A stretch of 61,927 nt of DNA, taken from positions 1 to 61,927 of the IMG/VR virus record IMGVR_UViG_3300027851_000029; one strand, written 5' to 3'. Positions 1 through 61,927 of the stretch are shown one piece after another. Positions within the stretch are counted from its first letter, which is position 1, and the number at the start of each line of letters is the position of its first letter. The notes below the pieces were generated by a model, which saw only the letters and a list, made by a program, of their open reading frames with translations, was not told where the DNA came from and searched no databases. The DNA comes from a virus (Duplodnaviria; Caudoviricetes). The translations under genes were made by a program, and so were the position numbers.

Positions 1-2
1 GC

Positions 3-437
3 TGCACGGCCTGGACGGGCTACCAAGACCCGGAGCGCGGCCCGGTCATGCGAATCTCGCTCTTCGGCAAGAAGACCGGCATGGTGCGCCGCGTCATCTG
101 GGAAATGTCCACGGGCGAAAAACTGGGCGTGAACGAGCACATCAAGATGAAGCCCATGTGTGATGAAGGCTGCGTCGACCGCGAGCACATGCTCAAGGTT
201 CCCCGCTCGGTGGTCAATTCGGTGCCGAAAACCATCCCGTTCAAAATCAAGCAGTCGCTGGCGATGCAAAAGCGCTACGGCACCAAGCCGGAGCACATCG
301 AGTTGATCCGCTCCAGTGATGCGTCGATCACGGAGCTGGCCAAGCTCACCGGCTACAGCCGCGCGAACGTGCAGTGCATCAAGGAGTACAAGACGCTGCG
401 GTTTGTTCCCAACACCATGGCCTTGGGAGCGCTCTGA
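3..437 (+). CDS. HNH-like endonuclease with C-terminal HTH, 5'-truncated by the window edge
   Basis: Frame is open from base 3: CTAWTG...RRVIWE...CDEGCVDREH resembles phage HNH proteins; C-terminal SITELAKLTGYSRANVQ looks like an HTH. Confidence 0.55.
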   Translation, partial: CTAWTGYQDPERGPVMRISLFGKKTGMVRRVIWEMSTGEKLGVNEHIKMKPMCDEGCVDREHMLKVPRSVVNSVPKTIPFKIKQSLAMQKRYGTKPEHIELIRSSDASITELAKLTGYSRANVQCIKEYKTLRFVPNTMALGAL

Positions 438-991
438 TGGGCAAGAAGATGTCCGCCTACACCCGCAAGCGCATGGGAAACCCGAACGCTGGCACGTTCA
501 ACGGCGCCGAGTTCCTGAACACTCTGCAGCGCTGCCGGCCCTACACCGACGAACCGCTGCCCGGTAGCTGGCTCGAAAGCACGCAGGACGCCGCCGACAA
601 CGCCCGCAACCATGTGAACCGTGCGCTGGGCGCGCTGGTGGGCCACAAGCTCAAACCAGAAGAGTCCGCTGAATTCGACCTGCTGGCGCACGCCATCGGG
701 GTTGCCCTGATCCGATCGCTCGAAATCGGCGGGGATGACTGCCAGCCGGTCGCAGATTGCCGGGAGGGCGCAAAAGCGCTGCGCAGCATCCAGACCCGCC
801 GTGACACACAGGGCCGCTGGGCTACCACGCGCCCGGAGCAGTTGGCCCTTGGTGAAGCGATCTTGGTCTATGAAGCCATCTTGCAGGCCAGCAGCCCGCA
901 GCAGATGGTCGACGCGACCCAGGCCCGGATGAAGATTCTCGAAGCCATGCAGTCGATGCAAAAACCCACCCACCAGGAGCCCCGCCAATGA
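437..991 (+). CDS. phage hypothetical protein
   Basis: ATG at 437 overlaps the previous stop (TGATG); ATGA coupling to the next gene. Confidence 0.7.
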   Translation: MGKKMSAYTRKRMGNPNAGTFNGAEFLNTLQRCRPYTDEPLPGSWLESTQDAADNARNHVNRALGALVGHKLKPEESAEFDLLAHAIGVALIRSLEIGGDDCQPVADCREGAKALRSIQTRRDTQGRWATTRPEQLALGEAILVYEAILQASSPQQMVDATQARMKILEAMQSMQKPTHQEPRQ

Positions 992-1488
992 CGCCAACCC
1001 CCAAAGAGCAGAACGAGGAAAAATCCACGGACATGGTGCACCGAGCGGTCAAGGAACTCGCCGCCCTGGGTCAGTCGGCCAACCGCTACAGCGTCAAGGA
1101 CCTGACCGGGCTGGTGATGACGGTGGTGGATGACAGGCTTCGGGCACTGGCGCGCGACGGCGAGATTTTCCGCACCGCCCGCGGCAACTACGAAATCGTC
1201 AAGCTGTGGCCGGCCCCGCGCGCCATCAGCAAGACCGAGGTGGACGGCTGGGTGATCTACGAGGCCGGGGATCAGGTGATGCGCCTGACCCCCGAGGAAA
1301 ACCGCCAGATGGCGAAGATGTGTGCAGGCGAGGCCGCCCACGTTCTCACCCTGGACAGCACCCGAGAGCACCTGATGCTTGCCCACGACCTGGCGGGGAA
1401 GGTGAACTACCTCATGCAGCAGATCAAGGCGCTGCGGGAGAAGCAGGATCAGCGGCAGGGATTGCTGACGCTGGAAGAAGTCAACTGA
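988..1488 (+). CDS. winged-HTH DNA-binding protein (candidate late activator)
   Basis: RBS AGGAG; N-terminal VKDLTGL..TVVDDRLRALARDGEIFRTARGNY pattern; C-terminal coiled coil. Confidence 0.55.
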   Translation: MTPTPKEQNEEKSTDMVHRAVKELAALGQSANRYSVKDLTGLVMTVVDDRLRALARDGEIFRTARGNYEIVKLWPAPRAISKTEVDGWVIYEAGDQVMRLTPEENRQMAKMCAGEAAHVLTLDSTREHLMLAHDLAGKVNYLMQQIKALREKQDQRQGLLTLEEVN

Positions 1489-1512
1489 ACAATCAACCCA
1501 CTGGAGCACGAC

Positions 1513-2007
1513 ATGGCAACGAAAAAAGAACTCACCCAAGACGAAGCGATCAAGCAGACCACCGAGAAGATGAACGAGGTGGCAAACGCCATCATCAGCC
1601 GCGTCATCCAAGCCCGAGAGGCGATGATGGCCGCAGTTCAGCCGCTGAACGACGACATGCGGAACATCCGCAATGGGGTTGAAAGTGCCAAGCGCGAACT
1701 GCTGGCCATCGAGGGGATTGCCGACAAGATGAATGGCCCCATCGCGAAATCGGCCAAGGCGCTCGCCGAGCGGATTGAGGACTTGGAGGGCAGGTTTTCA
1801 AACCTCGTTGCCCTGAGCGAAGACACCCTGGGCCTCATCGGGAAGCGCGTCAAACTGATCGGCGGCGACTTGGAGATGACTGCTGGCGCCATCGATGAGG
1901 ACGGCTTGGTCGTCTGCTACTACGAAGACGCGAACGGTATTGGAAACGCTTGCATCACCAGCACGACGGTTCATCACATGGCTTTGAAACTGGCGCTGGA
2001 GGATTGA
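1513..2007 (+). CDS. coiled-coil protein with small C-terminal YodC/DUF2158-like beta domain
   Basis: RBS GGAG; IGKRVKLIGGDLEMT...VVCYY motif. Confidence 0.55.
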   Translation: MATKKELTQDEAIKQTTEKMNEVANAIISRVIQAREAMMAAVQPLNDDMRNIRNGVESAKRELLAIEGIADKMNGPIAKSAKALAERIEDLEGRFSNLVALSEDTLGLIGKRVKLIGGDLEMTAGAIDEDGLVVCYYEDANGIGNACITSTTVHHMALKLALED

Positions 2008-2010
2008 TCC

Positions 2011-2232
2011 ATGAGCACCGCGACTGAAATCCTGGCCCAGATGATCGAGGCGAAGCGGGCGATTGAAGCCATGCCACCGGTTAAATCAGAGATGCGAATG
2101 CACCCGGATGACATCGAGGCGATGCGCCGACAGTGCGGGGCAACCAAAGTCAATGGCCCTGTCAATAGCTGGTCTGGGATCAAGATCATCCCGGATGAAT
2201 CCGCCGAGAGGCTTCCGAGGAAATGGCCATGA
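2011..2232 (+). CDS. hypothetical protein
   Basis: Tightly packed in the operon. Confidence 0.55.
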   Translation: MSTATEILAQMIEAKRAIEAMPPVKSEMRMHPDDIEAMRRQCGATKVNGPVNSWSGIKIIPDESAERLPRKWP

Positions 2233-2340
2233 TCCGCTATCCCCGTGAAATCCCGCCGTACTGCATACCCATGCCATGGGGAGACTGGCTTGGCAACTAC
2301 AACCGCCTGTACCTGTACATGCGCTACATCTGGGGGTTCC

Positions 2341-2544
2341 GTGGGCAACATCCGCATTGAGACCACATTCACCAATGAGCAGATCGTGCAAGTGGTGACG
2401 GGACCGGAGCTCGACTGGCGCACAAACACCCGCGATGTCATTTCCCGTGAGGTGATGAACATCAAGGATCGGCAAGTCCGCGAGGCGCTGATCCGCATGG
2501 GGTGGACACCGCCAAAGGTGCCAGAAATGGATAATGACGCATGA
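2341..2544 (+). CDS. hypothetical protein (probable GTG start)
   Basis: ATGA overlap with the next gene; a 43-aa ORF at 2229-2360 fills the gap upstream. Confidence 0.45.
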   Translation: MGNIRIETTFTNEQIVQVVTGPELDWRTNTRDVISREVMNIKDRQVREALIRMGWTPPKVPEMDNDA

Positions 2545-2873
2545 CCACCGAAACCGCCATCATGAAGCTCAGTCCATTGGCCCAAGAGGTCGATTGTGCC
2601 GCTCGGTACTACGTAGACCGAATCGACAGGGATCACTACGGTGGCTACATGCCATCAGAGAAGGCACGCGAAGTGTATCGACTTAGCGTCGGTTCCACCG
2701 TGCAAAAGCGCATGTTTGAGGAATTGGAGCCCATCCGTAAAGCCGCTTCCAGAACGATGCTCATGTTTTTGAATCCAGTTCCAGAAATGCCAAAGGAATT
2801 GCGCGACCTGATGGAATCTGTGGAAAATAGGTGGGCTGCTGTGTTTGAAGAGTTGTGCAGCATCTCCGACTAG
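2541..2873 (+). CDS. hypothetical protein
   Basis: Coupled ORF in the operon. Confidence 0.55.
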   Translation: MTTETAIMKLSPLAQEVDCAARYYVDRIDRDHYGGYMPSEKAREVYRLSVGSTVQKRMFEELEPIRKAASRTMLMFLNPVPEMPKELRDLMESVENRWAAVFEELCSISD

Positions 2874-2882
2874 GTAGTGGGC

Positions 2883-3095
2883 ATGAAAAAGCCAGTTGAC
2901 CACTCAGACGCCACCCTGTTGTCCGTGATTTTCGTCATCACGATGGCAGTCCTTGCCTGGGTGGTTTGGGCCGCTCACAAAGACGCCCCAAGGATTCGAG
3001 AGGAATGTGAGGCACGAGGCGGAATGCTCATATCCACGCGGAATGAGCTTTACACCTGCGTTGGCCGACCAACGAAGCCGGTAGACCCGGCATAG
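2883..3095 (+). CDS. small membrane protein
   Basis: One hydrophobic helix followed by C..RGG......C. Confidence 0.55.
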   Translation: MKKPVDHSDATLLSVIFVITMAVLAWVVWAAHKDAPRIREECEARGGMLISTRNELYTCVGRPTKPVDPA

Positions 3096-3127
3096 GGTTA
3101 GACACCCAGCCAGCCAGCCCGGAGACT
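3091..3127 (+). promoter_or_regulatory. late promoter 1 (CATAGGGTT-N22-GAGACT), leaderless to terS
   Basis: Motif with identical spacing recurs 8 times at starts of late modules; ATG 7 nt after the -10-like hexamer. Confidence 0.75.
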
Positions 3128-3134
3128 CCCGGGC

Positions 3135-3824
3135 ATGGCAACAAAACCCAGCGGGAAGAAGCCCGCGCCCACGCAGGCCCCCACTCAACCCACGAAACCC
3201 GCCCGACCAGCCAAAGGTTCGGCGGGTTCTGGCGTTTCCGCAAAGAAGCGCAAGCGGGTTGATTGGGACGCCGTGGAGCGCGACTACCGCACGGACCACT
3301 TCACCAACGTCGAAATCTGCAACAAGCACAGCATTGCCCCTGCAACCCTGAGCCGAAAGATCAAGAAGGACCAGGAGAAGGATTCGACCAGTTGGCAGAA
3401 AGACCTGTCCGCTGCTGTCAGGAAGGCCACCAATGCCGCTCTGATGGCCGATATGGTCAAGGCCAAGGTCAATGAGGGTCAAGAGCAGGTCAATTTCACG
3501 GTCAAGGCCGCTGCAGAAGTCAACAAACAGATCATTCTGAGCCACCGAGAACGACTTCGCACTATGCAAGCGGATGCCGACATGGTGCGCAACAAACTGC
3601 TGCAGATGGCCGACATGGTTTCGGATGTGCGAGAGGCTGCGACGCTTGTCAGTGCTCTTGAGGCATCAGCCAGGACGGCAAAGATCGTGATCGAAGCCGA
3701 GCGCAAGTCCTTTGGGCTGGATGAAGCCAACGCCGACAACAACCCGAACACGCCCGGCTACCTTCCGCCATCCGTCACGGTCACGTTTGTGTCGCCACCA
3801 GCGCGCGAAGAGGACGACGAATGA
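3135..3824 (+). CDS. terS: terminase small subunit
   Basis: VDWDAVERDYRT HTH, coupled directly upstream of terL. Confidence 0.8.
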   Translation: MATKPSGKKPAPTQAPTQPTKPARPAKGSAGSGVSAKKRKRVDWDAVERDYRTDHFTNVEICNKHSIAPATLSRKIKKDQEKDSTSWQKDLSAAVRKATNAALMADMVKAKVNEGQEQVNFTVKAAAEVNKQIILSHRERLRTMQADADMVRNKLLQMADMVSDVREAATLVSALEASARTAKIVIEAERKSFGLDEANADNNPNTPGYLPPSVTVTFVSPPAREEDDE

Positions 3825-5107
3825 CCGAAGTCGCCGAACTCCCGCGCCTGGACATGCCCGAGAAGCTGGCCGGCATCTGGAAGCCACGCCGGTACAAGGC
3901 CATGCACGGCGGGCGAGGTGGCGGCAAGTCTTGGACCGTGGCCGGCGTGCTGCTGCTGATGGCCGCTGGCGCACCGCTGCGGGTGCTTTGCGCGCGTGAA
4001 ATCCAGAAGTCCATGAAGGACTCGGTTCACCGGCTGCTGACCGACCAGATCAACCGCCTGCACCTGCATGGGTTCTTCGAGGTGCTGGACACCGAGATTC
4101 GCGGCATCAATGGCTCGCTGTTCCTGTTCACCGGCCTGCAGAGCCACACCGTGGACTCGATCAAGTCCTTTGAGGGCGTGGACATCGTTTGGGTCGAAGA
4201 AGCCCACGGCGTGAGCAAAAAGAGTTGGGATGTGCTGATCCCGACCATCCGAAAGGAAGGCTCAGAAATCTGGCTCACCCTGAACCCGGACATGGAAACC
4301 GACGAGACCTATCAGCGGTTCATCGCCCACCCGAGCCCGGACACATGGGTTTGCGAAATCAACTGGCGCGACAACCCCTGGTTTCCCCGCGTGCTGGACG
4401 ACGAGCGAAAGAAGGCCAAGCGGACCATGCTCAAGGACGACTACGAGCATATCTGGGAAGGCAAAGCCCGCCGCGTGGCCGCTGGCGCCATCTACCGGCA
4501 CGAGGTCGAGACGATCTATCTTGATGGCCGTGTTTGCGCGGTGCCATATGACCCGATCCTGCCGGTGCACACGATATGGGACTTGGGCTGGAACGATGCT
4601 ATGACCATCGGCCTGGTGCAGAAGGGCCCACAGGACATCCGCATCATCGGCTACATCGAGGATAGCCACCGCACGCTCGATTGGTACGTGGCCAAGCTGG
4701 AGAAGCTGCCCTACCGCTGGGGCATCGACTTCCTTCCCCACGACGGCAAGACAAAGAACTTCCAGACCGCCAAGTCCACCGAGGACCGTATGAAAGAACT
4801 TGGGCGCAGGCCGTACCCCGGCTGCTTGCCCATGCAGAACGTCGAGGAAGGCATCAAGGCCGCGCGCATGGAGTTCCCGAAGTGCTACTTCGATGAACTG
4901 AAGACCGCGCGCCTGCTGGAGTGCCTGAAACGCTACCAGCGCCAGATCCACACCGTGACGAACGAGCCCATGGGGCCGCTGCACGACGAATTCAGCCATG
5001 GCGCCGATATGTTCCGCTACCTCGCCCAGGCGGTCCAGCTCATGAAGAACGAACCAGTGCACAGCAAACAGGAAGAAGAGCGCGTCACCGAAGACTGGCG
5101 CTTGTGA
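3821..5107 (+). CDS. terL: terminase large subunit (PBSX/Terminase_3-like)
   Basis: Walker A GGRGGGKS, Walker B VWVEEA, LNP coupling motif, nuclease WDLG and HGADMFRY. Confidence 0.95.
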   Translation: MTEVAELPRLDMPEKLAGIWKPRRYKAMHGGRGGGKSWTVAGVLLLMAAGAPLRVLCAREIQKSMKDSVHRLLTDQINRLHLHGFFEVLDTEIRGINGSLFLFTGLQSHTVDSIKSFEGVDIVWVEEAHGVSKKSWDVLIPTIRKEGSEIWLTLNPDMETDETYQRFIAHPSPDTWVCEINWRDNPWFPRVLDDERKKAKRTMLKDDYEHIWEGKARRVAAGAIYRHEVETIYLDGRVCAVPYDPILPVHTIWDLGWNDAMTIGLVQKGPQDIRIIGYIEDSHRTLDWYVAKLEKLPYRWGIDFLPHDGKTKNFQTAKSTEDRMKELGRRPYPGCLPMQNVEEGIKAARMEFPKCYFDELKTARLLECLKRYQRQIHTVTNEPMGPLHDEFSHGADMFRYLAQAVQLMKNEPVHSKQEEERVTEDWRL

Positions 5108-5114
5108 GGACACC

Positions 5115-7322
5115 ATGAACAGCAATACCACCGACATCCGCGACGGCGCCAACCTGGCACTGTCCATCGAGGAATTCAAGCAGATCGTCAACGAGGCGAT
5201 CAGCCAGCCGCCATGGCGCCTGAATGCCGACATGGAGGCCGACTATGCCGATGGCAACCAGTTGGCGACCGACCTGCTGCAGAAACAGGCCGCGCTCGGA
5301 ATCCCGCCGGCCAAAGAAAACATCATCGGCCCGGCCATCGCCGCGGTGTGCGGCTTCGAGGCCAAGACCCGCACGGACTGGCGCGTGACGCCAGATGGCG
5401 ACCCGGGCGGCCAGGATGTTGCCGACGCCATCAACTACAAGCTGAACCTTGCCGAGCGCCACAGCAAGGCCGACCGCGCGATGTCACAGGCCTTCAAGCC
5501 GCAGATCGGTGTGGGCTTGGGCTGGGTCGAGGTGGCGCGCGCACCGAACAGCCTGATGTTCCCGATCCAGTCCCGCTACGTGCACCGCAACGAAATCTGG
5601 TGGGACATGAAGGACACCGACCCGGGCCTGACGAATGCCCGCTGGCTGTACCGCCGCCGCTGGCCCGAGCGCAGCAAGGCCGCCCAGATGTTCCCCGAGC
5701 ACAAGGACATCATCCTGAACAGCATCGAGCAGTGGGTTGGCGATGCGGCCGGCGACATGCTAGAAGGCGGTCAGTCCACCGGGTTGCAATCTGCGCTCGA
5801 AGCGCAGCGTGCCTGGACCAATGTCGAAGATACGTGGTTCAACACGGAAAACCGCACGGTGTGCATCACAGAGGTCTGGTATCGCCGCTGGGTGCCAACT
5901 CTGATCCTCAAGATGCGCGATGGCCGCGCCGTGGAGTACGACGAGGAAAACGTTGTGCACCAGGCTGCCGCCATGTCGGGCCGCGGCAAGGTGGTCGAGG
6001 AACTGATCCCCCGCATGCGCCGCGCATACTGGATGGGTCCGCACATGCTGCACGACGGCCCGACACCGTACCCGCACGACAAGTTCCCCTACGTCCCATT
6101 CTGGGGCTACCGCGAGGACATGACCGGCATCCCGTTCGGATTGGTCCGGGACATGATTTTCCCGCAGGACAACCTGAACAGCTCCATTGGAAAGCTGCGT
6201 TGGGGCATGAGTTCGGTCACGACGATCCGCACAAAGGGCGCGCTGGCGATGACCGACGCAGCGTTCCGTCAGATGGCTGCGCGAGCGAATGCCGACATCG
6301 TGCTGGATGCCGAACACATGTCGCAGCCCGGAGCGACGTTTGAGCGCAACAGGGATTTTCAACTCACAGATCAGCACTTCAACCTGATGAGCGACTCCCG
6401 TGCCGCCATCGGGCGCATGGGTGTGAGCCCATCGTTCCAGGGCCAGAAAGGCAATGCCACCAGCGGAATTCAGGAGGCGACCCAGGTTGAGCAGTCCGAG
6501 GTATCGCTGTCTGACCTGATGGACAGCTTCAAGGACTCGCGCACCATGGTCGGCGAACTCATCATGGCGCTGGTGATCGAGGACCTAGGCGAAGAAGAGC
6601 AGACGATCGTGATCGAGGGAGACGTCATCAACCCGCCGCGTACCGTGGTGCTGAACAAGCCAGAACTGGATCCGCTCACGAACATGGCCTACCTGTCCAA
6701 CGACATCCAGCGCACCCGCATGCGTGTGTCGCTGGAGGATGTGCCCAGTTCCAGCAGCTTCCGGGCGCAGCAGCTCAACGCGCTGTCCGAGAGCATCAAG
6801 TCGGCGCCGCCGGAGCTGCAGCAGGTGGTCATGCCGTTCATGGTGGACCTGATGGACTTGCCACGCAAGAAGGAGATTGTCGAGGCCATCCGGGCCGCCA
6901 AGCAGCAGGCCGACCCGGACCAGATGCGCGAACAGATCAAGCAGGAACTGATGCTGGAGCTCAAGACCCGCGAACTGGACATCAAGGAGCGCGTGAGCGA
7001 CGCCCAGATCCGCAAGCTGATGGCCGAAGCGGTGCAGACGGGTGTTGCCGCAGCGTTTGCAGCAATCCAGACTGGCGAAAAGATTGCAATCAATCCGCTC
7101 ATCGCTCCCGTTGGCGACGTCATCCTGCAGAACGCAGGCTATCAAAGGCCAAGCCCTGGAGGAATTGACCCAAATATGCCCGTTCCAGATGCGCCAATGG
7201 CTGTTGAGCAGGCTGGAGGAATAGAAGGCGACACAAGTCCAACAACACCTCAGTCTCCACTGGCTCCTGAAAGTGCAGTATTTGGCGTGAATCAGGGCAT
7301 CGAAACGCTGCGCGCAGATTAA
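5115..7322 (+). CDS. portal protein (P22-like)
   Basis: 735 aa directly after terL; YADGNQ, FPYVPFWG, GLVRDMIFPQDNLN, NATSG motifs. Confidence 0.9.
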   Translation: MNSNTTDIRDGANLALSIEEFKQIVNEAISQPPWRLNADMEADYADGNQLATDLLQKQAALGIPPAKENIIGPAIAAVCGFEAKTRTDWRVTPDGDPGGQDVADAINYKLNLAERHSKADRAMSQAFKPQIGVGLGWVEVARAPNSLMFPIQSRYVHRNEIWWDMKDTDPGLTNARWLYRRRWPERSKAAQMFPEHKDIILNSIEQWVGDAAGDMLEGGQSTGLQSALEAQRAWTNVEDTWFNTENRTVCITEVWYRRWVPTLILKMRDGRAVEYDEENVVHQAAAMSGRGKVVEELIPRMRRAYWMGPHMLHDGPTPYPHDKFPYVPFWGYREDMTGIPFGLVRDMIFPQDNLNSSIGKLRWGMSSVTTIRTKGALAMTDAAFRQMAARANADIVLDAEHMSQPGATFERNRDFQLTDQHFNLMSDSRAAIGRMGVSPSFQGQKGNATSGIQEATQVEQSEVSLSDLMDSFKDSRTMVGELIMALVIEDLGEEEQTIVIEGDVINPPRTVVLNKPELDPLTNMAYLSNDIQRTRMRVSLEDVPSSSSFRAQQLNALSESIKSAPPELQQVVMPFMVDLMDLPRKKEIVEAIRAAKQQADPDQMREQIKQELMLELKTRELDIKERVSDAQIRKLMAEAVQTGVAAAFAAIQTGEKIAINPLIAPVGDVILQNAGYQRPSPGGIDPNMPVPDAPMAVEQAGGIEGDTSPTTPQSPLAPESAVFGVNQGIETLRAD

Positions 7323-7391
7323 AATAAGCGAGCCCGCGAAGTGCTTCTAACACGACGCGGGCTCTAACCAATTAGACTTACTGGAGTCATC

Positions 7392-8000
7392 ATGGCTACA
7401 TCTATCATAACAGCGCATGTTGCGTGCAAGAAGTGCGGCTGCGCCGACAGGTACAAGGACGGAAAATGCAAATCATGCGTAGCTGAGAGGGTGAAGAGGC
7501 GTGCAGATAAAATGCGAGAAGCTTTAAGAGAATATTCTCTCAAGTGGAGGGAGTTGAATATAGAAAAGGTCAGGGCTTTTGACAGAGAAAGATCTGCAAA
7601 ACTCCGACTTGAAAACCCAAAAAAACGCAAAGAAGTTACAGAAAGATATGCCACAAACAACAAAGACAAAATATCTGTCAGAAATCGCGCTTGGAAGAAA
7701 AATAACCCAGAATCGCGCAGGCTAACTGCAGCCAGAAGAAGACTTAGGGAGTCAAATAGCGGCGGTGTAGAAAGGCCGACAGCAGGATATATAAAGAATC
7801 TATTTATTCTGCAAAAAGGTCTTTGTGCATGCTGTAGAGAAAGCATCGCAGTTGAATATCACATAGACCATGTTATCCCGCTTGCGATGGGAGGAGAGCA
7901 CTCAACGCGCAATCTCCAGCTTTTGTGCCCTTCGTGCAATTTATCGAAGCACGCTCAGCACCCGGTAGATTTCATGCAGTCGCGAGGGTATCTGCTGTAG
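7392..8000 (+). CDS. HNH homing endonuclease
   Basis: CACC..YHIDHVIPLAMGGEHSTRNLQLLCPSCNLSK; N-terminal CxxC pairs; AT-richer than its neighbours. Confidence 0.9.
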   Translation: MATSIITAHVACKKCGCADRYKDGKCKSCVAERVKRRADKMREALREYSLKWRELNIEKVRAFDRERSAKLRLENPKKRKEVTERYATNNKDKISVRNRAWKKNNPESRRLTAARRRLRESNSGGVERPTAGYIKNLFILQKGLCACCRESIAVEYHIDHVIPLAMGGEHSTRNLQLLCPSCNLSKHAQHPVDFMQSRGYLL

Positions 8001-8006
8001 CCACTC

Positions 8007-8043
8007 AAGCAGGCCTAACAAATCGCGCTGTTGGCGGCTTTTT
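8007..8043 (+). terminator. probable intrinsic terminator
   Basis: Imperfect hairpin AAGC-GCC-AACA/TGTT-GGC-GCTT followed by a T run. Confidence 0.5.
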
Positions 8044-8055
8044 GTTCAAGACCGA

Positions 8056-8092
8056 CATAAGGTTTGTCGCAGTGGATCATGCGCCTGAAACT
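8056..8092 (+). promoter_or_regulatory. late promoter 2 (CATAAGGTT-N22-GAAACT)
   Basis: One-mismatch copy of the motif with the same spacing. Confidence 0.7.
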
Positions 8093-8197
8093 TCAGGCCA
8101 ACACCAGCCCAGCATTCCCGCCAGTCCCGCAAGGACCGGAGCAGGGCATGCAGGGTATTGAAACCACCGCCACAGCTGACAACCTTGGAGCACCAGC

Positions 8198-8695
8198 ATG
8201 AACGACGCCACCACCGAACAAGCAATCCAGGCCGCGGGCGCGAACGTGGCGCCACGCATCACGCCGGACGACATCTCCGCCAACATCGTCAGTGAGCACT
8301 ACTTTACGGCAGCACAGGGTGCGCTGGGATTCGCCTGCAACCGCTCGTGGTTCGAGGGAAACGATGGCCCTTACGGCGAGCCCGGCCGCGAGCCGGGGCC
8401 TCTCGATCTGTTGACGCTGTGCGTCATCGTCCTGCGCAACGGCTTCACCGTGACAGGCGAGTCGGCTTGCGCCAGCCAGGAGAACTTCAACACCGAAATT
8501 GGCCAGCGCATCGCTCGCCAGAATGCCGTCGCCAAGATATGGCCTCTGATGGGCTATCAGTTGCGGCAGCACCTGCATGAGGCCCGAGACGTTGGTACAT
8601 ACGGCGCAGCCATTGAAGGCGGTGGGAGCCGGTCGCTCTGCACATGCGGACCAAACATGGCCTGCACCAACTGCTCCAACAAGCAATCGTCATGA
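8198..8695 (+). CDS. Gp49 family (Phage_gp49_66-like) protein
   Basis: APRITP...LTLCVIVLRNGFTVTGESACASQENFNTEIG..IA..NA..KIWPLMGY. Confidence 0.8.
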   Translation: MNDATTEQAIQAAGANVAPRITPDDISANIVSEHYFTAAQGALGFACNRSWFEGNDGPYGEPGREPGPLDLLTLCVIVLRNGFTVTGESACASQENFNTEIGQRIARQNAVAKIWPLMGYQLRQHLHEARDVGTYGAAIEGGGSRSLCTCGPNMACTNCSNKQSS

Positions 8696-9096
8696 AAACC
8701 AATCCAGCATTCGCCCAAGGCGACATCGTTGAATACGTCAACCAGCCCGGCTGGGGTCAATTCTTGGTGCAAGACGTGGAGCAGGACAGCGTTGAAGGAA
8801 TTGTGTTCTACCGCCTGCACGTCAGTGGCGAGCGCAACGGCAACCAGATGACATTCCTCGAAGAGAACGCCGTCATGGTCAAGAAGTCCGATCGCATGCA
8901 ACCACACCAAGAGCGCGTGATCGCCGAGCGCGCCCGCGTCGATGGCGACACCGAGCGCCTGCATGCATTCACCGGAACCGAAACCATGCGAAGCCTCGAC
9001 CTGGCAGAACAGCACCGGCTTGTGCGACAGCTCAACCTGATGCGCCAGCTTCGCACGGTTCTTGACGAGCGCATCGCAGCCTTCACCCCAACCTAA
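8692..9096 (+). CDS. hypothetical protein with C-terminal helical crAss001_48-like domain
   Basis: MQPHQERVIAE...L..F...EQ.RL..Q...M.....L.ERIAAF pattern. Confidence 0.6.
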   Translation: MKTNPAFAQGDIVEYVNQPGWGQFLVQDVEQDSVEGIVFYRLHVSGERNGNQMTFLEENAVMVKKSDRMQPHQERVIAERARVDGDTERLHAFTGTETMRSLDLAEQHRLVRQLNLMRQLRTVLDERIAAFTPT

Positions 9097-9126
9097 ACCA
9101 CTATCACACACCATCAGGAGCCCACC

Positions 9127-10749
9127 ATGAGAAATATCCGCTACATCGGCAATTCCGCCATCAACAAGGCCTACTACCCACAGACCGGCATCATCTGGAC
9201 GCCTGGCATGGTTGATACCGTGCTTGACGACAAAGTGGCCGCTGAAATGCTGCTGCATCCTGATGTGTTTGAGGATGCTGGAGATTCGTTCGCCGTGAGC
9301 GGAGGCGCTATGTCGCTCGACCCCACCACCGGCGCAATGCAGATCGGCGGAGCTGCTCCGACTTCTGCGCAGCGTGCGGGCGTTCGGGCGGGGATTGGAT
9401 TTGCTGACGTTGCCTCGTTTTTGGCGAAGACGAAGGTGCTTGAACGTCCGCTTATTGATGAGCCAGTGACGGTGTCCATTACACCGCAGCCATCAACCGG
9501 AGACTACACAACATCACTGTCAGAATATCACGCGCTAATTACAAACTCCACCGGCAAGAGAAAAATACTGTTCACGAGCGCTGCGCTAGTACAGCAGAAC
9601 TTGGCAATTGCGCAGGAAATGAATGGTGGTGCTCCACAGATATTCTCTTCCGTACTCCAAGGAGTTCAAGGGCAGGGCGCTCCATTCACAGGCACCGCGA
9701 CCGGAAATTTCGGAAGGAGTTGTGTTAGGTTGATAACCCCTGCTCCAGTCATCACAATCGGATTTGTAGGGCAGTCAAACTATTCCTTCGCAAGAATACT
9801 TATCAATGGGAAGCGCCTTCCTGTCACGGCTCTTACTGGGGTGAACTTTAACGCGGCCCTGCTAGATGGCGCGGTTGGGATTCCGGCGCTCACCGCTGTG
9901 AGTGGAAACTTTGGGCGGACACTCACACTGACGTTTCAGTCAGCAGAGGTACGGACCATAGAAGTTGAAGACCTCCCAGGAGCCGCTATTATTACTGCAA
10001 TTGTAGTGGGACAAGAGTATCCAGTTGCTCCACTTGTTCGCCCGAAGATGCTTGTGCTTGGGGATTCGTTTGCAGGTTACGGAGGTCAGCTCGCAGGTGC
10101 AGAAAGTACGCTGCCAAGCGTTTCACTGACAACCGGAGTAGCCGAGGAGCTTGGCTTTGATGTGTGGCGCATGTCAACTGGGTCAACGGGTATTTATGCA
10201 CCAGGCCCAGGTGCATACCCAATGCGTTACATAAACCAACTTGCTCGAACCACGAACACCACGCTAGCTGATGGGACGCCAGGGGAAATGGGGTTTGCTG
10301 CAACATCTTATGGAACATATGCGCCCGATGTTATTTGGATTTACGGAACTGGAAACGATACAAGCGCCACCGTGGCAGAATATTCGCAGTACGCAGAAAA
10401 CCTGATTATTTGCGCAAAAGCGCTATACCCAGATGCAAAAATCATATGCACATCAATCTCCAGCGGGTTTACAGAAAGCGGTGCGGCTAGCCCACTTAAT
10501 GCCGTACTGCGTCAGATTTGCGAGTCCAACGGCGTGCTTTACATCCCAACGGGTGAAGATGAGCTTTCGCAGAGGTCTGCGTTATGGTCTGGAGCCGGGG
10601 AAATAAATGCGCCAGCAAACGACGGCGGGAACGCTGATTGGTATCTCGGTAAATATGGCGTTACTGGTGACAGGCACCCGGCGAAAATTGGTGTGCGCTA
10701 TGCGATTGCTTGGTTCACCAGGGAGATTGGGAAACGACTGAACTCGTAA
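9127..10749 (+). CDS. virion-associated SGNH/GDSL hydrolase-domain protein
   Basis: VLGDSF (block I), GND (block III), DRHP (block V); RBS AGGAG. Confidence 0.75.
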   Translation: MRNIRYIGNSAINKAYYPQTGIIWTPGMVDTVLDDKVAAEMLLHPDVFEDAGDSFAVSGGAMSLDPTTGAMQIGGAAPTSAQRAGVRAGIGFADVASFLAKTKVLERPLIDEPVTVSITPQPSTGDYTTSLSEYHALITNSTGKRKILFTSAALVQQNLAIAQEMNGGAPQIFSSVLQGVQGQGAPFTGTATGNFGRSCVRLITPAPVITIGFVGQSNYSFARILINGKRLPVTALTGVNFNAALLDGAVGIPALTAVSGNFGRTLTLTFQSAEVRTIEVEDLPGAAIITAIVVGQEYPVAPLVRPKMLVLGDSFAGYGGQLAGAESTLPSVSLTTGVAEELGFDVWRMSTGSTGIYAPGPGAYPMRYINQLARTTNTTLADGTPGEMGFAATSYGTYAPDVIWIYGTGNDTSATVAEYSQYAENLIICAKALYPDAKIICTSISSGFTESGAASPLNAVLRQICESNGVLYIPTGEDELSQRSALWSGAGEINAPANDGGNADWYLGKYGVTGDRHPAKIGVRYAIAWFTREIGKRLNS

Positions 10750-10847
10750 CCCAACCAACCACACCCAGAAGCCCTCCCGCGATGGCTTCCATCCCCGCAA
10801 GATCGGGCGTGACGTGCTGACCCAGCAATAGAGTCACGCCACAAAAG

Positions 10848-10869
10848 AACCCGCCTTGTGCGGGTTTTT
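10848..10869 (+). terminator. intrinsic terminator
   Basis: AACCCGC-cttgt-GCGGGTT plus T run. Confidence 0.7.
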
Positions 10870-10892
10870 GCATTCTTAGAGGCTTCGCCCGG

Positions 10893-10929
10893 CATAGGGT
10901 TTGCCGACACCCCAAGAAGCCCCGAGACT
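10893..10929 (+). promoter_or_regulatory. late promoter 3 (head operon)
   Basis: CATAGGGTT-N22-GAGACT directly after a terminator. Confidence 0.75.
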
Positions 10930-11094
10930 GTGAACCAAGCCCAAGGCCAAAAGCCGAAGGCGAAACAACCTGCTCGTGAGAGCCGGTAATTCCCGCAGCA
11001 GGAGGCGCGCGGGCCAGGTCTTCGGACCTGGCCAGTCGCCGAATGTGATGCCCATGCAGGCCGAGCCGGATAGCTCGGATGGAGCACGCAAGCA

Positions 11095-12072
11095 ATGACA
11101 GTTGAGCACAACGCAGCAGCAATGCTGGAGGCGGCTTTGAGTGGTGAACTGGCGCTGGATGGCGAACAGAAGACCGTTGAACCGCAAGTCGATGATGGTT
11201 TGAAGTCGGATCAGCAGGACGACACCGACGATGGCAAGACCAAAGGTGATGCAGGCGCGCAAGCGAATGACGAACCCGAAGGCGCACCCATTGTCAGCAA
11301 GTCAGGCGCTTACACGATCCCCTACGAGAAGTTGGCAAGTGCCCGCCAGGAGCGCGACCAGTTCAAGGCCAAGAGTGAAGAACTCGCCGCCCAACTCGCG
11401 CAACTGACCGAAGCACAGCAGGCCAATCTGGCGAAGGCAGCAGAAGGCGCACAGGCAAGGCAGGATGCCGGCCAGGCGCAAACGCAGTCTGACCAGACCC
11501 TGGCAGCAGCGCAGGCTGCGATTTCTCAAGGCGTTGACCCAGCCCTATTCGGGGATTTCTCCGAAGAAGGTATTGCCAACGGCATCAAGGCGTTACTGGC
11601 GCAGGCAGTCCCTGCCATTCGGGCCGAGTTGAAGGCCGAAATGGACAAGGAACTCGCACCCTTCAAACAGGTGCAGGTGAAGACCGCCGCAGATGCTCAC
11701 ATGACAGCGATCTACGCGAAGCACCCGGATGCCGACGAGTTGGTCGAATCTGGCGAATTCAAGAAGTGGATCGATAGCTTGCCCAGCTTTTCGCGCCAAG
11801 GCGTCGAAAAAGCCATGCAGGCCGGAACGACCGAGCAGATTGTCGAAGTTTTTGATTCGTTCAAGGCGCTGTCGGGCAAGCCCGCAGCCAACCCCAAGCC
11901 TGCACTGGATGTGCAACGCCGGGTCCCAACCTCGCTGTCGGAGATAGCCGGTGGATCGCCTGTGGACGTGACGCAGCAAACACTGGCCATGGCCGGAAAC
12001 CCGGGTGCCTTGCTGGACCGGATGGCCGACATGACCAAAGAACAGATTGATGCGGTGATGAACCGCGTTTGA
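11095..12072 (+). CDS. capsid scaffolding protein
   Basis: Acidic N-terminus, TIPYEKL motif, coiled coil, located before the capsid gene. Confidence 0.75.
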   Translation: MTVEHNAAAMLEAALSGELALDGEQKTVEPQVDDGLKSDQQDDTDDGKTKGDAGAQANDEPEGAPIVSKSGAYTIPYEKLASARQERDQFKAKSEELAAQLAQLTEAQQANLAKAAEGAQARQDAGQAQTQSDQTLAAAQAAISQGVDPALFGDFSEEGIANGIKALLAQAVPAIRAELKAEMDKELAPFKQVQVKTAADAHMTAIYAKHPDADELVESGEFKKWIDSLPSFSRQGVEKAMQAGTTEQIVEVFDSFKALSGKPAANPKPALDVQRRVPTSLSEIAGGSPVDVTQQTLAMAGNPGALLDRMADMTKEQIDAVMNRV

Positions 12073-12126
12073 GCAACACCGAGCTGCCCGTGATGGGTCG
12101 CTTCTATCCCAACGAAGGAGGTCAAC

Positions 12127-13422
12127 ATGACCACGAAATCCAGTGTGGCCGCGGGTTCGCCCAACGCCCAGTTTGTCCAAGCTGCCGGCCTGTTCGCACA
12201 GTCCATGCAGCGCAACTCGACGCTCGGTCGCCTGTCTGGCCCGATGCCCCGAAACGAAGCGGGTGCCGCCGAAGTCGTGCGCAAGCAGACATCGACCGAC
12301 ATGCCCATCGTCAAGGCAATGGACCTGACCCGCGGCAAGGGCGACGAAGTTGAATTCCAGTTCCTGCAACCGGTCGGCGCCTACCCCATCATGGGTTCGC
12401 GCACCGCCGAAGGCAAAGGCACTGGCCTGAGCTACGACAAGGCCCGTCTGCGCGTCAACCAGGCCCGCTTCCCGGTGGACCTGGGCGACACGATGACCGA
12501 CCTGCGCTCTGCTGTGGACTTCCGTCGCATGGGCCGCCCGGTGGCCCAGTCGCTGATGGATGGCTACATGGACCAGTCCACCCTGGTTCACGCTGCCGGC
12601 GCTCGTGGCTTTCACGACAACATCGAATGGCGCGTGCCCACCGCCGCCCACGCCGATTTCGCCGACATGATGGTGAACACGGTCAAGGCCCCCACCAAGA
12701 ACCGCCACTTCATGGCCGGCGGCGCCAACGGCATCGAGCCCTTCACCGTCAACGCGGGTGAAGTGCAGATCGCCACCACCGACCTCCTGACCATGGATGT
12801 CGTGGATGGTGTTCGCACCATGATCGAGTCGATTGCCCTGCCGCCCCCGGCAGTGAAGATCCCCGGTGATGTGGTGGCCGAAGACAGCCCGTTGCGGGTG
12901 ATGCTGGTTTCCCCGGCTCAGTACCACGCCTTCTCGCAGGATTCGAGCTTCCGCCAGTTCCAGGCGAACGCTCTGGCCCGAGCGACCAAGGCCAAGAACC
13001 ACCCGCTGTTCCTCGGCGAGTGCGGTCTGTGGAACGGCATCCTGCTGATGAAGATGCCCAAGCCGATCCGCTTCTACGCTGGCGACGCGATCATGTATTG
13101 CGCCGCCAACGACACCGAAACGGAAACCTCGTGCATCGTGCCTGCCGCGTTCAGCACGACCCACGCTGTTGACCGCGCCATCCTCCTGGGTGGTCAGGCC
13201 ATCGGCCAGGCGTTCGGCTCCAGCCGCCACGGCGGCATGCCCTTCTTCTGGAAAGAGAAGGACTTCGACCACGACGACAAGATGGAACTGCTGATCGGCG
13301 CCATTCAGGGCCTGATGAAGATCCGCTGGCTCGTGGACCAGGGCAACGGCTCGAAGCACTACACCGACCACGGTGTGATCGCCATCGACACCGCTGTGCC
13401 GATCCTGGGCGCTCGCTCGTAA
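12127..13422 (+). CDS. major capsid protein (N4-gp56/DUF4043 type)
   Basis: 431 aa, strong codon bias, RBS AAGGAGG, DLTRGKGDEV and HPLFLGECGLWNGIL motifs. Confidence 0.9.
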   Translation: MTTKSSVAAGSPNAQFVQAAGLFAQSMQRNSTLGRLSGPMPRNEAGAAEVVRKQTSTDMPIVKAMDLTRGKGDEVEFQFLQPVGAYPIMGSRTAEGKGTGLSYDKARLRVNQARFPVDLGDTMTDLRSAVDFRRMGRPVAQSLMDGYMDQSTLVHAAGARGFHDNIEWRVPTAAHADFADMMVNTVKAPTKNRHFMAGGANGIEPFTVNAGEVQIATTDLLTMDVVDGVRTMIESIALPPPAVKIPGDVVAEDSPLRVMLVSPAQYHAFSQDSSFRQFQANALARATKAKNHPLFLGECGLWNGILLMKMPKPIRFYAGDAIMYCAANDTETETSCIVPAAFSTTHAVDRAILLGGQAIGQAFGSSRHGGMPFFWKEKDFDHDDKMELLIGAIQGLMKIRWLVDQGNGSKHYTDHGVIAIDTAVPILGARS

Positions 13423-13430
13423 AGCAACAG

Positions 13431-13448
13431 GCAGGGCTTCGGCCCTGC
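13431..13448 (+). other. UUCG-capped hairpin after the capsid gene (pause, stabiliser or weak terminator)
   Basis: GCAGGGC-TTCG-GCCCTGC; a similar hairpin lies at 13986-14011. Confidence 0.55.
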
Positions 13449-13482
13449 TGTTCCATCCCTTCATCAGATTTAGGAGCCCGAA

Positions 13483-13968
13483 ATGGCAACCATCACCAAA
13501 AACACCAAGGACGCCCGCGTGCAACTTGGCTCGACCCCTTGGGGCAACCTGTCGGCCCTTCCCTACAAGGTGCAGACCAACGCATCCGGCGCCGTCATCG
13601 GCTCGGACACGACCGCTGCCGTGGCCTCCGGCGACAAGGTTCGCGTGGGCCTGCTGCCCGCCGGCTTCCGGTTCGTTGACAGCGAAGTGATCGTGTCCGA
13701 CGCCTGGACCGCAGCCGTGACCGCCAACCTGGGCTTTGAATACGTCGATGGCGTGGACGATGCCGCCGTGCCGCAGTCTGCAACCTACTTCGGTAGCGCG
13801 CTGGCTGTGAACGCGCTGGGCCGTCTGCGCAATGCAACGACCAACGCTCCCGTTGTGCTCCAGAAAGAAGCCTGGTTGATCCTGACCACTGGCGGAGCGG
13901 CCAACGCTTCGGCGTCCGTGACCGACATCGTGGTGTTCGGCATCGCTGAAGGCACCGTCAACGGCTGA
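13483..13968 (+). CDS. capsid decoration/cement protein
   Basis: Beta-rich 161 aa directly after the capsid gene, high codon bias. Confidence 0.65.
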   Translation: MATITKNTKDARVQLGSTPWGNLSALPYKVQTNASGAVIGSDTTAAVASGDKVRVGLLPAGFRFVDSEVIVSDAWTAAVTANLGFEYVDGVDDAAVPQSATYFGSALAVNALGRLRNATTNAPVVLQKEAWLILTTGGAANASASVTDIVVFGIAEGTVNG

Positions 13969-14023
13969 TTTTTCGCCGGAACGTAGCGGGCTGGCTTCGG
14001 CTGGCCCGCTTCTGGAGACACAC

Positions 14024-14416
14024 ATGGAATTCGTCCGCATCAAGTACACCGGCTGGAAGCCCTACACCGACCGCACGCCTCTGAAAACCGCGTGGACGCC
14101 CGGTGACACCAAGCCCATCCCGGCCCAGTACGCGAAACCGCTGCTGCGCTTCGCCGAGTTCAAGGTGAGCGACGACACCACCGCCGCTCCCGAGCAAGAG
14201 CAGGCGATGGCCGAGGCCGCGACGCTGGCCGTTGAGCAGGAGAAGGACGACGAGCACCAGCAAATGGAATCCATGCTGCTGCATGTCGAGTCCATGGACA
14301 AGGACACGCTCGAAGCCTACGCCGAGAAGTACCAGACCAAGCTGGACAAGCGCCTGGGTGTCGCCAAACTGCGCGCCGAAGTCGCCAACCTGATCGAGCA
14401 GTTCGGGGTGCGCTGA
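14024..14416 (+). CDS. conserved morphogenesis protein
   Basis: RBS GGAG; C-terminal small helical domain. Confidence 0.65.
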   Translation: MEFVRIKYTGWKPYTDRTPLKTAWTPGDTKPIPAQYAKPLLRFAEFKVSDDTTAAPEQEQAMAEAATLAVEQEKDDEHQQMESMLLHVESMDKDTLEAYAEKYQTKLDKRLGVAKLRAEVANLIEQFGVR

Positions 14417-14417
14417 C

Positions 14418-15086
14418 ATGACGCTCGAAGAACTGATCCGCCGATTCCGCGTCAACGTGAACGACAAGGCGCTGCCTTACCTGTTCGAAGACCTGGATGT
14501 GACGGATTGGCTCAACGAAGCCCAAGAGCAGGCCTGCATCCGCGCCCGCCTGCTGCGTGACGACGCCACCGTGGCCGTCACACAAATTCCGCTGACCGTG
14601 GGCACGCACACCTATGCGCTGCACGAGTCGGTCTATGAGCTGATCTCGGTACGCCTGATCCACGCAAGCGGTGATGACCCGACACCGCTACCGATTCAGT
14701 CCCGTGAGTGGCTGGACAAGAACATCCCGGACTGGCGCGAGAGCGAAGAAGAAGCCTTCTGCATCGTGCAGGACGACACAAAGATTCGGGTTGTCGGCAC
14801 GTTTGTTGCCGATGACCGCATCGATCTGGAGTGCTACCGCCTTCCGCTGGAAGCGCTCGCCAACGACGCCGACGAGCCAGAGATTCACCGCGCGAACCAC
14901 ATCCACCTGATCGACTGGGCGATGCACAAGGGATTCAGCATCCCCGACATGGAGGTGTTCGACCCGGATCGTGCAAACAAAGCCGAGGCCCGCTTCACGC
15001 GCCACTTCGGCCCGCTGCCCGACGCCGACATGCGCCGCATCACGCGCCACGACGTCGAGCACGCCAACACATCAATCCTGCCATGA
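14418..15086 (+). CDS. head-tail adaptor
   Basis: MTLEELI..FR...D...PYL...WLNEAQ..AC.R pattern; position. Confidence 0.7.
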   Translation: MTLEELIRRFRVNVNDKALPYLFEDLDVTDWLNEAQEQACIRARLLRDDATVAVTQIPLTVGTHTYALHESVYELISVRLIHASGDDPTPLPIQSREWLDKNIPDWRESEEEAFCIVQDDTKIRVVGTFVADDRIDLECYRLPLEALANDADEPEIHRANHIHLIDWAMHKGFSIPDMEVFDPDRANKAEARFTRHFGPLPDADMRRITRHDVEHANTSILP

Positions 15087-16309
15087 AGCCCGTCAAAGTA
15101 CCGGGCTTCACCGGCATCAACAACCGCGCGCCGGATGACCGCCTGCCCAAGGACCAGTCTGGCAAGAGCGCCGTGCGCGATGCGGTGAACGTGGACCTGA
15201 CGGAAGTCGGCACATTCCAGCGCCGGCCAGGCTCCGAGCGCATCGTGACAGGCTCCAATGTCCGAAGCCTGACGAGTTCGGGCGGTTATGGATACTACGC
15301 ATCGGGCGCCAGCCTGTACCGATTCGACGGCGTTGCGCCTTCCGAGTCCGTGGCGCAACTGGCGTCGGCCTTCGCCAACGTCTGCTACGCCGAAACACCG
15401 AACGGCCTCGCCTGGTCGGACGGCTTCACGCTGAACCTGATCCGAGGTGGATCGACGGCCCGCCTGGTGCCGGCCATGCCGAACCCGGCGCCGCTGTGTG
15501 TCGGCCAGGCTGGCGGTTCATTGCGCGAAGGCATGTACGCGGTGTGCTTCGCAACCGTGCTGGCCAGCGGCCTGCGATCGGCCCTGACCGAGCCCGCTTT
15601 TGTGCAGGTTCCCGAGAACGGGCGCATCCGCCTGACCATGGCCGCACTGGCTGCGACGGTTGATGTGTTCGTCACGGCGCCCGATGGCGACATCTTCTAC
15701 CGCGACCGCACGCTGCCGATCGGCACCACGCTGCAGGATCTGAGCGTCATCACATCCAGCGGTGAACCCGTGGTGCACGAGGTCACGGCCTCGCTTCCTC
15801 CTGCTGACATCCTGGCGTACCACAACGGGCGCCTGCTGTCGGCTCAAGGCCAGTTCGTGCGCTACTCGCTGCCCTACAGCCTGGGCCTGTACAAGCCCGG
15901 CACCGGCTACATCCCGTTCCCAGATCCAGTCACGCTGGTGGCAGCGGTCGAGGGTGGCGTCTACATGGCGACGGCGAAGAAGACATGGTTTTTCCCGGGT
16001 GGTGACGTGTCCAAGGCCGAAATGGCTGAAGTCGCGCCCTACGGCGCCACGCCCGGCACGCTCGCCACGATCCCGAACAGCAAGGATGTGACGTGGTTCA
16101 GCCCGCGCGGCCCCGTGCGTGCCGGCATCGATGGCTCGATCACGCTGCTGCAGGACAAACAGATCGCATTCGCACCGGCCGACTCCGGCGCATCCATCTA
16201 CCGCGAAACCAATGGTTTGCGGACTCTCATCACGGCGCTGTCTGGCAGTTCACCGGGCAGCGGTACGGCGGCTTTCGGCTGCTACATGACGGCGCGTTCT
16301 GTAACTTAA
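15083..16309 (+). CDS. tail nozzle/stabilisation protein
   Basis: ATGA overlap; FTGINN..RDAVNVDL..G.FQRRPG N-terminus typical of podovirus tail tubular proteins. Confidence 0.65.
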   Translation: MKPVKVPGFTGINNRAPDDRLPKDQSGKSAVRDAVNVDLTEVGTFQRRPGSERIVTGSNVRSLTSSGGYGYYASGASLYRFDGVAPSESVAQLASAFANVCYAETPNGLAWSDGFTLNLIRGGSTARLVPAMPNPAPLCVGQAGGSLREGMYAVCFATVLASGLRSALTEPAFVQVPENGRIRLTMAALAATVDVFVTAPDGDIFYRDRTLPIGTTLQDLSVITSSGEPVVHEVTASLPPADILAYHNGRLLSAQGQFVRYSLPYSLGLYKPGTGYIPFPDPVTLVAAVEGGVYMATAKKTWFFPGGDVSKAEMAEVAPYGATPGTLATIPNSKDVTWFSPRGPVRAGIDGSITLLQDKQIAFAPADSGASIYRETNGLRTLITALSGSSPGSGTAAFGCYMTARSVT

Positions 16310-16321
16310 AGGAGGGTCGAA

Positions 16322-16735
16322 ATGATCCCGGTTGAAGGCTTGAATTACCTGTGGTCTGCCGCGCTCAAAGCGGGCACCCAATATCCGAACCTGTACGTCG
16401 GTCTGTACAAGGGCGACTACACGCCGCAGCCCGGCGACACCATGGCGACCTTCCCCGGGCTCGCCACCGAGCAGACGCTGTACTCGCAGACCACCCGGCC
16501 TGAACTGGTGCTGGGCGCCATCGCCGACGGCGCGGTGGACAACGAGGCATCCGTTGCCCTGTTCACCGGCACCACCGCCGCCGAAACCGCAACGGGCGGC
16601 TTTGTATCCACCTCGCCGACCAAGGGATCCACGACCGGCGTGCTGATCGCGGCCGTGCGCTTCCCGTCGCCGCTGCCGCTTGGTGTCGGCAACAAGATCG
16701 AAATCACCGCCCCCTTCACCGCAATCTCTGTCTAA
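16322..16735 (+). CDS. virion structural protein
   Basis: RBS AGGAGG; YVGLY motif typical of fibre-anchoring proteins. Confidence 0.65.
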   Translation: MIPVEGLNYLWSAALKAGTQYPNLYVGLYKGDYTPQPGDTMATFPGLATEQTLYSQTTRPELVLGAIADGAVDNEASVALFTGTTAAETATGGFVSTSPTKGSTTGVLIAAVRFPSPLPLGVGNKIEITAPFTAISV

Positions 16736-16744
16736 GGAGCCATC

Positions 16745-17185
16745 ATGGCAAAACAATCAACCGGCCTGCGCAATTACATGCTCGACACGGGCAGCTTCAA
16801 GGCTGCCATGGACCTTGGTTTCGTCAAAATCTACGCCGGCACCATCCCGTCTTCGGCCAATGACAGCCTGGGCGGCGCGACGCTGCTGTGCACGATCAGC
16901 AACAACTCGACGGCCACGGGCCTAACGGTTGAAGCGGTTGCTGCCGATGGCGTAATCACCAAGACCGTCGCCGAAGTCTGGAGTGGCGTGAACGTGGCGA
17001 CCGGCACGGCATCGTTTTTCCGCTTTGTGACCGCCGCAGACGATGGCACCCTGAGCACCACGCAACGCCGCTGGCAGGGAACGGTCGGTATCGCCGGCCA
17101 CGACATGAACATCTCGGACACCGCACTGGTTTCCGCCGCGCCGCAGTTGATCGACTACGCGACCTTCGCACTGCCGACCGAGTAA
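16745..17185 (+). CDS. virion structural protein
   Basis: RBS AAGGAG; IYAGTIP..A, GTASFFR and QGTVG motifs. Confidence 0.7.
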   Translation: MAKQSTGLRNYMLDTGSFKAAMDLGFVKIYAGTIPSSANDSLGGATLLCTISNNSTATGLTVEAVAADGVITKTVAEVWSGVNVATGTASFFRFVTAADDGTLSTTQRRWQGTVGIAGHDMNISDTALVSAAPQLIDYATFALPTE

Positions 17186-17650
17186 ATGGCCGCGCTCTAC
17201 GTCAAGGTCGTTGTTCGTTCCACGTACTGGGACCACAACGACTCTTTTGCCAGCCTGAAGTTTTCACCAACAGGCGCAGGCACGTATGGCGACGACCTGA
17301 TCGAGGCCGCCAACTGGCTGTCAGGCCCATTTGGTCCAACCTACGACGGCATCACGGGCCAAGAAGGTCTTGTCGGTCCCGATGGAGGCCCCAGCGAGCT
17401 GGAGTTCGTCTTCCTGGCCCCGGATGGCATGCTGACGCTGCCATGCGATGCGCAGATGCTGTTCAGCTCATCGTATGACGCCCACGAGGTGGATGTCCTG
17501 ACGAGCCCCGATGGCGTGACCTACACGCTGTCTGCGACGGTTGAGGTTCCGCTGAGTGTGTCTTTCGACCTCATCGATTTCGCCATGAGTGGTTCTGCTG
17601 TTTTCGCCCCCTGGTGGACCGACCACAACAACACGCAGGAGACAGCGTGA
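17186..17650 (+). CDS. hypothetical tail-module protein
   Basis: Abuts both neighbours; contains an Asp-box-like SPDGVTY. Confidence 0.6.
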   Translation: MAALYVKVVVRSTYWDHNDSFASLKFSPTGAGTYGDDLIEAANWLSGPFGPTYDGITGQEGLVGPDGGPSELEFVFLAPDGMLTLPCDAQMLFSSSYDAHEVDVLTSPDGVTYTLSATVEVPLSVSFDLIDFAMSGSAVFAPWWTDHNNTQETA

Positions 17651-19441
17651 ATGGCCCTGTACCCGAAACTGCCGGATGGCCCGAGTCCTGTCGGGACAGC
17701 GCAGGTGCGGGCGCAGCGGGTGGCCGGCGGTGACTGGCAGTTCAGCCAGCGCAACGCCACTACCAAGACGCGGGTCAGTGGCGAATTCAGCCGCGTCAAC
17801 ATCGAGCAACTCGGGTTCCTGACCTACGGCTACCCGAAGTCCGACATACAGCAGGGCCGAACGGTCACGCGCTACCAGCTTCCGGCACAGCCCATCCCGA
17901 CCCCGAAGACCGAGATTGCGGACGTGGCTCCGACGCCGGGAGCGACCTACTTCGGCGGCATCCTGCAGGACTACTCGCAATTCGACACCTTCGCCTACAC
18001 CTACACCTTTGACGCCGAGGTTCTGGGTGGTGGCACGGAAGAACAGACGCAGGAGGTTGATTACCGAATCATGCGCCGGCATGTGCAGATCGCCCGGTTC
18101 AACCAGTGGGGCGGGCACAAGGTCCTGGCCGATGTGTTCCCGGCGACCACGCTCCACCTGTACGACGGCTTCACCAGCGCCGACGCGCAACTGTTCCCGG
18201 TGTTTTCTCCGTGCATGGCCTTCGCCGGGAAGATCCCGAGCACGGTATCGGACGCCCATGTGAATGCGGTGTTCTGCGCCTACCCTCGGTTTTCCGAGCG
18301 GGTGGACACGGCGGGCCGGCCGCGCAATGACCCATCCGTCACCGTGGTGCAGCTGGGGCAGACGTCCTACAACTTCGCCATCGCATCCGAGGTGTTCGCC
18401 GACCCCGATGTGGAATTCGCGCAGTACATGCCGTGCATCGCCACAGAAAACCACCTGGCGGTGCTGATGCGGGAACGCTTCTACTGGACCGAGTACAGCG
18501 GTGCGCTGGACCCGCGCGACTACTCGCGCAAGTTCTGGATGCTGCGCGCCATCAACAAGAATTTCAGCACGCTGGAGGTGCTGGACCTGACGGCGCTGTT
18601 TGACGGCCAACTGTCCAACGAAACCTTCTGGTCGACGGCGGACTTCTACTACCCGGCGGCCTGGTTCACGCACATCGATGAACTCGCGGCCCAGCACATG
18701 CGGACGGTGGCGCTGCCGAACAACGTCTTCCTGCTGTCCTATTTCGTGATGAAGTACGGCGTGCTCGAAGGCACATTCAGGACGCACCACGACATCCGCA
18801 TTGCCCGCATCGACATGAGTGCAGGCGTCGCGGCATCGATCACCTACGACGAGCCCACGGTTCGCATGGGCGAGTTGTTCGACTCGCCTTCGCTGCCGTC
18901 CCTGTTCTGGCCCGGCCTGTTCGTGTCGTGCATGGTGCACCTGGGCGAGAACTACGTCTTGGCGAAGCTGGGCCACGGCCTGCAGCCATCGGCCAAGGCC
19001 TACAGCGACGCCGACGCGACACACCTGACGGTAACGCCGGGCGAAGAACCCCTGACGTTCATTCGAAGCACGGACGGCGGCCTGACTTGGGCCGACATCA
19101 CGCCGACCGGGTTTGATGCAGACCTTGAGCTCGGCAAGTTCGGCGACTTCACGGTGATCGAGCCGCGCAAGGATGGCGCTCCCGGGGTTGTGGCGGTCAA
19201 CTCATGGCGGGCAGAAACCAGCAGCTACCACGTCTACGTATCCAAGGATGACGGCCTGACGTGGACGCGCCAAAGCAAGATCATCACCGCCGAGACATTC
19301 CGGCGCATGGATGGGTCTTGGCGCGACACCCGCGGCCTGGTGCTGGACGGAGCCAAAGACCTGAACACATTCCGCCACCTGATCCCGACATCGGGCCTAC
19401 TGGACGTGACGATTCCCGAACGCTACACGGACAAACCATGA
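17651..19441 (+). CDS. BNR/Asp-box beta-propeller tail protein
   Basis: STDGGLTW and SKDDGLTW Asp boxes. Confidence 0.65.
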   Translation: MALYPKLPDGPSPVGTAQVRAQRVAGGDWQFSQRNATTKTRVSGEFSRVNIEQLGFLTYGYPKSDIQQGRTVTRYQLPAQPIPTPKTEIADVAPTPGATYFGGILQDYSQFDTFAYTYTFDAEVLGGGTEEQTQEVDYRIMRRHVQIARFNQWGGHKVLADVFPATTLHLYDGFTSADAQLFPVFSPCMAFAGKIPSTVSDAHVNAVFCAYPRFSERVDTAGRPRNDPSVTVVQLGQTSYNFAIASEVFADPDVEFAQYMPCIATENHLAVLMRERFYWTEYSGALDPRDYSRKFWMLRAINKNFSTLEVLDLTALFDGQLSNETFWSTADFYYPAAWFTHIDELAAQHMRTVALPNNVFLLSYFVMKYGVLEGTFRTHHDIRIARIDMSAGVAASITYDEPTVRMGELFDSPSLPSLFWPGLFVSCMVHLGENYVLAKLGHGLQPSAKAYSDADATHLTVTPGEEPLTFIRSTDGGLTWADITPTGFDADLELGKFGDFTVIEPRKDGAPGVVAVNSWRAETSSYHVYVSKDDGLTWTRQSKIITAETFRRMDGSWRDTRGLVLDGAKDLNTFRHLIPTSGLLDVTIPERYTDKP

Positions 19442-19968
19442 TCGACGTTCACGTCCTGACCCACGCTGGAACCCGGATCGACTGGCTGGCCGAATGCCTG
19501 CGCTCGCTGGAGGATGAGCCCTGCACGGTGCACGTCATCCGCAACATGGGCGGCACGGTGGGACATGGCCGCGCGCAAGGCTACCAGCGGGGCTCGCACC
19601 CGTTCGTGACCTACGTGGACAGCGATGACTTTGTGTACCCGGGCGTGATGGCGGCCGTCATCGAAGGGCTCAAGACACACGCCAGCGTCTGCACCCATGA
19701 GATTGCCTTGCACAACGGTGTAGGGTTTTTCAGAAAGCCTCGCGGTGGTCACAATCTGTTCGCAGCCCGTCGAGAGGCGATTGAACCGCTGCTGGACCAC
19801 ATGGAAACCATCGACTACCTGAGCGATGTCATGGTTCGAAGGCACCTGAAACCTGCGCAACTGGACTTTGTGGGCTACGCATGGCGGCTGCACGAAGGAC
19901 AGGCCCATAGGAACATCAACGGCGCCATGTTGCGCCAAGAGATTGAGAGGTGCCAATGGCGCAACTGA
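19438..19968 (+). CDS. glycosyltransferase, GT-A fold (GT2-like)
   Basis: IDVHVL..WLAECLRSL, GRAQG, FVTYVDSDD (DxD); ATGA-coupled to the upstream gene. Confidence 0.8.
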   Translation: MIDVHVLTHAGTRIDWLAECLRSLEDEPCTVHVIRNMGGTVGHGRAQGYQRGSHPFVTYVDSDDFVYPGVMAAVIEGLKTHASVCTHEIALHNGVGFFRKPRGGHNLFAARREAIEPLLDHMETIDYLSDVMVRRHLKPAQLDFVGYAWRLHEGQAHRNINGAMLRQEIERCQWRN

Positions 19969-21767
19969 TTAAGAACCAAGCGATCACGTACATTCCCGGA
20001 ACCGCTGGGCGGCCAGGATATCCCGGCCAGCCCTATCGCTCGGCCAGGACGACGACATCCCGCGTGCAGGTGTGCAGTTACACGCCAGCCTTGCCGCTGA
20101 ATATTCTCACGCAATCGACGTACAACACCAGCTACCGCACCCCATCTGGCGGCAAGCGCTGCACCATGCAGACAGTCACGATCTACCAGGCCGAGCAGCC
20201 GTATATCGCACCCATCCCGTCGGTCCCCGCATCGCCGGCAACCATCATCTACAACTTCAAGCTGGGGTGGAATGGTCGCGCGCGCTCGATTGACTTCCTG
20301 AAAGGCCCGGGTCGCTTCACATTCACCATCCCGGTATCGGACGTCGGCGCCGTGGTCGGCCTGTCGCGCTCACCACAGAAGGAAGGCTTCAACGACATCC
20401 TGCACGGCTTCTATGTCGCGCACGGTGTCATCCGGGTCTACGAATCCGGCGTCGAGGTGTTGTACGTCGGCGGCATCCCGAATGCGGTGCTGTCGATCAC
20501 GCGCACCAATGGCACCATCGAATACCGGGTGAACGGCACGCTGGAGCACACCGGAACGGACGCGGGCGGGTCAATGTACCTCGCTGCCTCGCTGTATTCC
20601 GGCGGCGATTCTGTGCTCGCCTACAGCATGGTCGAATGGGGCGAGTCGGTGATGGATTCCGGCTTCAAGCCCATGCAGGGCTTCATGGGAACCGAGTCCT
20701 ATGCCGGGGCCGCTGGATCGTTCAAGCCCATGACAGGCAGCATGAGCAGCATCCGACGCGCGCAGATGTCGGGGTCAACGAAGCCCATGGTCGGCAACCT
20801 GGCGGACGGCACCGGGTATTGCCAGATCACCAGCTCATTCAAGCCCATGACGGACGAGGTGTATGGCTTCGGGCTGGAGCCTGAATACAGCCTTGGCTAT
20901 GGCTTCATGCTACCCATGCAGGGCGTGATGACCTGCCTCACGGGCCGCATCGCCAGCATGGCGAGCTCGACCAAGCCAATGTCGGGTTGGATGGCAGATC
21001 GACCATATGCCAGCATTCAGAGCGACCTCAGCCCCATGGTTGGCTACGCAGAAAACTACCTGCTGCCCGGCCAGGGCGTGCTGACCAACTACCTGTTCGG
21101 CGTCACCAACATGACGGCCGGCGTGACGCTGTACGCGATCATCGACGCCAACATGCAGGTGACCGGCCTGATGCAGGTGCAGACCACGGCCACCGGCAAC
21201 ATCCCGGTTGGGCTGTCGGCTTCGGCCTCGATGGAGGTGCAGCTCACGGTCAAGGCGTTCATCGAATCCCTGTTCCAGCCATCGGCGGGCGCTTTCGATC
21301 AGGCCGGCGAACCGCTGACGGTCTGGGCGCTGAACATGGACATGAACGGGTCCACCCGTTACGAGGGCTACGACTTCAACAGCTTCGCCGAAATTGGAGG
21401 CCTGTACTACGGCGCCAAGTACGACGGCCTGTACCTGCTGGAAGGCCCGGACGACGCCGGCACGGCGGTGGACGCCTCGGTGAATTTCGGCAACCTGAAC
21501 TTTGGCACCATCGCGCGCAAGGCGCTGCCGTACCTGTACTGCGGTGTGGCATCAAACGGAAACCTGATCCTCAAGGTGGTGGCCGAGGGCGCGACCCACC
21601 TCTACACCGTGCGCGACAACACCGAGCTTTTGAAGGCGCACCGCTTCGAGCCAGGGCGCGGCCTGCGCGCCAGCTACTACGACATCACGATCATGAACGA
21701 AGGCGGCACGGCGTTTGACCTGGCCGAAATCGAGTTCTTCCCGCTTGCACTTTCGAGGAAACTGTAA
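19956..21767 (+). CDS. virion/tail protein with internal KPM-x-G repeats
   Basis: Long ORF with conserved-looking C-terminus (TRYEGYDFNSFA...GRGLRASYY). Confidence 0.7.
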   Translation: MAQLIKNQAITYIPGTAGRPGYPGQPYRSARTTTSRVQVCSYTPALPLNILTQSTYNTSYRTPSGGKRCTMQTVTIYQAEQPYIAPIPSVPASPATIIYNFKLGWNGRARSIDFLKGPGRFTFTIPVSDVGAVVGLSRSPQKEGFNDILHGFYVAHGVIRVYESGVEVLYVGGIPNAVLSITRTNGTIEYRVNGTLEHTGTDAGGSMYLAASLYSGGDSVLAYSMVEWGESVMDSGFKPMQGFMGTESYAGAAGSFKPMTGSMSSIRRAQMSGSTKPMVGNLADGTGYCQITSSFKPMTDEVYGFGLEPEYSLGYGFMLPMQGVMTCLTGRIASMASSTKPMSGWMADRPYASIQSDLSPMVGYAENYLLPGQGVLTNYLFGVTNMTAGVTLYAIIDANMQVTGLMQVQTTATGNIPVGLSASASMEVQLTVKAFIESLFQPSAGAFDQAGEPLTVWALNMDMNGSTRYEGYDFNSFAEIGGLYYGAKYDGLYLLEGPDDAGTAVDASVNFGNLNFGTIARKALPYLYCGVASNGNLILKVVAEGATHLYTVRDNTELLKAHRFEPGRGLRASYYDITIMNEGGTAFDLAEIEFFPLALSRKL

Positions 21768-22723
21768 TGGCCACCGTTGACCAAATCATTGACCGCTCCA
21801 TCGCGCTGGGCGACCTGAAAGCCGCGCAGTCCGAGGCCTACGGCGGGCAGGCCGTCAACGCCGCCACCGGGCACGGCGACGTGTTTGCGCCCAGCATCGA
21901 GAATACGCCGAACATCCGGGAACCCAGCGTCATCATCCCGAGCCGCGCAACAGGGGTGGACAGCGCTCTGTTCGACTCGACCTATGACAGGATCATGGGC
22001 GACTTCACGGACAAGTACGCGGACTTCATCGTCAGGTACTTCCCGTTGAACCCCGCCTTGATGGCCGCCGTTGAAAGCTGGTTGCAATCGGCCATCGCTG
22101 GCGGGACCGGCATCAATGCCAATGTGGAACGTGGCATCTGGCAGCGCGACCGCGACCGCATCACCAACGAGTTTCAGGCCGCGGCCGACGAGGCCGTGGG
22201 TTCATGGGCTGCGCGAGGCTTCCCGCTGCCTCCAGGCGCCGCGGTGGCCACGGTGCAGGACATCGCCCGCAAACGCTCCGCCGCCCTGGCCGCCGTTAGC
22301 CGGGACGCCGCCATCAAGGCCTTCGAGACTGAAATCGAGAACGTGCGCTTCGCCATCACAACCGCCATCGACTACCGCAGCAAGGCCATCAGCGCGGCCG
22401 GCGACTACATCCGGGCCCTGGCGCTGGGTCCGCAGCTCGCAACGCAACTGGCGACCGAGGCTTCCGGAGCGCAGGCCCGGCTGATTTCTGCCGCCGCCGG
22501 GTTCTTCAATGCCCGCATCAGCGCGGCACAGCTGGCGCAGCAGAAGAACATCGCCGAGGCCGACATGGAAATGCGCGCAGCCATTCAGACCGATGAGGGC
22601 CGGGTCCGGTACGTGCAGATCAAGTCGAACGCCGCGCTGGGTGTGGCGCAGTCGCTGGGCACCCAGGCCGCTGCCGCCCTGAACGCCGTCAACGCCACGG
22701 TTCAAAAGATCGTGAGCGAGTGA
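21767..22723 (+). CDS. internal virion (ejection) protein
   Basis: Ala-rich and helical, AARGFPLPPG motif; TAATG overlap. Confidence 0.65.
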   Translation: MATVDQIIDRSIALGDLKAAQSEAYGGQAVNAATGHGDVFAPSIENTPNIREPSVIIPSRATGVDSALFDSTYDRIMGDFTDKYADFIVRYFPLNPALMAAVESWLQSAIAGGTGINANVERGIWQRDRDRITNEFQAAADEAVGSWAARGFPLPPGAAVATVQDIARKRSAALAAVSRDAAIKAFETEIENVRFAITTAIDYRSKAISAAGDYIRALALGPQLATQLATEASGAQARLISAAAGFFNARISAAQLAQQKNIAEADMEMRAAIQTDEGRVRYVQIKSNAALGVAQSLGTQAAAALNAVNATVQKIVSE

Positions 22724-22742
22724 CGCCCATAGGGTTCGACGG

Positions 22743-22759
22743 GTCTATTCTCATTAGAC
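22743..22759. promoter_or_regulatory. repressor operator-like site upstream of tnpB
   Basis: GTCTAT-N5-TTAGAC has half-sites identical to the reverse complement of 57029-57045; overlaps TTCTCA-N17-CATAAT (22748-22776). Confidence 0.6.
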
Positions 22760-22846
22760 AAGCTCCGAGGCATAATGCTGGCATGGATATCAATCAGTTC
22801 TCGGTTCGATGTTTGCTCGCCCGTTGAGCTGGAGGGCCTTGACCGC

Positions 22847-24112
22847 ATGAGCGCGCCTGCCATCACACGAGCAACCGTGCTGCGCCTGTACCCAAATCAG
22901 CAGCAGGCATCGTCCCTGCGCCGATGGCAGGGAGTGCTGCGCTACGTCTGGAATGCAGCACTGGACTGCATGTTCACGTCACGCGACATCAACGGCCGCT
23001 GGCCCACGAAGGCCGAGATCCAGACCCTGATCGTTGGGATGAAGAAAATGGAGGGGACCGAGTGGATCTCCGACATCCCCGCTCACGCGCTGCTGACGCT
23101 GGCCGACGATCTGCACAAAGCGTTGCTCAACTGGTTCAACAGTCTCTCGGGCAAGCGCAAAGGCCCAAAGATTGCCCGACCACGCTTCCGAGGAAAGTTT
23201 GCCCGGCAGTTCTCGATCTACATGGTCAACCAGAACACTTCGTTCGGCGAGGGCCAGGTCAAACTGCCCAAGCTGGGCCTGGTGAAGTATCGGGGCGGCG
23301 ACCTCCCTTCCGGTCGCCTGCTGTCCAGTCGCGTCTACCGCGAGGCGGACAAGTGGTACATGGCCAGCATCTTCGAGTGCACTGCACCGGAGGTGAATGC
23401 CGCACCTGTTGAATGCGTTGGCATCGACATGGGCCTCAAGACGTTGGCCACCATCTATGACGGTCATAGCATCCGCGAGGTGCCAAAGTTGGGCGCCCTG
23501 CGAAAGCATGAGCAGAGGCTGAAGCGATACCAGCGACGGATGAGCCGCCGTGTCAAGGGGAGCAACCGCCGCAACCGTGCCAAGCTGGCCATCGCACGGC
23601 TGCACCAGCGCATCGCCAACATCCGCAAGGACTACGCGCACAAGGCCACCAGCGAGATCGTGGCCAGTGCGCAAACTATCAAGGTCGAGACCCTCAACGT
23701 CAAGGGCTGGGCGAAGAACCGAAGCATCTCCAAGAGCACCGCCGACGCCAGCGTCGGGATGTTCCTGAAAATGCTGCGCTACAAGGCCGCCTTGGCAGGC
23801 AGGAGCCTGGTTGAGGTTGGCCAATGGGAGCCGACCAGCAAGACCTGCAGCGACTGCGGTGCCCGTGAGCCCGGCGTGGTTCTGGGCGTCAGTCGATGGG
23901 TGTGCAGCGCCTGTGGCGCGATCCACGATCGCGATCACAACGCGGCAAAGAACATTTATGCGTACGGCGAGGAACGCCGAAACGTGACCGGCAACACGGT
24001 CGAAAGCGCGTGGACTGGTGGAGATCAGGCGGGAGCAATCTCGCCAGTGCCCCAGGTTGAAACGCGAATCTTGAAACGGGCCACGCGCGAGTCAAATCGC
24101 GCGCTTGCCTAA
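22847..24112 (+). CDS. tnpB: RNA-guided endonuclease TnpB
   Basis: N-terminal LRLYPN HTH, RuvC-I GIDMG, RuvC-II KVETL, Zn ribbon CSDC..CSAC, RuvC-III DRDHNAA; RBS GGAGG at 22831. Confidence 0.95.
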   Translation: MSAPAITRATVLRLYPNQQQASSLRRWQGVLRYVWNAALDCMFTSRDINGRWPTKAEIQTLIVGMKKMEGTEWISDIPAHALLTLADDLHKALLNWFNSLSGKRKGPKIARPRFRGKFARQFSIYMVNQNTSFGEGQVKLPKLGLVKYRGGDLPSGRLLSSRVYREADKWYMASIFECTAPEVNAAPVECVGIDMGLKTLATIYDGHSIREVPKLGALRKHEQRLKRYQRRMSRRVKGSNRRNRAKLAIARLHQRIANIRKDYAHKATSEIVASAQTIKVETLNVKGWAKNRSISKSTADASVGMFLKMLRYKAALAGRSLVEVGQWEPTSKTCSDCGAREPGVVLGVSRWVCSACGAIHDRDHNAAKNIYAYGEERRNVTGNTVESAWTGGDQAGAISPVPQVETRILKRATRESNRALA

Positions 24113-24151
24113 AGTAAATAATTCCGGGGTTCGACAAGCAAGTCTCGCACC
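23965..24151 (+). ncRNA. predicted omegaRNA scaffold plus guide (boundaries approximate)
   Basis: Hairpins overlapping the tnpB 3' end (CGGCG/CGCCG, GACCG/CGGTC, GGCGGGA/TCTCGCC, CGCGCGA/TCGCGCG); this is the established omegaRNA location. Confidence 0.55.
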
Positions 24152-24159
24152 AGAACAAT
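24123..24159 (+). promoter_or_regulatory. late promoter 5 (degenerate upstream box, TCCGGGGTT-N22-AACAAT)
   Basis: Same spacing as the other copies; copy 4 lies at 22728-22764. Confidence 0.55.
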
Positions 24160-24184
24160 CACTACATCAGAACAGGAGCCCACC

Positions 24185-26023
24185 ATGCAAGGCTTTCACC
24201 CGCAGAAACACAAGACCCAGCCGAAGAACTACGCCAATGGCGGCATCGTCAAGGGGCCAGGAAGCGGCACGTCCGATAGCGTTCCGGCCATGGTTCCCAA
24301 GGACGGCTACGTCATGCCAGCCGACTCCGTGCAGGCGCTGGGATTCAAGCCCGGCATGCGCGCTGTGCAGTTGAGTGATGGCGAGGCGGTGCTGAACCCG
24401 CAGCAGGTGCAGGCCGCTGGCGGGTTTCAGGCGCTGGATGCGATGAAGGCCGCCACGCACACGCCGGTACCCGAGCAGGGCGCAGAAGGGCAGAAGTTCT
24501 TTTTTGTCAACGGCGGGCCGCTGGACGATGAAAAGCGCAAGCCGTTCATGCCGACGCTGGCGCCCGAAGTGCAGCAGGGCATGACCAAGATGTACAGCGC
24601 CAGCATGCCGCCGCAGCCGCAGCCGACCCCAGCCGCCGTGCAGCCTCCTGCCGCGAGTGGTTTCGTTTCCAGCATGGAGCGGAATCAGCGCGCTCTTGAC
24701 GCATCGACGGCATCCGGCCCGGCAGTCCCGGCCGCAAAGCCGGTGAACCCGACAGAGGTCGAGGGCTGGAGAACCAAGGCGGTCATGGATGGGGCAGCCG
24801 AAGACGCGCAAGCCGCATGGGACCGCGGCCAGGTCGGGCAAGCTGCCGGCGCCGTGGCTCGTGGGGCCATCACAGCTGTACCGACAGCCATCGGAGAATT
24901 CGCCTACAACACCGTGGCGCCCGTTGCTGGTGCTGCGAAAGGCTTCTGGAATGGCCTGACTGGCGGTGCTGATGCCACTCAGATCCCGGTGACGCCGGCT
25001 CAGGCCGCGCCAGTTGTTCCGCCCGCCACCCAGGCGCAACCAGCCGATCGCCCGCCAGCCGCGACCCAGGCCGTGGCGCCATCCGGTCAGCCTGAAAAAC
25101 CAGGCACGCCAGCCGCCCAGGCGAACGCACAAGCCCCTGCTGTAACCCAAGTCGCACCCGGCGTGTTCCAGCACGGGCGCGGCCAGTTCAGCGACAACGC
25201 CGCCGGCATGGGCTTCAAGCCCGGCTTCACCGGCCAGCCCAGCGCGCAGAACATGGACGCCGCCGACAACCTGGCGCAGCGATCCGCTGCCCGTGGGTTC
25301 ACGCCGCAGGTTCAAGCCCCAGCGCCCGTGGCGTCTCAGAACCTCACGCCACCCGACACCGGGCAGGGCTATGGTTTCGGCCTGGCGAACTCCAGCCGCA
25401 TCCAGCAGCGCAACCTGTCGATGGATGTGCAGCAGAACAAGCCCGGTGCAAAACTGGCGCTCCAAGGATTCTTGCAGCAGCAGGCCGACGCACCAGGCCA
25501 GCAGATCGAGCGCGACCGACTGGCGCAGTCCGCGACCAACTCGGCCGCCGACCGTGGCTTCCGCTCGCAGGAACTGACCGCTCGCATGGGTGACTCAGCC
25601 GCCAATCGCGACCTGAAAGCACAGGAACTGGCCGACAACTCGGCGACGAACAGCATCAAGCGCGATGCCGCTGGCGTGGATCTGGAGACGGCGAAGCAGA
25701 TGCAGAAGCTGCAGAGCGACTACATCAATGCCAAGACGCCGGAAGCCCAGGCCGCAGCAGCGAAGAAGATCCAGACGCTGGCCGGCAAGCAGGACAAGGA
25801 CAACCGCTTCACGGTGGTTCCTGGCGGGCAGGAGTTCGATGCCGCGGCCGGCGTGATGCGCAACGTGCCTGCGCGCGTGCTGAACAACCAGACCGGGCAG
25901 TTTGTCGATGGTGGGCAAGGTGGGCAGGCGCAGCTTCCACCAGGCATGACGAAGCAAGTCGGGACATCGAACGGGAAGCCTGTCTATGAGGACGCCACCG
26001 GAAAGCGATTCATCGGAGGTTGA
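24185..26023 (+). CDS. internal virion (ejection) protein
   Basis: GGIVKGPGSGTSDSVPAM motif, Ala/Gln/Pro-rich; lies before the giant protein. Confidence 0.7.
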   Translation: MQGFHPQKHKTQPKNYANGGIVKGPGSGTSDSVPAMVPKDGYVMPADSVQALGFKPGMRAVQLSDGEAVLNPQQVQAAGGFQALDAMKAATHTPVPEQGAEGQKFFFVNGGPLDDEKRKPFMPTLAPEVQQGMTKMYSASMPPQPQPTPAAVQPPAASGFVSSMERNQRALDASTASGPAVPAAKPVNPTEVEGWRTKAVMDGAAEDAQAAWDRGQVGQAAGAVARGAITAVPTAIGEFAYNTVAPVAGAAKGFWNGLTGGADATQIPVTPAQAAPVVPPATQAQPADRPPAATQAVAPSGQPEKPGTPAAQANAQAPAVTQVAPGVFQHGRGQFSDNAAGMGFKPGFTGQPSAQNMDAADNLAQRSAARGFTPQVQAPAPVASQNLTPPDTGQGYGFGLANSSRIQQRNLSMDVQQNKPGAKLALQGFLQQQADAPGQQIERDRLAQSATNSAADRGFRSQELTARMGDSAANRDLKAQELADNSATNSIKRDAAGVDLETAKQMQKLQSDYINAKTPEAQAAAAKKIQTLAGKQDKDNRFTVVPGGQEFDAAAGVMRNVPARVLNNQTGQFVDGGQGGQAQLPPGMTKQVGTSNGKPVYEDATGKRFIGG

Positions 26024-26419
26024 TCATTCGCCGTCGAGCTTGCCGTGAAACGGCTTCAAGCCGGGTTGCGGTGCGTCGCTCAAAAACCTCTCAACCTCGC
26101 TTGGCTGGTCGGAATTCTCCACCGGCCTCGCGCGGTAGTCCTGCCAGTTGGCCAGAAGCATCAGCACCAGAATGAGCCAAGCCGACTTGATTGGCGTGTA
26201 CGGCCATGCGACCCTTGCTCGTTCAGGCGAAATCAGGGCCAGCACGCCGAACAGCACTGCCGCGATGATGGCCGCCCCAACGGGGAGCATGGCCCAGGCC
26301 TCAAACGGGCTGGAGTCGAAGTAGATCAACGGGTTTGCCAGCGCGATGACAGCCATGCCAGCGGCATGCCGGGCTACCGTGATTGCTATCGGTGTGCTTT
26401 TCTCTTGCGCAAGCTCCAT
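26024..26419 (-). CDS. membrane protein, about 3 TM helices (moron; candidate superinfection exclusion)
   Basis: RBS AGGAG and extended -10 TGcTATATT (26440-26448, minus strand); antisense to the late operon; ends LKPFHGKLDGE. Confidence 0.7.
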   Translation of the reverse strand: MELAQEKSTPIAITVARHAAGMAVIALANPLIYFDSSPFEAWAMLPVGAAIIAAVLFGVLALISPERARVAWPYTPIKSAWLILVLMLLANWQDYRARPVENSDQPSEVERFLSDAPQPGLKPFHGKLDGE

Positions 26420-26457
26420 GCCATTCTCCTGTTTGGCGCAATATAGCACCATCCCGG

Positions 26458-26494
26458 CATAGGGTTGGACGCCGAGCGACGCACCCGCGAAAGT
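26458..26494 (+). promoter_or_regulatory. late promoter 6, leaderless to the giant protein
   Basis: CATAGGGTT-N22-GAAAGT, ATG 6 nt later. Confidence 0.75.
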
Positions 26495-26500
26495 GCGGGG

Positions 26501-29500
26501 ATGGCGAACAACGACATCACTCCATTCGACGGCGAACTTGACGAAATCAAGCCAGCCACTATCAAACCGTTCGATGGGAGCCTGGATGGCGAAACACCAT
26601 CCCGAGGCTTCAAGGGTTGGGCGCAAGACATCGGCGCCACCGCATTGAAGGGTGCCATCGGCGTGCCCGAAGCCCTGGTTGGTCTGGCCGACATCCCAAC
26701 CGGTGGCGCAGTCGGAAAGTTCTTGGAGAACGAAGGCGGTTCTGTCGGCTTCCGGCCCAAGCAGGCCAAGGAAATCGCCAACGACTGGCACTCCGACGCC
26801 ACCAAGCAGGCGCAGCAGAAGTTCCAAGCCGCTGAAGGCATTGGCGGCAAGCTGCAGGCGGCCATCGAAAACCCCAGCATCATCGCCACGTCGATTGGCG
26901 AATCGCTTCCTGCCATGGGTGCCGGCGGTGTCGCAGCGCGCGGCCTGCTGGCGGCAACCCGACTCGGTGCCATGGGCGCCCAGGGCGCGGCCATTGCCGG
27001 CGCTGCCGGTGAAGGCGCGATGATGGCTGGCCAGCAGGCCGAATCCATCCGCCAGGAAACCGCCGATGGCTATCTGACGCCAGGACAGTCCGCTCTCGCA
27101 GCTGGAACCGGCCTGATCGGTGGCGTGGTCGGTGCTGCCAGCGGGCGACTCGCCAACAAGCTGGGCGTCGGCGACGTGGACACGATGGTTGCCCAGGGCG
27201 CCAAGGCCTTGAAGCCCGTCACGCCGCTGGTGCAACAGCAGGCCATCAAGAGCATTCCCAAGCAGATCATCCAGGGCGCCATCACAGAAGGTTTCCTCGA
27301 AGAATTGCCGCAGTCGGTGGCCGAGCAGGTGCTGCAGAACATCGCGCTGGGCAAAGACTGGCATCAGGACGTGGACGCCGCGATTGTGCTGGGCACCTTG
27401 TCGGGTGGCGCCATGGGTGGCGGTGCAGCCGGGTTCAAGGGCTACATGGACCGCAGCACAACAGGGCCGGCGCCTGTCACGCCGCCGAAGCCCGGCCTTG
27501 ACCGCATGCGCCAGGAGTACGAGGCCCGTCTCGCGCAGCTCGCGCAAGAGGAATCCGGCGAACCACAGGTACCCCAGACCACGCCGCCCAATGGCCGAGC
27601 CATCCTCGACGCTCAAGCAGCGCAGGCCAAGGCCGCCAAGGATGCGCAGACCGCAGCAAACCGCGCGGTGATGACGCCAGATGACGAGATTTTCCAATCG
27701 ACCGGCGCCACGGTGCCACGTTCGGTGCAGATGGGCCTGAACCCAGCCAAAGGCGCCATGAGCGCCGCCGCCGCCGTGGCCGTTGACACTGGCGCCGCCG
27801 ATCAGGTGCAGCAACAGAACGCGATGACACAGGCCGCAGAGGCTGCATCGCAGGAGGCAAAGAAGCCCGCCAAGAAGTACGCACACCGCGTCAATGGCAC
27901 GCTGGATGGCAAGCCGTTTCAAACCATGGTCATGGCCGAATCGCCAGATGAAGCCATGGTCGCAGCCGTCAAGGCATCGCATGGCCTGCAGCCTTCAGCC
28001 GCCGAACCCGTTTCCAAAACCGCAACCCCTACCGCAACCCCTACCGCAACCCCGGGAGAAACCACCCTTGAGCCTCAAGCCATTGAGCCCGTCCAAACAG
28101 TCGCGAAAGAACCGCAAGCACAACCAGCCGTCGAAGGAGTAACCGATGTTGCCGATCAAACCAAGGCCGTTGCTCCCATGGCGCAAGCGAGCGAACCTGA
28201 AACGCAGAATCCAGGCGGCGAAGGCGGCAGCCCAGAGTCTGGGCCAGCAAGCAGCGTACGCCCTGAAATCACTACAGCTCCCGCAGATCTGAAGCCACCG
28301 CGCGGCATCCTGGCCAAGAAGGCAGAAGCCGACGCAGCCCGAGCAGGAGCAAAGAATGAACAAGCCACCCAGCCCACCGCCGCCGACACCAGCCCAGCTA
28401 CGGCGCCAGCAGCAGGCCGCACTGGTGTTTCTGGAGTCGATGAACAGGGTGCCGTACCGGCATTGAGCAATGTCCAAAACCCACAGAGCCGACCCGCCGG
28501 AACCGAAACCCAAGCCGCGCCAGTTGAAGCGAGCACGCCAGCACGAGGCGATGCAGCCGCAGCCGCTGGAATTCCCGCAGCGGGACAAGACGCCGGTGTA
28601 CGGGCGGATGGGGTAAGCGACGAGGCGCCGACCGTACAGCAGTTGCGCGACATGCCGATTGACACAAAGGAGCAGGCCAAGGCCTACGCCGATGGCTACG
28701 CAAAACGACTGGCCGCAGAGGCCAAGTACGGGCAGGGCCGGTTCATCGGAGCCAATGAGAAGCCGTGGTCTGTTGCCAACGCTGACCTTGCAGAAAAGAA
28801 CGTCAGGGCCAATGAGGCGGCAGAACTGAACTACTGGCAGAAGCCATACGAAGATGCCATCAAGGAATTCCGATTCCAAGGATTGCCCCGCGCCAAGTGG
28901 GAAGCAGAGCGCAAGAAACGCGGCATGACAACCGAAGTTGCAGCACCTGGAGCCGGTGACGTCCAAGTCGATGGGGTGAAGATCGCCGAGGCCGCGCACC
29001 AGGCTGCGACCAGCCACAAGAACGACTTGCCGCAACCCACCGAGGCACAGAAAGAAGCTGGCAACTACGCCAAGGGCCACATCACGATCGGCGGCCTTGA
29101 CATCACGATCGAGAACCCAGCCGGCAGCAAGCGCCGCCCAGAGTGGCCCGCGCTCAAGAACCACTACGGCTACTTCAAAGGCTCCATTGGCGCCGACAAG
29201 GATCACGTTGACTTGTTCATGACCGACCGGGCTGGCGATGCCAGCCTGCCGGTGTTCGTGGTGGACCAGACCAACCGCGACGGCACGTTCGATGAACACA
29301 AGGTGATCATGGGCGCCGCCGACGAGGCCGAAGCCCGCGCGACCTACCTGCAAAACTACGAGAAGGGCTGGACCGGACTGGGCGCCATCACACAAATGTC
29401 GCAGGACGAGTTCAAGGCCTGGGTGCGCGACCCGGACAAGACAAAGAAGCCGGTGGCGCTCAAGCGTGGCGTGCTGGCGAAGATGGCAGCGCAGAAGGCA

Positions 29501-32500
29501 AAGGCCGACCAATCCAAGCCGAAGCCTGAAACCACCGCCAAGGCACCGCCAGCAGAGCCGGTGAAGCCTGAGCCAGCACCGCAGCCGAAGGCGGAGAAGC
29601 CTGCCAGCAAGACGCCGACCCTGGACGAGCACACCGCGGCCATCAAGGCGGTGCGCGCCGGCACGGCCAGCATTGAGTCTTACCAGGCCTCATTCGCGTC
29701 CATGGTTGACGACCCGTCTGCCGTCAAGGTTGAGCTGAACACGCTGAACAAGGAAACACTGCTGCGCTCCGGTGGCGCCTTCTTCTACCAGCGCTACAAG
29801 TCAGAAAACAAGGCCGATGTCATCGATGCCATGTACGACGCCCTGGTCAACGAGTACGCGCTGGGCAAGGAGTACGGCCCGACCGGCTACATGATGGGTG
29901 AGCGCAAGAGCTACGATGCCGCCAAGGCCAAAGCGCTGCGCGATCTGGTTGACGGTCAGACCGCCGAAACGCTGGCCGAGTTCGCATCCGAGGTGAAGAA
30001 GGCCAGCGACGAATACAAGGCAGAGCGCGAGACCAGGGCTAAAGCACTGGAAAACCCGCAAACCCTGGATGACTTCCGGGCCGTCATGCGCGAGCACATC
30101 AGAGGTGGAAAGACCCGCAAGGAAGCCTTCCTGATGTTCACGCCAGAACAGCGGGTCAAGTTCGATGAGATGGAGGCTGAGACCACCAAGGAGGCTCGCG
30201 AAACCCGCAAGCGCGAGCGCAAGACAGAAGTCCGTGCGGCAGGCCAGACCACGGGCGGAGAAGTCATTTCCACCAAGCACACCCGAGACGGCTACGACCT
30301 GTTCGTGGTGCAGTTGTCTGATCGCCTGAGCCGTGAGGACTACACGACCGTGCTGGCCAGCGCCAAGAAGTTGGGCGGTTGGTACAGCGCATTCCGCGTG
30401 AAGGGTGCCGTGCCAGGGTTCCAGTTCAAGGACAAGGCAAACGCCGAAGCGTTCTTGAAGCTGGCTGGCGGCGATACGACCGACGCACAAGCGCAGGCCG
30501 AGCAGCGCCGGGATGCCTTCGAGGACAACCGCAGCGAAACCGCAGTGGAGCGGCTGCGCGCCATGGCCGACAAGCTGACCGAGCAGGCTGCCGAGATTGA
30601 GGGCCGCGACCGCAAGACCAACACCGCGCGCCGCGCCCGCTTTGCATCAAGCGCACTGGCCGAGGCTTCCGGCATGAAGGCCAAGGCGCAGACCATGCGC
30701 AACGTGGCGCAAGCCATCGATGACGGCAAGGCAAAGTTTCTGGACGGAATCCGAACCAAGTCCCATGTGGACATGCTGACCGGCCTGGTGGCGACGGCCA
30801 AGAACAACGAGTTGATCGCCAAGTACGAGACCTACGCCGAACAGGAGAAGCGCAAAGGGGAGCCGCCGACCGCTGAGACGGCCGACTTTGCCGAGTTCCC
30901 GGCATTCACCGCCTACCGCTCAGACCTTGCCAGCCTGGCCCGCCAGATGCAGGACGTTGACGGCACGAAAAAACTGGGCGACCAGTTGATGAAGGTGGCC
31001 GACGACGTGTCAGACGCCTATCTGGCGTTCGCCAAGGATCCCGGAAATCTGTTCAAGCTGTCCACGTTCAGCGTGCGCCGCGGCGACGAGGTGAAGGCCG
31101 CCATTTTCCCGAGCAAGGATCTTGCCGAGCGTGCCATCAAGCGCAGCGGGTTGACCGGCAAGGCCATCGTGCTCGCCGAGAAGCGCGGCGTGAACCGCAT
31201 CATCATGAGTCCGAGCGAGGCCATCAATGCTGGCATCTGGACGGGCGACGGCGACAAGCGTATCACTCTGACCGTTGACGCCGGCAACACGCTGGTGGAT
31301 GCCATCGGCCGCCGCGGCAACAAGGCCAACGGTTTGACCGTGCCGTGGCAATTTCAGACCGCAAGCGATCGCCTGAAGGCCCTGGCCCGCATGGGAATCG
31401 AGACACCAGCCGAGTACCGATCGACCTTGCGCGAGTTCATCGGCATGCAGGAGCGTGCAGTCGCCAACAAGGTGCGAGAGATGGAACTTGCTATGGCCGG
31501 CAAGAAGAATGACGGCCTGGACTTCTTCCCGACGCCGGCCGAGGTGGCGGACCAGATGGTGGAGGCCGCCGACCTGTCGCCTGACATGGCGGTTCTGGAG
31601 CCCAGCGCCGGCATGGGGCACATCGCTGACCGCATCCGCGCGGCAGGCGCCGAGCCTGATGTGATCGAGATTTCTCCGGATCGGCGCGAGCTGCTGGAGG
31701 AAAAAGGCTACCACCTTGCCGAGACCGACGACTTCATGGCAATGCAGCCGCGCGGTTTCTTCACCTACGGCGACCGCTTCCGAGCGCCAGACGGCACCGA
31801 TGGGATCATGCGTGGTGTGAGCCAAAGCCGCGTGCGATTGGAAGATGAGCAGGGGAACCGACTGGGCCTGTACGACCGTGACGAATTGACCGGCATCGGG
31901 CACCGCGGCTCATGGAGCGGATACGACCGCATCATCATGAACCCACCGTTCAGCAAGCGCCAGGATGCCGAACATGTAAGGCACGCTTACACGTTGCTCA
32001 AGCCGGGCGGCCGGATTGTGGCGATCATGGGCGAAGGCGTGTTCTTCGGCCAGGACAAGAAGGCCCAGGATTTCCGAGACTGGCTGGACGAAGTTGGCGG
32101 AACCGCCGAGAAGTTGCCGGCCGGCAGCTTCATGGACCCGAGCTTGCCAGTAAACACTGGCGTGAATGCCCGCATGGTGGTGATCGACAAGCCTGCTGGC
32201 GATTTGAAGATGGCCCCGATCGATGACACGGAATCCGACACCACGGAAACCAAGGATGAAGCCAACTACGGCACCAAAGACCAAGCCCAAGGCACCCCCA
32301 CAGACCGCGCCGTCATGGCCATGGCCGGCGACGGCAAGAGCGCCGACGAAATCCTGCGCTTCATCGCCAACGCTTCGAAGTCCCAATTCAACCGCCAGAT
32401 TGCGAACCTGCTGCGCCGCACCAAGGCCAACCCGGCGGTTTCCATCGGTGGCGAAATGGGCGGTGGCGCTGGCTTCAAGTTCCTCGCCAAGTACAGCCGC

Positions 32501-35500
32501 AAGAATCACGAGGTCACGCTGTCCGAAGGCGCCAGCGGCAAGGCCGAGCAGATCCTTCTGCATGAGATGGTGCACGCCGCAACCCTGCTGGCGCTGGACC
32601 GTGGAGGCGAGCACGCGGCCCGCATGAGTGCGCTGTACGAGTCGGTGAAGGCTCAGGGCCTGGATGACGCCTACGGCATGAAGAACGTGGGCGAGTTCGT
32701 GGCCGAAGCGTTCACCAACCCAGAGTTTCAGAAGGCGCTCAAGGGCTACAAGGCCCCGGGCGGAACGGCATGGGATCGGTTCGTCGCAGCGGTGCGCCGC
32801 ATCCTGGGCCTGTCGGACAAGTCGCAGGACGCGCTGTCGGCTGCGCTGGAGCTGGGTGTCGAGGTGATGCGCGAGAACGTGCCGCTGCGCAAGGCGCGCA
32901 GTTTCAGCGCGGAAGATGCGCCGGAATACTTCGGCATGGCCGACGCTGCCAGCCTCAAGCAGTCCGCCCTGGACCAGATCCACCAGACCCTGAGCCACCC
33001 CGGCAAGGTGTCGGTCTGGGATAAAACGATCGGGACAATGCGAAATTTGTCCGAGCGCTCGCCCGCCTTCAAGCCGGTATTCGACGCCGCCCAGCGCTTC
33101 CTTGATGACGTTTCCCTGCTGGCCAACGAAGCCGCCGACGTGGCGCCGCGCCTGCTGCCGAGCGTGGAGTCCTGGCGCGACCTGACTAAGAAGCCGGTCA
33201 GCGCAGAAGACAACAAGGCAATCAGCAAGCCGATCTTTGAGGGCACGCTGATGTGGGGCCGAGACACGGACGGAAAACCCGTTCTGGTGGACGACATGGC
33301 GAAGAAGTACGCCGACCTGAGCACCGAGAAGCGCGCCAAGATGCTGATGGCCGCCGGCCGGCTGGACGACCGCGTGCTTCGCATGTGGCAGGGCCTTCCA
33401 TCGGATCAGTTTGACGCCCTGGTCAACAGCCGCTTCGAGAGCCAGATGCTGAAAGCTGGTGTGGTCTGGAAGGATGCCGAGCTGAAAGCGCTGTTCAACC
33501 TGAACGACCAGCAGATCAGCCTGTACCGCGAAGCCCGTCAGGCCATCGACCGCTCCATCGACCTGACGGCACGCGCCGACATGCTGCGCGCCGTGGGCAC
33601 CGGGTACGCCAGCATGCGAGACGCCGTGCTGGAGTTGCCGACGCTGGCCGACGCCCGCGACTTGTTGGTGGAAACGCTGCACGCCGACGCGCTGGACAAC
33701 GAAGACCAGGCCGACCGGCTGTCCGGGATGATCAACACCATCGCCGATCGGTTTGAGAAGGCGACCAGTCTGATGAAGGACGGTTACGCCCCGCTGTCTC
33801 GCTTTGGCCGCTACACGCTGGATGTGGTGGACGCCAGCGGAGAGCGCCAGTATTTCGGCATGCACGAAACCATCCGCGACGCGAACCTGGCGAAGATCCA
33901 GATGACCGCCGAATTCCCCGGCGCCACGGTCACGCAGGGCACCATGAGCGCGGAAGCCTACAAGCTGTTCGCCGGCATCACACCCGAGTCGCTGGAGCTG
34001 TTCGGCAACATGCTGGGCCTGGACGCCGAAGGTGGCGACGCCCGCGACAAGGCGTTTCAGGAATACCTCAAGCTGTCGAAGAACAACCACAGCGCATTGA
34101 AGCGCCTGATGCACCGAAAGGGCATCGCCGGTTACAGCGAAGACGTGGGCCGGGTGCTGGCGAGTTTCGTCTACTCCAACGCCCGCCAGGCTGCGGGTGG
34201 GCTGAACGCCGGGACCATCGAGGAAGCCGTCAACGCGATCCCGAAGGATCAGGGCGAACTGAAAGACGTTGCGATGGGCCTGCGCGACTACGTGCGCGAC
34301 CCGCAGGAGGAAGGCCAAGCCATCCGCGGCATGCTGTTCGCGCAGTACCTGGGGGGTTCGCTGGCATCGGCTTTCGTCAACACGACGCAGCCGTTCGCCG
34401 TGACCCTGCCGTGGTTGAGCCAGTTCGGCGGCATGAAGGTGGCCGGCAAGCACCTCGCCAAAGCCTTGAAGGACATGGCCGGCAAGGGCGCCTACGAGGC
34501 CGACCTGAAAACCGCGCTGGCCCGCGCCGAAGAAGACGGGGTTGTGTCGCCACAGGAAATTCACGCCCTGATGGCCCAAGCGCGCGGCGCTGGCGGCCTA
34601 CGATCGGGTGATGGCACCCGGGCCGGCAACGCCCGCGCATCCGCATCGAACGCCTGGGAGCGCACGAAAGTGGCATGGGGCCAGCCGTTCGCCCTGGCAG
34701 AGCAGTTCAACCGCCGGTCCACGTTCATCGCGGCCTACCGGCTGGCGAAGGAAAGAGGCATGCAGCGCCCGGACCAGTTCGCGCGCCGCGCGGTGCTGGA
34801 AACGCAGTTTCTCTACTCCAAGGCCAACAAGCCGAAGTGGGCGCGCGGCGCCATCGGAGGCACGCTATTCACCTTCAAGGTCTACAGCATCTCCTACCTT
34901 GAGCTGATGAACCGCATGTGGACGCAAGGCGGACCAGAAGGAAAGCGCTCCGTTGGCTGGGCGATGGTCATGCTGATGCTGATGGGTGGCGCTGGTGGCC
35001 TGCCGTTCTTGGAGGATCTGGAAGATCTGATCGACGGCATCGCGCAACTGATGGGCTACAACGTGAGTTCCAAGCAGTGGCGCAAGCAGGCCATTGAGGA
35101 TGTCATCGGCAAAGAACTGGGCGAGTTCGTCAATTCCGGCCTGTCTGGCCTGCCAGGCGCACCCATCGACGTGTCGGGCCGCCTGGGCATGGGCGACCTG
35201 ATCCCCGGCACCGGCCTGCTCATGACCAAGCAAAGCCGCGAGCGCGACCTGATGGAGATTGTTGGACCGGCCGGCGACTTGGTGGCGCGCGGATTCACCG
35301 GAGCCCGCAAGGCGCTGTCGGGCGACCTGGGTGGCGCGGCGCTGGAACTGTCCCCTGGTGCCGTTCGCAACGCGGCCAAGGGCATCGACATGATCACGTC
35401 GGGCCAGTACAAGGACGCCAAGGGCTACAAGGTGCTCGACACGACGCTACCAGAGGCCGCAGCCAAGCTGATCGGGTTCCAGCCGCGCAGCGTGGCCAAG

Positions 35501-35797
35501 GTGCAGGAGGCCAACAGCTTCATGATGCGCAGCAAGGCCTTCTACTCGCAGCAGAGCGGCGAAATCAAGGCCCAGTGGGCGCGCGCACTGTACGAGAAAG
35601 ACGATGGCGCGCTGCAGGATGTGCGCGATCGCCTGGCGACATGGAACCGGAACAACCCGGATCAGCCGATCGTGGTGAAGATGCCCGATGTCTGGAAGCG
35701 CGTGCGTGAAATGGGCAAGGACCGCACGGAGCGGATCGCCGACACCGCGCCCAAGGCGTTGCGCCAGGAAATGCGGGAGTTGGCACGCGACAACTGA
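26501..35797 (+). CDS. large polyvalent ejection protein (InPase-like, N6-adenine MTase, zincin, PLxRFG domains)
   Basis: PTEAQKEAGNYAKGH..YGYF..GADKDHVD; FFPTP..EPSAG..NPPF; HEMVH; PLSRFG; about 3098 aa from ATG 26501. Confidence 0.85.
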   Translation: MANNDITPFDGELDEIKPATIKPFDGSLDGETPSRGFKGWAQDIGATALKGAIGVPEALVGLADIPTGGAVGKFLENEGGSVGFRPKQAKEIANDWHSDATKQAQQKFQAAEGIGGKLQAAIENPSIIATSIGESLPAMGAGGVAARGLLAATRLGAMGAQGAAIAGAAGEGAMMAGQQAESIRQETADGYLTPGQSALAAGTGLIGGVVGAASGRLANKLGVGDVDTMVAQGAKALKPVTPLVQQQAIKSIPKQIIQGAITEGFLEELPQSVAEQVLQNIALGKDWHQDVDAAIVLGTLSGGAMGGGAAGFKGYMDRSTTGPAPVTPPKPGLDRMRQEYEARLAQLAQEESGEPQVPQTTPPNGRAILDAQAAQAKAAKDAQTAANRAVMTPDDEIFQSTGATVPRSVQMGLNPAKGAMSAAAAVAVDTGAADQVQQQNAMTQAAEAASQEAKKPAKKYAHRVNGTLDGKPFQTMVMAESPDEAMVAAVKASHGLQPSAAEPVSKTATPTATPTATPGETTLEPQAIEPVQTVAKEPQAQPAVEGVTDVADQTKAVAPMAQASEPETQNPGGEGGSPESGPASSVRPEITTAPADLKPPRGILAKKAEADAARAGAKNEQATQPTAADTSPATAPAAGRTGVSGVDEQGAVPALSNVQNPQSRPAGTETQAAPVEASTPARGDAAAAAGIPAAGQDAGVRADGVSDEAPTVQQLRDMPIDTKEQAKAYADGYAKRLAAEAKYGQGRFIGANEKPWSVANADLAEKNVRANEAAELNYWQKPYEDAIKEFRFQGLPRAKWEAERKKRGMTTEVAAPGAGDVQVDGVKIAEAAHQAATSHKNDLPQPTEAQKEAGNYAKGHITIGGLDITIENPAGSKRRPEWPALKNHYGYFKGSIGADKDHVDLFMTDRAGDASLPVFVVDQTNRDGTFDEHKVIMGAADEAEARATYLQNYEKGWTGLGAITQMSQDEFKAWVRDPDKTKKPVALKRGVLAKMAAQKAKADQSKPKPETTAKAPPAEPVKPEPAPQPKAEKPASKTPTLDEHTAAIKAVRAGTASIESYQASFASMVDDPSAVKVELNTLNKETLLRSGGAFFYQRYKSENKADVIDAMYDALVNEYALGKEYGPTGYMMGERKSYDAAKAKALRDLVDGQTAETLAEFASEVKKASDEYKAERETRAKALENPQTLDDFRAVMREHIRGGKTRKEAFLMFTPEQRVKFDEMEAETTKEARETRKRERKTEVRAAGQTTGGEVISTKHTRDGYDLFVVQLSDRLSREDYTTVLASAKKLGGWYSAFRVKGAVPGFQFKDKANAEAFLKLAGGDTTDAQAQAEQRRDAFEDNRSETAVERLRAMADKLTEQAAEIEGRDRKTNTARRARFASSALAEASGMKAKAQTMRNVAQAIDDGKAKFLDGIRTKSHVDMLTGLVATAKNNELIAKYETYAEQEKRKGEPPTAETADFAEFPAFTAYRSDLASLARQMQDVDGTKKLGDQLMKVADDVSDAYLAFAKDPGNLFKLSTFSVRRGDEVKAAIFPSKDLAERAIKRSGLTGKAIVLAEKRGVNRIIMSPSEAINAGIWTGDGDKRITLTVDAGNTLVDAIGRRGNKANGLTVPWQFQTASDRLKALARMGIETPAEYRSTLREFIGMQERAVANKVREMELAMAGKKNDGLDFFPTPAEVADQMVEAADLSPDMAVLEPSAGMGHIADRIRAAGAEPDVIEISPDRRELLEEKGYHLAETDDFMAMQPRGFFTYGDRFRAPDGTDGIMRGVSQSRVRLEDEQGNRLGLYDRDELTGIGHRGSWSGYDRIIMNPPFSKRQDAEHVRHAYTLLKPGGRIVAIMGEGVFFGQDKKAQDFRDWLDEVGGTAEKLPAGSFMDPSLPVNTGVNARMVVIDKPAGDLKMAPIDDTESDTTETKDEANYGTKDQAQGTPTDRAVMAMAGDGKSADEILRFIANASKSQFNRQIANLLRRTKANPAVSIGGEMGGGAGFKFLAKYSRKNHEVTLSEGASGKAEQILLHEMVHAATLLALDRGGEHAARMSALYESVKAQGLDDAYGMKNVGEFVAEAFTNPEFQKALKGYKAPGGTAWDRFVAAVRRILGLSDKSQDALSAALELGVEVMRENVPLRKARSFSAEDAPEYFGMADAASLKQSALDQIHQTLSHPGKVSVWDKTIGTMRNLSERSPAFKPVFDAAQRFLDDVSLLANEAADVAPRLLPSVESWRDLTKKPVSAEDNKAISKPIFEGTLMWGRDTDGKPVLVDDMAKKYADLSTEKRAKMLMAAGRLDDRVLRMWQGLPSDQFDALVNSRFESQMLKAGVVWKDAELKALFNLNDQQISLYREARQAIDRSIDLTARADMLRAVGTGYASMRDAVLELPTLADARDLLVETLHADALDNEDQADRLSGMINTIADRFEKATSLMKDGYAPLSRFGRYTLDVVDASGERQYFGMHETIRDANLAKIQMTAEFPGATVTQGTMSAEAYKLFAGITPESLELFGNMLGLDAEGGDARDKAFQEYLKLSKNNHSALKRLMHRKGIAGYSEDVGRVLASFVYSNARQAAGGLNAGTIEEAVNAIPKDQGELKDVAMGLRDYVRDPQEEGQAIRGMLFAQYLGGSLASAFVNTTQPFAVTLPWLSQFGGMKVAGKHLAKALKDMAGKGAYEADLKTALARAEEDGVVSPQEIHALMAQARGAGGLRSGDGTRAGNARASASNAWERTKVAWGQPFALAEQFNRRSTFIAAYRLAKERGMQRPDQFARRAVLETQFLYSKANKPKWARGAIGGTLFTFKVYSISYLELMNRMWTQGGPEGKRSVGWAMVMLMLMGGAGGLPFLEDLEDLIDGIAQLMGYNVSSKQWRKQAIEDVIGKELGEFVNSGLSGLPGAPIDVSGRLGMGDLIPGTGLLMTKQSRERDLMEIVGPAGDLVARGFTGARKALSGDLGGAALELSPGAVRNAAKGIDMITSGQYKDAKGYKVLDTTLPEAAAKLIGFQPRSVAKVQEANSFMMRSKAFYSQQSGEIKAQWARALYEKDDGALQDVRDRLATWNRNNPDQPIVVKMPDVWKRVREMGKDRTERIADTAPKALRQEMRELARDN
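28019..28053 (+). repeat. 12-bp tandem repeat x3 (ACCGCAACCCCT, encoding TATP)
   Basis: Read directly from the sequence. Confidence 0.9.
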
Positions 35798-35808
35798 TCG
35801 GGTAGGAT
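35780..35808 (+). promoter_or_regulatory. sigma70-like promoter for the tRNA
   Basis: TTGGCA-N17-TAGGAT. Confidence 0.5.
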
Positions 35809-35839
35809 TGAGCCTCCTAAACGTGAGTGCGTAGTTTTC

Positions 35840-35913
35840 GCGGATAAGCCCAAGGTGGGACGCCAGCCTTCCAAGCTGCGCTGAGTTCGGTTCGACTCCG
35901 ACTATCCGCTCCA
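35840..35913 (+). tRNA. tRNA-Gly (TCC), non-canonical features
   Basis: Acceptor GCGGATA/TATCCGC, discriminator T, encoded CCA, anticodon loop CT-TCC-AA in CAGC/GCTG, T loop TTCGACT. Confidence 0.85.
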
Positions 35914-35993
35914 GTGTCGAGCCAGAAGGTGTGCGGGGAGTCTCGCTGGCATCAAAGACAAAACCCCGAGAGTCGCAGCCTCACAGGCGACTG

Positions 35994-36031
35994 AAACCCC
36001 GCCATCTTCACAGATGCGCGGGTTTTCTTTT
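35994..36031 (+). terminator. intrinsic terminator
   Basis: CCCGC-CATCT/AGATG-GCGGG stem plus TTTTCTTTT. Confidence 0.65.
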
Positions 36032-36037
36032 GCCCGG

Positions 36038-36074
36038 CATAGGGTTGGCGCCCATCGCGTCTACCTGAGACAGT
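36038..36074 (+). promoter_or_regulatory. late promoter 7, leaderless
   Basis: CATAGGGTT-N22-GACAGT, ATG 6 nt later. Confidence 0.75.
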
Positions 36075-36080
36075 GTAGGC

Positions 36081-36503
36081 ATGAAACTCGCTCTGCGCCG
36101 TGGTCCCGCGACCGATGCAACGTGGATGGACAAGCTTGCGTCCAAGATCATCGCTGTCCGCTTGATGACCGAATACACGCACGCAGGCATCGTGATCGGC
36201 GACACGCTTTACCACGCGACCGCCAGGCTCGGCCTGCATTCGACGACCTACACGCCCGAGCGCTGGGAGCTGATCGACCTGGGAATGGGCCGCGACCTTG
36301 ACGCGCTGAGCCTATTTGCCAAGCACGATGGCGCGGGATACGACTGGTTTTCTCTGCTTGCCTTTGCACTGATCCCCGCCCGCGATTCGCGCCGCTTCTA
36401 CTGCTACGAGTGGTGCCACCTCGCCATGACCGGCAAGCACCCAACCGAGCGCGCGACGCCTGAGTCTCTGCTTGAACTCGCATTGAAAGCACGACATGGC
36501 TGA
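36081..36503 (+). CDS. permuted papain-like (NlpC/P60, YiiX-type) enzyme
   Basis: YTHAGIV (His), GAGYD and FYCYEW (Cys) in permuted order. Confidence 0.7.
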   Translation: MKLALRRGPATDATWMDKLASKIIAVRLMTEYTHAGIVIGDTLYHATARLGLHSTTYTPERWELIDLGMGRDLDALSLFAKHDGAGYDWFSLLAFALIPARDSRRFYCYEWCHLAMTGKHPTERATPESLLELALKARHG

Positions 36504-36852
36504 TCCATTCAAGCACAACATCAAGATCATCCAGGGTGCAACGCTTTCGGATGTGACGACGTGGAAAGCCGGCACTCCTGCTGTTGCTGTTGACCTGACC
36601 GGCTGCACGGCCCGGATGCAGGCCAGAGCCAAGATCACCGACACCGCCACGCTGTTGAGCCTGACCACGGAGAACGGCGGCATCGCGCTGGGTGGTGCGG
36701 CTGGCACCGTCGCCATCAACATGGCCGCGGTAGCCACAGCAGCGCTCACATGGAAGTCGGCGGTCTACGACCTTGAGATTGTGTTCGCTGACGCCACGGT
36801 GCGCCGCCTGCTTGCCGGAAGCATTTCCGTGTCTCCCGAGGTCACACGATGA
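36496..36852 (+). CDS. tail fibre anchoring/baseplate-like Ig protein
   Basis: IQGAT..VDLTGCTARMQ..YDLEI..G.I.VSPEVTR. Confidence 0.7.
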   Translation: MADPFKHNIKIIQGATLSDVTTWKAGTPAVAVDLTGCTARMQARAKITDTATLLSLTTENGGIALGGAAGTVAINMAAVATAALTWKSAVYDLEIVFADATVRRLLAGSISVSPEVTR

Positions 36853-38144
36853 CGCAGGAGGTTCTGGTTGTCTCAACGACCGAACTCTTGGTGCAGGAGG
36901 TTGGTGGTGAATCGCTGGTCGAGCAGGCTGTAACGCAGGAAGTCCTGACGGTTGCCGAACAGGGTCCACCCGGACCGCCTGGTGGTGGCGTCACGCTGCT
37001 GGGCCGGCTGGCGAACCTGGCCGCCTTACCGGTGTCTGGCGAACTTGGCGACCTGTACATCATCGAAGCCGAGGCGAACCACGGATACGTGTGGGACGGC
37101 GCGGCATGGACGGACACGGGGCCGATCCAGGGGCCGCAGGGCGATGCAGGACCTACCGGTGCAACCGGCGCCACGGGAGCGACCGGGGCCACGGGCGCCG
37201 CCGGAACCAACGGGACCAATGGAATCGACGGCCAGGATGGCGCATCTGCTTACGCGGTTGCCGTAGCCAATGGGTTCGTTGGCACCGAGGCGGCATGGCT
37301 GTCCTCATTGGTCGGCCCCACGGGTGCAACGGGAGCGACTGGATCGCAGGGAATTCAGGGCATCCAAGGCATTCAGGGGAGCGCTGGAGCGACTGGCGCA
37401 ACTGGGGCCGCAGGCGCTGATGGAACGGATGGGCAAAGCGCCTACGAACTCGCGCTGGTTGACGGATTCGTCGGCACGCTTGCGCAATGGCTTGATTCGC
37501 TTGTCGGCCCAACGGGCGCCACTGGCGCTACAGGAGCCGCCGGCAGCGATGGAGCACCCGGGGCAGACGGATCGCCCGGCGTAGGCGTTCCAATTGGCGG
37601 CTCCACAGGCCAGGTCCTGGCAAAGACCAGCGCCACGGACTACGCGACGGAATGGGTTGATCCTGCTGGTGGCGGCACGGTCACATCGGTCGGGCTCACG
37701 GTCCCTGCCGGGCTGGATGTTGCCGGATCGCCAGTCACTGGCAGCGGAACCCTGGCCATCAGCTACTCGGCAGGCTACTCGATCCCTGCTGATGCAGCGC
37801 AGGCCGACTGGAGCACGGCATTTGGCTGGGGCAATCACGCATCGGCAGGGTATTTGAACGGCGCATCCATTGGGTCTACCGTGCAAGCCTACGCGGCGAA
37901 TCTGACAAGCTGGGCGGCGCTCTCGCCTGCTGCGAAACAGGATGCGCTCGTCAGCGCCACCAACATCAAGACCATCAACGGTACAAGCCTGCTTGGCTCC
38001 GGGGACATCACGGTTTCTGGCGGTGGTGGCGTGACAGTTGCTGCAACCGCGCCGGCATCTCCAGCCGAAGGCGATCAGTGGTACGACACCACGAGCGGCA
38101 TCCAATACACCCGCGTTGCAACCTCTTGGGTGGAGCCTGTCTGA
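36849..38144 (+). CDS. collagen-like tail fibre protein
   Basis: Several Gly-X-Y runs separated by repeated G.SAY..A..GFVGT...WL.SLVG modules; GGSTGQVLAK. Confidence 0.9.
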   Translation: MTQEVLVVSTTELLVQEVGGESLVEQAVTQEVLTVAEQGPPGPPGGGVTLLGRLANLAALPVSGELGDLYIIEAEANHGYVWDGAAWTDTGPIQGPQGDAGPTGATGATGATGATGAAGTNGTNGIDGQDGASAYAVAVANGFVGTEAAWLSSLVGPTGATGATGSQGIQGIQGIQGSAGATGATGAAGADGTDGQSAYELALVDGFVGTLAQWLDSLVGPTGATGATGAAGSDGAPGADGSPGVGVPIGGSTGQVLAKTSATDYATEWVDPAGGGTVTSVGLTVPAGLDVAGSPVTGSGTLAISYSAGYSIPADAAQADWSTAFGWGNHASAGYLNGASIGSTVQAYAANLTSWAALSPAAKQDALVSATNIKTINGTSLLGSGDITVSGGGGVTVAATAPASPAEGDQWYDTTSGIQYTRVATSWVEPV

Positions 38145-38145
38145 T

Positions 38146-38367
38146 ATGCCAGTTTCATTCCCATCCACCCCAGCGACGAACGACGAATACACCTTCGGCA
38201 CAACGACGTGGGTATTCAACGGCGTCGGATGGGAAGTCGCTCCGGCTGCATCGAGCGGCCCCAACTCATTTCAGGCAGCGGTAAAACAAAACTGGTATGA
38301 AACGCTTGTCACGACCGCACCGAATCCAGTTCAAAACATGACCGGCGTGCTGCTGCAATACGTCTAA
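38146..38367 (+). CDS. small fibre-associated protein
   Basis: FPSTP....YT....W.FNG.GW motif. Confidence 0.65.
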   Translation: MPVSFPSTPATNDEYTFGTTTWVFNGVGWEVAPAASSGPNSFQAAVKQNWYETLVTTAPNPVQNMTGVLLQYV

Positions 38368-38376
38368 GGAAAACAC

Positions 38377-39306
38377 ATGCCTACCGCAACCCTCACTTGG
38401 TCCGCTCCGCACGGCGACAGCAACCTACAAAGCACGTTTGCGGCGACGAACCAGGGCGCTATTCAGTTGATGAACCAGTATTTCACAGCGCTATCCGCGT
38501 TCAGCGATTTCCCGTGGGAGGTTTGCAGCTTTGAAGGTACGACAGCGCCTTGGTTCGTCACGCTTCGTAGGAAGTCGCTGGCGGCTGGGCGGATTGTTTT
38601 CATTGCGGTCACTTCGGCGCCTGGGGCTACATACAACCCGCAGCTTGGGACGATAAGCTGGAGCGCTACTGGCGTCAGGGCTGCATTTTTCCCACTGGCG
38701 ACAAGTGACACGCCGGCAAACATTCTCGCAACCAGTGGAGATGTGTTCACAAACCCGTCTGGCAGCTGCGGACTTGGCCCAAACACCGCGATGACGACCG
38801 GAACAAACAGCCTCAATTGCATGGCCTGCGAGGATGGCTTGTTCATGAAGTATGGAGCGGCATCAACCACATCGACCGCTTTTATTGTCGGCGACTTGCT
38901 TGAGGACGATTCTGGATCGCAGGCTCCAATATCGATTCTCAGCTCTGGCGGAGGGCTTGATTCCATGAACCCCAGCCCAACTCCAACAATAGGTGGTGCT
39001 GGGGGGTTGGCAATCCAGGCTGGCGCAACGATTCACTTCGGAACCGGATTCCAGGCTCCAACTGCCATCGGAACCTATATGCGTGACAACGGGACAAAAG
39101 AAAGCTGGTTCCTGCCGCGCACGCTTTGCAGCTACAGCCTGCCGCTTGGGCAGTCTATGAAATACAAGCTGCGCCAGATTGCCTATGGGCCAACACCACT
39201 CGCGGCTTACGAAACAATGACTGACACCGGAGCCGTCCTGAAGGCGATCAGCACCTACCCGGCAGCGACAACAGGATTCCCATGGCTAACCAACTTCAAG
39301 GTCTGA
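38377..39306 (+). CDS. putative receptor-binding/fibre tip protein
   Basis: RBS AAGGA; Thr/Gly/Ala-rich; last gene of the fibre module with different codon usage. Confidence 0.55.
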   Translation: MPTATLTWSAPHGDSNLQSTFAATNQGAIQLMNQYFTALSAFSDFPWEVCSFEGTTAPWFVTLRRKSLAAGRIVFIAVTSAPGATYNPQLGTISWSATGVRAAFFPLATSDTPANILATSGDVFTNPSGSCGLGPNTAMTTGTNSLNCMACEDGLFMKYGAASTTSTAFIVGDLLEDDSGSQAPISILSSGGGLDSMNPSPTPTIGGAGGLAIQAGATIHFGTGFQAPTAIGTYMRDNGTKESWFLPRTLCSYSLPLGQSMKYKLRQIAYGPTPLAAYETMTDTGAVLKAISTYPAATTGFPWLTNFKV

Positions 39307-39311
39307 CCCAC

Positions 39312-39348
39312 CATAGGGTTTGTCCATGCTGCAGTGTGCGGTGAAACT
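39312..39348 (+). promoter_or_regulatory. late promoter 8 (lysis operon)
   Basis: CATAGGGTT-N22-GAAACT. Confidence 0.75.
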
Positions 39349-39432
39349 GCCGTCAGTTTCAACCTAACCGGAGCCTGCCATGGGCAACCCATCAACAGAT
39401 CAACACCAGCCAAGCGGCATGAGAAGCCCGTC

Positions 39433-39642
39433 ATGGAACTTCTGATCTGGTATCTGGTGGTTGCGGCCTGGTTCGGCCTGTCCATCCGTGGGGCGTTCAA
39501 GCCGGCAAAAAAAATCACCCCGCGTAACTATGCGCGTGAATTCCTACAGCAAGTAACGCCGTACACCGAGCGCCAGAGCTGGTGGAGCGATTCGACATTT
39601 GACACAGAGCACAAGCATGGCCCCGCAAAGACCCACCACTGA
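39433..39642 (+). CDS. small membrane protein
   Basis: N-terminal TM helix MELLIWYLVVAAWFGLSI. Confidence 0.4.
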   Translation: MELLIWYLVVAAWFGLSIRGAFKPAKKITPRNYAREFLQQVTPYTERQSWWSDSTFDTEHKHGPAKTHH

Positions 39643-39955
39643 ACACCGCTGGCAATGGTTTCTCGACAAGGTTTTGCCTCAGTTGTTTGTCGCCCTGGTG
39701 CTGGCGGTGTCGGGTGGCATGTGGCTGACCTACACGACCGTCAACGTGATGGTTTCCAAGCTGGACAGTCAGGCGCGGGACATTTCGGAGGTTCGGGCAG
39801 ATATCGCCAGGGTGGAAGACAACATCAAACGGGTCGAGGCCAATTCCGTGACGCGCTCCGAGATTCTGGAAACGATGAAGCGCATCGAGCAGCAGATGCG
39901 GATCGCCATGCTGGAGGCCGGTGTTCGGCTTCCAAAAGACTTCTTGTCGCAATGA
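39617..39955 (+). CDS. membrane protein with coiled coil (holin or lysis accessory)
   Basis: One TM helix plus heptad repeats; upstream of the endolysin. Confidence 0.6.
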   Translation: MAPQRPTTEHRWQWFLDKVLPQLFVALVLAVSGGMWLTYTTVNVMVSKLDSQARDISEVRADIARVEDNIKRVEANSVTRSEILETMKRIEQQMRIAMLEAGVRLPKDFLSQ

Positions 39956-40131
39956 CCACCGTGACCGACGTACTCAAGCAGCGCGGCAAGGTGGTTGCCT
40001 TGTTTGTGGTCTGCGGCGCCGTCGTTGCGGCCATGCACAAGGATGCGGCTGCGGCGATCTTCGCTGCGCTGGCGGTCCCTGTGGGTGCGCTGGCCGGCGT
40101 TGAGGCTTGGGCCTCGAAAGGCGTGGAATGA
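39952..40131 (+). CDS. small 2-TM protein (holin/antiholin candidate)
   Basis: ATGA overlaps at both ends. Confidence 0.55.
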   Translation: MTTVTDVLKQRGKVVALFVVCGAVVAAMHKDAAAAIFAALAVPVGALAGVEAWASKGVE

Positions 40132-40337
40132 AGCTCGTTGACAACTGGAAACTCATCGTCAAGAAGGCGTGGTCCGCCCGCTTGATGATCCTTGCGGCAA
40201 TCCTTTCAGGAGTCGAAGTTGTACTGCCTTTTCTTTCTGAGTCCATCCCTCGCGGCACGTTTGCTGTTCTCTCTGGCATCACCGTGGCCGCTGCTTTCGT
40301 GGCCCGACTCGTCGCCCAAAAAGGAATCAGCGAATGA
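40128..40337 (+). CDS. putative holin
   Basis: MKLVDNWK...KAWS.RL, 2 TM, ARLVAQ; directly before the lysozyme. Confidence 0.7.
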   Translation: MKLVDNWKLIVKKAWSARLMILAAILSGVEVVLPFLSESIPRGTFAVLSGITVAAAFVARLVAQKGISE

Positions 40338-40876
40338 AGCCGATCAGGATGCCTAAAGTACCGCCAGGACTCGCGCGCAAGGGTGCCATCCCCGCCGTAT
40401 TCATGGCCGCGCTGACCGGGCCGCTGGCGCACGGAACGCTGGTGCGCTGGGAGGGCGACATCCACAAGGTCTACTCCGACCACCTGGCCGGTGGCTTGCC
40501 CACGTTCTGCGCCGGCCGAACGGACTGGACGGCAAAGCCCGGCACGCTGCTGACCAGCGACTTCTGCCAGGAGGTCAACAAGATCACGCTGCTGGAGTAT
40601 GGCTTTGCCGTGCTGGCCTGCGCGAACTGGGATTACCTGAGCGCAACCCGCTTGGTCGGCCTGACGATCTTCTCCATCAACGTCGGCAAGGATGGCGCCT
40701 GCAATTCGCAGGCCGTGAAAAAGATCAACGCGGGCGACATCAAGGGCGGCTGCGACCTGATCGCCTACACCCCGGGCGGATCTCCGAACTGGAGCTTTGC
40801 CGGCGGCAAGTTCGTCCAGGGTCTGCACAACCGGCGCAAGGCTGAACGCGACCTTTGCCTGAGAGGCCTCACATGA
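40334..40876 (+). CDS. endolysin, GH24 lysozyme (SAR-like N-terminus)
   Basis: Catalytic E-D-T pattern WEG..YSD..PTFCAG; GLHNRRKAERDLC. Confidence 0.9.
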   Translation: MKPIRMPKVPPGLARKGAIPAVFMAALTGPLAHGTLVRWEGDIHKVYSDHLAGGLPTFCAGRTDWTAKPGTLLTSDFCQEVNKITLLEYGFAVLACANWDYLSATRLVGLTIFSINVGKDGACNSQAVKKINAGDIKGGCDLIAYTPGGSPNWSFAGGKFVQGLHNRRKAERDLCLRGLT

Positions 40877-41010
40877 ACTGGATTGACGAACCCGAAGAAG
40901 ACCGCCAGCTCGTGGAGCGCGGCGCCATCCTGGCTCAGAACGTAGCCCTGGCCGCTGCCGTGTTCTGCGCCTGCGGCTTCATTGCCACTCTGATTGGAAT
41001 CGCCATATGA
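40873..41010 (+). CDS. 45-aa membrane peptide (not in the ORF track)
   Basis: MNWIDEPEEDRQLVERGAILAQNVALAAAVFCACGFIATLIGIAI; RBS GAGG; ATGA overlaps at both ends. Confidence 0.6.
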   Translation: MNWIDEPEEDRQLVERGAILAQNVALAAAVFCACGFIATLIGIAI

Positions 41011-41342
41011 ACGCACTGCTCGCCTGGTTCAACCCCACCCGCTGGATCGCGCTCGGCGTGGTCGTTGCGGTCATCGTGTCGGGCTACCTGTGGCACCGGC
41101 ATTCGCTGATCGAGATTGGCCGCGCTGAGTGCGAGGCCGCTCATAAAGCATCTGCCGCCGAGGCGGCAACAGTGCAGGCCGGCCAAGACACGGCGGCAAC
41201 CAAGGAGGTCATCGTCACCGAGACGATCACCGAGACGAAATACAAAGACCGCATCAAAGAGGTGATCCGCTATGTCCCAACGTCTGGCACTGTGTGCCCT
41301 GCTGACCCTGAGTTTGTGCGCCTGTTCAACGCTCAAGACTGA
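41007..41342 (+). CDS. i-spanin (Rz-like)
   Basis: N-terminal TM helix, helical periplasmic part, after the endolysin. Confidence 0.75.
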   Translation: MNALLAWFNPTRWIALGVVVAVIVSGYLWHRHSLIEIGRAECEAAHKASAAEAATVQAGQDTAATKEVIVTETITETKYKDRIKEVIRYVPTSGTVCPADPEFVRLFNAQD

Positions 41343-41595
41343 GCCGGTCAAGCCGCAAATCAGCGACACGCTGCGCGCCGCGTGCGAGTCGCTACCCGCA
41401 CTGCGCGCCGAGGCCGGCCAGGACATGCGCCAGGCACTGCTGCAAAACCGTGCTGAGTCCGTGCTGGTGCACGAGCAATGCGCCGCCCGGCACCGTGGAG
41501 TGCTGGCCGCTGTCGGCGTCTCAACTGTCACCCCCGTGGCCAAGCCTGACCGCTGGGACGAATTTCGCAACCTGCTTGATGGAGTAAAACCATGA
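41272..41595 (+). CDS. o-spanin (Rz1-like lipoprotein)
   Basis: Lipobox LCAC, overlaps the i-spanin 3' end in another frame. Confidence 0.75.
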   Translation: MSQRLALCALLTLSLCACSTLKTEPVKPQISDTLRAACESLPALRAEAGQDMRQALLQNRAESVLVHEQCAARHRGVLAAVGVSTVTPVAKPDRWDEFRNLLDGVKP

Positions 41596-42065
41596 CCCGC
41601 TTTCTTACCATCTTGGTGATGTCGATCGGCTTTCTGCTGACCGGCTGCGCCACCCATGAAAAATACTACGAGGCCGTCAAGAGTGTCGAGGAGGCCAAGG
41701 CCAACGCCCAGGCCGCCCAGGCAACGGCCATCATGAAGCTGGCCGGTGATGGCGACGCGCAAGCCAAGGGCATGGCGCTGATGTTTTTTGCAATGCAGGG
41801 CGCCAAGGCCGGCGGCAATCAAACCGTGATGGCGCCTCCGGTTGATCCGGTTCTCGAATGGGTTCGCGTCCTGGCCGGCCCGGTTACGAACCTCTGGGGC
41901 ATTGTCGAGAACAACCGCACGCAGCGCCACGCGAGCGACAACTCTGTGGCCCTGCAGCAGATCAACATGGGCACACTTGGCAACGTCGCCAATACCGCGA
42001 TCACGCAGCCGCCCGTTGTCATCGGTCCGACCGAAGGGTTCGGTACGCTCTACCCTACCAACTGA
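41592..42065 (+). CDS. lipoprotein of unknown function
   Basis: Signal peptide with lipobox LTGC; RBS GGAG. Confidence 0.75.
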   Translation: MTRFLTILVMSIGFLLTGCATHEKYYEAVKSVEEAKANAQAAQATAIMKLAGDGDAQAKGMALMFFAMQGAKAGGNQTVMAPPVDPVLEWVRVLAGPVTNLWGIVENNRTQRHASDNSVALQQINMGTLGNVANTAITQPPVVIGPTEGFGTLYPTN

Positions 42066-42113
42066 GTTTTTCCGCAGATGTCTCCAGTCCGGTCCTGAGA
42101 GCTCCGGATTTTG

Positions 42114-42147
42114 GCCCGATGTGGGGATTCCCATGTCGGGCTTTTTT
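42114..42147 (+). terminator. late operon terminator
   Basis: GCCCGATGTGGG/CCCATGTCGGGC plus T6. Confidence 0.75.
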
Positions 42148-42388
42148 GTTGGCACTGGTGTTGGCATCATGTCCTGATGACCGTGAAACACCGTTGATTT
42201 TGAAGCGAAAAACTGGCGAGCGTGGAATCCTCTCGCTCCGCCAATTTGCCCCAGCGTTACCCATCAGTAACGCTGGGGCTTTCTTTTTTTCCCTCTATGA
42301 TCGCGGCTCCATCCACCAGGATAGCCCGACATTTCCAGACGTTCACGGCGATAGACCGTGTGGCATCGGTTGGCATCCGTGGTGGCAC
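42148..42388 (+). other. attP: tRNA 3'-end-like core with arm-type repeats
   Basis: GAATCCTCTCGCTCCGCCA at 42225-42243; TGGCA(T/C) direct repeats at 42148-42168 (x2) and 42358-42388 (x3). Confidence 0.7.
42248..42290 (+). terminator. intrinsic terminator behind the att core
   Basis: Perfect 13-bp stem GCCCCAGCGTTAC/GTAACGCTGGGGC plus T run. Confidence 0.85.
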
Positions 42389-42410
42389 GCAAAAAGTGAC
42401 AGGGATGCGG

Positions 42411-43565
42411 ATGCCTACAAACCAACTTACAGACGCCAAGTGCCGCGGCGTGAAGCCGACCGACAAGGCGCAGAAGCTTTTCGATGGTGGGTCACTTTTT
42501 CTATACGTTTCCCCAAAAGGCGCCAAGGTGTGGCGCCTGGCCTACAGGGTCAACGGCAAGCCGCAGACCCTGGTGATAGGCCCATACCCTGCAGTGAGCC
42601 TGCAGGAGGCCCGCCAGAAGCGCGAAGAGGCCAAGGCGGTACTCAGGGCAGGGCAGGACCCGAACGCGGCGCGCAAGGCCACGCGCAACGCCGTCACGCT
42701 GGACGAGGCCCACACCGCCTACTGGTCCGGCCGCAAAGACCTGTCCGCCTCCTACCTTGAGAACGAACGACGGGCATTCGAGATGCATGTTCAGCCGATG
42801 CTGGGCTCGAGGGTCATGAAGGACATCACCCGGGCCGACGTGCTGGCCACGCTGAACACACTGGACGCGCGCGGCAAGCACGACTACGTGCGCAAGGTCA
42901 GGATGTGGCTGGCCCAGCTCTGGGACTGGGCTATCGAGCAGGGCCACGCCACGGAGAACCCGCCGCGCAGCATCAAGCCTGAACGGGCCTTCGGGAAAAA
43001 GCAGGTGGGGCACTTCGCGGCGCTGGAGTTGCGCGAGGTGCCGGCGTTCATGGAGCGCCTGGCCATAGAGGGCGACATTCAATCCGTCCTGGCGCTGCGC
43101 CTGCTGGCCCTGACGTGGGTACGGACGAACGAACTGCGGTTTATGCGCTGGGATGAAATCGACGGAGACACATGGCTGATCCCGGCCGGCAAGATGAAGC
43201 GGCGCCGGGAGCATGTGGTTCCGCTGTCCAAGGCTTCGCAGGATCTGCTGGCGGTGCTCAAGCCACGCGCTGGCTCAAGCGTCTATGTGCTGCCCGCCGA
43301 GCACCGGCCTGACCGTCCGATTTCAGAGAATGCAATACTGGCGCTGCTGTACCGCATGGGATTCAAAGGTCAGATGACTGGCCACGGGCTGCGCTCGGTG
43401 GCCAGCACCTGGGCGAACGAGGCAGGCTATCCGCCCGACGTGATCGAGCGCCAGTTGGCGCATGTGCCTGGAGACAAGACCAGGGCTGCGTACAACCGAT
43501 CGATTTACCTCGATCAGCGCCGCGCCATGCTGGAGGCTTGGGCTATGTGGCTCTGTCGTGCGTAA
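42411..43565 (+). CDS. int: tyrosine integrase, P4-like
   Basis: LTDAKCR..KLFDGGSLFL arm-binding domain; catalytic R (VRTNE), K (GKMK), HGLR, LAH, Y (AAYNR). Confidence 0.95.
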   Translation: MPTNQLTDAKCRGVKPTDKAQKLFDGGSLFLYVSPKGAKVWRLAYRVNGKPQTLVIGPYPAVSLQEARQKREEAKAVLRAGQDPNAARKATRNAVTLDEAHTAYWSGRKDLSASYLENERRAFEMHVQPMLGSRVMKDITRADVLATLNTLDARGKHDYVRKVRMWLAQLWDWAIEQGHATENPPRSIKPERAFGKKQVGHFAALELREVPAFMERLAIEGDIQSVLALRLLALTWVRTNELRFMRWDEIDGDTWLIPAGKMKRRREHVVPLSKASQDLLAVLKPRAGSSVYVLPAEHRPDRPISENAILALLYRMGFKGQMTGHGLRSVASTWANEAGYPPDVIERQLAHVPGDKTRAAYNRSIYLDQRRAMLEAWAMWLCRA

Positions 43566-43580
43566 ATGCTTGTGCCGGTG

Positions 43581-43617
43581 TTATGCGACGGGGTTGTCTC
43601 CTAATTTAGAGTTGGGC
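43581..43617 (+). other. partial attC-like site A0 (L stem and R' only)
   Basis: TTATGCGAC/GTCTCCTAA stem, 6-nt spacer, GTTGGGC; no R'' box. Confidence 0.45.
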
Positions 43618-43799
43618 TGCGCTGAGTTTCGGCACTCGCGGACAACATCGCGAGCCACGGATCGGCTGGTCCAGCGGAAGTTCTCCAGCACCTCGCGGCC
43701 TGTTCGCGGATCACGGGCAATCCATCCCCAGCCTGGTTCATATTCGACGGTTCGCACGCGCCGCCCAACTCTGCAATCCATCGAATTCGCTTCGCTCAT
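43581..43799 (-). CDS. hypothetical protein (cassette C1)
   Basis: Starts inside site A1 and ends across site A0. Confidence 0.55.
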   Translation of the reverse strand: MSEANSMDCRVGRRVRTVEYEPGWGWIARDPRTGREVLENFRWTSRSVARDVVRECRNSAQPNSKLGDNPVA

Positions 43800-43820
43800 C
43801 GCTGATCTCCGGTGTTCTGC
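43763..43820 (+). other. attC-like site A1
   Basis: R'' GCCCAAC, AT[C]CATCGA[A]T/ATCGCTGAT, R' GTTCTGC. Confidence 0.7.
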
Positions 43821-44260
43821 AGCGGGTTGCCTTGCATGTCGGTTTCAAACTCAGCGCCCCAAGTCCAGCCCTGGCCGTCGCAGTACATGCACAGGTCTTC
43901 TTCCTCAACCTCGCTGCCATCCATCACGAAATGCCCCCGCCCTAAGCAGGTTTCGCATTCGCACTTTGGAATCCAGGCAAGGCATGAGCCTTCGTCGTAG
44001 TGCATCACCTCCTGGCACTCGCATTCGTCGTGCAGCGGCTCGCCTTCTTCATCGACGGGCCAGACGTAGAGCATCCCGTCGTTAATAAGCTGCACCTCAA
44101 ACTGGTCAAGCATCCGGCGCCCGCCGTTGACGCCGACCCACAGCGCGTAGTCCGCCAGCTCGCGCCAGTCCAGCAGTTGGGTCGTTCCGAACCTGCTGCC
44201 GTCTTCAACAACCATCTGGATTGGTAGCTCTTTGGTGGTGTCGATCACAAGGTATTTCAT
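43796..44260 (-). CDS. acidic Cys-rich hypothetical protein (cassette C2)
   Basis: RBS GGAG; CETCLGRG and CMYCDGQG DnaJ-like Zn knuckles. Confidence 0.7.
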   Translation of the reverse strand: MKYLVIDTTKELPIQMVVEDGSRFGTTQLLDWRELADYALWVGVNGGRRMLDQFEVQLINDGMLYVWPVDEEGEPLHDECECQEVMHYDEGSCLAWIPKCECETCLGRGHFVMDGSEVEEEDLCMYCDGQGWTWGAEFETDMQGNPLQNTGDQR

Positions 44261-44282
44261 GGTCGTCTCTCCGGTTGTCCGT

Positions 44283-44339
44283 GCAGAACTCTGCGCTCAA
44301 GCGGGACCGCTGCGCGGCCCCTTAGCTTCGGTGTTCGGC
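44283..44339 (+). other. attC-like site A2
   Basis: R'' GCAGAAC, GCT[C]AAG[C]GGG[A]CCGC/GCGGCCCCTTAGC, R' GTTCGGC. Confidence 0.85.
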
Positions 44340-44632
44340 GACTCGCGCCCCAGCCTAGCCTGAGCCTCCCAGGCTTCCCCGTTGTCGGTCCAGCTTGCAG
44401 CCATCGCGCTGCAGCACGCAGAGCACCAGCGGTAGTTCATCAGTGCTCCGTCAAACACAGCAGCTAGCAACCGAACGCGCTCGCCGGGCGTGATTTCTTG
44501 GCGACACATTCCGCAGGTTCCGCCCTTGCGTGCCGTGCCGATCTTGTCTTTAAGCACCCGGTCGCCCGGCGCCCCAAAGTCCCCCTCAAACGGGTTGACC
44601 TTCAGGCACTCAACTTCATCAAAATTCATCAT
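44297..44632 (-). CDS. Zn-finger hypothetical protein (cassette C3)
   Basis: ARK..TCGMC...CSAC; the C-terminus reads into site A2. Confidence 0.7.
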   Translation of the reverse strand: MMNFDEVECLKVNPFEGDFGAPGDRVLKDKIGTARKGGTCGMCRQEITPGERVRLLAAVFDGALMNYRWCSACCSAMAASWTDNGEAWEAQARLGRESPNTEAKGPRSGPA

Positions 44633-44940
44633 CGCGGCGCCAAATCTAGCGGTGCCGCGCAGCGCTTGCAGAGACCTGACGCATCCATGAATTGCTCGAC
44701 CTCGGTTGGTTGAGTGGCTGCCTTGATCGCCTCAATTGCATCGTCAATCGTCTGTAGGTCTTCTTTTGGGAGCCGACCGGCGCCGATAATCCTGACGTTG
44801 AGCAATCGACAAATCAGCGAATCATCCATCCTTGGAATGGCATTCATAAGCTCTCTCCTAAAAACATCTCCACGCAACGTTTGCACAGGATCAGTCCACG
44901 CATCGCCGGTCGTCCGCAGTGTTCGCATTTCATTCGACAT
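44629..44940 (-). CDS. hypothetical protein (cassette C3)
   Basis: Coupled to the downstream gene. Confidence 0.55.
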   Translation of the reverse strand: MSNEMRTLRTTGDAWTDPVQTLRGDVFRRELMNAIPRMDDSLICRLLNVRIIGAGRLPKEDLQTIDDAIEAIKAATQPTEVEQFMDASGLCKRCAAPLDLAPR

Positions 44941-44949
44941 CCTTGTTCC

Positions 44950-45111
44950 TTAGTTGTCTGCAGTACAGATCGTCACGGCCTTGGTGGTTCCGTCTGTTTC
45001 AATCAGCAGGCCGCACACCTGTTCATCTGTTTCTGTGTCGCAGTTGTAGGCGTACACCGTCGCGTGCTGCGGCGCCTGTTTCAGTGCTTCAATGAGGTCC
45101 TCGACTGTCAT
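44950..45111 (-). CDS. 53-aa hypothetical protein (cassette C3; not in the ORF track)
   Basis: MTVEDLIEALKQAPQHATVY..., RBS AAGGGA. Confidence 0.65.
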   Translation of the reverse strand: MTVEDLIEALKQAPQHATVYAYNCDTETDEQVCGLLIETDGTTKAVTICTADN

Positions 45112-45132
45112 CGCGTGTCCCTTCTCGGCAGT

Positions 45133-45184
45133 GCCGAACTCTTAAATCGACCGGACCGAAGGCCGGTCATCGGTGGTGTTCAAA
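45133..45184 (+). other. attC-like site A3
   Basis: R'' GCCGAAC, AT[C]GACCGG[A]CC/GGCCGGTCAT, R' GTTCAAA. Confidence 0.8.
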
Positions 45185-45368
45185 CCTTCACCCCATGCGC
45201 AACCAGGGTGGACCGCTTCCAGCCCGAGGTCTTCCGCGAAAGGGCGACATCGTATGGCGGCAACTTGTTCGCCTTGTACATCTTGCGCACGGTGTCGCTG
45301 CACACATGGAGCATCTTCGGAAGATCGCCGCGCTTTATGATCTCGTTTGGGTCTTGTTCGGTTGTCAT
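45180..45368 (-). CDS. excisionase/AlpA-like HTH protein
   Basis: IIKRGDLPKMLHVCSDTVRKMYKANKLPP..GWKRS; stop codon lies in R' of site A3. Confidence 0.7.
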   Translation of the reverse strand: MTTEQDPNEIIKRGDLPKMLHVCSDTVRKMYKANKLPPYDVALSRKTSGWKRSTLVAHGVKV

Positions 45369-45526
45369 GGCCGTTGTTCTCCTTGGCAAACAGGGCACGG
45401 AAGCAGGTAGTCATTCCAAGGGTCGCGCCCATCACCATGACAGCGCTCGCACTCATCGTCGTAGTCATCATCGATGCACTCATCGCAGCCGTTGCATCCG
45501 TCCTCGCATGTTCGCTCTGTGGTCAT
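45365..45526 (-). CDS. small Cys-rich protein
   Basis: CERCHGDG..CPVCQG; overlaps at both ends. Confidence 0.6.
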   Translation of the reverse strand: MTTERTCEDGCNGCDECIDDDYDDECERCHGDGRDPWNDYLLPCPVCQGEQRP

Positions 45527-45879
45527 GCCTGCTCCTGTGTGCTTGTAATGGCTGCGTCGAATCCGATTAGCCATGACTCGTATCTCCCGCCAGTTCGCAA
45601 TTCAGACCATGGAGCTACGTCGCCGTTCATGTGCAGGCCTGCAACTCCGTGGCTGAAGTCGATCAGCGACTCCACTTCTGAAAGCCCGTGCTTCGCCTCT
45701 GCAAGCTGCTGCTCAAGCAGTGCGATCTTGTTGTTCAGTGGCTCGGTGAATCTGCGGACAAGCTCGATGTCTTCGTCCATTGGTGGAAGCCGCTCAAGCA
45801 GTGCGATCCGCTCGTTCAGAGCCTTCACCTCTGCATGGTGAGCGCTGGCCAGGTTCCGGCGTTGTGAGTCAGTTGGCAT
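45523..45879 (-). CDS. Ead/Ea22-like mosaic protein
   Basis: SHGVAGLHMNGDVAPWSEL..GG.YESWL motif; N-terminus duplicated in 46085-46747. Confidence 0.65.
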   Translation of the reverse strand: MPTDSQRRNLASAHHAEVKALNERIALLERLPPMDEDIELVRRFTEPLNNKIALLEQQLAEAKHGLSEVESLIDFSHGVAGLHMNGDVAPWSELRTGGRYESWLIGFDAAITSTQEQA

Positions 45880-45881
45880 GG

Positions 45882-46088
45882 TCAATCCTTCAGTGCGGTA
45901 GCAACACAGTCGGTCAAGCGCTGAATCTCATCCTGCAGCCGACTGCACAGAACGCCCAACTCGGTAAGCTGTCGGGCCAGAAGTGGGCAAGGGCGTTGTT
46001 GAATAGATTGCTCACCAACAAGCTCTTGCAGGACCAGCAGGCGAGCGCGTATCTTTTCCTCGTCGCTGTAAAAGTGTTCTCGACTCAT
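45882..46088 (-). CDS. hypothetical protein
   Basis: Coupled ORF. Confidence 0.5.
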   Translation of the reverse strand: MSREHFYSDEEKIRARLLVLQELVGEQSIQQRPCPLLARQLTELGVLCSRLQDEIQRLTDCVATALKD

Positions 46089-46747
46089 GGCGTCTCGCAT
46101 TTCTCGACCGTGGCCGGTGTGATGCCTTTTGCGCCGCGAACAAGCGGGAACCACTCGATGGCATCTGGGTGTACGGCGTAGTCCACATGCCAAAGCACTT
46201 GCCCGAATGGGCTCATCTTGCTGTAGTGGTAGCCGACAACCTCTTGGTCGGTCAGCGGCACCGCCTTGGGTGGCGCGGTGCAGAGCTGACGAATGGGCCA
46301 CGAACCATCCTTGATAGTGTTCTCTATGTGACGCTCGTCAACGAACCCGTGCCACGACCCGTCGCGCGCTTGGAACTGGTGCGTCACCGGCTGCGCTGCC
46401 TGCTCGACTTCCATATCCACGATCTTTGCGAGCAGCGGTGTGCAGGCTGCAGCGACAAGTGACTCAGTTTCTTTGCGGCACCGCTCGACTTGAGCCTCAA
46501 GGGCTGCGATGCGCTCCCGCACAGGTTCTGCGCCATGCCAGTTGCCGGGCTCGCCAGTTCCACCGCTGCACACCCGGTAAATCTCGGCGATAGTGGCGTT
46601 TGCCGTGCGAGCTTCCATGGCGTGCGCCTGGGCTTCCTGCTTGAGTCGCGCGGACATGCTTGAAAGCGCGCTGATCCGCTCGTTCAGAGCCTGCACCTCT
46701 GCATGGTGAGCGCTGGCAAGGTTTCGGCGTTGGGCGTCAGTTGGCAT
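46085..46747 (-). CDS. Ead/Ea22-like mosaic protein
   Basis: LKQEAQAHAMEARTAN..GEPGNWHGAEPV; RBS AGGAG. Confidence 0.7.
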   Translation of the reverse strand: MPTDAQRRNLASAHHAEVQALNERISALSSMSARLKQEAQAHAMEARTANATIAEIYRVCSGGTGEPGNWHGAEPVRERIAALEAQVERCRKETESLVAAACTPLLAKIVDMEVEQAAQPVTHQFQARDGSWHGFVDERHIENTIKDGSWPIRQLCTAPPKAVPLTDQEVVGYHYSKMSPFGQVLWHVDYAVHPDAIEWFPLVRGAKGITPATVEKCETP

Positions 46748-46979
46748 CTGAGGCTCCTTTCTCGACGGCACACCGAACGCCACTGTCGAAAGGCTCAAGC
46801 GCATCACGCAGCGCATCGGCGTTCCAGACCAAAGATTCGGCCAGCGATTCGTCTGAGCTGGTGTTCAGCTTCTTTGCAATCTCGTCCAGAGGCTTCATGT
46901 GCTTTGCAATGGTTTCTGCCTTGCGCTTTGTGAGGCGTTGCAGCTCGGCCTCGTCGGCGGGTGTCCATTTCTCTTTCAT
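46737..46979 (-). CDS. hypothetical protein
   Basis: RBS GGGAG; ends in the AVEK junction motif. Confidence 0.6.
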   Translation of the reverse strand: MKEKWTPADEAELQRLTKRKAETIAKHMKPLDEIAKKLNTSSDESLAESLVWNADALRDALEPFDSGVRCAVEKGASDAN

Positions 46980-47218
46980 CACTCGCTCCCTTTCTCGACC
47001 GTGGGTCGCTCGTTGCTGTAGGGCGTGTACTCGCCATCGCCGATGTCGCACATATCCTCGAAGCACTCCGGGTGCATCTTGCTTGTGAACCACTTGCCGT
47101 CATAAACGCCGGTCTGGTGCACGTAGCCATCGCCCACATCGATGCTCTCGCCGCAATAGGTGCACTGGTGCGCCTTGCGGGCTACTCGGTTCTCATGCGG
47201 GTTGTAAAAGTCGGCCAT
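46979..47218 (-). CDS. Zn-finger hypothetical protein
   Basis: ARKAHQCTYCGE..HPEC; related pattern to 44297-44632. Confidence 0.7.
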   Translation of the reverse strand: MADFYNPHENRVARKAHQCTYCGESIDVGDGYVHQTGVYDGKWFTSKMHPECFEDMCDIGDGEYTPYSNERPTVEKGSE

Positions 47219-47889
47219 CACTCCCCCTCTTTCTCGACCGTGGCCGGTGTTCCGAACGCGGCCCACAGTCGTTTGCGCCACCAGTAAGCGCCTTGCTCGG
47301 TCGGGTGCTTGTCTCCGAACCACAGGCCATCAAGCGGGCCAGAGCCACCAAGAAACGACAGAATTGCTTGCTGCTCATCGGTCAGTGGCGCCGCCTTTGG
47401 TGGCGATGTGTAGAGCATCCTGACTTCGTATCCCGGCCACTCAACAGGATTGGCCTGAACCATGCGGACATGTTCAACAGTGCACCGTCCCCATGAAGCG
47501 CCAGTGAACCGAGATTGACCCTCCACCGGCTGCGCTGCCTGCTGTGCCGCAAGCCATCGACGGACCTCGCGGATGACGATGGAGAAAACTGAGCTATCCA
47601 ATCTAATGCCGATAGCGGTCTCAGCTTGATAGCGAACATCTTCCCAGTCAGGCTCTGGTCCTATGTCCTTCGGGACAACGACCGTCATCCATCCTGGCGG
47701 TAGTTCGGCCTGCTCGACTTGAGCTGTCAGGGCTGCGATGCGCTCCAGTAGTGGAGCTGTGGCTGCGAACCATGCGTGTCTGGCAACGTACTTGTCCAGC
47801 GGTCCGCGTTCCATTGCTGGCTTGAACTTCGTGCCATACCAGTTGTTGAATTCAGCTTCTTCTGGTCCAGGGGTAAGAGCCATGTTCAA
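47218..47889 (-). CDS. mosaic hypothetical protein
   Basis: Shares ERIAAL.AQVE, AAQPV, PPKA.PLTD and PATVEK blocks with 46085-46747. Confidence 0.7.
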   Translation of the reverse strand: MNMALTPGPEEAEFNNWYGTKFKPAMERGPLDKYVARHAWFAATAPLLERIAALTAQVEQAELPPGWMTVVVPKDIGPEPDWEDVRYQAETAIGIRLDSSVFSIVIREVRRWLAAQQAAQPVEGQSRFTGASWGRCTVEHVRMVQANPVEWPGYEVRMLYTSPPKAAPLTDEQQAILSFLGGSGPLDGLWFGDKHPTEQGAYWWRKRLWAAFGTPATVEKEGE

Positions 47890-48563
47890 TCCTCCTTCTG
47901 TTGGTTGACTGGCTTGGGTTGCGCAATCACAGCACGCAAGTCCAGAATCTCACGCTCCATGTATTCGACCTTGAGCGCGTTCGGCCAATACTCTGGCTCG
48001 CTTGTGGGGTGCTCGTCTTTGATCCTGTCGTGCCACATGCGGATGATCGGCTGCGCCTGCACTGGCTGCGCCACTGAATTGCACTCAGCGCACGGAGATT
48101 CGACAAAGTGGCGGAACGTCTGGCACGTCACTCCATGGGACTCGTAGGCTTCAACGACCTTGAGCAGATCGAAGTAACGAGAGGCCAGAACTGCGTTCGT
48201 TTCATTGATGGACTCATGGGAATCTCCAGCGGGCTGCGCCACTGGTTGCGGCTGTGGTGCTGCGGAGAGAGCACGGTTGCGAATCGTTATGAAGTAGCGC
48301 AAGAAAACGTCATGGCTCAGGCCGAACGAAAGGGCCTCCTGATTCGCGCTGTGCGCCAGTTCGCTCAAGTCGTCGTCGCACAAGTCATCCGGCACCGCTG
48401 GCGTGTTGGCTTCGATAGCCGCGCACACTTGCCGGTGAAAATCCTCCAGTGTGTGCGGCAGGAACGTGTAGGCGACCTTTTCCAATTCGCTGCGGTGGCT
48501 GTACCGGCTGGCCGTGCGGTGCGCCAGCTCGGTGAATTTTTCGAGGCTGATCGGCGTGCTCAC
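47886..48563 (-). CDS. mosaic hypothetical protein (GTG start)
   Basis: RBS AGGAG; AQPV linkers. Confidence 0.6.
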   Translation of the reverse strand: MSTPISLEKFTELAHRTASRYSHRSELEKVAYTFLPHTLEDFHRQVCAAIEANTPAVPDDLCDDDLSELAHSANQEALSFGLSHDVFLRYFITIRNRALSAAPQPQPVAQPAGDSHESINETNAVLASRYFDLLKVVEAYESHGVTCQTFRHFVESPCAECNSVAQPVQAQPIIRMWHDRIKDEHPTSEPEYWPNALKVEYMEREILDLRAVIAQPKPVNQQKED

Positions 48564-49084
48564 AGTTGCTCTCCTTGTGCTTTGGCAATCGCTGCGCGAC
48601 CGATCACGGCCCATTTTTTCAAGTTGCACCCCATGTCTGCGGGAACAGCCTCTGCATATTCGACGGACCAGTTCAGCGCCTCCAGCAGTTCCGCATTGAT
48701 TGCAGACAGGCGGTCGCGCTCGGCGATGAGTTCAAGTTCCTTGCCGTAGCTTTCGTTGATGAAAACCTTGATGGGGCGATCCATCTCAACGGATAGCGCC
48801 ATGCCAGCCGTGTCCAGTCCGTCGCAGTAGTTCCACGCAGCCACGAGGCGGCGGGCGTTGGCTTCGCGCATGTTCGGATTGTTTTCACCAAAGTCGATGG
48901 CAACGGCGACAAAGGCGTTCTTGTCAACGCCGACGATTACCGTCTCAGGACAGCCCTCGTTGTCAAAGAGAGATGCGGAAACGGCAAGTTTTCCCGGTGT
49001 GTGTTCGCTCATCTTCATTCCCTCGTATACCCGGTGCTCGCGCTGGTAGCGCTCTAGCAGGGTTTCGTCGTTGTGGGTTGGCAT
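48560..49084 (-). CDS. hypothetical protein (HTPG...ANARR..A family)
   Basis: MSEHTPG, EANARRLVAA, ELLEAL, RAAIAKA motifs; start may instead be 49012. Confidence 0.65.
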   Translation of the reverse strand: MPTHNDETLLERYQREHRVYEGMKMSEHTPGKLAVSASLFDNEGCPETVIVGVDKNAFVAVAIDFGENNPNMREANARRLVAAWNYCDGLDTAGMALSVEMDRPIKVFINESYGKELELIAERDRLSAINAELLEALNWSVEYAEAVPADMGCNLKKWAVIGRAAIAKAQGEQL

Positions 49085-49281
49085 TACGCTGCCACCTGCA
49101 GAATGTTCATCTGATCCTGCACGCGCTTGGCGGCCTGAAGCTGCTCTTCGGTCATGCGGTCGTACTGGCCCAGGCCCAGCAGCGGGCGGATCTGTTGGCC
49201 GATGGGTGAGCTGGCGCCCTGGTGGTTCCAGAGCACGTAGCACAGTGAGGCGTGGACGTTGGGTTTCATGGGTTCGATCAT
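49084..49281 (-). CDS. hypothetical protein
   Basis: LWNHQGASSPIGQQIR..LG motif. Confidence 0.6.
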   Translation of the reverse strand: MIEPMKPNVHASLCYVLWNHQGASSPIGQQIRPLLGLGQYDRMTEEQLQAAKRVQDQMNILQVAA

Positions 49282-49472
49282 GTTTTTCTCGTCGTGAATT
49301 TGGGTTGCCCGTTCCCCACCATTGGCCGCTATGAATTGCCAGCGGACCGGCCTGGTTGATCCATCCTCTGAGCCAAAGAAGTCTTGAGGGGGCTCATTGG
49401 TGAACTGGTGGGGCTTGTCACCTCGTGGGCAAGGCGAAGCTGAAAGGATTTGTCCGCTCCCTCTGTGTTGGG

Positions 49473-50414
49473 TCAGGTGGTGGGCGCAGGGTTGAGTGCT
49501 GGCGCCGGCTGAAACTCGCCGCCCAGTGCGCCAATCAGCGCCGGGATCAGCTTGCGAAGCTCTCCGGTGGCCAGCGCCACATCAGCATCAAAACCGCTCT
49601 CACTGTCGTCGGCCCGGTCATCGAACACGCCTTCGAGGAATGCAATCTTCTTGAGTCGCATGCAGTCGTCCAGCACGAAACCAACCCGGCCTTCCCAGCT
49701 CATGGCGGTCCACTTGGGCAGCTTTCCCTCGGTGATGTGCTTGCGAACTTCTTCGGTCTGGATGCTGTGGCGGTTGAACTTGACCACCGACTTCTCTTCA
49801 TCTGCCGATCGCAGCTCGCACGCGCGCTCGATGATGAAGCCGTGATCGACGTACAGTTCATCGGACACCTCCTGAGAGGCCAGCCACTGCGTTATGGCGC
49901 ATTGTGGCGTCATGGTGGTCTGCAGCAGGACCAGGGACAGGTCATTGAAGGCGTTGACCAGGGCCGTCACCAGTTCGTCGAGCTTGCCCTGGCTGCTGGC
50001 GTCGGTCATCAAAAGGCCCGCGGCCGGGTCGATCCAGACCAGCACCGAGGATTGCTTGGGGAATGCCTGCGGCAGCAGCGCCAGATAGGCGTCCTCGCGC
50101 AGTTCCTTCATCTGCTTCTTGCCTGGCTTGCGGCCGGTGGTGGCCTCGATGTGGTCGGCCTCGGCCTGCGCCTTCTCGCGCACCGTGGCGCCGGGCACGC
50201 TCTTGGTTTCGATGCGCAGCTTCATGATGCGCTGGCCGTCGATGGCTTCGACCATGGCGTCGTGCTCGTTGCCGCGTGGCGGCACCCAGCCAACGGACTT
50301 GTCTTGCGTGGCGCCGCAGGGCACGAACTGGTCGGCCATGAGTGCGGATTCCATGGCTTCCAGGGCGGGAGCCCAGCCAGAAGCGATGCGGTAGATCGTG
50401 AGGTTCTTGAACAT
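49473..50414 (-). CDS. rdgC: recombination-associated protein RdgC
   Basis: MFKNLTIYR, GWVPPRG, LLPQAF, FDADVAL.TGEL. Confidence 0.95.
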   Translation of the reverse strand: MFKNLTIYRIASGWAPALEAMESALMADQFVPCGATQDKSVGWVPPRGNEHDAMVEAIDGQRIMKLRIETKSVPGATVREKAQAEADHIEATTGRKPGKKQMKELREDAYLALLPQAFPKQSSVLVWIDPAAGLLMTDASSQGKLDELVTALVNAFNDLSLVLLQTTMTPQCAITQWLASQEVSDELYVDHGFIIERACELRSADEEKSVVKFNRHSIQTEEVRKHITEGKLPKWTAMSWEGRVGFVLDDCMRLKKIAFLEGVFDDRADDSESGFDADVALATGELRKLIPALIGALGGEFQPAPALNPAPTT

Positions 50415-50424
50415 GGTTGTCCGA

Positions 50425-50670
50425 TCAGTATTCGACTTGATCCCACTGCTTATCAGTGGGTGCTTCTTTGTGGGTGAAAACGGCCCAGTCGCCCTTGTGT
50501 TCTGGTCGCGGGTCCATGTGCAGGTGTCCTGGCTGGCATTCGCTCGGGTCCATTCCGCAGGGTTTCAGGTCTTCGAGGCTGCAGCCGCATGGCGCGTTTG
50601 GGTCCACAAGGCCGGTGAACCCGTTGTCTTGCAGGTATTGCTTGACGATCTTGATGACTGTTTGGCTCAT
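50425..50670 (-). CDS. small Cys-rich hypothetical protein
   Basis: YL..NGF.GL..CGC..DL.PC..C.PG. Confidence 0.65.
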   Translation of the reverse strand: MSQTVIKIVKQYLQDNGFTGLVDPNAPCGCSLEDLKPCGMDPSECQPGHLHMDPRPEHKGDWAVFTHKEAPTDKQWDQVEY

Positions 50671-51041
50671 GCCGTCACCGCCTTCGCTTGCCGGCGCACG
50701 CCATCGGCAAAAGACCGGGCTCGGCCGCCGATGTTGTTCATGCTGCTGCGCGGCGGGCTGGTCAGCGTCACGGAATCGAACGCACGGGACATCGCATCGG
50801 CGCGCTGCTCAAGGCATTGGGTGGCCACGGCCTCGAAGTCCATGCCAAAGGTCTTGGTGAACCACTCGTCATAGCCACCAAACAGGAACATTGGCACGCT
50901 GTTCGCCTCGCCGGCGTCGGCGCCCAGCGCGTCAGCGCCGTACTTGCCATTGCCCAGGATGCAGACCATCACGGCAGCGATCTGCAGGTCTTCGGCCTCG
51001 AAGTGGTAGGCGTCGCTGGGGTTGATCAGGTTGAATTTCAT
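50667..51041 (-). CDS. hypothetical protein
   Basis: MKFNLINPSD; RBS GGAGG; overlaps at both ends. Confidence 0.7.
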   Translation of the reverse strand: MKFNLINPSDAYHFEAEDLQIAAVMVCILGNGKYGADALGADAGEANSVPMFLFGGYDEWFTKTFGMDFEAVATQCLEQRADAMSRAFDSVTLTSPPRSSMNNIGGRARSFADGVRRQAKAVTA

Positions 51042-51742
51042 ACGGCCTCCGTTTGTTCTGTTGGTGCAGTCGCGGTCTTCGCGTTGTCGTAGGTCTTGAT
51101 CCCCCAGGCGATGGCGTAGCAGCACCACAGGAAATCGAAGGTGTATTCGCGGCAGCTCCACTCCCAGCATTCGGACATGTCAAACGACACGCCGTCGATG
51201 CTGGTTGTGAAGTCGCGCGCAGAGTCATACGCCCGCACGTCACCGTCGTCCGCGTTGCACAACACGTCGATCTCAAGCTCTTCCCAGAGCTGGGCTGATT
51301 TGCTGGCGAACTCGTCGCGATCCGTCTGCAAGGCTTCGTCGTTCGGCTTCTCCATTTCGACCCAGTTGTCGTAGGCCTCCTTGACGTGCTGACGGAAAGA
51401 TTCGGCGCTGTATTCCTTGGCGTGGCGGCTGTTTGGCGCCCGCAGCTTCTCGCTCCAGTAGCCAGGGTTGATGGCGAGATGGGTTCCCTTGCGCGTCAGG
51501 TATTCGCGGTCAGTGCGGAAGAACTCGAACATGTCGTGCAGGCGACGAAACACGAAAGTTCCCATGTCTCCGTCGATGCACAGCGTTCCGTCCCAGGTGA
51601 TCAGGTCAAACCAGTAGGCGCTTTGATCCGGTCGTTTGAATCGCAGATGCCGGTGCACCCCATCGTTGCGGATGACTGTCATCTGGTGGTTGGCCGCGTC
51701 TTTCAGGAAGCGGTCTTCATCGCAGGCCTGGGTAGTGCTCAT
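51038..51742 (-). CDS. conserved phage hypothetical protein
   Basis: HRHLRF..YWFDLITW.G.L.I.GD.G..F.R; INPGYWSEK; WCCYAIAWGI. Confidence 0.8.
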   Translation of the reverse strand: MSTTQACDEDRFLKDAANHQMTVIRNDGVHRHLRFKRPDQSAYWFDLITWDGTLCIDGDMGTFVFRRLHDMFEFFRTDREYLTRKGTHLAINPGYWSEKLRAPNSRHAKEYSAESFRQHVKEAYDNWVEMEKPNDEALQTDRDEFASKSAQLWEELEIDVLCNADDGDVRAYDSARDFTTSIDGVSFDMSECWEWSCREYTFDFLWCCYAIAWGIKTYDNAKTATAPTEQTEAV

Positions 51743-52554
51743 GCGGCCTCCAGCATCTTGGAAGCATTGGCGGCGATGGCGGGCTTGCTGCGCAGCGTGA
51801 ACTCATACCGGTCCACAAGGCGCATGAACTCGATCAGCTCGGATTCCAGCGCCTCGATATAGGCCTCGTCGCGCTCGACCACGCGCCAGTACAACTCCTT
51901 GCCGACGACGGACAGGGCCGGGCAGTACATGGCGAAGTGCCAGCGGGCGCGGCCGGTGATCCACATACAACCCTGGATCTGGTCGATGTACTTGCTGATG
52001 TCGTGGTCCAGCACCACGTCGCGCACACCTTCTGGCGACACGAGGCACTTGTATTCGCTGCCCGCGTCGTCAGAAATGAGGCCATCGGCGGATGCTCCGA
52101 ATTTTCCGTCGTCAGTGACCACGAACCCGGCGCGAAACACGACTTCACCGCTGGCCATCTCGTGCGCGGCGCGTGCCGCCGGCTCCAGCTCGTGGCCGCG
52201 CTTCATGGCCCACGTCTCGAAGCCTTCGTCCAGCGGCTTGCCGGCGATGCGCTCGACCGCTACGCGGAAGGCGTAGTTCTTGGCCGCCTCAGAGAAGTCG
52301 CCGATTGGCAGGCCTGCAATGGCGCGCTGCACGGTTTCCGTCAGCTTGGGCTTGGTCTTGTACTCGGCCATGGCCTGGGCAACCTCGGGCGGCTCGCCGG
52401 CCCGGATCGCGTCCACATACTTCTGCTGCTGCTCGGTCAGTCCGCCAACACGCTCACGCGCGACACGGAACATGCTGGCGGTGATCACCCCGGCCCTGGC
52501 GATGTGCCAGGATTCGGAGCCTTGTTCGCATTCAATGATTCGCATGCTGCTCAC
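51739..52554 (-). CDS. YqaJ/lambda-exonuclease family recombination nuclease
   Basis: QGSESW..R.G.ITAS, MKRGHELEP, GASADG, EYKC, QIQG.MW. Confidence 0.92.
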   Translation of the reverse strand: MSSMRIIECEQGSESWHIARAGVITASMFRVARERVGGLTEQQQKYVDAIRAGEPPEVAQAMAEYKTKPKLTETVQRAIAGLPIGDFSEAAKNYAFRVAVERIAGKPLDEGFETWAMKRGHELEPAARAAHEMASGEVVFRAGFVVTDDGKFGASADGLISDDAGSEYKCLVSPEGVRDVVLDHDISKYIDQIQGCMWITGRARWHFAMYCPALSVVGKELYWRVVERDEAYIEALESELIEFMRLVDRYEFTLRSKPAIAANASKMLEAA

Positions 52555-53528
52555 TCCCCACGGATCGCGGCCAGGCGCGTGTTGAACAGGGCTTCCAGCT
52601 CGGGGCGGGCGGCTTCACGCTCGGCCTCGGGTACGGCATCAAGCCAGTCCATCGAAACGTAAAGCGCATCCTCGGACTTCGCCGACTCCAGCTTCTTGCG
52701 CACATCGGCCACGGTGGTGACGATCTCGCCGGTTTCTTGGTTGGTCGCAGGCGGTGGCGTGGTCTTGGCTCCGGTTTCCACCGTGCGGGCGGCGTCGGCG
52801 CGCTGGGCCTGGTCTTTGAAGTCTTGATGCTCCTTGGTGCCGGCCAGCTTCTGCTGCACATCGGCGCCCAGGCTCTTCCAGAACGTCACGTAGGCCTTGG
52901 CGCCCTTGGCTGCGGCTTCGTCGGCTGCAGTGATCTGGTCGGGCGTCCATGCGCTCACGACTTCGGCGGTGCCCATGTCGCGGGGGATGTCCATCACCTC
53001 CTCGGCCACCGGCATACCGCGCAGCACGTCGGCGAAGACATCGCGCAGCGCAAAGGCGCGGGCGCGCATCTGGCGCATGCGCTTGGGGTACTGGGTCCAG
53101 GGGCCCTGCTTGCCCACCAGTCCGGCCAGCTTCGCGTCGTCCATGCTGAACGTGCGCACCTGTTCAGACTCTCCGCGGCGCTTCGTCTTGCAGGTCGCGG
53201 TGTGGCCGTCGTCGCTCTCCTGCACGTACTCGCAGGCTGGGCTGCTGCGCACCAGTGCGATCACGGCATCACCCCAAAGCGCGGCGCGTCCGTTGATGAC
53301 CGCGATGTTGGACAGGGCCTGCAAGGGCTTGAGGCCCAGCTCGGCGCCCCACTGCATGGCGATCAGGCAGTTGCCGGGCTTGCCCTTGAAGTCCTTGGGC
53401 ACAAGATCACTCTCGGCCAAGTAGTTCGAGAAGGTCAGCGCCTGCTCAAAGGTCTGAGGACTCAGATCGACCTGGCTGGCAGGCTTCACAGACAGAGCCA
53501 TGGATTCGGCGCGGGTGGTGGTGTTCAT
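52551..53528 (-). CDS. RecT-like single-strand annealing protein
   Basis: G.ELGL.PLQAL.NIAVINGR, W..YPKRM..RA..FALRDVFADVLRG; adjacent to the exonuclease. Confidence 0.85.
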   Translation of the reverse strand: MNTTTRAESMALSVKPASQVDLSPQTFEQALTFSNYLAESDLVPKDFKGKPGNCLIAMQWGAELGLKPLQALSNIAVINGRAALWGDAVIALVRSSPACEYVQESDDGHTATCKTKRRGESEQVRTFSMDDAKLAGLVGKQGPWTQYPKRMRQMRARAFALRDVFADVLRGMPVAEEVMDIPRDMGTAEVVSAWTPDQITAADEAAAKGAKAYVTFWKSLGADVQQKLAGTKEHQDFKDQAQRADAARTVETGAKTTPPPATNQETGEIVTTVADVRKKLESAKSEDALYVSMDWLDAVPEAEREAARPELEALFNTRLAAIRGE

Positions 53529-53551
53529 GGGTGTTTCCTTTCGGGGTGAGG

Positions 53552-54772
53552 TCAGGCGATGTCAGCAACAGCCGGCGTCCATTCGATAAAGTCGTCAGCG
53601 CGGGCACACAGCCACTGGCAGGCGGTTTCTTGGTCGACTCCGTACTCGAAGGCGATGCACTTGATCAGCGAGGCGGCAGGCGGCGCGTCGGTGCTTGAAT
53701 CGATACTGGTGCGAGCAGCAGGTGCCGTGTCCACGAGGTCGGCATCAGGCAGGGCGCGGATGACGTTGATCTCCAGCGGCGCAGCCTGAAACTCGTTGAG
53801 CGCTGCGATTTCCTTCTCGGAAAACTGCAGGTCGTCGGCGATGGCAATGCCAACATCGGCGATCACGCAAACTGCGCCGGCCAGGGCTTTCTTCTCAGGC
53901 GCCACATCAGCGGGGATGGCTGCCTTGGCGGCCTCCAGATCGGCGCGCATCCGTGCCACCTCGGCCTGCTGCTCGGCCAGCTTGTCGGCGGCCTCTTGTT
54001 GCTGGCGGGCGAACTCGGCACGCTCGGCGGCCAACTTGTCGGCATCGGCTTTCTGCTGGGCCGCCAGCTCGTCGGCCTTCTGCTTGGCCTCGGCCTGCTG
54101 TCGGGCCAACTCTTCGCGTTCGGCCTTGAGGCGCGCGGCCTCGGCTTCCGTGGCCAGCCGGGTGTTCAGCGTGTTCTCGACCTGCTGGCGCGTTTCGGCG
54201 AACACGTTGACGGCCTCGGCCTCAAATTCCTCGAAGCCCGTCATGTCCAGGCCATTCATGCGCTCGACCAGCCGGCGCACGGCATCGCTGCTGCGGCAAT
54301 CCTGAGCCAGACGGGCAAATCCGCGGATATCCTGAATGCGCGCGCCCAGGTCCAGCAGGCGGGCACGCTCTTTCTCTTCGGCCTCCTTCTTGATGCGGGC
54401 CTGTTCATCGTCCCAGGCATCGCGCAGGGCCTTGAGGCGCTTTTCCTCGGATTCAACAATGGCGATCAGACGGGCCTGCTCTTCCAGCACCGCCTGGTTG
54501 AACTTCTTCGCGTCTTCGCGCACCTCGTCGCCGCGCGCCTTGACGCTGGTGCGTGCACGCATCAATTCCATGGCGGCACCATGCACCTGCTCGCGGCCAA
54601 CCTTGTCTTTGATCTCGACCAGCCCGGTGTGCTTGGCGGCCATGGCCAGCAGATCCTGCTCGGTCTGGGTGGAATTGAGCGCGACCAGCGCGCGGTCGGC
54701 CGGCGCCAGATCGGTGATGGACGGTGCGTCGGGCTGCGCCACGTCGATGGGGAGATGGGTTTCAGTGCTCAT
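53552..54772 (-). CDS. long coiled-coil phage protein
   Basis: A/E/K/Q/R heptad repeats; usual position upstream of recT. Confidence 0.8.
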   Translation of the reverse strand: MSTETHLPIDVAQPDAPSITDLAPADRALVALNSTQTEQDLLAMAAKHTGLVEIKDKVGREQVHGAAMELMRARTSVKARGDEVREDAKKFNQAVLEEQARLIAIVESEEKRLKALRDAWDDEQARIKKEAEEKERARLLDLGARIQDIRGFARLAQDCRSSDAVRRLVERMNGLDMTGFEEFEAEAVNVFAETRQQVENTLNTRLATEAEAARLKAEREELARQQAEAKQKADELAAQQKADADKLAAERAEFARQQQEAADKLAEQQAEVARMRADLEAAKAAIPADVAPEKKALAGAVCVIADVGIAIADDLQFSEKEIAALNEFQAAPLEINVIRALPDADLVDTAPAARTSIDSSTDAPPAASLIKCIAFEYGVDQETACQWLCARADDFIEWTPAVADIA

Positions 54773-54793
54773 GGTGTTCTCGTATGTGGTTGG

Positions 54794-55168
54794 TCAGGCG
54801 GAAAGGCCGGCAGCTTCCAGAAGCTCGGCATGCTCTTTGACTGCCTCTTCGGCGATGGCTTGAACGGCCTTTGCTTGGCGCTCCAGGGCGTCTATCAAAA
54901 GAGCCTGGAAGTTGGCCTTGATTGCGGCTTCAAGGTGCAGCTTCAGCGCCATGGGCATGGGGTGGTAGTTGGTGGCTCCGTCGCTGTACTGGTGGTAAAC
55001 GGTTGGCGCCGATTCGCCCGATGCGATTGAAAAACTGCGCAACGCTCCGATGCCGCCGCCGCCACCGTGATACCTGTCTCCGATCAATGCGGCCCATTTC
55101 GCAGAATCGCTGGCATCGCGTTTCGCTGCTTTGTATTGGTCAATCTTGGTGCTCATGGTGTTGCTCAC
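54794..55168 (-). CDS. hypothetical protein
   Basis: Coupled ORF. Confidence 0.65.
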   Translation of the reverse strand: MSNTMSTKIDQYKAAKRDASDSAKWAALIGDRYHGGGGGIGALRSFSIASGESAPTVYHQYSDGATNYHPMPMALKLHLEAAIKANFQALLIDALERQAKAVQAIAEEAVKEHAELLEAAGLSA

Positions 55169-55428
55169 TTCGCGGAAACAAAAAGGGTTGCAGCCAGCAC
55201 CATGGAGAGAACAATCACCAGGGCGGCAATCTTGAGGTACTCCGCCAACAGGCGGACGGAAGCGATCGGCTCCGTCATTTCGACGGAGGAATCACCATTG
55301 ATCTGCGAGTCCATGAACGGGATGTCGATGACCGGCAGGCCAATCAGCCCGGTCTGTGCGCAATGGCACTCGGGAAATTTGCACGGTTCGTCGTTGGCGC
55401 CGACGCAGCGCTTCAAAGCTGTTTGCAT
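55165..55428 (-). CDS. hypothetical membrane protein
   Basis: N-terminal Cys cluster, C-terminal TM helix; RBS GAGG. Confidence 0.6.
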   Translation of the reverse strand: MQTALKRCVGANDEPCKFPECHCAQTGLIGLPVIDIPFMDSQINGDSSVEMTEPIASVRLLAEYLKIAALVIVLSMVLAATLFVSAK

Positions 55429-55435
55429 TCGATCC

Positions 55436-55603
55436 TCACAAAACAAGAGCGGAAACAAAAGCCAGCGCAAGGCAGATGGCCACGGCGAGACTGGCGGAAC
55501 GGGTGCGAGCGAACAGCGGTCGCGAGACTTCGATTGCGCAGCCGTATTCGGGTCCGAACGGGAAGGCGTCTTGCATCGTGCGTGCGTATTTCTTGGTGTT
55601 CAC
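55436..55603 (-). CDS. 55-aa membrane peptide (not in the ORF track)
   Basis: GTG start; YARTMQDAFP..YG.AIE plus a TM helix. Confidence 0.6.
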   Translation of the reverse strand: MNTKKYARTMQDAFPFGPEYGCAIEVSRPLFARTRSASLAVAICLALAFVSALVL

Positions 55604-55794
55604 TGCTCACCCCACTTGAGTTGTTCAGCCAATGCGCGGGCATCGTCGCGGCGGCGCAATTCGCCGCTGTTTTTCATTTCCATGTAGGCCAGGTCGGCGC
55701 GGCGCGCGGCTTCGTCTGCCTGGCGGCGGATGTCGCTGTCGGGCGGTGCGAACGGCGCCAATGCAATGGCCAGCGCGTCAGGGATTCGTTGCAT
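55600..55794 (-). CDS. hypothetical protein
   Basis: RBS AAGGA. Confidence 0.55.
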   Translation of the reverse strand: MQRIPDALAIALAPFAPPDSDIRRQADEAARRADLAYMEMKNSGELRRRDDARALAEQLKWGEQ

Positions 55795-55873
55795 GACGAT
55801 CCTTTCGGGAAGAAAAAAGCCAGCCACTGTTTCCAGGGCTGGCGAAAAGCACCGAAGTGCTTAGGGAGGTAAT

Positions 55874-55928
55874 GTTTAACTACCTGATGCATCGGACGGA
55901 CAAGCCGCCGATGATCTAGCGGTTAGCC
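55874..55928 (+). other. attC-like site A4
   Basis: R'' GTTTAAC, AT[G]CATCGG[A]CGG/CCGCCGATGAT, R' GTTAGCC. Confidence 0.8.
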
Positions 55929-56161
55929 GTCTTCATCTGGCGCAACGTATCGAGGTGCAGGATGTCAATCGCGGTGTGTATCTCTCTGCAATCACGCCCG
56001 CCCATGCTGCCGTCCTCGTGGCGCGTTGGCTTGCTGCATTCGGTCATCGCCATCGCAAACGCCTCAAGGCGCCCTTGCAATCTTGCAACGTCCATCGCCC
56101 GCGCAAAATCTTCGCGGTCGGCGCGTTCGGTTTCTGTCTCTTGCTTCAGTTCAATGTGCAT
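55916..56161 (-). CDS. hypothetical protein (cassette C5)
   Basis: RBS AGGGG; stop codon inside site A4. Confidence 0.6.
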   Translation of the reverse strand: MHIELKQETETERADREDFARAMDVARLQGRLEAFAMAMTECSKPTRHEDGSMGGRDCREIHTAIDILHLDTLRQMKTANR

Positions 56162-56175
56162 GTCGTTCCCCTTTT

Positions 56176-56427
56176 TCATGCGTGCGGCACCGGGCCGCCA
56201 TTTTTGTGTTGCTCGCGCATCAGTTTCCCAAGCTCGGCCGCGCCGTCTCCGGCAATCGTCATGCCCTCCTTCTGCTGCCTGTAGTCGGCGAGCATCGAGC
56301 ACTCCGGGAAATCGCAAAGCGGCCCATCCACATGCGCACAACTTCCAGCGCTCTTGTCGCGGTACAGGTCGCAGCTATACACCGGGTCTGTGCTGCGGTC
56401 GAACAGCCGTTTCAGCCATGCAAACAT
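56176..56427 (-). CDS. Cys-rich hypothetical protein (cassette C5)
   Basis: RBS AAGGAG; C..Y....CAHVDG.LC....C. Confidence 0.65.
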   Translation of the reverse strand: MFAWLKRLFDRSTDPVYSCDLYRDKSAGSCAHVDGPLCDFPECSMLADYRQQKEGMTIAGDGAAELGKLMREQHKNGGPVPHA

Positions 56428-56451
56428 CGTTTTCTCCTTCTGTCGTATGCC

Positions 56452-56517
56452 GGCTAACCCGTTGGTCAAGCCGACCGTCCTCCTGCGGCGTCCGTCGGCT
56501 TACCGCTGGCGTTAATA
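56452..56517 (+). other. attC-like site A5
   Basis: R'' GGCTAAC, GGT[C]AAGCCGAC/GTCGGCTTACC, R' GTTAATA. Confidence 0.85.
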
Positions 56518-56738
56518 GATTTACAGCCAACACTCACTTAAAGCCGTGTTGACATTGGGACAGCGTAGCTGACACGCTGATTGCTGGCCATCAAATAGAA
56601 CCTCTTCGAGGTAGCCTATGCTTTCTCTCACCCGGACTTGATCGTTACGGTTACCGGCCTGAATAAGTTCCACTCTTTGACGGCACTGCGTTTGCAGTAC
56701 CTTTTCGTCGGCATCTCCCTATTGCTAGGCTCCGACTT

Positions 56739-56829
56739 GAGAGTGATTGAAGGTGGTGTCAGGTCTTAAAGGAAATAGCCCGCGTGTTACCGAAGACCCT
56801 CTCGCTGTCCACCACCTTCAATCACTCTC
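56739..56829. repeat. perfect 20-bp inverted repeat with inner stem
   Basis: GAGAGTGATTGAAGGTGGTG (56739-56758) / CACCACCTTCAATCACTCTC (56810-56829); inner GGTCTT/AAGACC. Confidence 0.9.
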
Positions 56830-57028
56830 TAACTACACACAAACTAACCACCACGCAGCGGCCTATGTGCGGGACGGTCTACCGTCCACTGTTTACCGTC
56901 TCACGCCCGGTAAAGCGCTGGCTGTCGTCTGCTCCGAAGAGTGCGAACCGCCAGGTGCAAGTTTTGAAAGAACCCATGTCGCCGCGTCGATCCGGGGCTG
57001 CTCCGACTTGTTTGTCGGCATGGATGTA

Positions 57029-57068
57029 GTCTAACCTAGATAGACACAACAAACTAACAAGATTAGAC
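57029..57068. promoter_or_regulatory. OL operators (x2) and leftward early promoter
   Basis: GTCTAACCTAGATAGAC and AACTAACAAGATTAGAC, 23 bp apart; -10 TAGACT on the minus strand. Confidence 0.75.
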
Positions 57069-57107
57069 CAAGCCGACAGACGGTAGCCTTCCGCGTTGCG
57101 CAGACGC

Positions 57108-57133
57108 AAAAAAACCCGCTCAGTGGCGGGCTT
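57108..57133 (-). terminator. terminator of the cI-lipoprotein transcript
   Basis: CCCGC/GCGGG stem followed by a T run on the minus strand. Confidence 0.75.
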
Positions 57134-57155
57134 GGCTGTTGTTGTGTTGCTTAAG

Positions 57156-57599
57156 TCACTGCGATAGCTTTATCGAGACAATCCTGTCGCCCCACAAAGG
57201 GCCTCTACAGTCTATTTCTGAGTCTTTGTAGCCGTGCTTTTTTGCTTGGAAGCACTCGGATGCCCATGACCTAGACCGCTGAGGGTGAACAAGCTTTATT
57301 GGTGACACGCCTATGGGACGAAGTTCCTGCGCTGTCGGCCCTGAGAAAAACTGCGCCCCTGGAGGGTCTGTATCTAGAAGAAGAATCGCAGGCTCTACAT
57401 CATCAAGCGGCACATACCCGATCGATCGCATCGAGTCGGTGCAGCTTCTGTGAATCGACAAGGCCATAGGTGTTCCGATCCATCCCCAACCATGTGCCGA
57501 GCAGTTTCGGATTTCTCCCGTTGCTGTAGATACGTGCATGGTGCTTTTCACTGCGCAGCCCGTGAGAGCTACAGCTACAAGGACAAGGGCAACTTTCAT
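57156..57599 (-). CDS. lipoprotein co-transcribed with the repressor
   Basis: Lipobox LTGC; ATGA overlap with cI; DTDPPGA..G.SP PEGA-like segment. Confidence 0.75.
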   Translation of the reverse strand: MKVALVLVAVALTGCAVKSTMHVSTATGEIRNCSAHGWGWIGTPMALSIHRSCTDSMRSIGYVPLDDVEPAILLLDTDPPGAQFFSGPTAQELRPIGVSPIKLVHPQRSRSWASECFQAKKHGYKDSEIDCRGPLWGDRIVSIKLSQ

Positions 57600-57997
57600 A
57601 AATCCTCCTTGATTGGTTTGGTGATCGGCATCTTACGCTCTACCTCTTCATCTGTGGCAGCTGTAGAGATGAAGGCCATCCAGAAGGCGCGAAGCTTTGC
57701 CCTTCTCTCTTCGGACAGTGAGTCGAAGTCGGCGGCAAACTTCATGGCATCTGGAGTGATGGAGTCCTCCCACAACAGGGCATCAGCAGCGACACCGTAA
57801 AGCTTCGCCAGCTCACGAAGCCTATATATACCCGGATCACCTAGGCCGGTCTCCCACGCAGAGACCGTTCCTTTTCCAATGCCGAAGTGCTTGGCAACCT
57901 GCTCCTGGCTCAACCCGTTCCTTATCCGCTCTGACTTCAGACGCAGGCCTACGCCTTGCCGTATAGGGTCATCACGTCGCTCGTCTTGAGTAGCCAT
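57596..57997 (-). CDS. CI-like XRE repressor without a peptidase domain
   Basis: GLSQEQVAKHFGIGKGTVSAWETG; divergent from cro. Confidence 0.85.
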   Translation of the reverse strand: MATQDERRDDPIRQGVGLRLKSERIRNGLSQEQVAKHFGIGKGTVSAWETGLGDPGIYRLRELAKLYGVAADALLWEDSITPDAMKFAADFDSLSEERRAKLRAFWMAFISTAATDEEVERKMPITKPIKEDL

Positions 57998-58027
57998 GGC
58001 GCATCATCCCCTGCCGTTCATCGGACA

Positions 58028-58068
58028 AACTAATCAAATTAGATGAAAGCGGCTAACTAGGTTAGACT
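58028..58068. promoter_or_regulatory. OR operators (x2) and rightward promoter (leaderless cro)
   Basis: AACTAATCAAATTAGAT and GGCTAACTAGGTTAGAC, 23 bp apart; TAGACT 6 nt before the ATG. Confidence 0.75.
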
Positions 58069-58074
58069 ACGGGC

Positions 58075-58326
58075 ATGAAAACAAACCCGGACCTACTTAA
58101 GTCAACCGCGCGTAGGGTGAATGAGCACTTTGGCGGACCTGCCGCTGTTGCTCGCGCTCTTGGCTATGACGACATGCGCAACGTCGCTTACTGGACCTCT
58201 GGTAAGCGCTGGTTCCCACCCAAGCACTGCGTAACGATTGAGCGCCTCAGCGGAGGGAAGATCACACGTAGCGAACTCAGGCCATACGACTTTTCCGAGT
58301 ACTGGCCTGACTTGGTTGGGGTGTGA
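58075..58326 (+). CDS. Cro-like (YdaS-type) regulator
   Basis: FGGPAAVARALG..V.YW..C..IE..SGG.ITR.ELRP.D...WPDL. Confidence 0.85.
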   Translation: MKTNPDLLKSTARRVNEHFGGPAAVARALGYDDMRNVAYWTSGKRWFPPKHCVTIERLSGGKITRSELRPYDFSEYWPDLVGV

Positions 58327-58329
58327 AGC

Positions 58330-58848
58330 ATGCAATACATCTACGTTTGCCTGTTCAGCAACGGTCACATCAAGGTAGGCAGAGCTGTCGACACCGCATC
58401 CCGTATTGCCACACACAAATATCGTGTTGCTTGCTTGGGAGTGAGCCTTGTAAGCCACGAAATCATTGCTTGTCCTGTTGATGTGAAGGACGCAGAAGCA
58501 GCACTCATTGATTGGTGTGTGCAGAACGCGGAAGAACGATTCATGAACGAATGGTTCTCCGGGCTCAATTACACAGATGTTGTCAACGAAGCTATCCGCT
58601 GCGCTGACGCAGACAAGTCTGCTGATTCTTCTACTGGATGGGCTGCTTATCTGATTCTGATCAAGCGTGCTGGCTACACACAAACACGCATTGCAGAACT
58701 GATTGGGTGCTCTCAGCCATCCATCGCCAACTTTGTCAGAGGAAGGAGTGAAAACCCATCCTTCAAGGTTGGATACGGTCTTATCCAGATCGGTCGCATG
58801 TGCGGAATTCCAGACCCTACCCACTTGTTCCCGATTCAGGAAGCCTGA
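58330..58848 (+). CDS. GIY-YIG (T5orf172-like) domain fused to an HTH
   Basis: YIY..IKVGRA..RI..E..EWF; GYTQTRIAELIGCSQPSIAN. Confidence 0.7.
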   Translation: MQYIYVCLFSNGHIKVGRAVDTASRIATHKYRVACLGVSLVSHEIIACPVDVKDAEAALIDWCVQNAEERFMNEWFSGLNYTDVVNEAIRCADADKSADSSTGWAAYLILIKRAGYTQTRIAELIGCSQPSIANFVRGRSENPSFKVGYGLIQIGRMCGIPDPTHLFPIQEA

Positions 58849-59321
58849 ATGTTTTCCCACCACGCACACGCTGGCACCCACTGCCAATGCACGACCACCC
58901 AACAGCGTTTCTCCCTGCGCTTGGTCGGCGTTTTTCTGCGTGGTGGTTTCTTTTTTCATAAGAGTTGCGAAGTCTTTCACAACTCACTTTTTTGTACATC
59001 ACCCATCGGAACTATGAACAAAGCACCAGCATGTGATTCCAGCCAGTGGCCGTGCGGGACCGCCAAGTCCACCGGAAACGCCTTCACCATGCCTAAACGC
59101 AGCCTGTTTGCAGATGACCAAGCAGAGCGAGCAAAGGCAACGCTTCATTCGCGCAATGTGGCCGTACATGCTCCAACAGGCGGTCACGCAGTCCACGGCC
59201 TGACGAACCTCAGTAAGCGTGGCCAACGACTCCTTGCACCAGTCAAGGTTGGTTTTTGCACTCCAATCGAACCCGCTGGCTCTGGCATTCGTCGGCTGGC
59301 AATTCAGAAAGCGAGCATCTA

Positions 59322-59528
59322 ATGGTCCCGAGCCAACGCCGACGCCTTGAAATGCTTCTGCGCCGCAAACGCGGTACGACAAGTTGGGAAGTGATGCAAG
59401 TTTGCCGCACTACCTGTCCTGGCAAACGAATCTCCGAACTCCGTCAAGCAGGCTGGACGATCCGCACTGAGTGGGTTGGTGAGCGCGAGTACATGCGGTA
59501 CTTCGGCGAAGCGCCTAAGGGATTCTGA
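59322..59528 (+). CDS. small winged-helix protein
   Basis: KRISELRQAGWTIRT; TGATG overlap with rep. Confidence 0.7.
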   Translation: MVPSQRRRLEMLLRRKRGTTSWEVMQVCRTTCPGKRISELRQAGWTIRTEWVGEREYMRYFGEAPKGF

Positions 59529-60322
59529 TGGCACGCATCAGGACCATAAAGCCAGAATTCTGGCGTGATGAGGACTTGTCAAGGATCAGCGCAGAAGCTG
59601 CTTTGCTGGCAATCGGGCTGCTCAACCACGCTGACGACGAAGGCTTCTTCAGTGCAAACACAAAGCTGATTGAAGCCGATGTTTTTCCACTACGGGAGTT
59701 GTCCGGTAGCGTTACTGGAATGGTAGAAGAGCTTCGCAGTATTGGTTATATCAAGGTGTTTTCAGGCTCTGACGGCAAGCGATACGGGCAAGTTGTCAAC
59801 TTTGAAAAACATCAGGTAATCAACAAGAAAAGTCCTAGCAAAATCAAAGACTTATGCGATTCTGAAGATGATTCCAGTAGTCCTACCGTAGTCCTACCTA
59901 CTGGAAAGGAAAGGAAAGGAAAGGAACATGGAACAGGGAGTGAGGAAAAGCCGCGCAAGCGCAGCCACTCTCCTGATTCTGATTCAAAAACCCTGAAGAC
60001 CTACCTTGCCGACTGCAAGGCCGCAGGTGCCAAGCCAATCCCCGATGACCACCACGTCAGAACCTGGGCAGCAGATGCCGGGATAACCGCCGACATGCTG
60101 CAGATCGCTTGGGTGCAATTCCGTGAGCGATACACAGAGGCCGAGAAAGGCAAGGGCAAGCGATACAAGGACTGGCCCGGTCATTTCGCCAACGCTGTCA
60201 AAGCGAATTGGTTCAAGTTGTGGTTTTCTGGCGACAAAGGGATGCAGTGGACCTCTGTCGGAATGACTCACAAAAACGTGCTGGATTCGCGTCTGGCTCA
60301 AAAGGAGACAGAACATGCGTGA
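59528..60322 (+). CDS. phage replication initiator
   Basis: MARIRTIKPEFW, ADDEG, NFEKHQ, YKDW; directly before the helicase. Confidence 0.85.
   Translation: MARIRTIKPEFWRDEDLSRISAEAALLAIGLLNHADDEGFFSANTKLIEADVFPLRELSGSVTGMVEELRSIGYIKVFSGSDGKRYGQVVNFEKHQVINKKSPSKIKDLCDSEDDSSSPTVVLPTGKERKGKEHGTGSEEKPRKRSHSPDSDSKTLKTYLADCKAAGAKPIPDDHHVRTWAADAGITADMLQIAWVQFRERYTEAEKGKGKRYKDWPGHFANAVKANWFKLWFSGDKGMQWTSVGMTHKNVLDSRLAQKETEHA
59872..59922. other. candidate replication origin inside rep
   Basis: Inverted repeat TTCCAGTAG/CTACTGGAA enclosing GTAGTCCTACC x2, followed by GGAAA x4. Confidence 0.5.
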
Positions 60323-61679
60323 TGACGAAACCGCAATCTTGCCTTGGTCGTTTGAAGCCGAGGCATCGGTTATCAGTTCGCTGCTGAATTCGCCGGATAC
60401 GTTCGACGTGGTTGGCGCGATCCTGAAGCCTGAAATGTTCCACGATGTGAACCACCGGGCGATGTACACCGCAATCGCCGGAATGGTGATGGCCTGCAAA
60501 CCCGTTGACGTGGTGACGGTTTTTGAATCGATGCAACAGGCCGGAAGTCTGGAAAACGTCAGCCTTCAGGACTTGAATGACGTTTGGCAGTATCTGCCAA
60601 GCCGTGGAAATCCCCTCCAGTACGCTCAGATCGTCGCAGAACGGGCTTTGATACGTGGGTTAATGGGTGCATCAGACCAAGCCCGAGAAATCGCTGTAAA
60701 ACCCGGATTGTCGGCATCGGAAAGACTGGACCAGTGCCAGCAGGCATTCCAGCAACTGACGGCGCAACGTGTGATGCGCGAGCCAAAGGTGGTCAGCGAG
60801 TTCGTTATCAGCCTGATCGACCGCCTTCAGGGCTTGGCCGATGGCACCGAGAAATCCGGGGTCAGGACGCGCATTCCGACGCTGGACATGATGCTGGGTG
60901 GTGGTTTCAAACCCGGCAAGCAAGTTGTCCTGGCGGCACGTCCTTCGGTCGGTAAGTCGGCCCTGGCGATGGAGTTCGCATACGCCTTCGCTGCGCAAGG
61001 CGTACCGGCTGCGTTTCTTTCGCAGGAAATGGAGTCATCCGAACTGGTTGACCGCCTGACAGCACGAATCGGAAGCATCGAACTCGGCAACCTGACAACC
61101 GGAAAGTTGACCGATAGCGAGTGGTCCAGCGTCACGGACGTGGTTGACCAGATCAGGGGCCTCCCGCTTTACATCGATGACCAACCGGGCCTAAGCCTTG
61201 GCGACATTCAGGCAAAAGCACGAAAGTTGGTGCGCGAGCATGGGATCAAGTTGTTGGTTGTTGACTACCTGCAACTGTGTTCACCAAGCGACGGAAAAGC
61301 AAGCCGACATCACCAGATCGAAGAAATCAGCCGCGGCCTGAAAGTGCTTTCAAAGCAATTGGGCATCACGACTGTTGTTCTGTCGCAGCTTAACCGTGAT
61401 GTTGAAAAGCGCGTCAGCGGAAAGCCTACGCTGGCCGACCTGAAGGAATCAGGCGCAATTGAAGAAGACGCCGACACGGTGATTTTGTTGAGCGCTGACG
61501 GCCAACGGGAAAACGGTGACGTGATCGTTAACGCTGAAGTCGCAAAGAACCGAGGCGGGAAAAAGGGATTCGTGAAGCTGGCCTTTGCTGGACGGTTTCA
61601 GAAGTTTGTCGAGACTATTGCTGATTCTCGTGAGTTCAGCACAGCAAAACCGCGCAACAAATACACAGAGGACGTTTGA
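60315..61679 (+). CDS. dnaB: replicative DNA helicase
   Basis: AARPSVGKS, VVDYLQL, LSQLNR, DLKESGAIEEDAD, KNRGG. Confidence 0.95.
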   Translation: MRDDETAILPWSFEAEASVISSLLNSPDTFDVVGAILKPEMFHDVNHRAMYTAIAGMVMACKPVDVVTVFESMQQAGSLENVSLQDLNDVWQYLPSRGNPLQYAQIVAERALIRGLMGASDQAREIAVKPGLSASERLDQCQQAFQQLTAQRVMREPKVVSEFVISLIDRLQGLADGTEKSGVRTRIPTLDMMLGGGFKPGKQVVLAARPSVGKSALAMEFAYAFAAQGVPAAFLSQEMESSELVDRLTARIGSIELGNLTTGKLTDSEWSSVTDVVDQIRGLPLYIDDQPGLSLGDIQAKARKLVREHGIKLLVVDYLQLCSPSDGKASRHHQIEEISRGLKVLSKQLGITTVVLSQLNRDVEKRVSGKPTLADLKESGAIEEDADTVILLSADGQRENGDVIVNAEVAKNRGGKKGFVKLAFAGRFQKFVETIADSREFSTAKPRNKYTEDV

Positions 61680-61680
61680 A

Positions 61681-61902
61681 ATGGAAAACCTTTACGCACT
61701 CCTTTGGAGCAAATCGCAGAACTGCCTTCACATCGAGCCTGTGGATAACTGGTTGAGCAAAAACCGTCAGGCATATCAGGATGAAGCGAGGCTCTGCGAT
61801 TACCACCCGATTGTCATTGCAGACAAAGAGACATGCCACCAGACTGCGGATTCAATTCGACCGACTCTGAAAGAGCGAGAAATCGTAAAGGCGTATTTTT
61901 GA
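61681..61902 (+). CDS. hypothetical protein
   Basis: RBS GAGG; YALLWS.SQNCLHIE. Confidence 0.65.
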   Translation: MENLYALLWSKSQNCLHIEPVDNWLSKNRQAYQDEARLCDYHPIVIADKETCHQTADSIRPTLKEREIVKAYF

Positions 61903-61927
61903 CCGACCTAGACCGACTAAAGCAAGC

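Follow-up and report, generated by a model that had tools for sequence, protein, structure and literature searches.

A transposase-less IS1595-family insertion sequence carrying an intact tnpB at a late promoter-like site of a temperate phage

The tnpB-bearing insert in the phage DNA analyzed here (61,927 nucleotides, hereafter the window) is identified by its ends, its flanking duplication and its relatives as a non-autonomous insertion sequence of the IS1595 (DDE) family, without a transposase of its own. This internally deleted element occupies positions 22740–24126 (1387 bp); its inverted ends measure 23 bp, and it is flanked by a target duplication of 8 bp. As a whole, the locus is best explained, in our estimate with somewhat more confidence than doubt, as an IS1595 derivative with selfish maintenance by TnpB. 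It combines an autonomous IS1595-tnpB parent, a transposase-less derivative, an exact empty target and a guide predicted to open with the duplication; the empty target is found in a close relative and apparently also in the same population.

The left inverted repeat (IRL, 22740–22762, + strand) was aligned to the left ends of three other copies (L130, L131 and L132), and the right one (IRR, 24104–24126, + strand), which matches it, closes the element with ...AATAATTCCG. The terminal inverted repeats are about 23 bp long and read CGG...TATTTACTTTAGrCAAG, with three extra mismatches in the IRL of the window. When IRLs were compared with the reverse complement of the IRR, the window IRL showed three core substitutions with respect to the full-length copies, and on this account the element may be decaying. 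Past TTCCG, similarity drops sharply in all loci with the right end. The element also contains a sigma-70-like promoter, TTCTCA-17-CATAAT (22748–22776, + strand; 9/12 in a consensus scan, a consensus match only), which now points into tnpB.

Direct repeats had been noted on both sides of the element when the sequence alone was read, and two copies are indeed present: the window contains the 9-mer GGGTTCGAC at 22732–22740 and 24127–24135 and nowhere else. In shuffled sequences its copy number averaged 0.56 and reached at least two in 9 of 100 shuffles, so that the repeat alone is not significant and its meaning rests on comparisons of loci. By these, the repeat is an 8-bp target-site duplication made by the insertion, not a TAM or a copy of the target, and its ninth base is coincidental. 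The left copy, GGGTTCGA (22732–22739, unstranded), is single in the empty allele of relative L044. Of five insertions with both ends present, three show 8-bp duplications (the window, L131 and L132/L137), which vary from one to another (GGGTTCGA, GAAGGTCT and CACCGATC). The left and right flanks of L130 disagree, its left flank recurring as a right flank in run X15, an RNA-labelled run in which other copies of the element are found as contigs; the left end of L135 is damaged.

The two full-length copies (L130 and L131, 2252 bp) code for a protein of 310 aa in which the domains DDE_Tnp_IS1595 and Zn_ribbon_IS1595 are recognized; its NCBIfam name is IS1595 family transposase. In full-length relatives the stop of the transposase gene overlaps the start of tnpB. 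This DDE transposase and its zinc ribbon, present for instance in L131, persist in the window only as a gene remnant of 14 codons followed by a stop (22783–22827, + strand), with a deletion junction, GTTCTCGG, at 22797–22804. Residues 291–310 were the only part of the transposase found in the window by tblastn, these last 20 residues being recognizable at 22788–22847. In L130, GTTCTCGG is found at 1086 and at 1951; this interval of 865 bp is exactly the difference between the lengths of 2252 and 1387 bp. By these coordinates, 865 bp of the transposase gene have been lost between two GTTCTCGG repeats. The earlier statement that no tnpA is present thus holds for a Y1 TnpA but misses the DDE remnant. 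Beside more distant TnpB loci (30–43% identity) no transposase was seen, its presence being confined to the close clade and L134.

These features bear directly on the anatomy first assumed for the locus, a TnpB-only element of IS200/IS605 type placed 3' of a TAM, in which the 9-bp repeats would be the target and a matching right-end cleavage site and the guide would begin past the right repeat (AAGCAAGTCTCGCACC). ISDra2 TnpB is the closest among solved structures (E 2e-67), and the protein comes near to the NCBIfam IS200_TnpB model, though under its cut-off (273 versus 425 bits). Nevertheless, this anatomy can hardly be correct, being contradicted by the inverted ends, the 8-bp duplications and the IS1595 DDE gene of the full-length copies; in addition, every comparison places the right repeat beyond the conserved end, and no Y1 transposase was seen next to any close copy. 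IS200/IS605 elements are recognized by a Y1/HUH TnpA or subterminal hairpin ends, together with the lack of inverted repeats and of a duplication, a pattern from which the locus departs. The inverted ends and the DDE gene also rule out an origin of the repeat from an IS607-type element (serine recombinase) or from an integrase.

Unlike the transposase gene, tnpB is intact. Its open reading frame spans 22775–24112 (+ strand), and homologues start at the ATG at 22847, giving a protein of 421 aa (22847–24112) supported by Pfam, NCBIfam, structure alignment and dN/dS. Pfam matches to OrfB_IS605, Cas12f1-like_TNB and HTH_OrfB_IS605 (E 1e-27, 9e-22 and 7e-10, respectively) were all past the cut-offs, and the NCBIfam guided_TnpB model scored 274 bits against a cut-off of 100. 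Residues D194, E281 and D363 (421-aa numbering), which we take to be the RuvC catalytic residues, align to the identical D/E/D of the solved ISDra2 TnpB (chain 8h1j), so the triad described in the sequence-only reading as intact is so. The dN/dS ratio of tnpB was 0.08–0.17 for 19 pairs; of two further pairs, one was near-identical and gave 0.38, and for the other the ratio was undefined. By this measure TnpB is under purifying selection, transposase-less lineages included: in four independent ones (the window, L003, L045 and L135) tnpB is intact with a dN/dS of about 0.1.

Such retention despite loss of the transposase speaks against a passive account of the locus, according to which an insertion sequence from a host replicon jumped into the prophage and TnpB affects neither the phage nor empty alleles, whether for want of a usable TAM 5' of the duplication or for failure to produce the guide; the polymorphism of filled and empty sites would then be drift or the bloom of one lysogen lineage. 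We regard this account as possible, though on the unlikely side. Being temperate (integrase at 42222–43565), the phage is expected to be exposed to host insertion sequences; TnpB homologues were found in 424 GenBank phage records, which makes their presence ordinary; and the degenerate IRL points in the same direction.

A predicted omegaRNA scaffold (23927–24126, + strand; 5' limit approximate) extends from the last 60 or so codons of tnpB through the untranslated sequence 3' of the gene. In this region 64 pairs were predicted, 13 of them with compensatory changes, and dS in 19 pairs was 0.07–0.20 in the last ~60 codons versus 0.43–0.84 in codons 1–360. The single-sequence fold of the 3' region gave z = -2.27, and an Rfam scan of 23500–24300 matched no family, with chance matches only, at E values of at least 2. 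This structured 3' region looks like an omegaRNA, and its constraint at synonymous sites is a further argument against a TnpB without effect.

Right flanks begin to diverge directly past TTCCG (nine distinct ones among ten close loci, plus that of L134), in agreement with the proposal that the guide is read from DNA adjoining the right end. Given this immediate divergence, the guide should start at 24127, at the duplicated GGGTTCGA, which displaces two earlier guesses by 2 or 9 nt upstream. The right copy of the duplication (24127–24134) and the next 8 nt would make up a 16-nt guide, GGGTTCGACAAGCAAG (24127–24142, + strand), placed by the right-end boundary and with a length assumed by analogy. 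The window has no second copy of GGGTTCGACAAGCAAG, and the nearest match to it there has three mismatches. We infer that the flanking DNA is transcribed into the guide.

In the insertion-free allele GGGTTCGACAAGCAAG is preceded by ...CCCATA, as opposed to the ...TTCCG of the element in the filled allele, and the TAM would have to lie within ...CCCATA. The duplications cannot be a fixed TAM, since they differ between insertions. The bases found 5' of them were CATA, CGTA, CGTG and AATA, with T at position -2 in all four left flanks; the 3' side of the insertions showed no mirror pattern, as expected of a one-sided TAM. The shared T is suggestive of a TAM and weighs once more against a passive TnpB. 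The motif TTGAT, which is reported in PMC11043419 to support cleavage by ISDra2 TnpB, was not seen 5' of these insertions.

The empty site that had been reconstructed by removing the element exists in nature. A search for relatives with such a site found L044/L125, which is 92% identical and empty, reading ...GTGACGCCCATAGGGCTCGACAAGCAAGTCCCACACCAGAACAAT...; by BLAST, both 9-mers of the window fall on one copy in L044, with 1395 bp skipped. The L044 target has a mismatch (C) at guide position 4; for a different TnpB, PMC11043419 reports blocking by single mismatches when the TAM was weak and none when it was strong. Run X1 contained a contig that joins 22731 to 24127, at a depth of 11.3 versus 428–452 for the filled-junction contigs (about 2.5%, or some 40:1), and in run X2 both forms were present. 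The X1 contig has only 26 nt on its shorter side and may derive from a diverged relative rather than from an isogenic phage, because letters of the minor allele were under the threshold for listing; nor is X1 independent, since the source sample may be X1 itself.

Relatives that contain this locus were limited to L044, L126, L127 and L128, all of them empty, and all other close copies lie each at a different site, which argues for spread by transposition and gives no sign of homing from one lineage to another. A homing endonuclease would be expected to leave one insertion at an identical site in diverged genomes, along with co-converted flanks, and this was not found. The scatter of close copies is also what the passive account would have.

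According to the preferred reading, selfish maintenance by TnpB, the ancestor would have been a 2252-bp element consisting of IRL, the IS1595 DDE transposase gene, tnpB with its omegaRNA, and IRR. By DDE transposition it would have entered the genome of a temperate phage, duplicating the 8 bp GGGTTCGA, at a point in a late promoter between the conserved box CATAGGGT and the -35 hexamer. The 865-bp transposase loss at the GTTCTCGG repeats, before or after insertion into the phage, would have left both ends, the promoter-like site in the left end, the intact tnpB and the scaffold up to the last base of IRR. Read-through into the flank would yield a guide opening with the duplicated 8 nt, GGGTTCGACAAGCAAG, predicted to match the insertion-free allele perfectly. 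TnpB would then cut insertion-free genomes of sister or co-infecting phages, and repair off the filled genome would copy the element in. Cutting of insertion-free alleles is plausible, and selfish maintenance by ‘non-restorative homing’, a process set out for co-infecting phages or plasmids in sections 6.1–6.2 of PMC13565253, is the most likely role. Section 6.2 of that review offers, as one reason for the rarity of TnpB in DDE elements, that DDE excision already leaves a break.

More doubtful is a proposal that the transposase-less TnpB–omegaRNA module persists in phages as a gene drive whose RNA guide, opening with the target duplication, is directed at the late promoter without the insertion, with a TAM ending in TA; insertion-free siblings would be cut during co-replication and then converted or eliminated. 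If true, this would explain why tnpB outlived the transposase in four independent lineages, as well as the roughly 40:1 excess of filled sites, which fits a clonal bloom equally well.

The homing effect would be a by-product of the element and not a weapon evolved by the phage. Domestication as a weapon or excluder, in which the nuclease destroys incoming or co-infecting insertion-free relatives to the benefit of the phage, is compatible with the retention of the nuclease while the transposase was lost, with a guide matching the promoter of close relatives and with a sigma-70-like promoter that could express TnpB in lysogeny; homing endonucleases are moreover reported, in bioRxiv 10.1101/2023.09.30.560319, to mediate phage competition. 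We nonetheless consider domestication very improbable. The transposase-less cassette also occurs in non-homologous contexts, such as the likely conjugative region that holds the L045 copy, so that its retention is not phage-specific; the insertion is not conserved across phage lineages; and the 92%-identical relative carries the mismatch at guide position 4.

To our knowledge, a role for TnpB has been demonstrated only for IS605/IS607-type elements, which excise without a scar. The protein of the window has the same domain order as ISDra2 TnpB (8h1j, 8bf8 and 8exa), with the D/E/D residues and the CxxC...CxxC zinc finger aligned over residues 8–371, and in both systems an omegaRNA-like structured 3' region, here predicted, overlaps the end of the reading frame. 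Unlike in ISDra2, the partner is a DDE transposase instead of Y1 TnpA, and inverted ends and a target duplication are present. The N-terminal zinc ribbon, the ISXO2-like DDE domain, the inverted ends and the 8-bp duplication, which is typical of the family, are shared with IS1595 elements. Insertion sequences of this family are said to carry passenger genes, as reportedly described by Siguier, Gagnevin and Chandler in 2009; what sets the present one apart is that its passenger is an RNA-guided nuclease whose RNA is predicted to read across the right end.

TnpB in DDE transposons was already described in 2023, and the IS1595 element studied here is a further member. Altae-Tran et al. (2023, PMC10691335) defined DDE-associated TnpB branches DDE-1 to DDE-6 and found solo TnpBs between the same inverted ends. 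As in those, TnpB here lies inside an inverted-repeat transposon, with its 3' end less than 250 bp from the transposon end, and solo copies have the same ends as relatives with a transposase; the difference is that here a variable 8-bp duplication would supply the first half of the predicted guide. The main text of that paper names IS630 alone, with no occurrence of IS1595, and the 2026 review PMC13565253 names ISL2, IS630 and IS1031 as DDE carriers. A literature search for IS1595 or ISXO2 with TnpB found no paper linking them: IS1595 matches concerned unrelated elements (PMC12507524), and the TnpB of PMC12888890 is an unrelated IS66 protein.

The proposed effect resembles that of free-standing phage homing endonucleases (intronless homing and marker exclusion, treated in section 3.2 of PMC13565253), in that a gene-less allele in a co-infecting genome would be cut and the gene copied in by repair; here, the distinction between self and non-self would depend on an RNA guide spanning the insertion point and on a TAM, not on protein recognition. 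Fanzor in eukaryotic DDE transposons, as covered in section 6.2 of the same review, is likewise a TnpB-family nuclease in a duplication-making transposon; in that case the TAM is read as including the 5' duplication, and the scaffold contains the 3' one, whereas here the duplications vary. Why a cut-and-paste DDE element keeps TnpB is a question raised in that review. The present locus makes testable where a guide starts in a duplication-making transposon, where the TAM lies when neither transposon nor duplication can supply it, and whether homing from one co-replicating phage genome to another is driven by TnpB; should all of this fail, the locus is an ordinary insertion of an insertion sequence in a prophage.

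Distribution was assessed by several searches. No match was obtained with megablast of the region against GenBank phages or with the full element against PLSDB plasmids (blastn in ‘distant’ mode). When viral contigs were scanned for exact copies of the IRR and IRL cores, each core had 11 matches; beyond L002 and L003 all were in unrelated AT-rich phages, with no new insertion sites. The full element was also compared with 401 genomes of the order to which the one MAG with a close copy belongs; matches longer than ~110 bases were confined to that MAG, and 21 other genomes gave short, weak ones.

The placement of TnpB in a late promoter, also part of the sequence-only reading, stands as regards a conserved promoter-like motif, although the core promoter is not destroyed. 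CATAGGGTT occurs six times in the window, always on the + strand (0.08 expected; 0 of 100 shuffles), and the bipartite pattern TAGGGTT-N22-GANANT has seven matches at no more than one mismatch versus 0.16 expected. The two-box description with a 22-nt gap was set aside for CATAGGGTT, which is better read as an 8-nt upstream box, a -35 hexamer, 17 nt and a -10. The upstream box, CATAGGGT(T) (22728–22736, + strand; six exact intergenic copies), stays on the left junction and is conserved at the syntenic position of L126 and L127. As had been claimed, the other promoter copies of the phage diverge, sharing only GGGTT with the copy at the insertion. The core promoter (24131–24159, + strand) consists of -35 TCGACA, 17 nt and -10 AACAAT, scored 9/12 in the consensus scan and has the layout of the other motif copies. 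Judged by its match to this layout, the -35/-10 core is kept intact at the right junction by the duplication. The split promoter would serve a virion-module gene of 612 aa (24185–26023, + strand; phrog_11341, unknown function), the first ~440 nt of which are 91% identical to L044 (aligned window 24127–24625). With the core kept before this gene and the element oriented with the late genes, the insertion is probably tolerated.

An open reading frame at 22775–24112 encodes a TnpB protein, matching Pfam OrfB_IS605, Cas12f1-like TNB and HTH and NCBIfam guided_TnpB; judged by its homologues, the gene starts at ATG 22847 and specifies 421 amino acids. In comparison with solved structures, residues 8–371 aligned with ISDra2 TnpB (E 2e-67). 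The intact RuvC D-E-D triad claimed by the sequence-only reading was borne out: D194, E281 and D363, which we take from the ISDra2 literature to be the RuvC catalytic residues, are identical to the aligned residues of ISDra2 TnpB, and both CxxC pairs are present. Ten more loci (L002, L003, L045, L130–L133 and L135–L137) carry TnpBs 88–97% identical to that of the window. All seven full-length tnpB genes compared had 421 codons, and pairwise dN/dS was 0.08–0.17 in 19 of the 21 pairs; it was 0.38 for the window and L130, a pair with very few differences, and undefined for L131 and L003, which are nearly identical.

The origin of the element was apparent from its relatives. Directly upstream of tnpB, loci L130, L131, L132/L137 and L002 have a gene for a 310-aa protein that combines Zn_ribbon_IS1595 and DDE_Tnp_IS1595 domains and is named IS1595 family transposase by NCBIfam (182 bits, cut-off 75); the stop of this gene and the start of tnpB overlap in ATGA. 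In L134, whose TnpB is 66% identical, the C-terminal region of a related transposase is encoded upstream of tnpB (74% identity over 85 aa). Upstream of the transposase gene, CGGGyCTATTTACTTTAGACAAG forms an inverted repeat with the element's right end, ...CTTGyCTAAAGTAAATAATTCCG. The element measures 2252 bp in L130 and L131, and 8-bp duplications flank it in L131 (GAAGGTCT) and L132/L137 (CACCGATC). The element in the window is organised in the same way, ...CATA GGGTTCGA / CGGGTCTATTCTCATTAGACAAG ... AATAATTCCG / GGGTTCGA CAAGC... (slashes, element boundaries), and its direct repeat is therefore an 8-bp target-site duplication. The flanking repeats initially noticed are thus real, GGGTTCGAC occurring in the window at 22732–22740 and 24127–24135 only, but just eight bases are duplicated target; the ninth is the first base of the left inverted repeat in one copy and the next target base in the other.

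The first eight bases after ...TAAAGTAAATAATTCCG were GGGTTCGA in the window, GACCGGAG in L002, CCACTCCG in L045, CATAACTG in L130, GAAGGTCT in L131, CACCGATC in L132/L137, AGACACGC in L133, GCAGACCA in L135, TATGGCCG in L136 and GATTGGGT in L134. Similarity breaks off at one common base in all these flanks, placing the element end at 24126. The window element (22740–24126) is hence 1387 bp long, 865 bp shorter than its 2252-bp relatives, and L130 contains two GTTCTCGG repeats, at 1086 and 1951, spaced by exactly 865 bp. A 14-codon stub of the transposase gene persists at 22783–22827, the final 20 residues of the transposase are still detectable, and the left inverted repeat has three substitutions within its conserved core. 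It is almost certainly a transposase-less IS1595-family element with an intact TnpB, a predicted omegaRNA and an 8-bp duplication, inserted in a late promoter-like motif.

Counting the window, there are 11 close loci, and in these the transposase gene is intact in L130 and L131, frameshifted in L132/L137, truncated after codon 137 in L135 and absent from L003, L045 and, the stub aside, the window; the contigs of L002, L133 and L136 end too early for its state to be decided. Across these loci the transposase has been lost repeatedly, with TnpB kept. In L003 (2990–3010) a phage peptidase/endolysin-domain gene ends with a stop that overlaps the ATG of tnpB, and in L135 (1546–2001) transposase codons 1–137 reach the start of tnpB and the left inverted repeat differs in its outer 6 nt; these are two more independent routes of loss. 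Transposase matches in L132/L137 (1071–2001) lie in two reading frames overlapping near residue 153–156, a frameshift that is either mutational or programmed; L132 and L137, whose flanks are identical, are probably one insertion assembled twice. The left flank of L130, AACACGAT (1000–1030), forms no duplication with its right flank, CATAACTG (3280–3300), and AACACGAT was found again as a right flank in X15, a run labelled RNA; L130 is either a recombinant of two copies or a chimeric assembly. In L045, from a Burkholderiales MAG, tnpB and the right end lie between two copies of a transglycosylase-gene 3' end with its downstream spacer (2309–2506 and 3787–3980, ~190 nt each, with ~80% similarity on visual inspection); both the transposase and the left end are missing. 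This looks like an IS-disrupted gene repaired by recombination with an intact allele, with TTGACC microhomology beside the tnpB start.

The cassette is present in no fewer than three phage contexts, namely the window, L002 (beside terminase genes) and L003 (where it follows portal and peptidase/endolysin genes); its neighbours in L045 and L132 are transglycosylase genes. It was present in 1 of 401 sampled genomes from the order of the MAG holding L045, none was found in PLSDB plasmids, and GenBank phages held only homologues below 60% identity (424 records). Every copy sits at a different site, indicating that the observed spread is by transposition, not homing.

Removal of the element had been noted to yield a consensus late promoter, and a search of relatives located such an empty site. 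Contig L044 (the same contig as L125) is 92% identical to window 18796–22740 and 91% to 24127–24625, a single 9-mer aligning to both repeat copies; its empty junction, ...CCCATAGGGCTCGACAAGCAAGTCCCACACCAGAACAAT..., lies three substitutions from the reconstruction. Fourteen DNA runs from ten studies contain at least 48% of the sampled words of 22300–24600, about the element's own share; their listed habitats are freshwater, groundwater, soil, biofilm, sediment and aquatic, provisional for the eleven runs other than X1–X3, whose contigs were compared. In assembled contigs of X1, possibly the source sample of the record, the filled junctions had depths of 428 and 452, and a contig joining 22731 to 24127 (1395 skipped, 9 ambiguous bases; shorter side 26 nt) had a depth of 11.3, or ~2.5%; minor-allele differences fall under the listing threshold, so empty genomes may differ from the window elsewhere. 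Assembled contigs of X2, from a different study, included one over the filled right junction with zero differences (depth 3.9) and another with AGTGACGCCCATA immediately before 24127, the empty form. This natural filled/empty pair and an identifiable parent element make the locus more useful than most of its kind.

Across 19 tnpB pairs, dS fell from 0.43–0.84 over codons 1–360 to 0.07–0.20 over the last ~60 codons, and an alignment of the 3' region from ten loci gave 64 predicted pairs, 13 with compensatory changes, most supplied by L134. Low dS and a conserved fold are the expected outcome of a predicted omegaRNA overlapping the tnpB 3' end; no Rfam family matching this region was found. TnpB guides derive from DNA immediately past the right end of the element. 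Right-flank divergence puts the predicted start at 24127, which differs from both guide positions suggested earlier; the guide would be GGGTTCGACAAGCAAG, its 16 nt assumed by analogy, and its first 8 nt are the target duplication. This 16-mer has one site in the window, the next best having 3 mismatches. The empty allele would be a perfect target preceded by ...CCCATA. In the filled allele, the match at the right junction would be preceded by the element's own TTCCG, and the left junction would offer the same 5' context with 9 matching bases, a match that is probably too short to be cut. These 9 bases and CATA context (22732–22740) overlap the retained promoter box, and seed-only binding there is conceivable. 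Because the duplications differ, the TAM must sit in the target 5' of them. Left flanks of four insertions read CATA (window), CGTA (L131), CGTG (L132) and AATA (L130), and a fifth, CTTA, derives solely from a paralogous copy in L045. T at -2 in 4/4, in 61% G+C DNA, is suggestive, if weak once the positions inspected are allowed for; the 3' sides (CA, TG, AG, GC) lack the mirror image, as a one-sided constraint predicts.

Altae-Tran et al. 2023 (PMC10691335) described TnpBs carried by DDE transposons that have inverted ends, as well as solo TnpBs that are bounded by ends of this type and mobilised in trans; the element belongs to this already described kind. The main text of that article names IS630, with no occurrence of IS1595; relevant sections of a 2026 review (PMC13565253) list ISL2, IS630 and IS1031 and discuss reasons for TnpB rarity in DDE elements. 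No publication connecting IS1595 or ISXO2 with TnpB turned up in the literature searched. The review also treats 'non-restorative homing', with co-infecting phages or plasmids as recipients, as a theoretical case for which there is evidence from plasmids. The likeliest activity of the element is the selfish cutting or conversion of alleles that lack it, and the combination of this activity with IS1595-family anatomy is moderately probable; that the element is a passive passenger seems rather unlikely.

The insertion site belongs to a repeated signal. CATAGGGTT has six copies in the window, all on the + strand, intergenic and in the late region (0.08 expected). The motif is best read as an 8-nt box CATAGGGT, a -35-like hexamer (TAGACA, TTGCCG, TGGACG etc.), 17 nt and a weak -10 GAnAnT, with eight + strand copies at 3091, 8056, 10893, 19721, 22728, 26458, 36038 and 39312, two having one mismatch; that at 22728 is split by the insertion. 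L126 and L127 (upstream-gene protein identity 64% and 53%) keep both boxes in the same place, yrTAGGGTT, 22 unrelated bases and GAAAGT or GAGACT, so the signal is conserved and bipartite. We infer that the late-region motifs are promoters; the box just upstream of -35 suggests the activator-dependent sigma-70 class, and no activator gene for the signal was identified. The earlier claim of insertion in a late promoter holds insofar as the element splits this motif, but the -35/-10 core is intact: an independent consensus scan found TCGACA-17-AACAAT at 24131–24159, the right junction retaining the full core and half the box because the duplication spans GGGT+TCGA. The left junction has the full box, then TCGACG-17-CAAGCT. 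Since the core is kept, the element lies in the late-gene direction with its own promoter-like site (TTCTCA-17-CATAAT), and no terminator-like site was found on the + strand of 19500–24400, the insertion is likely tolerated.

The 61,927-bp record, estimated 96% complete, encodes terminase, portal, major head protein, a 3110-aa multi-domain virion protein, tail fibre, an integrase (42222–43565) and a DnaB-type helicase, and thus represents a temperate tailed phage. No GenBank phage has a major head protein more than 61.7% identical to the one encoded here (top match, Pseudomonas phage 8P), and no near-identical GenBank phage match was found for the insertion region. The 3110-aa protein (26465–35797) has endolysin/lysozyme-like (residues ~840–1030), DNA methyltransferase-like (~1014–1932) and DarB-like antirestriction matches, and probably has several functions and is ejected. 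Relative to L044, the 92%-identical contig, similarity ends within the gene downstream of the insertion; BLAST with L044 from 5470 on found no matches past window 25707, a mosaic boundary ~1.6 kb from the insertion site.

Follow-up and report, generated by a model that had tools for sequence, protein, structure and literature searches.

A predicted membrane protein of a temperate phage ends in a copy of its own giant ejection protein's N-terminal motif and may act as a peptide decoy

A temperate phage carries a small antisense gene for a predicted membrane protein whose C-terminal tail copies the short motif at the start of the phage's own giant virion protein, and this match recurs in many motif versions across related phages, which points to a peptide decoy that keeps related phages from injecting their DNA, although this function is inferred rather than shown. 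To test this hypothesis, which was first raised by a sequence-only reading of the 61,927-base stretch analysed here (hereafter the window; IMG/VR record IMGVR_UViG_3300027851_000029), we examined the small gene, its neighbours and their homologues. The 131-aa product ends in GLKPFHGKLDGE, and the 3098-aa giant begins with MANND followed in order by ITPFDGELDE, IKPAT and IKPFDGSLDGE. The pattern PF.G.LD occurs three times in the six-frame translation of the window, all at these sites (100 mononucleotide shuffles, mean 0.05, maximum 1), and the local alignment of the small protein against the first 45 aa of the giant scores 46 (shuffled controls 21.8 +/- 3.8, 0 of 500 reaching 46). Eight identical residues lie in the aligned 11-mer, and five of them use different codons, as the sequence-only reading had noted. 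Coordinates of the features are collected in Table 1.

Table 1 Features of the window discussed in the text.
Position	Strand	Feature	Remarks
24185-26023	+	612-aa protein encoded just upstream of the giant	Inferred IVP-C-like ejection partner, by position only
25920-26020	+	C-terminal module (CTM) of the 612-aa protein	About the last 30 aa; candidate docking site for the motif
26024-26419	-	Small carrier gene (family A)	131 aa; three predicted membrane helices and a disordered C-terminal tail
26027-26062	-	Tail mimic GLKPFHGKLDGE	Residues 120-131, the C-terminus itself
26107-26092	-	Terminator-like site	Lies inside the small ORF
26129-26389	-	Membrane anchor	Residues 11-97; predicted topology N-terminus in, C-terminus out
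26426-26430	-	AGGAG ribosome site of the small gene
26440-26448	-	Extended -10-like element TGCTATATT (TGnTAnnnT)	21-29 nt before the ATG of the small gene
26454-26470	+	Conserved 17-nt motif upstream of the giant gene	Function unknown
26501-35797	+	Giant virion protein, polyvalent and IVP-D-type	3098 aa; ATG at 26501
26504-26605	+	Hypervariable N-terminal motif cassette (NTM)	Two PFDGxLD copies at 26516-26542 and 26561-26593
42222-43565		Tyrosine integrase

The sequence-only reading had named covariation of the two motifs across relatives as its test, and this test is passed. In the membrane-protein family, which was defined by a hidden Markov model of the whole protein (family A) and not by its tail, 12 of 15 testable loci carry a clear copy of their own giant's N-terminal motif, one match is weak (locus L031) and two tails are of a different type (L035 and L048); the own-pair score sum is 665 against 407 +/- 34 for permuted pairings (maximum 575), with 0 of 50,000 permutations reaching it. 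The two mismatched loci fit heterotypic exclusion but are not predicted by strict self-matching. Ten motif types show a matched pair. A search of 5.8 billion proteins returned 13 family-A homologues, none with a name or Pfam family; 12 of 13 family-A tails from the protein database best match some giant NTM at a score reached by 9 or fewer of 200 shuffles, and the same 12-mer type ends 6 of 6 same-type homologues, including one that is only 43% identical in the body. The carriers L004, L006, L009 and L010 could not be paired with a giant, since a search of their records for the giant N-terminal region found no match. Across tail/NTM pairs, 82 of 146 identical residues (56%) use different codons and nucleotide identity over the aligned segments is 0.60, so the match is held at the protein level.

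Two unrelated scaffolds carry the same kind of tail, namely family B (L032 and L075) and family C (L049, L057 and L058/L071), the latter with a signal peptide, judged by eye, that would place the tail in the periplasm. For all 20 carriers the own-pair sum is 896 against 543 +/- 38 (0 of 20,000 permutations), but families B and C were found through the motif match itself and cannot count towards the statistics, and non-family-A carriers were sought in only 59 of the 80 giant loci. As an independent check, a body-only tblastn search with family C found 10 records of isolated Pseudomonas aeruginosa Hollowayvirus phages, in which the homologues are mostly unannotated, although S1 Table and S1 Fig of PMC5217972 might list an ORF in the phiC725A gap. 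In LKA5, phiC725A and E220 the ORF ends with KKPWEEY and the giant starts with two KPWEEF copies; H66 has the same motif type, with no gene between gp58, gp59 and gp60. Families A (P0001) and B (L032) found no match by tblastn against 50,697 phage records. Pfam and PHROG searches returned no hit for the small protein and nothing informative for 10 other carriers, the only hits being below-cutoff DUF6320 and 7TMR and a weak phrog_479.

Hydropathy analysis of the small protein gave three hydrophobic segments, and its AlphaFold2 model has helices at residues 11-32, 38-63 and 74-97 and a low-confidence tail (mean pLDDT 63). Loop 64-78 has three K/R, whereas loop 35-43 has two D/E and no K/R. Periplasmic exposure of the tail is supported by the positive-inside pattern and by analogy with the signal-peptide carrier, but we caution that it remains an inference from charge bias, a model of limited confidence and that analogy. 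A host-type promoter is likewise suggested by conservation, since TG.TA...T lies 27-38 nt before the start in 17 of 19 carriers of three unrelated protein families, and families A and C share the leader and ribosome site; however, a consensus two-hexamer scan found 0 promoter-like sites in 25800-26800, so the element rests on direct reading and on its conservation in relatives. No terminator follows the stop codon. In phages 8P, USP_18 and H66 the stop of the upstream gene overlaps the start of the giant gene with no gene between them, consistent with the small gene being a moron. Of the 'late promoter' placed beside the small gene by the sequence-only reading, we can confirm only that a 17-nt motif recurs four times in the window at up to three mismatches, always on the + strand, against 0.16 expected, and that a related sequence precedes the giant gene in relatives.

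The giant has an InPase domain at residues 848-975 (Pfam, E 4.7e-44), PHROG hits to giant virion and DarB-like proteins (profiles of 2900-4647 residues), consistent with descriptions of polyvalent proteins (PMC5512222), and homology to H66 gp60, whose record notes verification by mass spectrometry and which is classed as an IVP-D homologue (PMC4819975). The 612-aa protein matches PHROG 11341, of unknown function (E 6e-46), and is syntenic with the gene before the giant in phages 8P, USP_18, H66 and LKA5. The window and L012 giants are 82% identical over 330 aa yet carry different NTM types; identity to L012 falls to 33-50% across the NTM, between flanks of 63-83% and 90-100%, and to 33-53% from 25920, leaving two discrete variable patches, CTM plus tail and NTM. 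Co-occurring variant contigs break at 26505 and 26601.

The suggestion that the binding site lies on the neighbouring 612-aa protein fits the data, as its last ~30 aa switch type together with the motif. Twenty-eight of 30 nearest neighbours agree (Mantel r 0.28, 0 of 3000 permutations), and all 35 pairs with a similar protein body but a different CTM also have low NTM similarity (scores 16-52, against 44-218 for pairs that share a type). AlphaFold2 gives the CTM as a three-strand beta unit, the most confident part of the model (pLDDT 81-87). The CTM is not itself a third copy of the motif (sum 512 against 495 +/- 20, reached by 4147 of 20,000 permutations). We caution that the CTM, tail and NTM lie within about 700 bp and can travel as one recombination block, so that their covariation may reflect linkage, and a predicted complex of the CTM segment with the tail (residues 93-131) gave no verdict (score 0.09) and was not used as evidence either way.

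Taken together, we favour, with moderate confidence, the interpretation that the small gene is an autonomously expressed moron of a temperate F116/H66-like podophage, encoding an inner-membrane protein that displays a disordered C-terminal peptide in the periplasm. When a related phage ejects its internal proteins, the displayed copy would compete with the incoming giant's NTM for its docking site, most likely the CTM, so that the trans-envelope conduit fails to assemble and DNA does not enter. In this interpretation specificity lies in the tail alone, which is carried on interchangeable scaffolds and in some cases carries several motif types. Periplasmic exposure, expression in lysogens, binding to the CTM and exclusion are all inferred. 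More tentatively, and slightly less likely than not, F116/H66-like podophages may assemble their conduit through a swappable lock-and-key pair of a dozen or more types, the lock being the CTM of the IVP-C-position protein and the key the tandem NTM of the giant. Prophages would then exploit this code with peptide-display exclusion proteins, in which a conserved promoter and leader cassette drives any of several periplasm-exposed scaffolds ending in one or several copies of the key, exclusion specificity could be read from sequence and reprogrammed by tail exchange, and the arms race with these decoys would drive the cassette swapping.

An alternative interpretation is that exclusion still occurs by mimicry but that the shared partner is a host periplasmic or inner-membrane factor, which the tail would saturate. 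The motifs are indeed tandem and short and lie in the poorly conserved first ~35 residues of the giant, the tails are periplasmic by inference, and nothing ties the tail to the CTM physically; nevertheless, we consider this unlikely because at least 12 motif types occur on giants that are otherwise up to 82% identical and each type goes with its own CTM type, which fits a phage-encoded, co-varying partner better than a conserved host protein. It is also unlikely, though possible, that the tail serves the phage's own cycle, with the newly made decoy stripping or capping leftover ejected proteins after DNA entry so as to reseal the channel, limit envelope damage or stop their re-engagement. The tail matches the phage's own type in most loci and carriers sit inside the ejection-gene cluster, but multi-type tails (L004 and L049) and heterotypic tails (L035 and L048) have no use against the phage's own proteins, and the promoter-like element is of host sigma-70 type in a gene antisense to the late operon, as for prophage-expressed morons.

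Least likely of all is that the similarity is a by-product of DNA events without a function of its own, either an inverted duplication or gene conversion between the two ends of the block, or an invertible segment whose in-frame inversion would fuse the membrane anchor to the giant. The two copies do form an inverted repeat at the DNA level around a ~500-bp segment, and the whole 25920-26610 block looks like a single exchanged unit. However, the codon divergence described above argues against recent copying, the match recurs on unrelated scaffolds and in LKA5 at a site about 2 kb from the motif, and no strand-switch joints appeared in contigs of three runs, although contigs drop rare forms. 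A reading in which the tail acts as a packaging signal that brings the small protein into capsids was rejected because one carrier family has a signal peptide and the others are membrane proteins.

With respect to known systems, the giant is an IVP-D homologue in the F116 group (PMC4819975) and the gene before it occupies the IVP-C position; the step proposed to be blocked is the assembly of a periplasm-spanning conduit of the T7-type ejectosome (IVP-C/IVP-D, gp15/gp16); to our knowledge, a tandem N-terminal docking motif paired with a C-terminal module of the upstream protein has not been described for any ejectosome, and the pair would be the first candidate protein-protein contact in the ejectosome of this phage group. 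HK97 gp15 (PMC10883804), T4 Imm and Spackle, TP-J34 Ltp and T5 Llp are phage-encoded envelope proteins that stop a second phage at or before DNA entry, Spackle by binding a virion protein domain in the periplasm and Ltp as a surface lipoprotein, but as far as the texts consulted go none is described as carrying a copy of a virion protein's own motif or as having a family of interchangeable specificities.

The closest precedent is P22 SieA, a small inner-membrane protein with three predicted helices that is encoded antisense directly after an ejection-protein gene with its own promoter, and whose escape mutations map to the C-terminal regions of ejection proteins (PMC10883804). There is no sequence similarity between the two (BLASTP of P0001 against SieA of P22, type A only, gave no alignment at E <= 100), and SieA shows no copy of any segment of gp7, gp20 or gp16, its scores of 26-28 lying at shuffle level. 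How exclusion proteins such as SieA recognise their targets is an open question, and it has been considered hard to see how such interactions survive the diversity of ejection proteins (PMC10883804). If our interpretation is correct, it offers a sequence-readable answer for one large phage group, in that the excluder carries a copy of the target's own docking peptide, and it would provide a way to predict which prophage excludes which phage, of relevance to phage therapy against P. aeruginosa, where LKA5/phiC725A-type prophages carry an unannotated candidate decoy, as well as a small, modular handle for engineering or evading exclusion. The three SieA types did not differ in target specificity (PMC10883804), whereas here the proposed specificity is written in an exchangeable tail.

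The window is a 61.9-kb virus record estimated to be 96% complete, and is distantly related at the DNA level (65-69%) to Pseudomonas phages 8P, USP_18 and the F116/H66 group. It encodes a tyrosine integrase and so is temperate, and it also encodes RdgC, a YqaJ-like recombinase domain and a DnaB helicase. A 612-aa protein gene is followed on the same strand by the gene of a 3098-aa giant protein, and between them lies an antisense 131-aa ORF whose stop codon abuts the stop of the 612-aa gene; a TnpB/IS605 OrfB-type gene sits inside the virion-gene block just before the 612-aa gene. The giant has an InPase domain (E 4.7e-44) and matches PHROG profiles of giant virion and DarB-like proteins. Its homologue H66 gp60 is annotated as verified by mass spectrometry and was classed as an IVP-D (T7 gp16-type) internal virion protein fused to cytoplasm-destined domains (PMC4819975), and such polyvalent proteins are predicted to be packaged and injected (PMC5512222).

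Coordinates of features in the window and in other records
Record	Feature	Position	Strand	Remarks
Window	TnpB / IS605 OrfB-type gene	22775-24112	+	OrfB_IS605, Cas12f1-like TNB and HTH_OrfB_IS605 domains
Window	612-aa protein	24185-26023	+	
Window	131-aa ORF	26024-26419	-	
Window	3098-aa giant protein	26501-35797	+	ATG at 26501
Window	Tyrosine integrase	42222-43565		
Window	17-nt motif, four occurrences	3087, 10889, 26454, 36034	+	Ahead of gene blocks
Window	Block exchanged relative to locus L012	25920-26610		
Window	Departures of minor variant contigs	25914->26229 and 26505->26601		Edges of the two variable patches
LKA5 (L106, NC_073675.1)	Unannotated ORF with KKPWEEY tail	3902-4297	+	Also in L108, L109 and L107
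L020/L024	135-aa antisense ORF	3024-3431	-	No resemblance to the giant's motif
L022/L047	99-aa antisense ORF, C-terminally anchored	3061-3360	-	No resemblance to the giant's motif
P22 (L104)	Gene 7	370-1059		Ejection protein gp7

The resemblance proposed in the sequence-only reading, between the C terminus of the small protein and the N terminus of the giant, holds and is not due to chance. The small protein ends GLKPFHGKLDGE, and the giant begins with ITPFDGELDE and IKPFDGSLDGE. PF.G.LD occurs three times in all six frames of the window, only at these places (shuffles gave a mean of 0.05), and the local alignment scores 46 against 21.8 +/- 3.8 for shuffled controls, with 0 of 500 reaching it. 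Five of the eight identical residues use different codons.

The small protein belongs to a family (family A) with a constant body and exchangeable tails. A search of 5.8 billion proteins found 13 proteins, none named and none with a Pfam family. Their bodies align well, with 15 invariant columns, but their tails fall into several unrelated types, and near-identical bodies can carry different tails, as in the database proteins P0007 and P0012; conversely, a member only 43% identical in the body has the same 12-residue tail as the window protein. Searches of virus, genome and metagenome contigs with the family alignment gave 4, 3 and 9 loci (designated here by L numbers). The giants, in turn, start with a tandem pair of a short motif that varies between otherwise similar proteins. 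An alignment of ten giant N-terminal regions is conserved from about residue 35 onward, and the window giant is 82% identical to those of loci L012 and L020, yet the first ~35 residues differ in kind. A search with that alignment returned 80 loci, the best of 105, whose predicted N termini (start codons of giants and carriers were chosen by simple rules) show at least a dozen motif types, nearly always as two copies. One giant, in L072, carries mixed types, with PFxGxLD copies together with two GPWxxYS copies; giants too may stack several motifs.

To test whether tail and motif covary, a hidden Markov model of family A was applied to the 80 giant loci and found the family antisense upstream of the giant in 11, which together with the earlier loci gives 15 distinct loci in which both the carrier and the giant's N terminus can be read. 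Seven further distinct family A loci (L004, L006/L019, L008/L016/L017, L009, L010, L013 and L014/L015) could not be paired because the contig ends or no giant was found. In 12 of the 15 the tail carries a clear copy of that locus's own giant motif, although in L021 the copy sits in the linker that follows the membrane anchor; one match is weak (L031; 62 of 500 shuffles reach it) and two loci carry a motif of another type (L035 and L048). The sum of own-pair scores is 665, against 407 +/- 34 for permuted pairings (maximum 575; 0 of 50,000 permutations reached it), and the test is conservative because several loci share a type. Since loci of one type are not independent, types are the fairer count, and ten motif types have at least one matched pair: PFxGxLD, VDxFLxD, IDxILKxAP, DWEKGxL, WWKxG, FFDQFD, FDPxxA, FSYExA, NPFxDPxYG and KPWEE[FY]. 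Twelve of the 13 database tails best match some giant motif at a score reached by 9 or fewer of 200 shuffles; P0008 does not.

Unrelated scaffolds carry the same kind of tail. A scan of the upstream 3.5 kb of 59 of the 80 loci for any ORF resembling the giant's N terminus revealed two further carrier kinds, each ending in a copy of its own giant's motif: family B (L032 and L075), a different multi-helix membrane protein, and family C (L049, L057 and L058/L071), which has an N-terminal signal-peptide-like segment (basic start, hydrophobic run and AxA-type site, judged by eye) and a Cys-containing domain. We do not count these as tests because they were found through the match itself. However, a tblastn search with only the body of family C (residues 26-113) then found 10 records of isolated P. 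aeruginosa Hollowayvirus phages. In LKA5, phiC725A and E220 the ORF lies antisense in the gap before the 612-aa homologue, is unannotated, and encodes a signal-peptide protein that ends with KKPWEEY, while the giant starts with two KPWEEF copies; in Atpa001 three short opposite-strand genes are annotated over it. This is an independent pass, although it counts as one event because the records are near-identical. In JBD90 (L110, a record marked UNVERIFIED) the same ORF changes frame exactly at the start of the motif, so that the tail is lost, which could be a sequencing error or a real inactivation. H66 has the same giant motif and no gene in either gap.

Some tails hold several types or copies (L004, L049 and L056), and long forms (L013, L021 and L035; L008/L016/L017, L048 and L049) have an extra C-terminal globular domain after the motif, one kind of which is shared between family A (L008 and L048) and family C (L049), with a weak phrog_479 hit. 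The same intergenic site also holds other antisense ORFs in L020/L024 and L022/L047, and is a hot spot for inserted genes.

The match is kept at the protein level. Over the 17 matched loci, 82 of 146 identical residues (56%, excluding Met and Trp) use different codons, and nucleotide identity over the aligned segments is 0.60, about what independent codon choice would give; recent duplication, gene conversion or an active inversion system therefore does not explain the match. Contigs of three metagenome runs showed no strand-switch joints. In the run that holds the window best, low-depth variant contigs do depart from the window exactly at the edges of the two variable patches, which suggests co-occurring phages with other cassettes, but this is a weak hint only, because these are contigs with short sides.

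The small protein has three predicted hydrophobic helices, with a K/R-rich loop between helices 2 and 3 and an acidic loop between helices 1 and 2. The positive-inside rule then puts the tail outside the cytoplasm, and the signal-peptide carrier supports a periplasmic site of action. TGCTATATT lies 21-29 nt before the start codon, and TG.TA...T is found 27-38 nt before the start in 17 of 19 carriers of all three families; the leader and ribosome site are nearly identical between some family A and family C genes. This looks like a shared host-type expression cassette, as expected for a moron, and the flanking genes abut in 8P, USP_18 and H66; no transcript data exist, and a consensus promoter scan was negative. 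On the opposite strand, a 17-nt motif (CCGGCATAGGGTTGGAC-like) occurs 4 times in the window, against 0.16 expected, and related sequence precedes the giant gene in distant relatives; it may be a phage-specific late promoter or a leader element.

The likely target is the last ~30 residues of the 612-aa protein (the C-terminal module, CTM), which come in types that track the type of the giant's N-terminal motif (NTM). For 28 of 30 loci that have a close CTM neighbour, that neighbour also shares the motif type (Mantel r = 0.28; 0 of 3000 permutations reached it), whereas body similarity predicts the motif poorly (r = 0.11), and all 35 pairs with similar bodies but different CTMs also have low NTM similarity (scores 16-52, against 44-218 for pairs that share a type). 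For example, the window and L060 share both CTM and motif type although their proteins are barely alignable. In three of the unpaired family A loci (L004, L006 and L014), the tail type agrees with the type of the adjacent CTM. The association holds where 1.4-2.4 kb of other genes separate the two (L025, L039, L049, L058 and L063). We caution that it could still be linkage because, against L012, the window shows one exchanged block with two near-random patches (CTM plus tail, and NTM) around a 63-83% identical middle, with flanks 83-100% and 90-100% identical. The CTM is not itself a copy of the motif, and is modelled as a small three-strand beta unit with the best confidence in its segment.

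Although everything functional here is inferred, the best-supported reading is superinfection exclusion by peptide mimicry. We prefer this to a role in assembly because the carriers are exported or membrane-embedded while the virion proteins are made in the cytoplasm, and the tail can therefore meet the giant's partner only after ejection from an incoming particle. Alternative interpretations are that the target is a host factor, that the protein has a role in closing the phage's own entry channel, or that the similarity is a functionless DNA by-product.

Literature searches, which did not extend to subscription journals or supplementary files, found no description of an exclusion protein that copies a virion protein motif, or of tandem N-terminal docking motifs in these giants. 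The P22 record notes that the N-terminal 20 residues of ejection protein gp7 are cleaved by the host OpdA protease. P22 SieA is the closest system in form and position, but it is neither homologous nor a mimic.

What the first reader, a model, noticed from the sequence alone, without database searches (positions are those of the whole stretch)
43581..56517. Integron-type attC cassette system in the phage early operon, with inverted ORFs and no intI
Seen: five 52-66 bp sites (43763, 44283, 45133, 55874, 56452) and one partial site (43581). Each complete site has an AAC-ending R'' box, a GTT-starting R' box, 5-7 nt spacers and an L''/L' stem with unpaired bases on the same arm (mostly C then A on the + strand, i.e. 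G and T on the bottom strand). In four intervals the left R' is the exact complement of the right R'' while differing between intervals: GTTGGGC/GCCCAAC (43612-43814), GTTCTGC/GCAGAAC (43815-44333), GTTCGGC/GCCGAAC (44334-45178) and GTTAGCC/GGCTAAC (55923-56511). All 16 variable positions match. Established: this pattern is what IntI insertion of circular cassettes between G and TT leaves behind, and many intI genes are SOS-induced. Inference: the phage gains and loses accessory early genes as cassettes using a host IntI in trans. The ORFs face opposite to normal cassette genes, so they are read from the phage leftward promoter and would be silent from Pc in a host integron.
Basis: partly seen in the sequence, partly recalled or inferred. 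Interest (0 to 1): 0.95.

Follow-up and report, generated by a model that had tools for sequence, protein, structure and literature searches.

The report
Integron-type gene cassettes inside a phage
A temperate phage of freshwater Burkholderiales carries two short arrays of integron-type attC recombination sites in its early genes, with the genes facing backwards relative to bacterial integrons, which suggests that such phages swap small accessory genes with the help of their host's integron integrase.

Summary
I built a covariance model only from 57 genuine attC sites that lie beside intI genes in 13 chromosomal integrons of the host bacterial family. The fifth ranks 7th (14.4 bits). All five lie on the + strand, while the genes there are on the - strand.

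The cassette-end rule (left GTTNNNN is the complement of right NNNNAAC) holds in 3 of 3 neighbouring site pairs in the window and in 9 of 11 when related phage contigs are included. The background is 41 of 342.

Related phages diverge immediately at the GTT on both edges of the int-proximal array. The phage has no intI, but 132 of 301 genomes of the host family do, including the host of a related prophage.

The 'partial site' at 43581 is an array boundary, not an attC. Two sites are weak or decayed.

Phage-borne attC clusters are already published (Qi et al. 2023), so this is a new variant. What is new is that the ORFs are antisense to the attC sites, are read with the phage early operon, and turn over cassette by cassette. 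Recombination by IntI is inferred, not shown.

The parts
42222..43565 (+). Phage integrase: a tyrosine recombinase with an arm-binding domain. It is not an integron integrase.
   Evidence: Pfam Arm-DNA-bind_3 4.6e-25, Phage_integrase 1.9e-17, Phage_int_M 7.8e-15. phrog_1 integrase 3e-66. No TIGR02249 match anywhere in the window.
43566..43611 (+). Conserved 3' flank of int, ending at G|TT (43611|43612). This is the 5' boundary of array 1, in the position of an attI or attG site.
   Evidence: Shared by the window, L002 and L011 up to the GTT; the three diverge immediately after it (GTTGGGC, GTTCAAC, GTTCGGC; alignment A3). No R1 hit here.
43612..43814 (-). Cassette A. It holds a 72-aa ORF (43581-43799, - strand) that starts inside attC1 and stops in the int flank.
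   Evidence: Ends are TTGGGC ... GCCCAAC. ORF. No family match.
43763..43820 (+). attC1: a decayed attC overlapped by the stop and start (ATGA) of two - strand ORFs.
   Evidence: R1 24.3 bits, E 1.4e-3, with 8 non-standard pairs. No stable fold, DNA z +0.63.
43815..44333 (-). Cassette B. It holds a 154-aa ORF (43796-44260, - strand).
   Evidence: Ends are TTCTGC ... GCAGAAC. A contig of run X6 covers 43811-44322 with 4 differences and then diverges.
44283..44339 (+). attC2
   Evidence: R1 39.1 bits, E 4e-7. Extra bases only on the 5' arm of the + strand. Homologous sites occur in other contexts: L002 1594-1650 next to the excisionase-like gene, L031 2421-2483, and one X6 contig holding 44286-44345 alone between unlike flanks.
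44334..45178 (-). Cassette C. It holds three - strand ORFs: 111 aa (44297-44632, stops inside attC2), 103 aa (44629-44940) and 53 aa (44950-45111).
   Evidence: Ends are TTCGGC ... GCCGAAC. The 111-aa ORF matches phrog_19515 at 5e-17. L003 shares only 44650-45369.
45133..45184 (+). attC3: a weak, short attC. Its GTT overlaps the stop codon of the next gene.
   Evidence: R1 14.4 bits, E 0.31, rank 7. DNA fold z -1.84. Near-identical copy in L011, 17 bits. The L003 copy keeps the stem through changed bases but reads GCT instead of GTT.
45180..45398 (-). Conserved 72-aa ORF, weakly excisionase-like. It is the fixed 3' neighbour of array 1.
   Evidence: 91-97% identical in L001, L002 and L003. phrog_66 excisionase/regulator only at 7e-4. 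No Pfam match.
55874..55928 (+). attC4
   Evidence: R1 22.9 bits, E 3e-3. Best fold of the five, z -2.9. Layout 7 / 5 / 3 bp / extra base / 6 bp / extra base / 3 bp / loop. An X6 contig matches 55810-55924 and then runs on unlike, within 2 nt of G|TT at 55922|55923.
55923..56511 (-). Cassette D. It holds two - strand ORFs: 83 aa (56176-56427, P0001) and 81 aa (55916-56161, stops inside attC4).
   Evidence: Ends are TTAGCC ... GGCTAAC. P0001 matches phrog_31522 at 2e-13. Its homologues in L028-L031 also sit between attC sites.
56452..56517 (+). attC5: the best-scoring site, at the promoter-proximal end of the leftward genes.
   Evidence: R1 45.9 bits, E 1e-8. One extra base on the 5' arm of the + strand.

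Best explanation
The phage carries two clusters of integron-type attC sites without an integron integrase (the 'CALIN' type).

**Layout.**
- Array 1 (43611-45184) sits between the stop of the phage integrase gene and the stop of a conserved excisionase-like gene. It holds three cassettes.
- Array 2 (55874-56517) sits at the promoter-proximal end of the leftward early genes. It holds one two-gene cassette between two attC sites.

**Shown.**
- The sites have the sequence and structure of the attC sites in chromosomal integrons of the host family.
- The + strand is the 'top' strand of all of them.
- Each cassette starts with TTNNNN and ends with the complementary NNNNAA plus its attC. This is the footprint left when a circular cassette is inserted between G and TT.
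- Related phages differ cassette by cassette at these points.
- The genes lie on the - strand, antisense to the attC top strand and in line with the phage's leftward genes.

**Inferred.**
- The enzyme is an integron integrase (IntI) supplied in trans by the host, acting on the folded bottom strand, which here is the sense strand of the genes.
- Array 1 was seeded by insertion into a plain GTT ('attG'-type) site downstream of int.
- The cassette genes are small accessory early genes of unknown function.
For: **The sites are attC sites.**
- Model R1, built only from bacterial integron attC sites, puts four of the five sites as the top four hits of the whole window. All five are on the + strand.
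- Control: in six integron loci that gave nothing to the model, 31 of 31 hits lie on the strand read away from intI, at 23-59 bits.

**Cassette-end rule.**
- Window: 3 of 3 neighbouring pairs.
- Window plus L028-L031: 9 of 11, against 41 of 342 for all ordered pairs.
- It also holds at the left boundary in the window, L002 and L011.

**Turnover in relatives.**
- Alignments A3 and A4 diverge right at the GTT on both edges of array 1.
- L001 has no attC there.
- L002 has one different cassette ending in an attC2-like site.
- L011 has one different cassette ending in attC3.

**Gene strand.**
- PHROG matches lie on the - strand, and P0001 homologues are 44-94% identical.
- In bacterial integrons the largest ORF is on the top strand in 54 of 62 cassettes.

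**IntI availability.**
- None in the window.
- 132 of 301 host-family genomes are above the TIGR02249 cut-off.
- The host of prophage L002 has an intact intI at 431 bits.

**The same layout recurs elsewhere.**
- L093, L119 and L088 are temperate phage contigs with 9, 13 and 4 attC sites (counted at E <= 0.01 on one strand), and their ORFs are antisense to the sites.
- Their integrases differ in type (serine recombinase in L093), which argues against the phage's own integrase doing the work.

**Literature (passages read).**
- Phage attC sites are recombined by IntI1 (PMC9892861, section 3.4).
- IntI inserts cassettes at GWT genome sites in either orientation (10.1101/2022.09.11.507474).
Against: - No recombination was observed. 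Only assembled contigs, not raw reads, were available, so circle junctions could not be sought.
- The window's own host is unknown. The host MAG of L003 has no IntI above the cut-off.
- attC1 is decayed and attC3 scores only 14 bits, so array 1 may be partly fossil.
- Cassette C holds three ORFs.
- attC3 is shared at 50 of 52 bases by the window and L011, while the ORFs beside it are unrelated.
- Some breakpoints are not at attC sites: 44650 in L003, and 44322 and 44797 in an X6 contig. Ordinary phage mosaicism therefore acts here too.
- P0001 was not found in 401 host-family genomes, so no exchange with a bacterial integron is documented.
- The model is my own. IntegronFinder and HattCI were not available.
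Confidence: 0.75

Rival explanations
1. The arrays are fossils. Cassettes were once inserted by an IntI, but today the attC sites act only as short shared 'linker' sequences. General recombination, for example by the phage's own RecT/RecE-like pair, swaps the neighbouring genes there.
For: - RecT-like and RecE-like genes lie at 52551-53528 and 51739-52554.
- attC1 is decayed and attC3 is weak.
- The same attC occurs with unrelated ORFs, and homology stops at the outer edge of R'' rather than at G|TT.
- Breakpoints occur away from attC sites.
- The rest of the early operon is a mosaic without any attC.
Against: - General recombination cannot create the complementary cassette ends. It can only preserve them.
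- Divergence falls right at the GTT at both array edges in three to five records.
- attC2 and attC5 score as well as bacterial sites.
- Arrays with 55 of 65 perfect cassette ends occur in many phage contigs.
Confidence: 0.17
2. The phage's own integrase (42222-43565), which lies next to array 1, recombines the sites.
For: The gene lies 46 nt from the array boundary.
Against: - It is an arm-binding phage integrase with no match to the integron-integrase family.
- Array 2 lies 12 kb away.
- L093 has the same kind of array beside a serine recombinase.
Confidence: 0.03
3. The sites are RNA hairpins of the leftward transcript (processing, stability or termination signals) that resemble attC sites only by convergence, or by chance.
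For: - They lie between genes on the transcribed strand.
- The attC2 stem has a G-T pair only on the - strand.
- A hairpin with a T-run follows attC4 on the - strand.
Against: - Model E-values go down to 1e-8, with hits only at these sites.
- The complementary cassette ends have no RNA explanation.
- No Rfam family matches.
- Fold energies are mostly unremarkable.
Confidence: 0.03

Closest known systems
Clusters of attC sites lacking an integrase (CALINs) in phage genomes: Qi, Rajabal, Ghaly, Tetu and Gillings 2023, PMC9892861 (abstract and sections 2.1, 3.1, 3.3, 3.4 read; supplements not seen)
   Same: attC sites and cassettes in phage genomes without an intI of their own. The idea that a bacterial IntI acts on them in trans. 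Five of six tested phage sites were recombined by IntI1.
   Different: - That paper found 17 CALINs in 10,705 NCBI phage genomes.
- It tested sites from virulent phages of Tetrasphaera, Polaribacter and Pseudoalteromonas.
- It describes cassettes 'oriented in the same direction' as in bacteria, or divergent attC sites.
- In the text I read it reports no array whose ORFs are all antisense to the attC sites, no array built into an early operon, and no cassette-by-cassette differences between related phages.
- 'Burkholderi' does not occur in its main text. Its supplementary tables could not be opened and may list similar cases.
Chromosomal integron arrays of the host family (Burkholderiales relatives of Hydrogenophaga)
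   Same: The same attC architecture and partly the same sequence: 7-nt boxes, a spacer of about 5 nt, 3 bp, an extra base, 6 bp, an extra base, an inner stem and a loop. The same complementary cassette ends.
   Different: - Bacterial arrays lie beside intI, and their ORFs are on the top strand (54 of 62 cassettes).
- The phage arrays have no intI, and their ORFs are on the bottom strand.
Cassette insertion at genomic 'attG' sites by IntI (bioRxiv 10.1101/2022.09.11.507474; passages read)
   Same: The left edge of array 1 is ordinary DNA that ends in G|TT and is followed by a cassette. This is the product expected of attC x attG insertion at a GWT site, in either orientation.
   Different: That work was done in E. 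coli chromosomes in the laboratory. Here a natural phage carries the product, and further cassettes follow it.
Phage 'morons' and module boundary sequences of lambdoid phages (recalled, not looked up)
   Same: Small accessory genes vary between related phages at sharp boundaries.
   Different: The boundaries here are structured attC sites with complementary cassette ends. Those models do not predict this.

Membership tests
attC recombination site | Outer boxes NNNNAAC ... GTTNNNN (R'' and R') that can pair | tested here: met
   All five sites. Box complementarity within a site is 4-6 of 7.
attC recombination site | Imperfect hairpin with unpaired spacers and extra bases on one arm only, which sets the strand | tested here: met
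   - Extra bases lie only on the 5' arm of the + strand at 44283, 55874 and 56452.
- The same holds by eye at 45133.
- It does not hold at 43763, which is decayed.
- The same detector gave 104 of 147 calls with 5'-arm-only bulges in bacterial arrays.
attC recombination site | Recognised by a covariance model of known attC sites | tested here: met
   - Own model R1, from 57 bacterial attC sites, gave 45.9, 39.1, 24.3, 22.9 and 14.4 bits.
- Four of the five pass the 20-bit limit quoted in PMC9892861, section 2.1, for a different model.
- IntegronFinder's and HattCI's own models were not available.
attC recombination site | Recombined by an integron integrase as a folded bottom strand | not testable with these tools
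   This needs an attC x attI assay. Only contigs, not raw reads, were on hand for junction searches.
Integron gene cassette | The first six bases after G| are the complement of the cassette's own R'' box | tested here: met
   Four of four cassettes in the window. 9 of 11 neighbouring pairs with relatives included, against 41 of 342 in the background.
Integron gene cassette | The ORF lies on the attC top strand, so that it is read from Pc (typical, not strictly defining) | tested here: not met
   Genes are on the - strand and attC top strands are on the + strand.
CALIN (cluster of attC sites lacking an integron integrase) | At least two attC sites close together and no intI nearby (definition as given in PMC9892861, sections 2.1 and 3.4) | tested here: met
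   Three sites within 1.4 kb and two within 0.65 kb. No TIGR02249 match in the whole record.
Complete integron | intI with an adjacent attI and a Pc promoter | tested here: not met
   No intI. The neighbouring integrase is an arm-binding phage integrase.

The most novel reading that the evidence does not exclude
Temperate phages of Burkholderiales, and perhaps of other high-GC Proteobacteria, keep a pool of 'reverse' integron cassettes of their own. In these cassettes the gene's sense strand is the recombinogenic bottom strand of the attC.

The arrays sit in early operons. DNA damage switches on both the prophage and the host's intI. Early transcription would then expose the bottom strand just when IntI is present, so that the phage shuffles accessory genes, possibly counter-defence genes, using the host's own enzyme. 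The reversed genes would stay silent if a bacterial integron captured them.

This would be the phage-side mirror of integrons acting as stores of anti-phage defence genes.
Probability: 0.3. Interest if true: 0.85.

Novelty: new variant of a known kind. Interest (0 to 1): 0.68.

Why it matters
Integrons are known as bacterial gene-capture devices, and recent work reads them as stores of anti-phage defence genes. One paper has shown that phages can carry attC sites. This case adds three points.
- The arrays are built into the early operons of temperate phages.
- The genes are consistently reversed relative to the sites.
- Related phages differ by whole cassettes at the exact IntI cutting point.

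If a host IntI really does this, phages exploit a host enzyme to exchange small early genes. Part of phage mosaicism would then have a site-specific cause. The long-standing question of where integron cassettes come from would also gain a testable source.

The material for a test exists. A related prophage sits in a cultured Hydrogenophaga strain that has an intact intI.

Tried and rejected
- **Near matches in phage records.** Megablast of both arrays against the 'phages' collection found none.
- **Rfam.** No family matched at gathering scores over the whole window.
- **tRNA genes.** None found.
- **First hairpin scan.** A scan of all AAC...GTT spans by fold energy was dominated by long spans and told nothing.
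- **Architecture detector.** It was too unspecific on the window: 27 calls against about 17 in shuffles. I kept it only to pick training sites in bacterial arrays.
- **GC3-based strand call.** It was poorly calibrated on bacterial cassettes (38 top, 24 bottom) and was dropped.
- **Largest-ORF strand call.**
  - It works on bacterial arrays: 54 top, 6 bottom, 2 none.
  - It mislabels known - strand genes of the window: 5 top, 6 bottom, 1 none over the window and its relatives.
  - Its result for the IMG/VR arrays (38 bottom, 25 top, 3 none of 66) is therefore only a rough sign that they differ from bacterial arrays.
- **Array 2 in relatives.** Its DNA has no counterpart in L001-L003. The 81-aa ORF has no relative in viral contigs. 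P0001 was not found in 401 host-family genomes.
- **Relatives of the excisionase-like ORF.** Genome and metagenome scans gave only 2 and 4 loci.
- **The 14-base pattern scan of viral contigs.** A pattern this short must by my own rough estimate (not computed by a tool) give many chance hits in a collection of this size. 44 of the 80 listed loci had no model hit.
- **Laid runs.** All four are assembled contigs. They cannot show rare excision products, and parts without cover mean nothing. No habitat is claimed from the small-share runs.
- **58051-58067.** I considered this an attC remnant. It lies between an HTH repressor gene and a + strand start, and is more likely an operator.
- **Mirror reading.** I considered taking the - strand as the top strand, which would make the ORFs canonical. 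I rejected it for two reasons. The model hits are all on the + strand. The array has a plain GTT boundary at its + strand 5' end and a full attC at its 3' end.
- **Tools.** Supplements of PMC9892861 were not opened.

Full report
**What the record is.** The window is a whole IMG/VR virus record: 61,927 bases, 60.7% G+C, and 96% complete by CheckV. It has no near match among deposited phages.

Around the finding lie these genes:
- A phage integrase with an arm-binding domain, at 42222-43565 on the + strand.
- A long run of - strand genes. It includes a RecT-like and a RecE-like gene at 51.7-53.5 kb.
- An HTH repressor gene at 57596-57997.

Relatives of the integrase and of the neighbouring 72-aa ORF lie in three other viral contigs. 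Two of these are prophages: one in Hydrogenophaga aromaticivorans D2P1 and one in a Burkholderiales MAG. The host clade is therefore Burkholderiales. The window's own host is not known.

Taken alone, that rule is weak. The + strand holds 100 pairs of GTTNNNN with its complement within 100-1500 nt, and 14 chained links. One is an unrelated chain of four pairs at 36900-40515, inside other genes.

Fold energies are also unremarkable apart from 55874 (z -2.9). Site 43763 does not fold at all and lies across an ATGA stop/start overlap.

A simple detector of attC architecture made 27 calls in the window, against a mean of 17 in 20 shuffles. So neither the 7-mers nor the hairpins settle the matter.

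**A model from real integrons.** Integron integrase genes are common in the host family. 132 of 301 sampled genomes pass the TIGR02249 cut-off. The host of prophage L002 has an intact copy at 431 bits.

I fetched the cassette side of 20 such intI genes plus that of the L002 host.
- The detector made 147 calls in 19 of these arrays. In 104 of them the extra unpaired bases lie only on the 5' arm of the strand read away from intI. In 13 they lie only on the 3' arm.
- 57 distinct sites of 72 nt or less, from 13 arrays, were aligned.
- They were turned into covariance model R1, with 58 positions and 19 pairs.
- No phage sequence went into it.

Control: in six integron loci that gave nothing to the model, all 31 hits (23-59 bits) lie on the strand read away from intI. 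The far side of the L002 host's intI has none.

**Result on the window.** With filters off, over both strands of all 61,927 bases:

| Site | Bits | E-value |
|---|---|---|
| 56452-56517 | 45.9 | 1e-8 |
| 44283-44339 | 39.1 | 4e-7 |
| 43763-43820 | 24.3 | 1.4e-3 |
| 55874-55928 | 22.9 | 3e-3 |
| 45133-45184 | 14.4 | 0.31 (rank 7) |

- The first four are the only hits below E 0.01.
- All five are on the + strand, and nothing on the - strand matches at these places.
- The 'partial site' at 43581 is not hit.
- The sites are therefore attC-like by an independent standard, and the + strand is their top strand.

**Cassette ends.** With sites defined by the model, the box that ends one site is the exact complement of the box that starts the next.
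- This holds in 3 of 3 neighbouring pairs in the window.
- It holds in 9 of 11 when the arrays of L028-L031 are added. The other two pairs match at 3 and 2 of the 4 variable positions.
- Among all 342 ordered pairs of these sites, only 41 match fully.
- The pair 45133 to 55874, which lie 10.7 kb apart, does not match and was not counted as neighbours.
- The rule also holds at the left boundary of array 1 in three records: GTTGGGC/GCCCAAC in the window, GTTCAAC/GTTGAAC in L002 and GTTCGGC/GCCGAAC in L011.
- Bacterial arrays show the same rule by eye.

**Relatives.**
- *Left edge.* The window, L002 and L011 share the end of int and 46 nt of flank up to the GTT. They differ from the next base on (A3).
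- *Right edge.* Five records share the excisionase-like gene from TTCA onward and differ to the left of the GTT (A4).
- *What lies between the edges.*
  - L001 has a single unrelated gene and no attC.
  - L002 has two small ORFs and an attC 80% like attC2.
  - L011 has unrelated ORFs and attC3.
  - L003 has part of cassette C and an attC3 whose stem is kept through changed bases but whose GTT reads GCT.
- *P0001.* Homologues of the array 2 gene P0001 lie in four viral contigs between attC sites of up to 57 bits, again antisense to the sites. One neighbouring cassette there encodes a Mom-like DNA modification protein.
- *Public freshwater and groundwater runs.* Assembled contigs show attC2 alone between unlike flanks. 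One contig follows the window up to 55924 and then diverges. Others link 43591 to 45133. These are contigs, so they show variants but not excision.

**Against a pure cassette picture.**
- L003 and the window part at 44650, inside cassette C.
- An X6 contig parts at 44322 and 44797.
- attC3 is almost the same in the window and L011 although the ORFs beside it are unrelated, and homology ends at the outer edge of the box, not at G|TT.
- The rest of the early operon is a mosaic without attC sites.

Ordinary recombination therefore also shapes the region.

**Gene direction.**
- The genes are on the - strand. The 111-aa ORF matches phrog_19515 at 5e-17 and P0001 matches phrog_31522 at 2e-13. P0001 is conserved at 44-94% in other contigs.
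- In bacterial arrays the largest ORF lies on the top strand in 54 of 62 cassettes.
- Several ORFs run across the G|TT point and stop in the neighbouring attC or flank, at 44297, 55916 and 43581.

**Is it a wider habit of phages?** A 14-base motif of one attC subtype found at least 119 places in viral contigs. 80 loci were listed, and many must be chance.
- R1 found 102 hits at E 0.01 or better, in 36 of the 80 loci.
- Perfect cassette ends occur in 55 of 65 neighbouring pairs.
- I looked closely at three contigs:
  - L093 has 9 sites and lies beside a serine integrase.
  - L119 has 13 sites, beside a strand-annealing protein and replication genes.
  - L088 has 4 sites, among replication and HNH genes.
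  - In all three the ORFs fit between the sites, run with the flanking phage genes, and are antisense to the sites.
- A rough strand call gives 38 bottom, 25 top and 3 none of 66 intervals in these viral arrays, against 6, 54 and 2 in bacterial arrays. That call is unreliable in high-GC DNA, as it mislabels known genes of the window.

**How it most likely works.**
- *Shown:* attC identity, strand, cassette footprints, differences between relatives at G|TT, and absence of intI in the phage.
- *Inferred:* a host IntI acts in trans on the folded bottom strand; array 1 was seeded at a plain GTT site; the cassettes are accessory early genes.
- *From papers:* passages read state that IntI1 recombines phage attC sites (PMC9892861, section 3.4). 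They state that the SOS response raises integrase activity and also induces prophages (same paper, section 3.1). They state that IntI inserts cassettes at GWT genome sites in either orientation, and that attC hairpins can later be lost (10.1101/2022.09.11.507474).
- *Speculation:* early transcription exposes the bottom strand.

**Novelty.** Five full-text searches found one paper on integron parts in phages, PMC9892861. None describes reversed arrays in early operons or cassette-level differences between related phages. The supplementary tables of that paper were not seen. The finding is a new variant of a known kind.

Noticed in passing
window 56520-57150: About 600 nt without a convincing ORF, between attC5 and a - strand terminator-like site at 57112-57133. 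It holds a long inverted repeat (about 56737-56830) and several CTAAC motifs. It may hold the leftward promoter or operators, or an attachment site.
   Followed up: no
window 58051-58067: A palindrome, GGCTAAC-TAG-GTTAGAC, that the attC model scores at 15 bits on its boxes alone. It lies between the HTH repressor gene (57596-57997, -) and a + strand ATG near 58074, so it is more likely an operator than an attC remnant.
   Followed up: partly
window 55805-55850, - strand: A G+C-rich hairpin followed by a run of T lies directly downstream (leftward) of attC4. Cassette D may therefore be a short immediate-early unit that ends at a terminator.
   Followed up: no
window 51305-51347: A weak attC-model hit (15 bits, E 0.23) inside coding sequence. 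It has complementary boxes GGCGAAC ... GTTCGGC but no stem. It is probably chance.
   Followed up: no
L011 720-840 and 846-1265: In this metagenome contig an HNH-like gene of the L001 type is followed by a second copy of the last bases of int plus its 46-nt flank. The array boundary travels with that fragment.
   Followed up: partly
L093 2540-6654; L119 388-5179; L088 3500-5447: Large attC arrays (9, 13 and 4 sites) in the early regions of other temperate phage contigs, with the ORFs antisense to the sites. One L093 cassette encodes a DHH phosphoesterase-like protein (phrog_4771, 9e-110).
   Followed up: partly
L030 880-1533: A Mom-like DNA modification gene (PF25680, 1e-39) forms one reversed cassette in an attC array that also holds a P0001 homologue.
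   Followed up: partly
host-family genomes: Integron integrase genes pass the curated cut-off in 132 of 301 sampled genomes of this family. Their attC sites are strikingly uniform at 57-60 nt.
   Followed up: partly
window 26465-35797: A single 3110-aa ORF on the + strand, among the structural genes.
   Followed up: no
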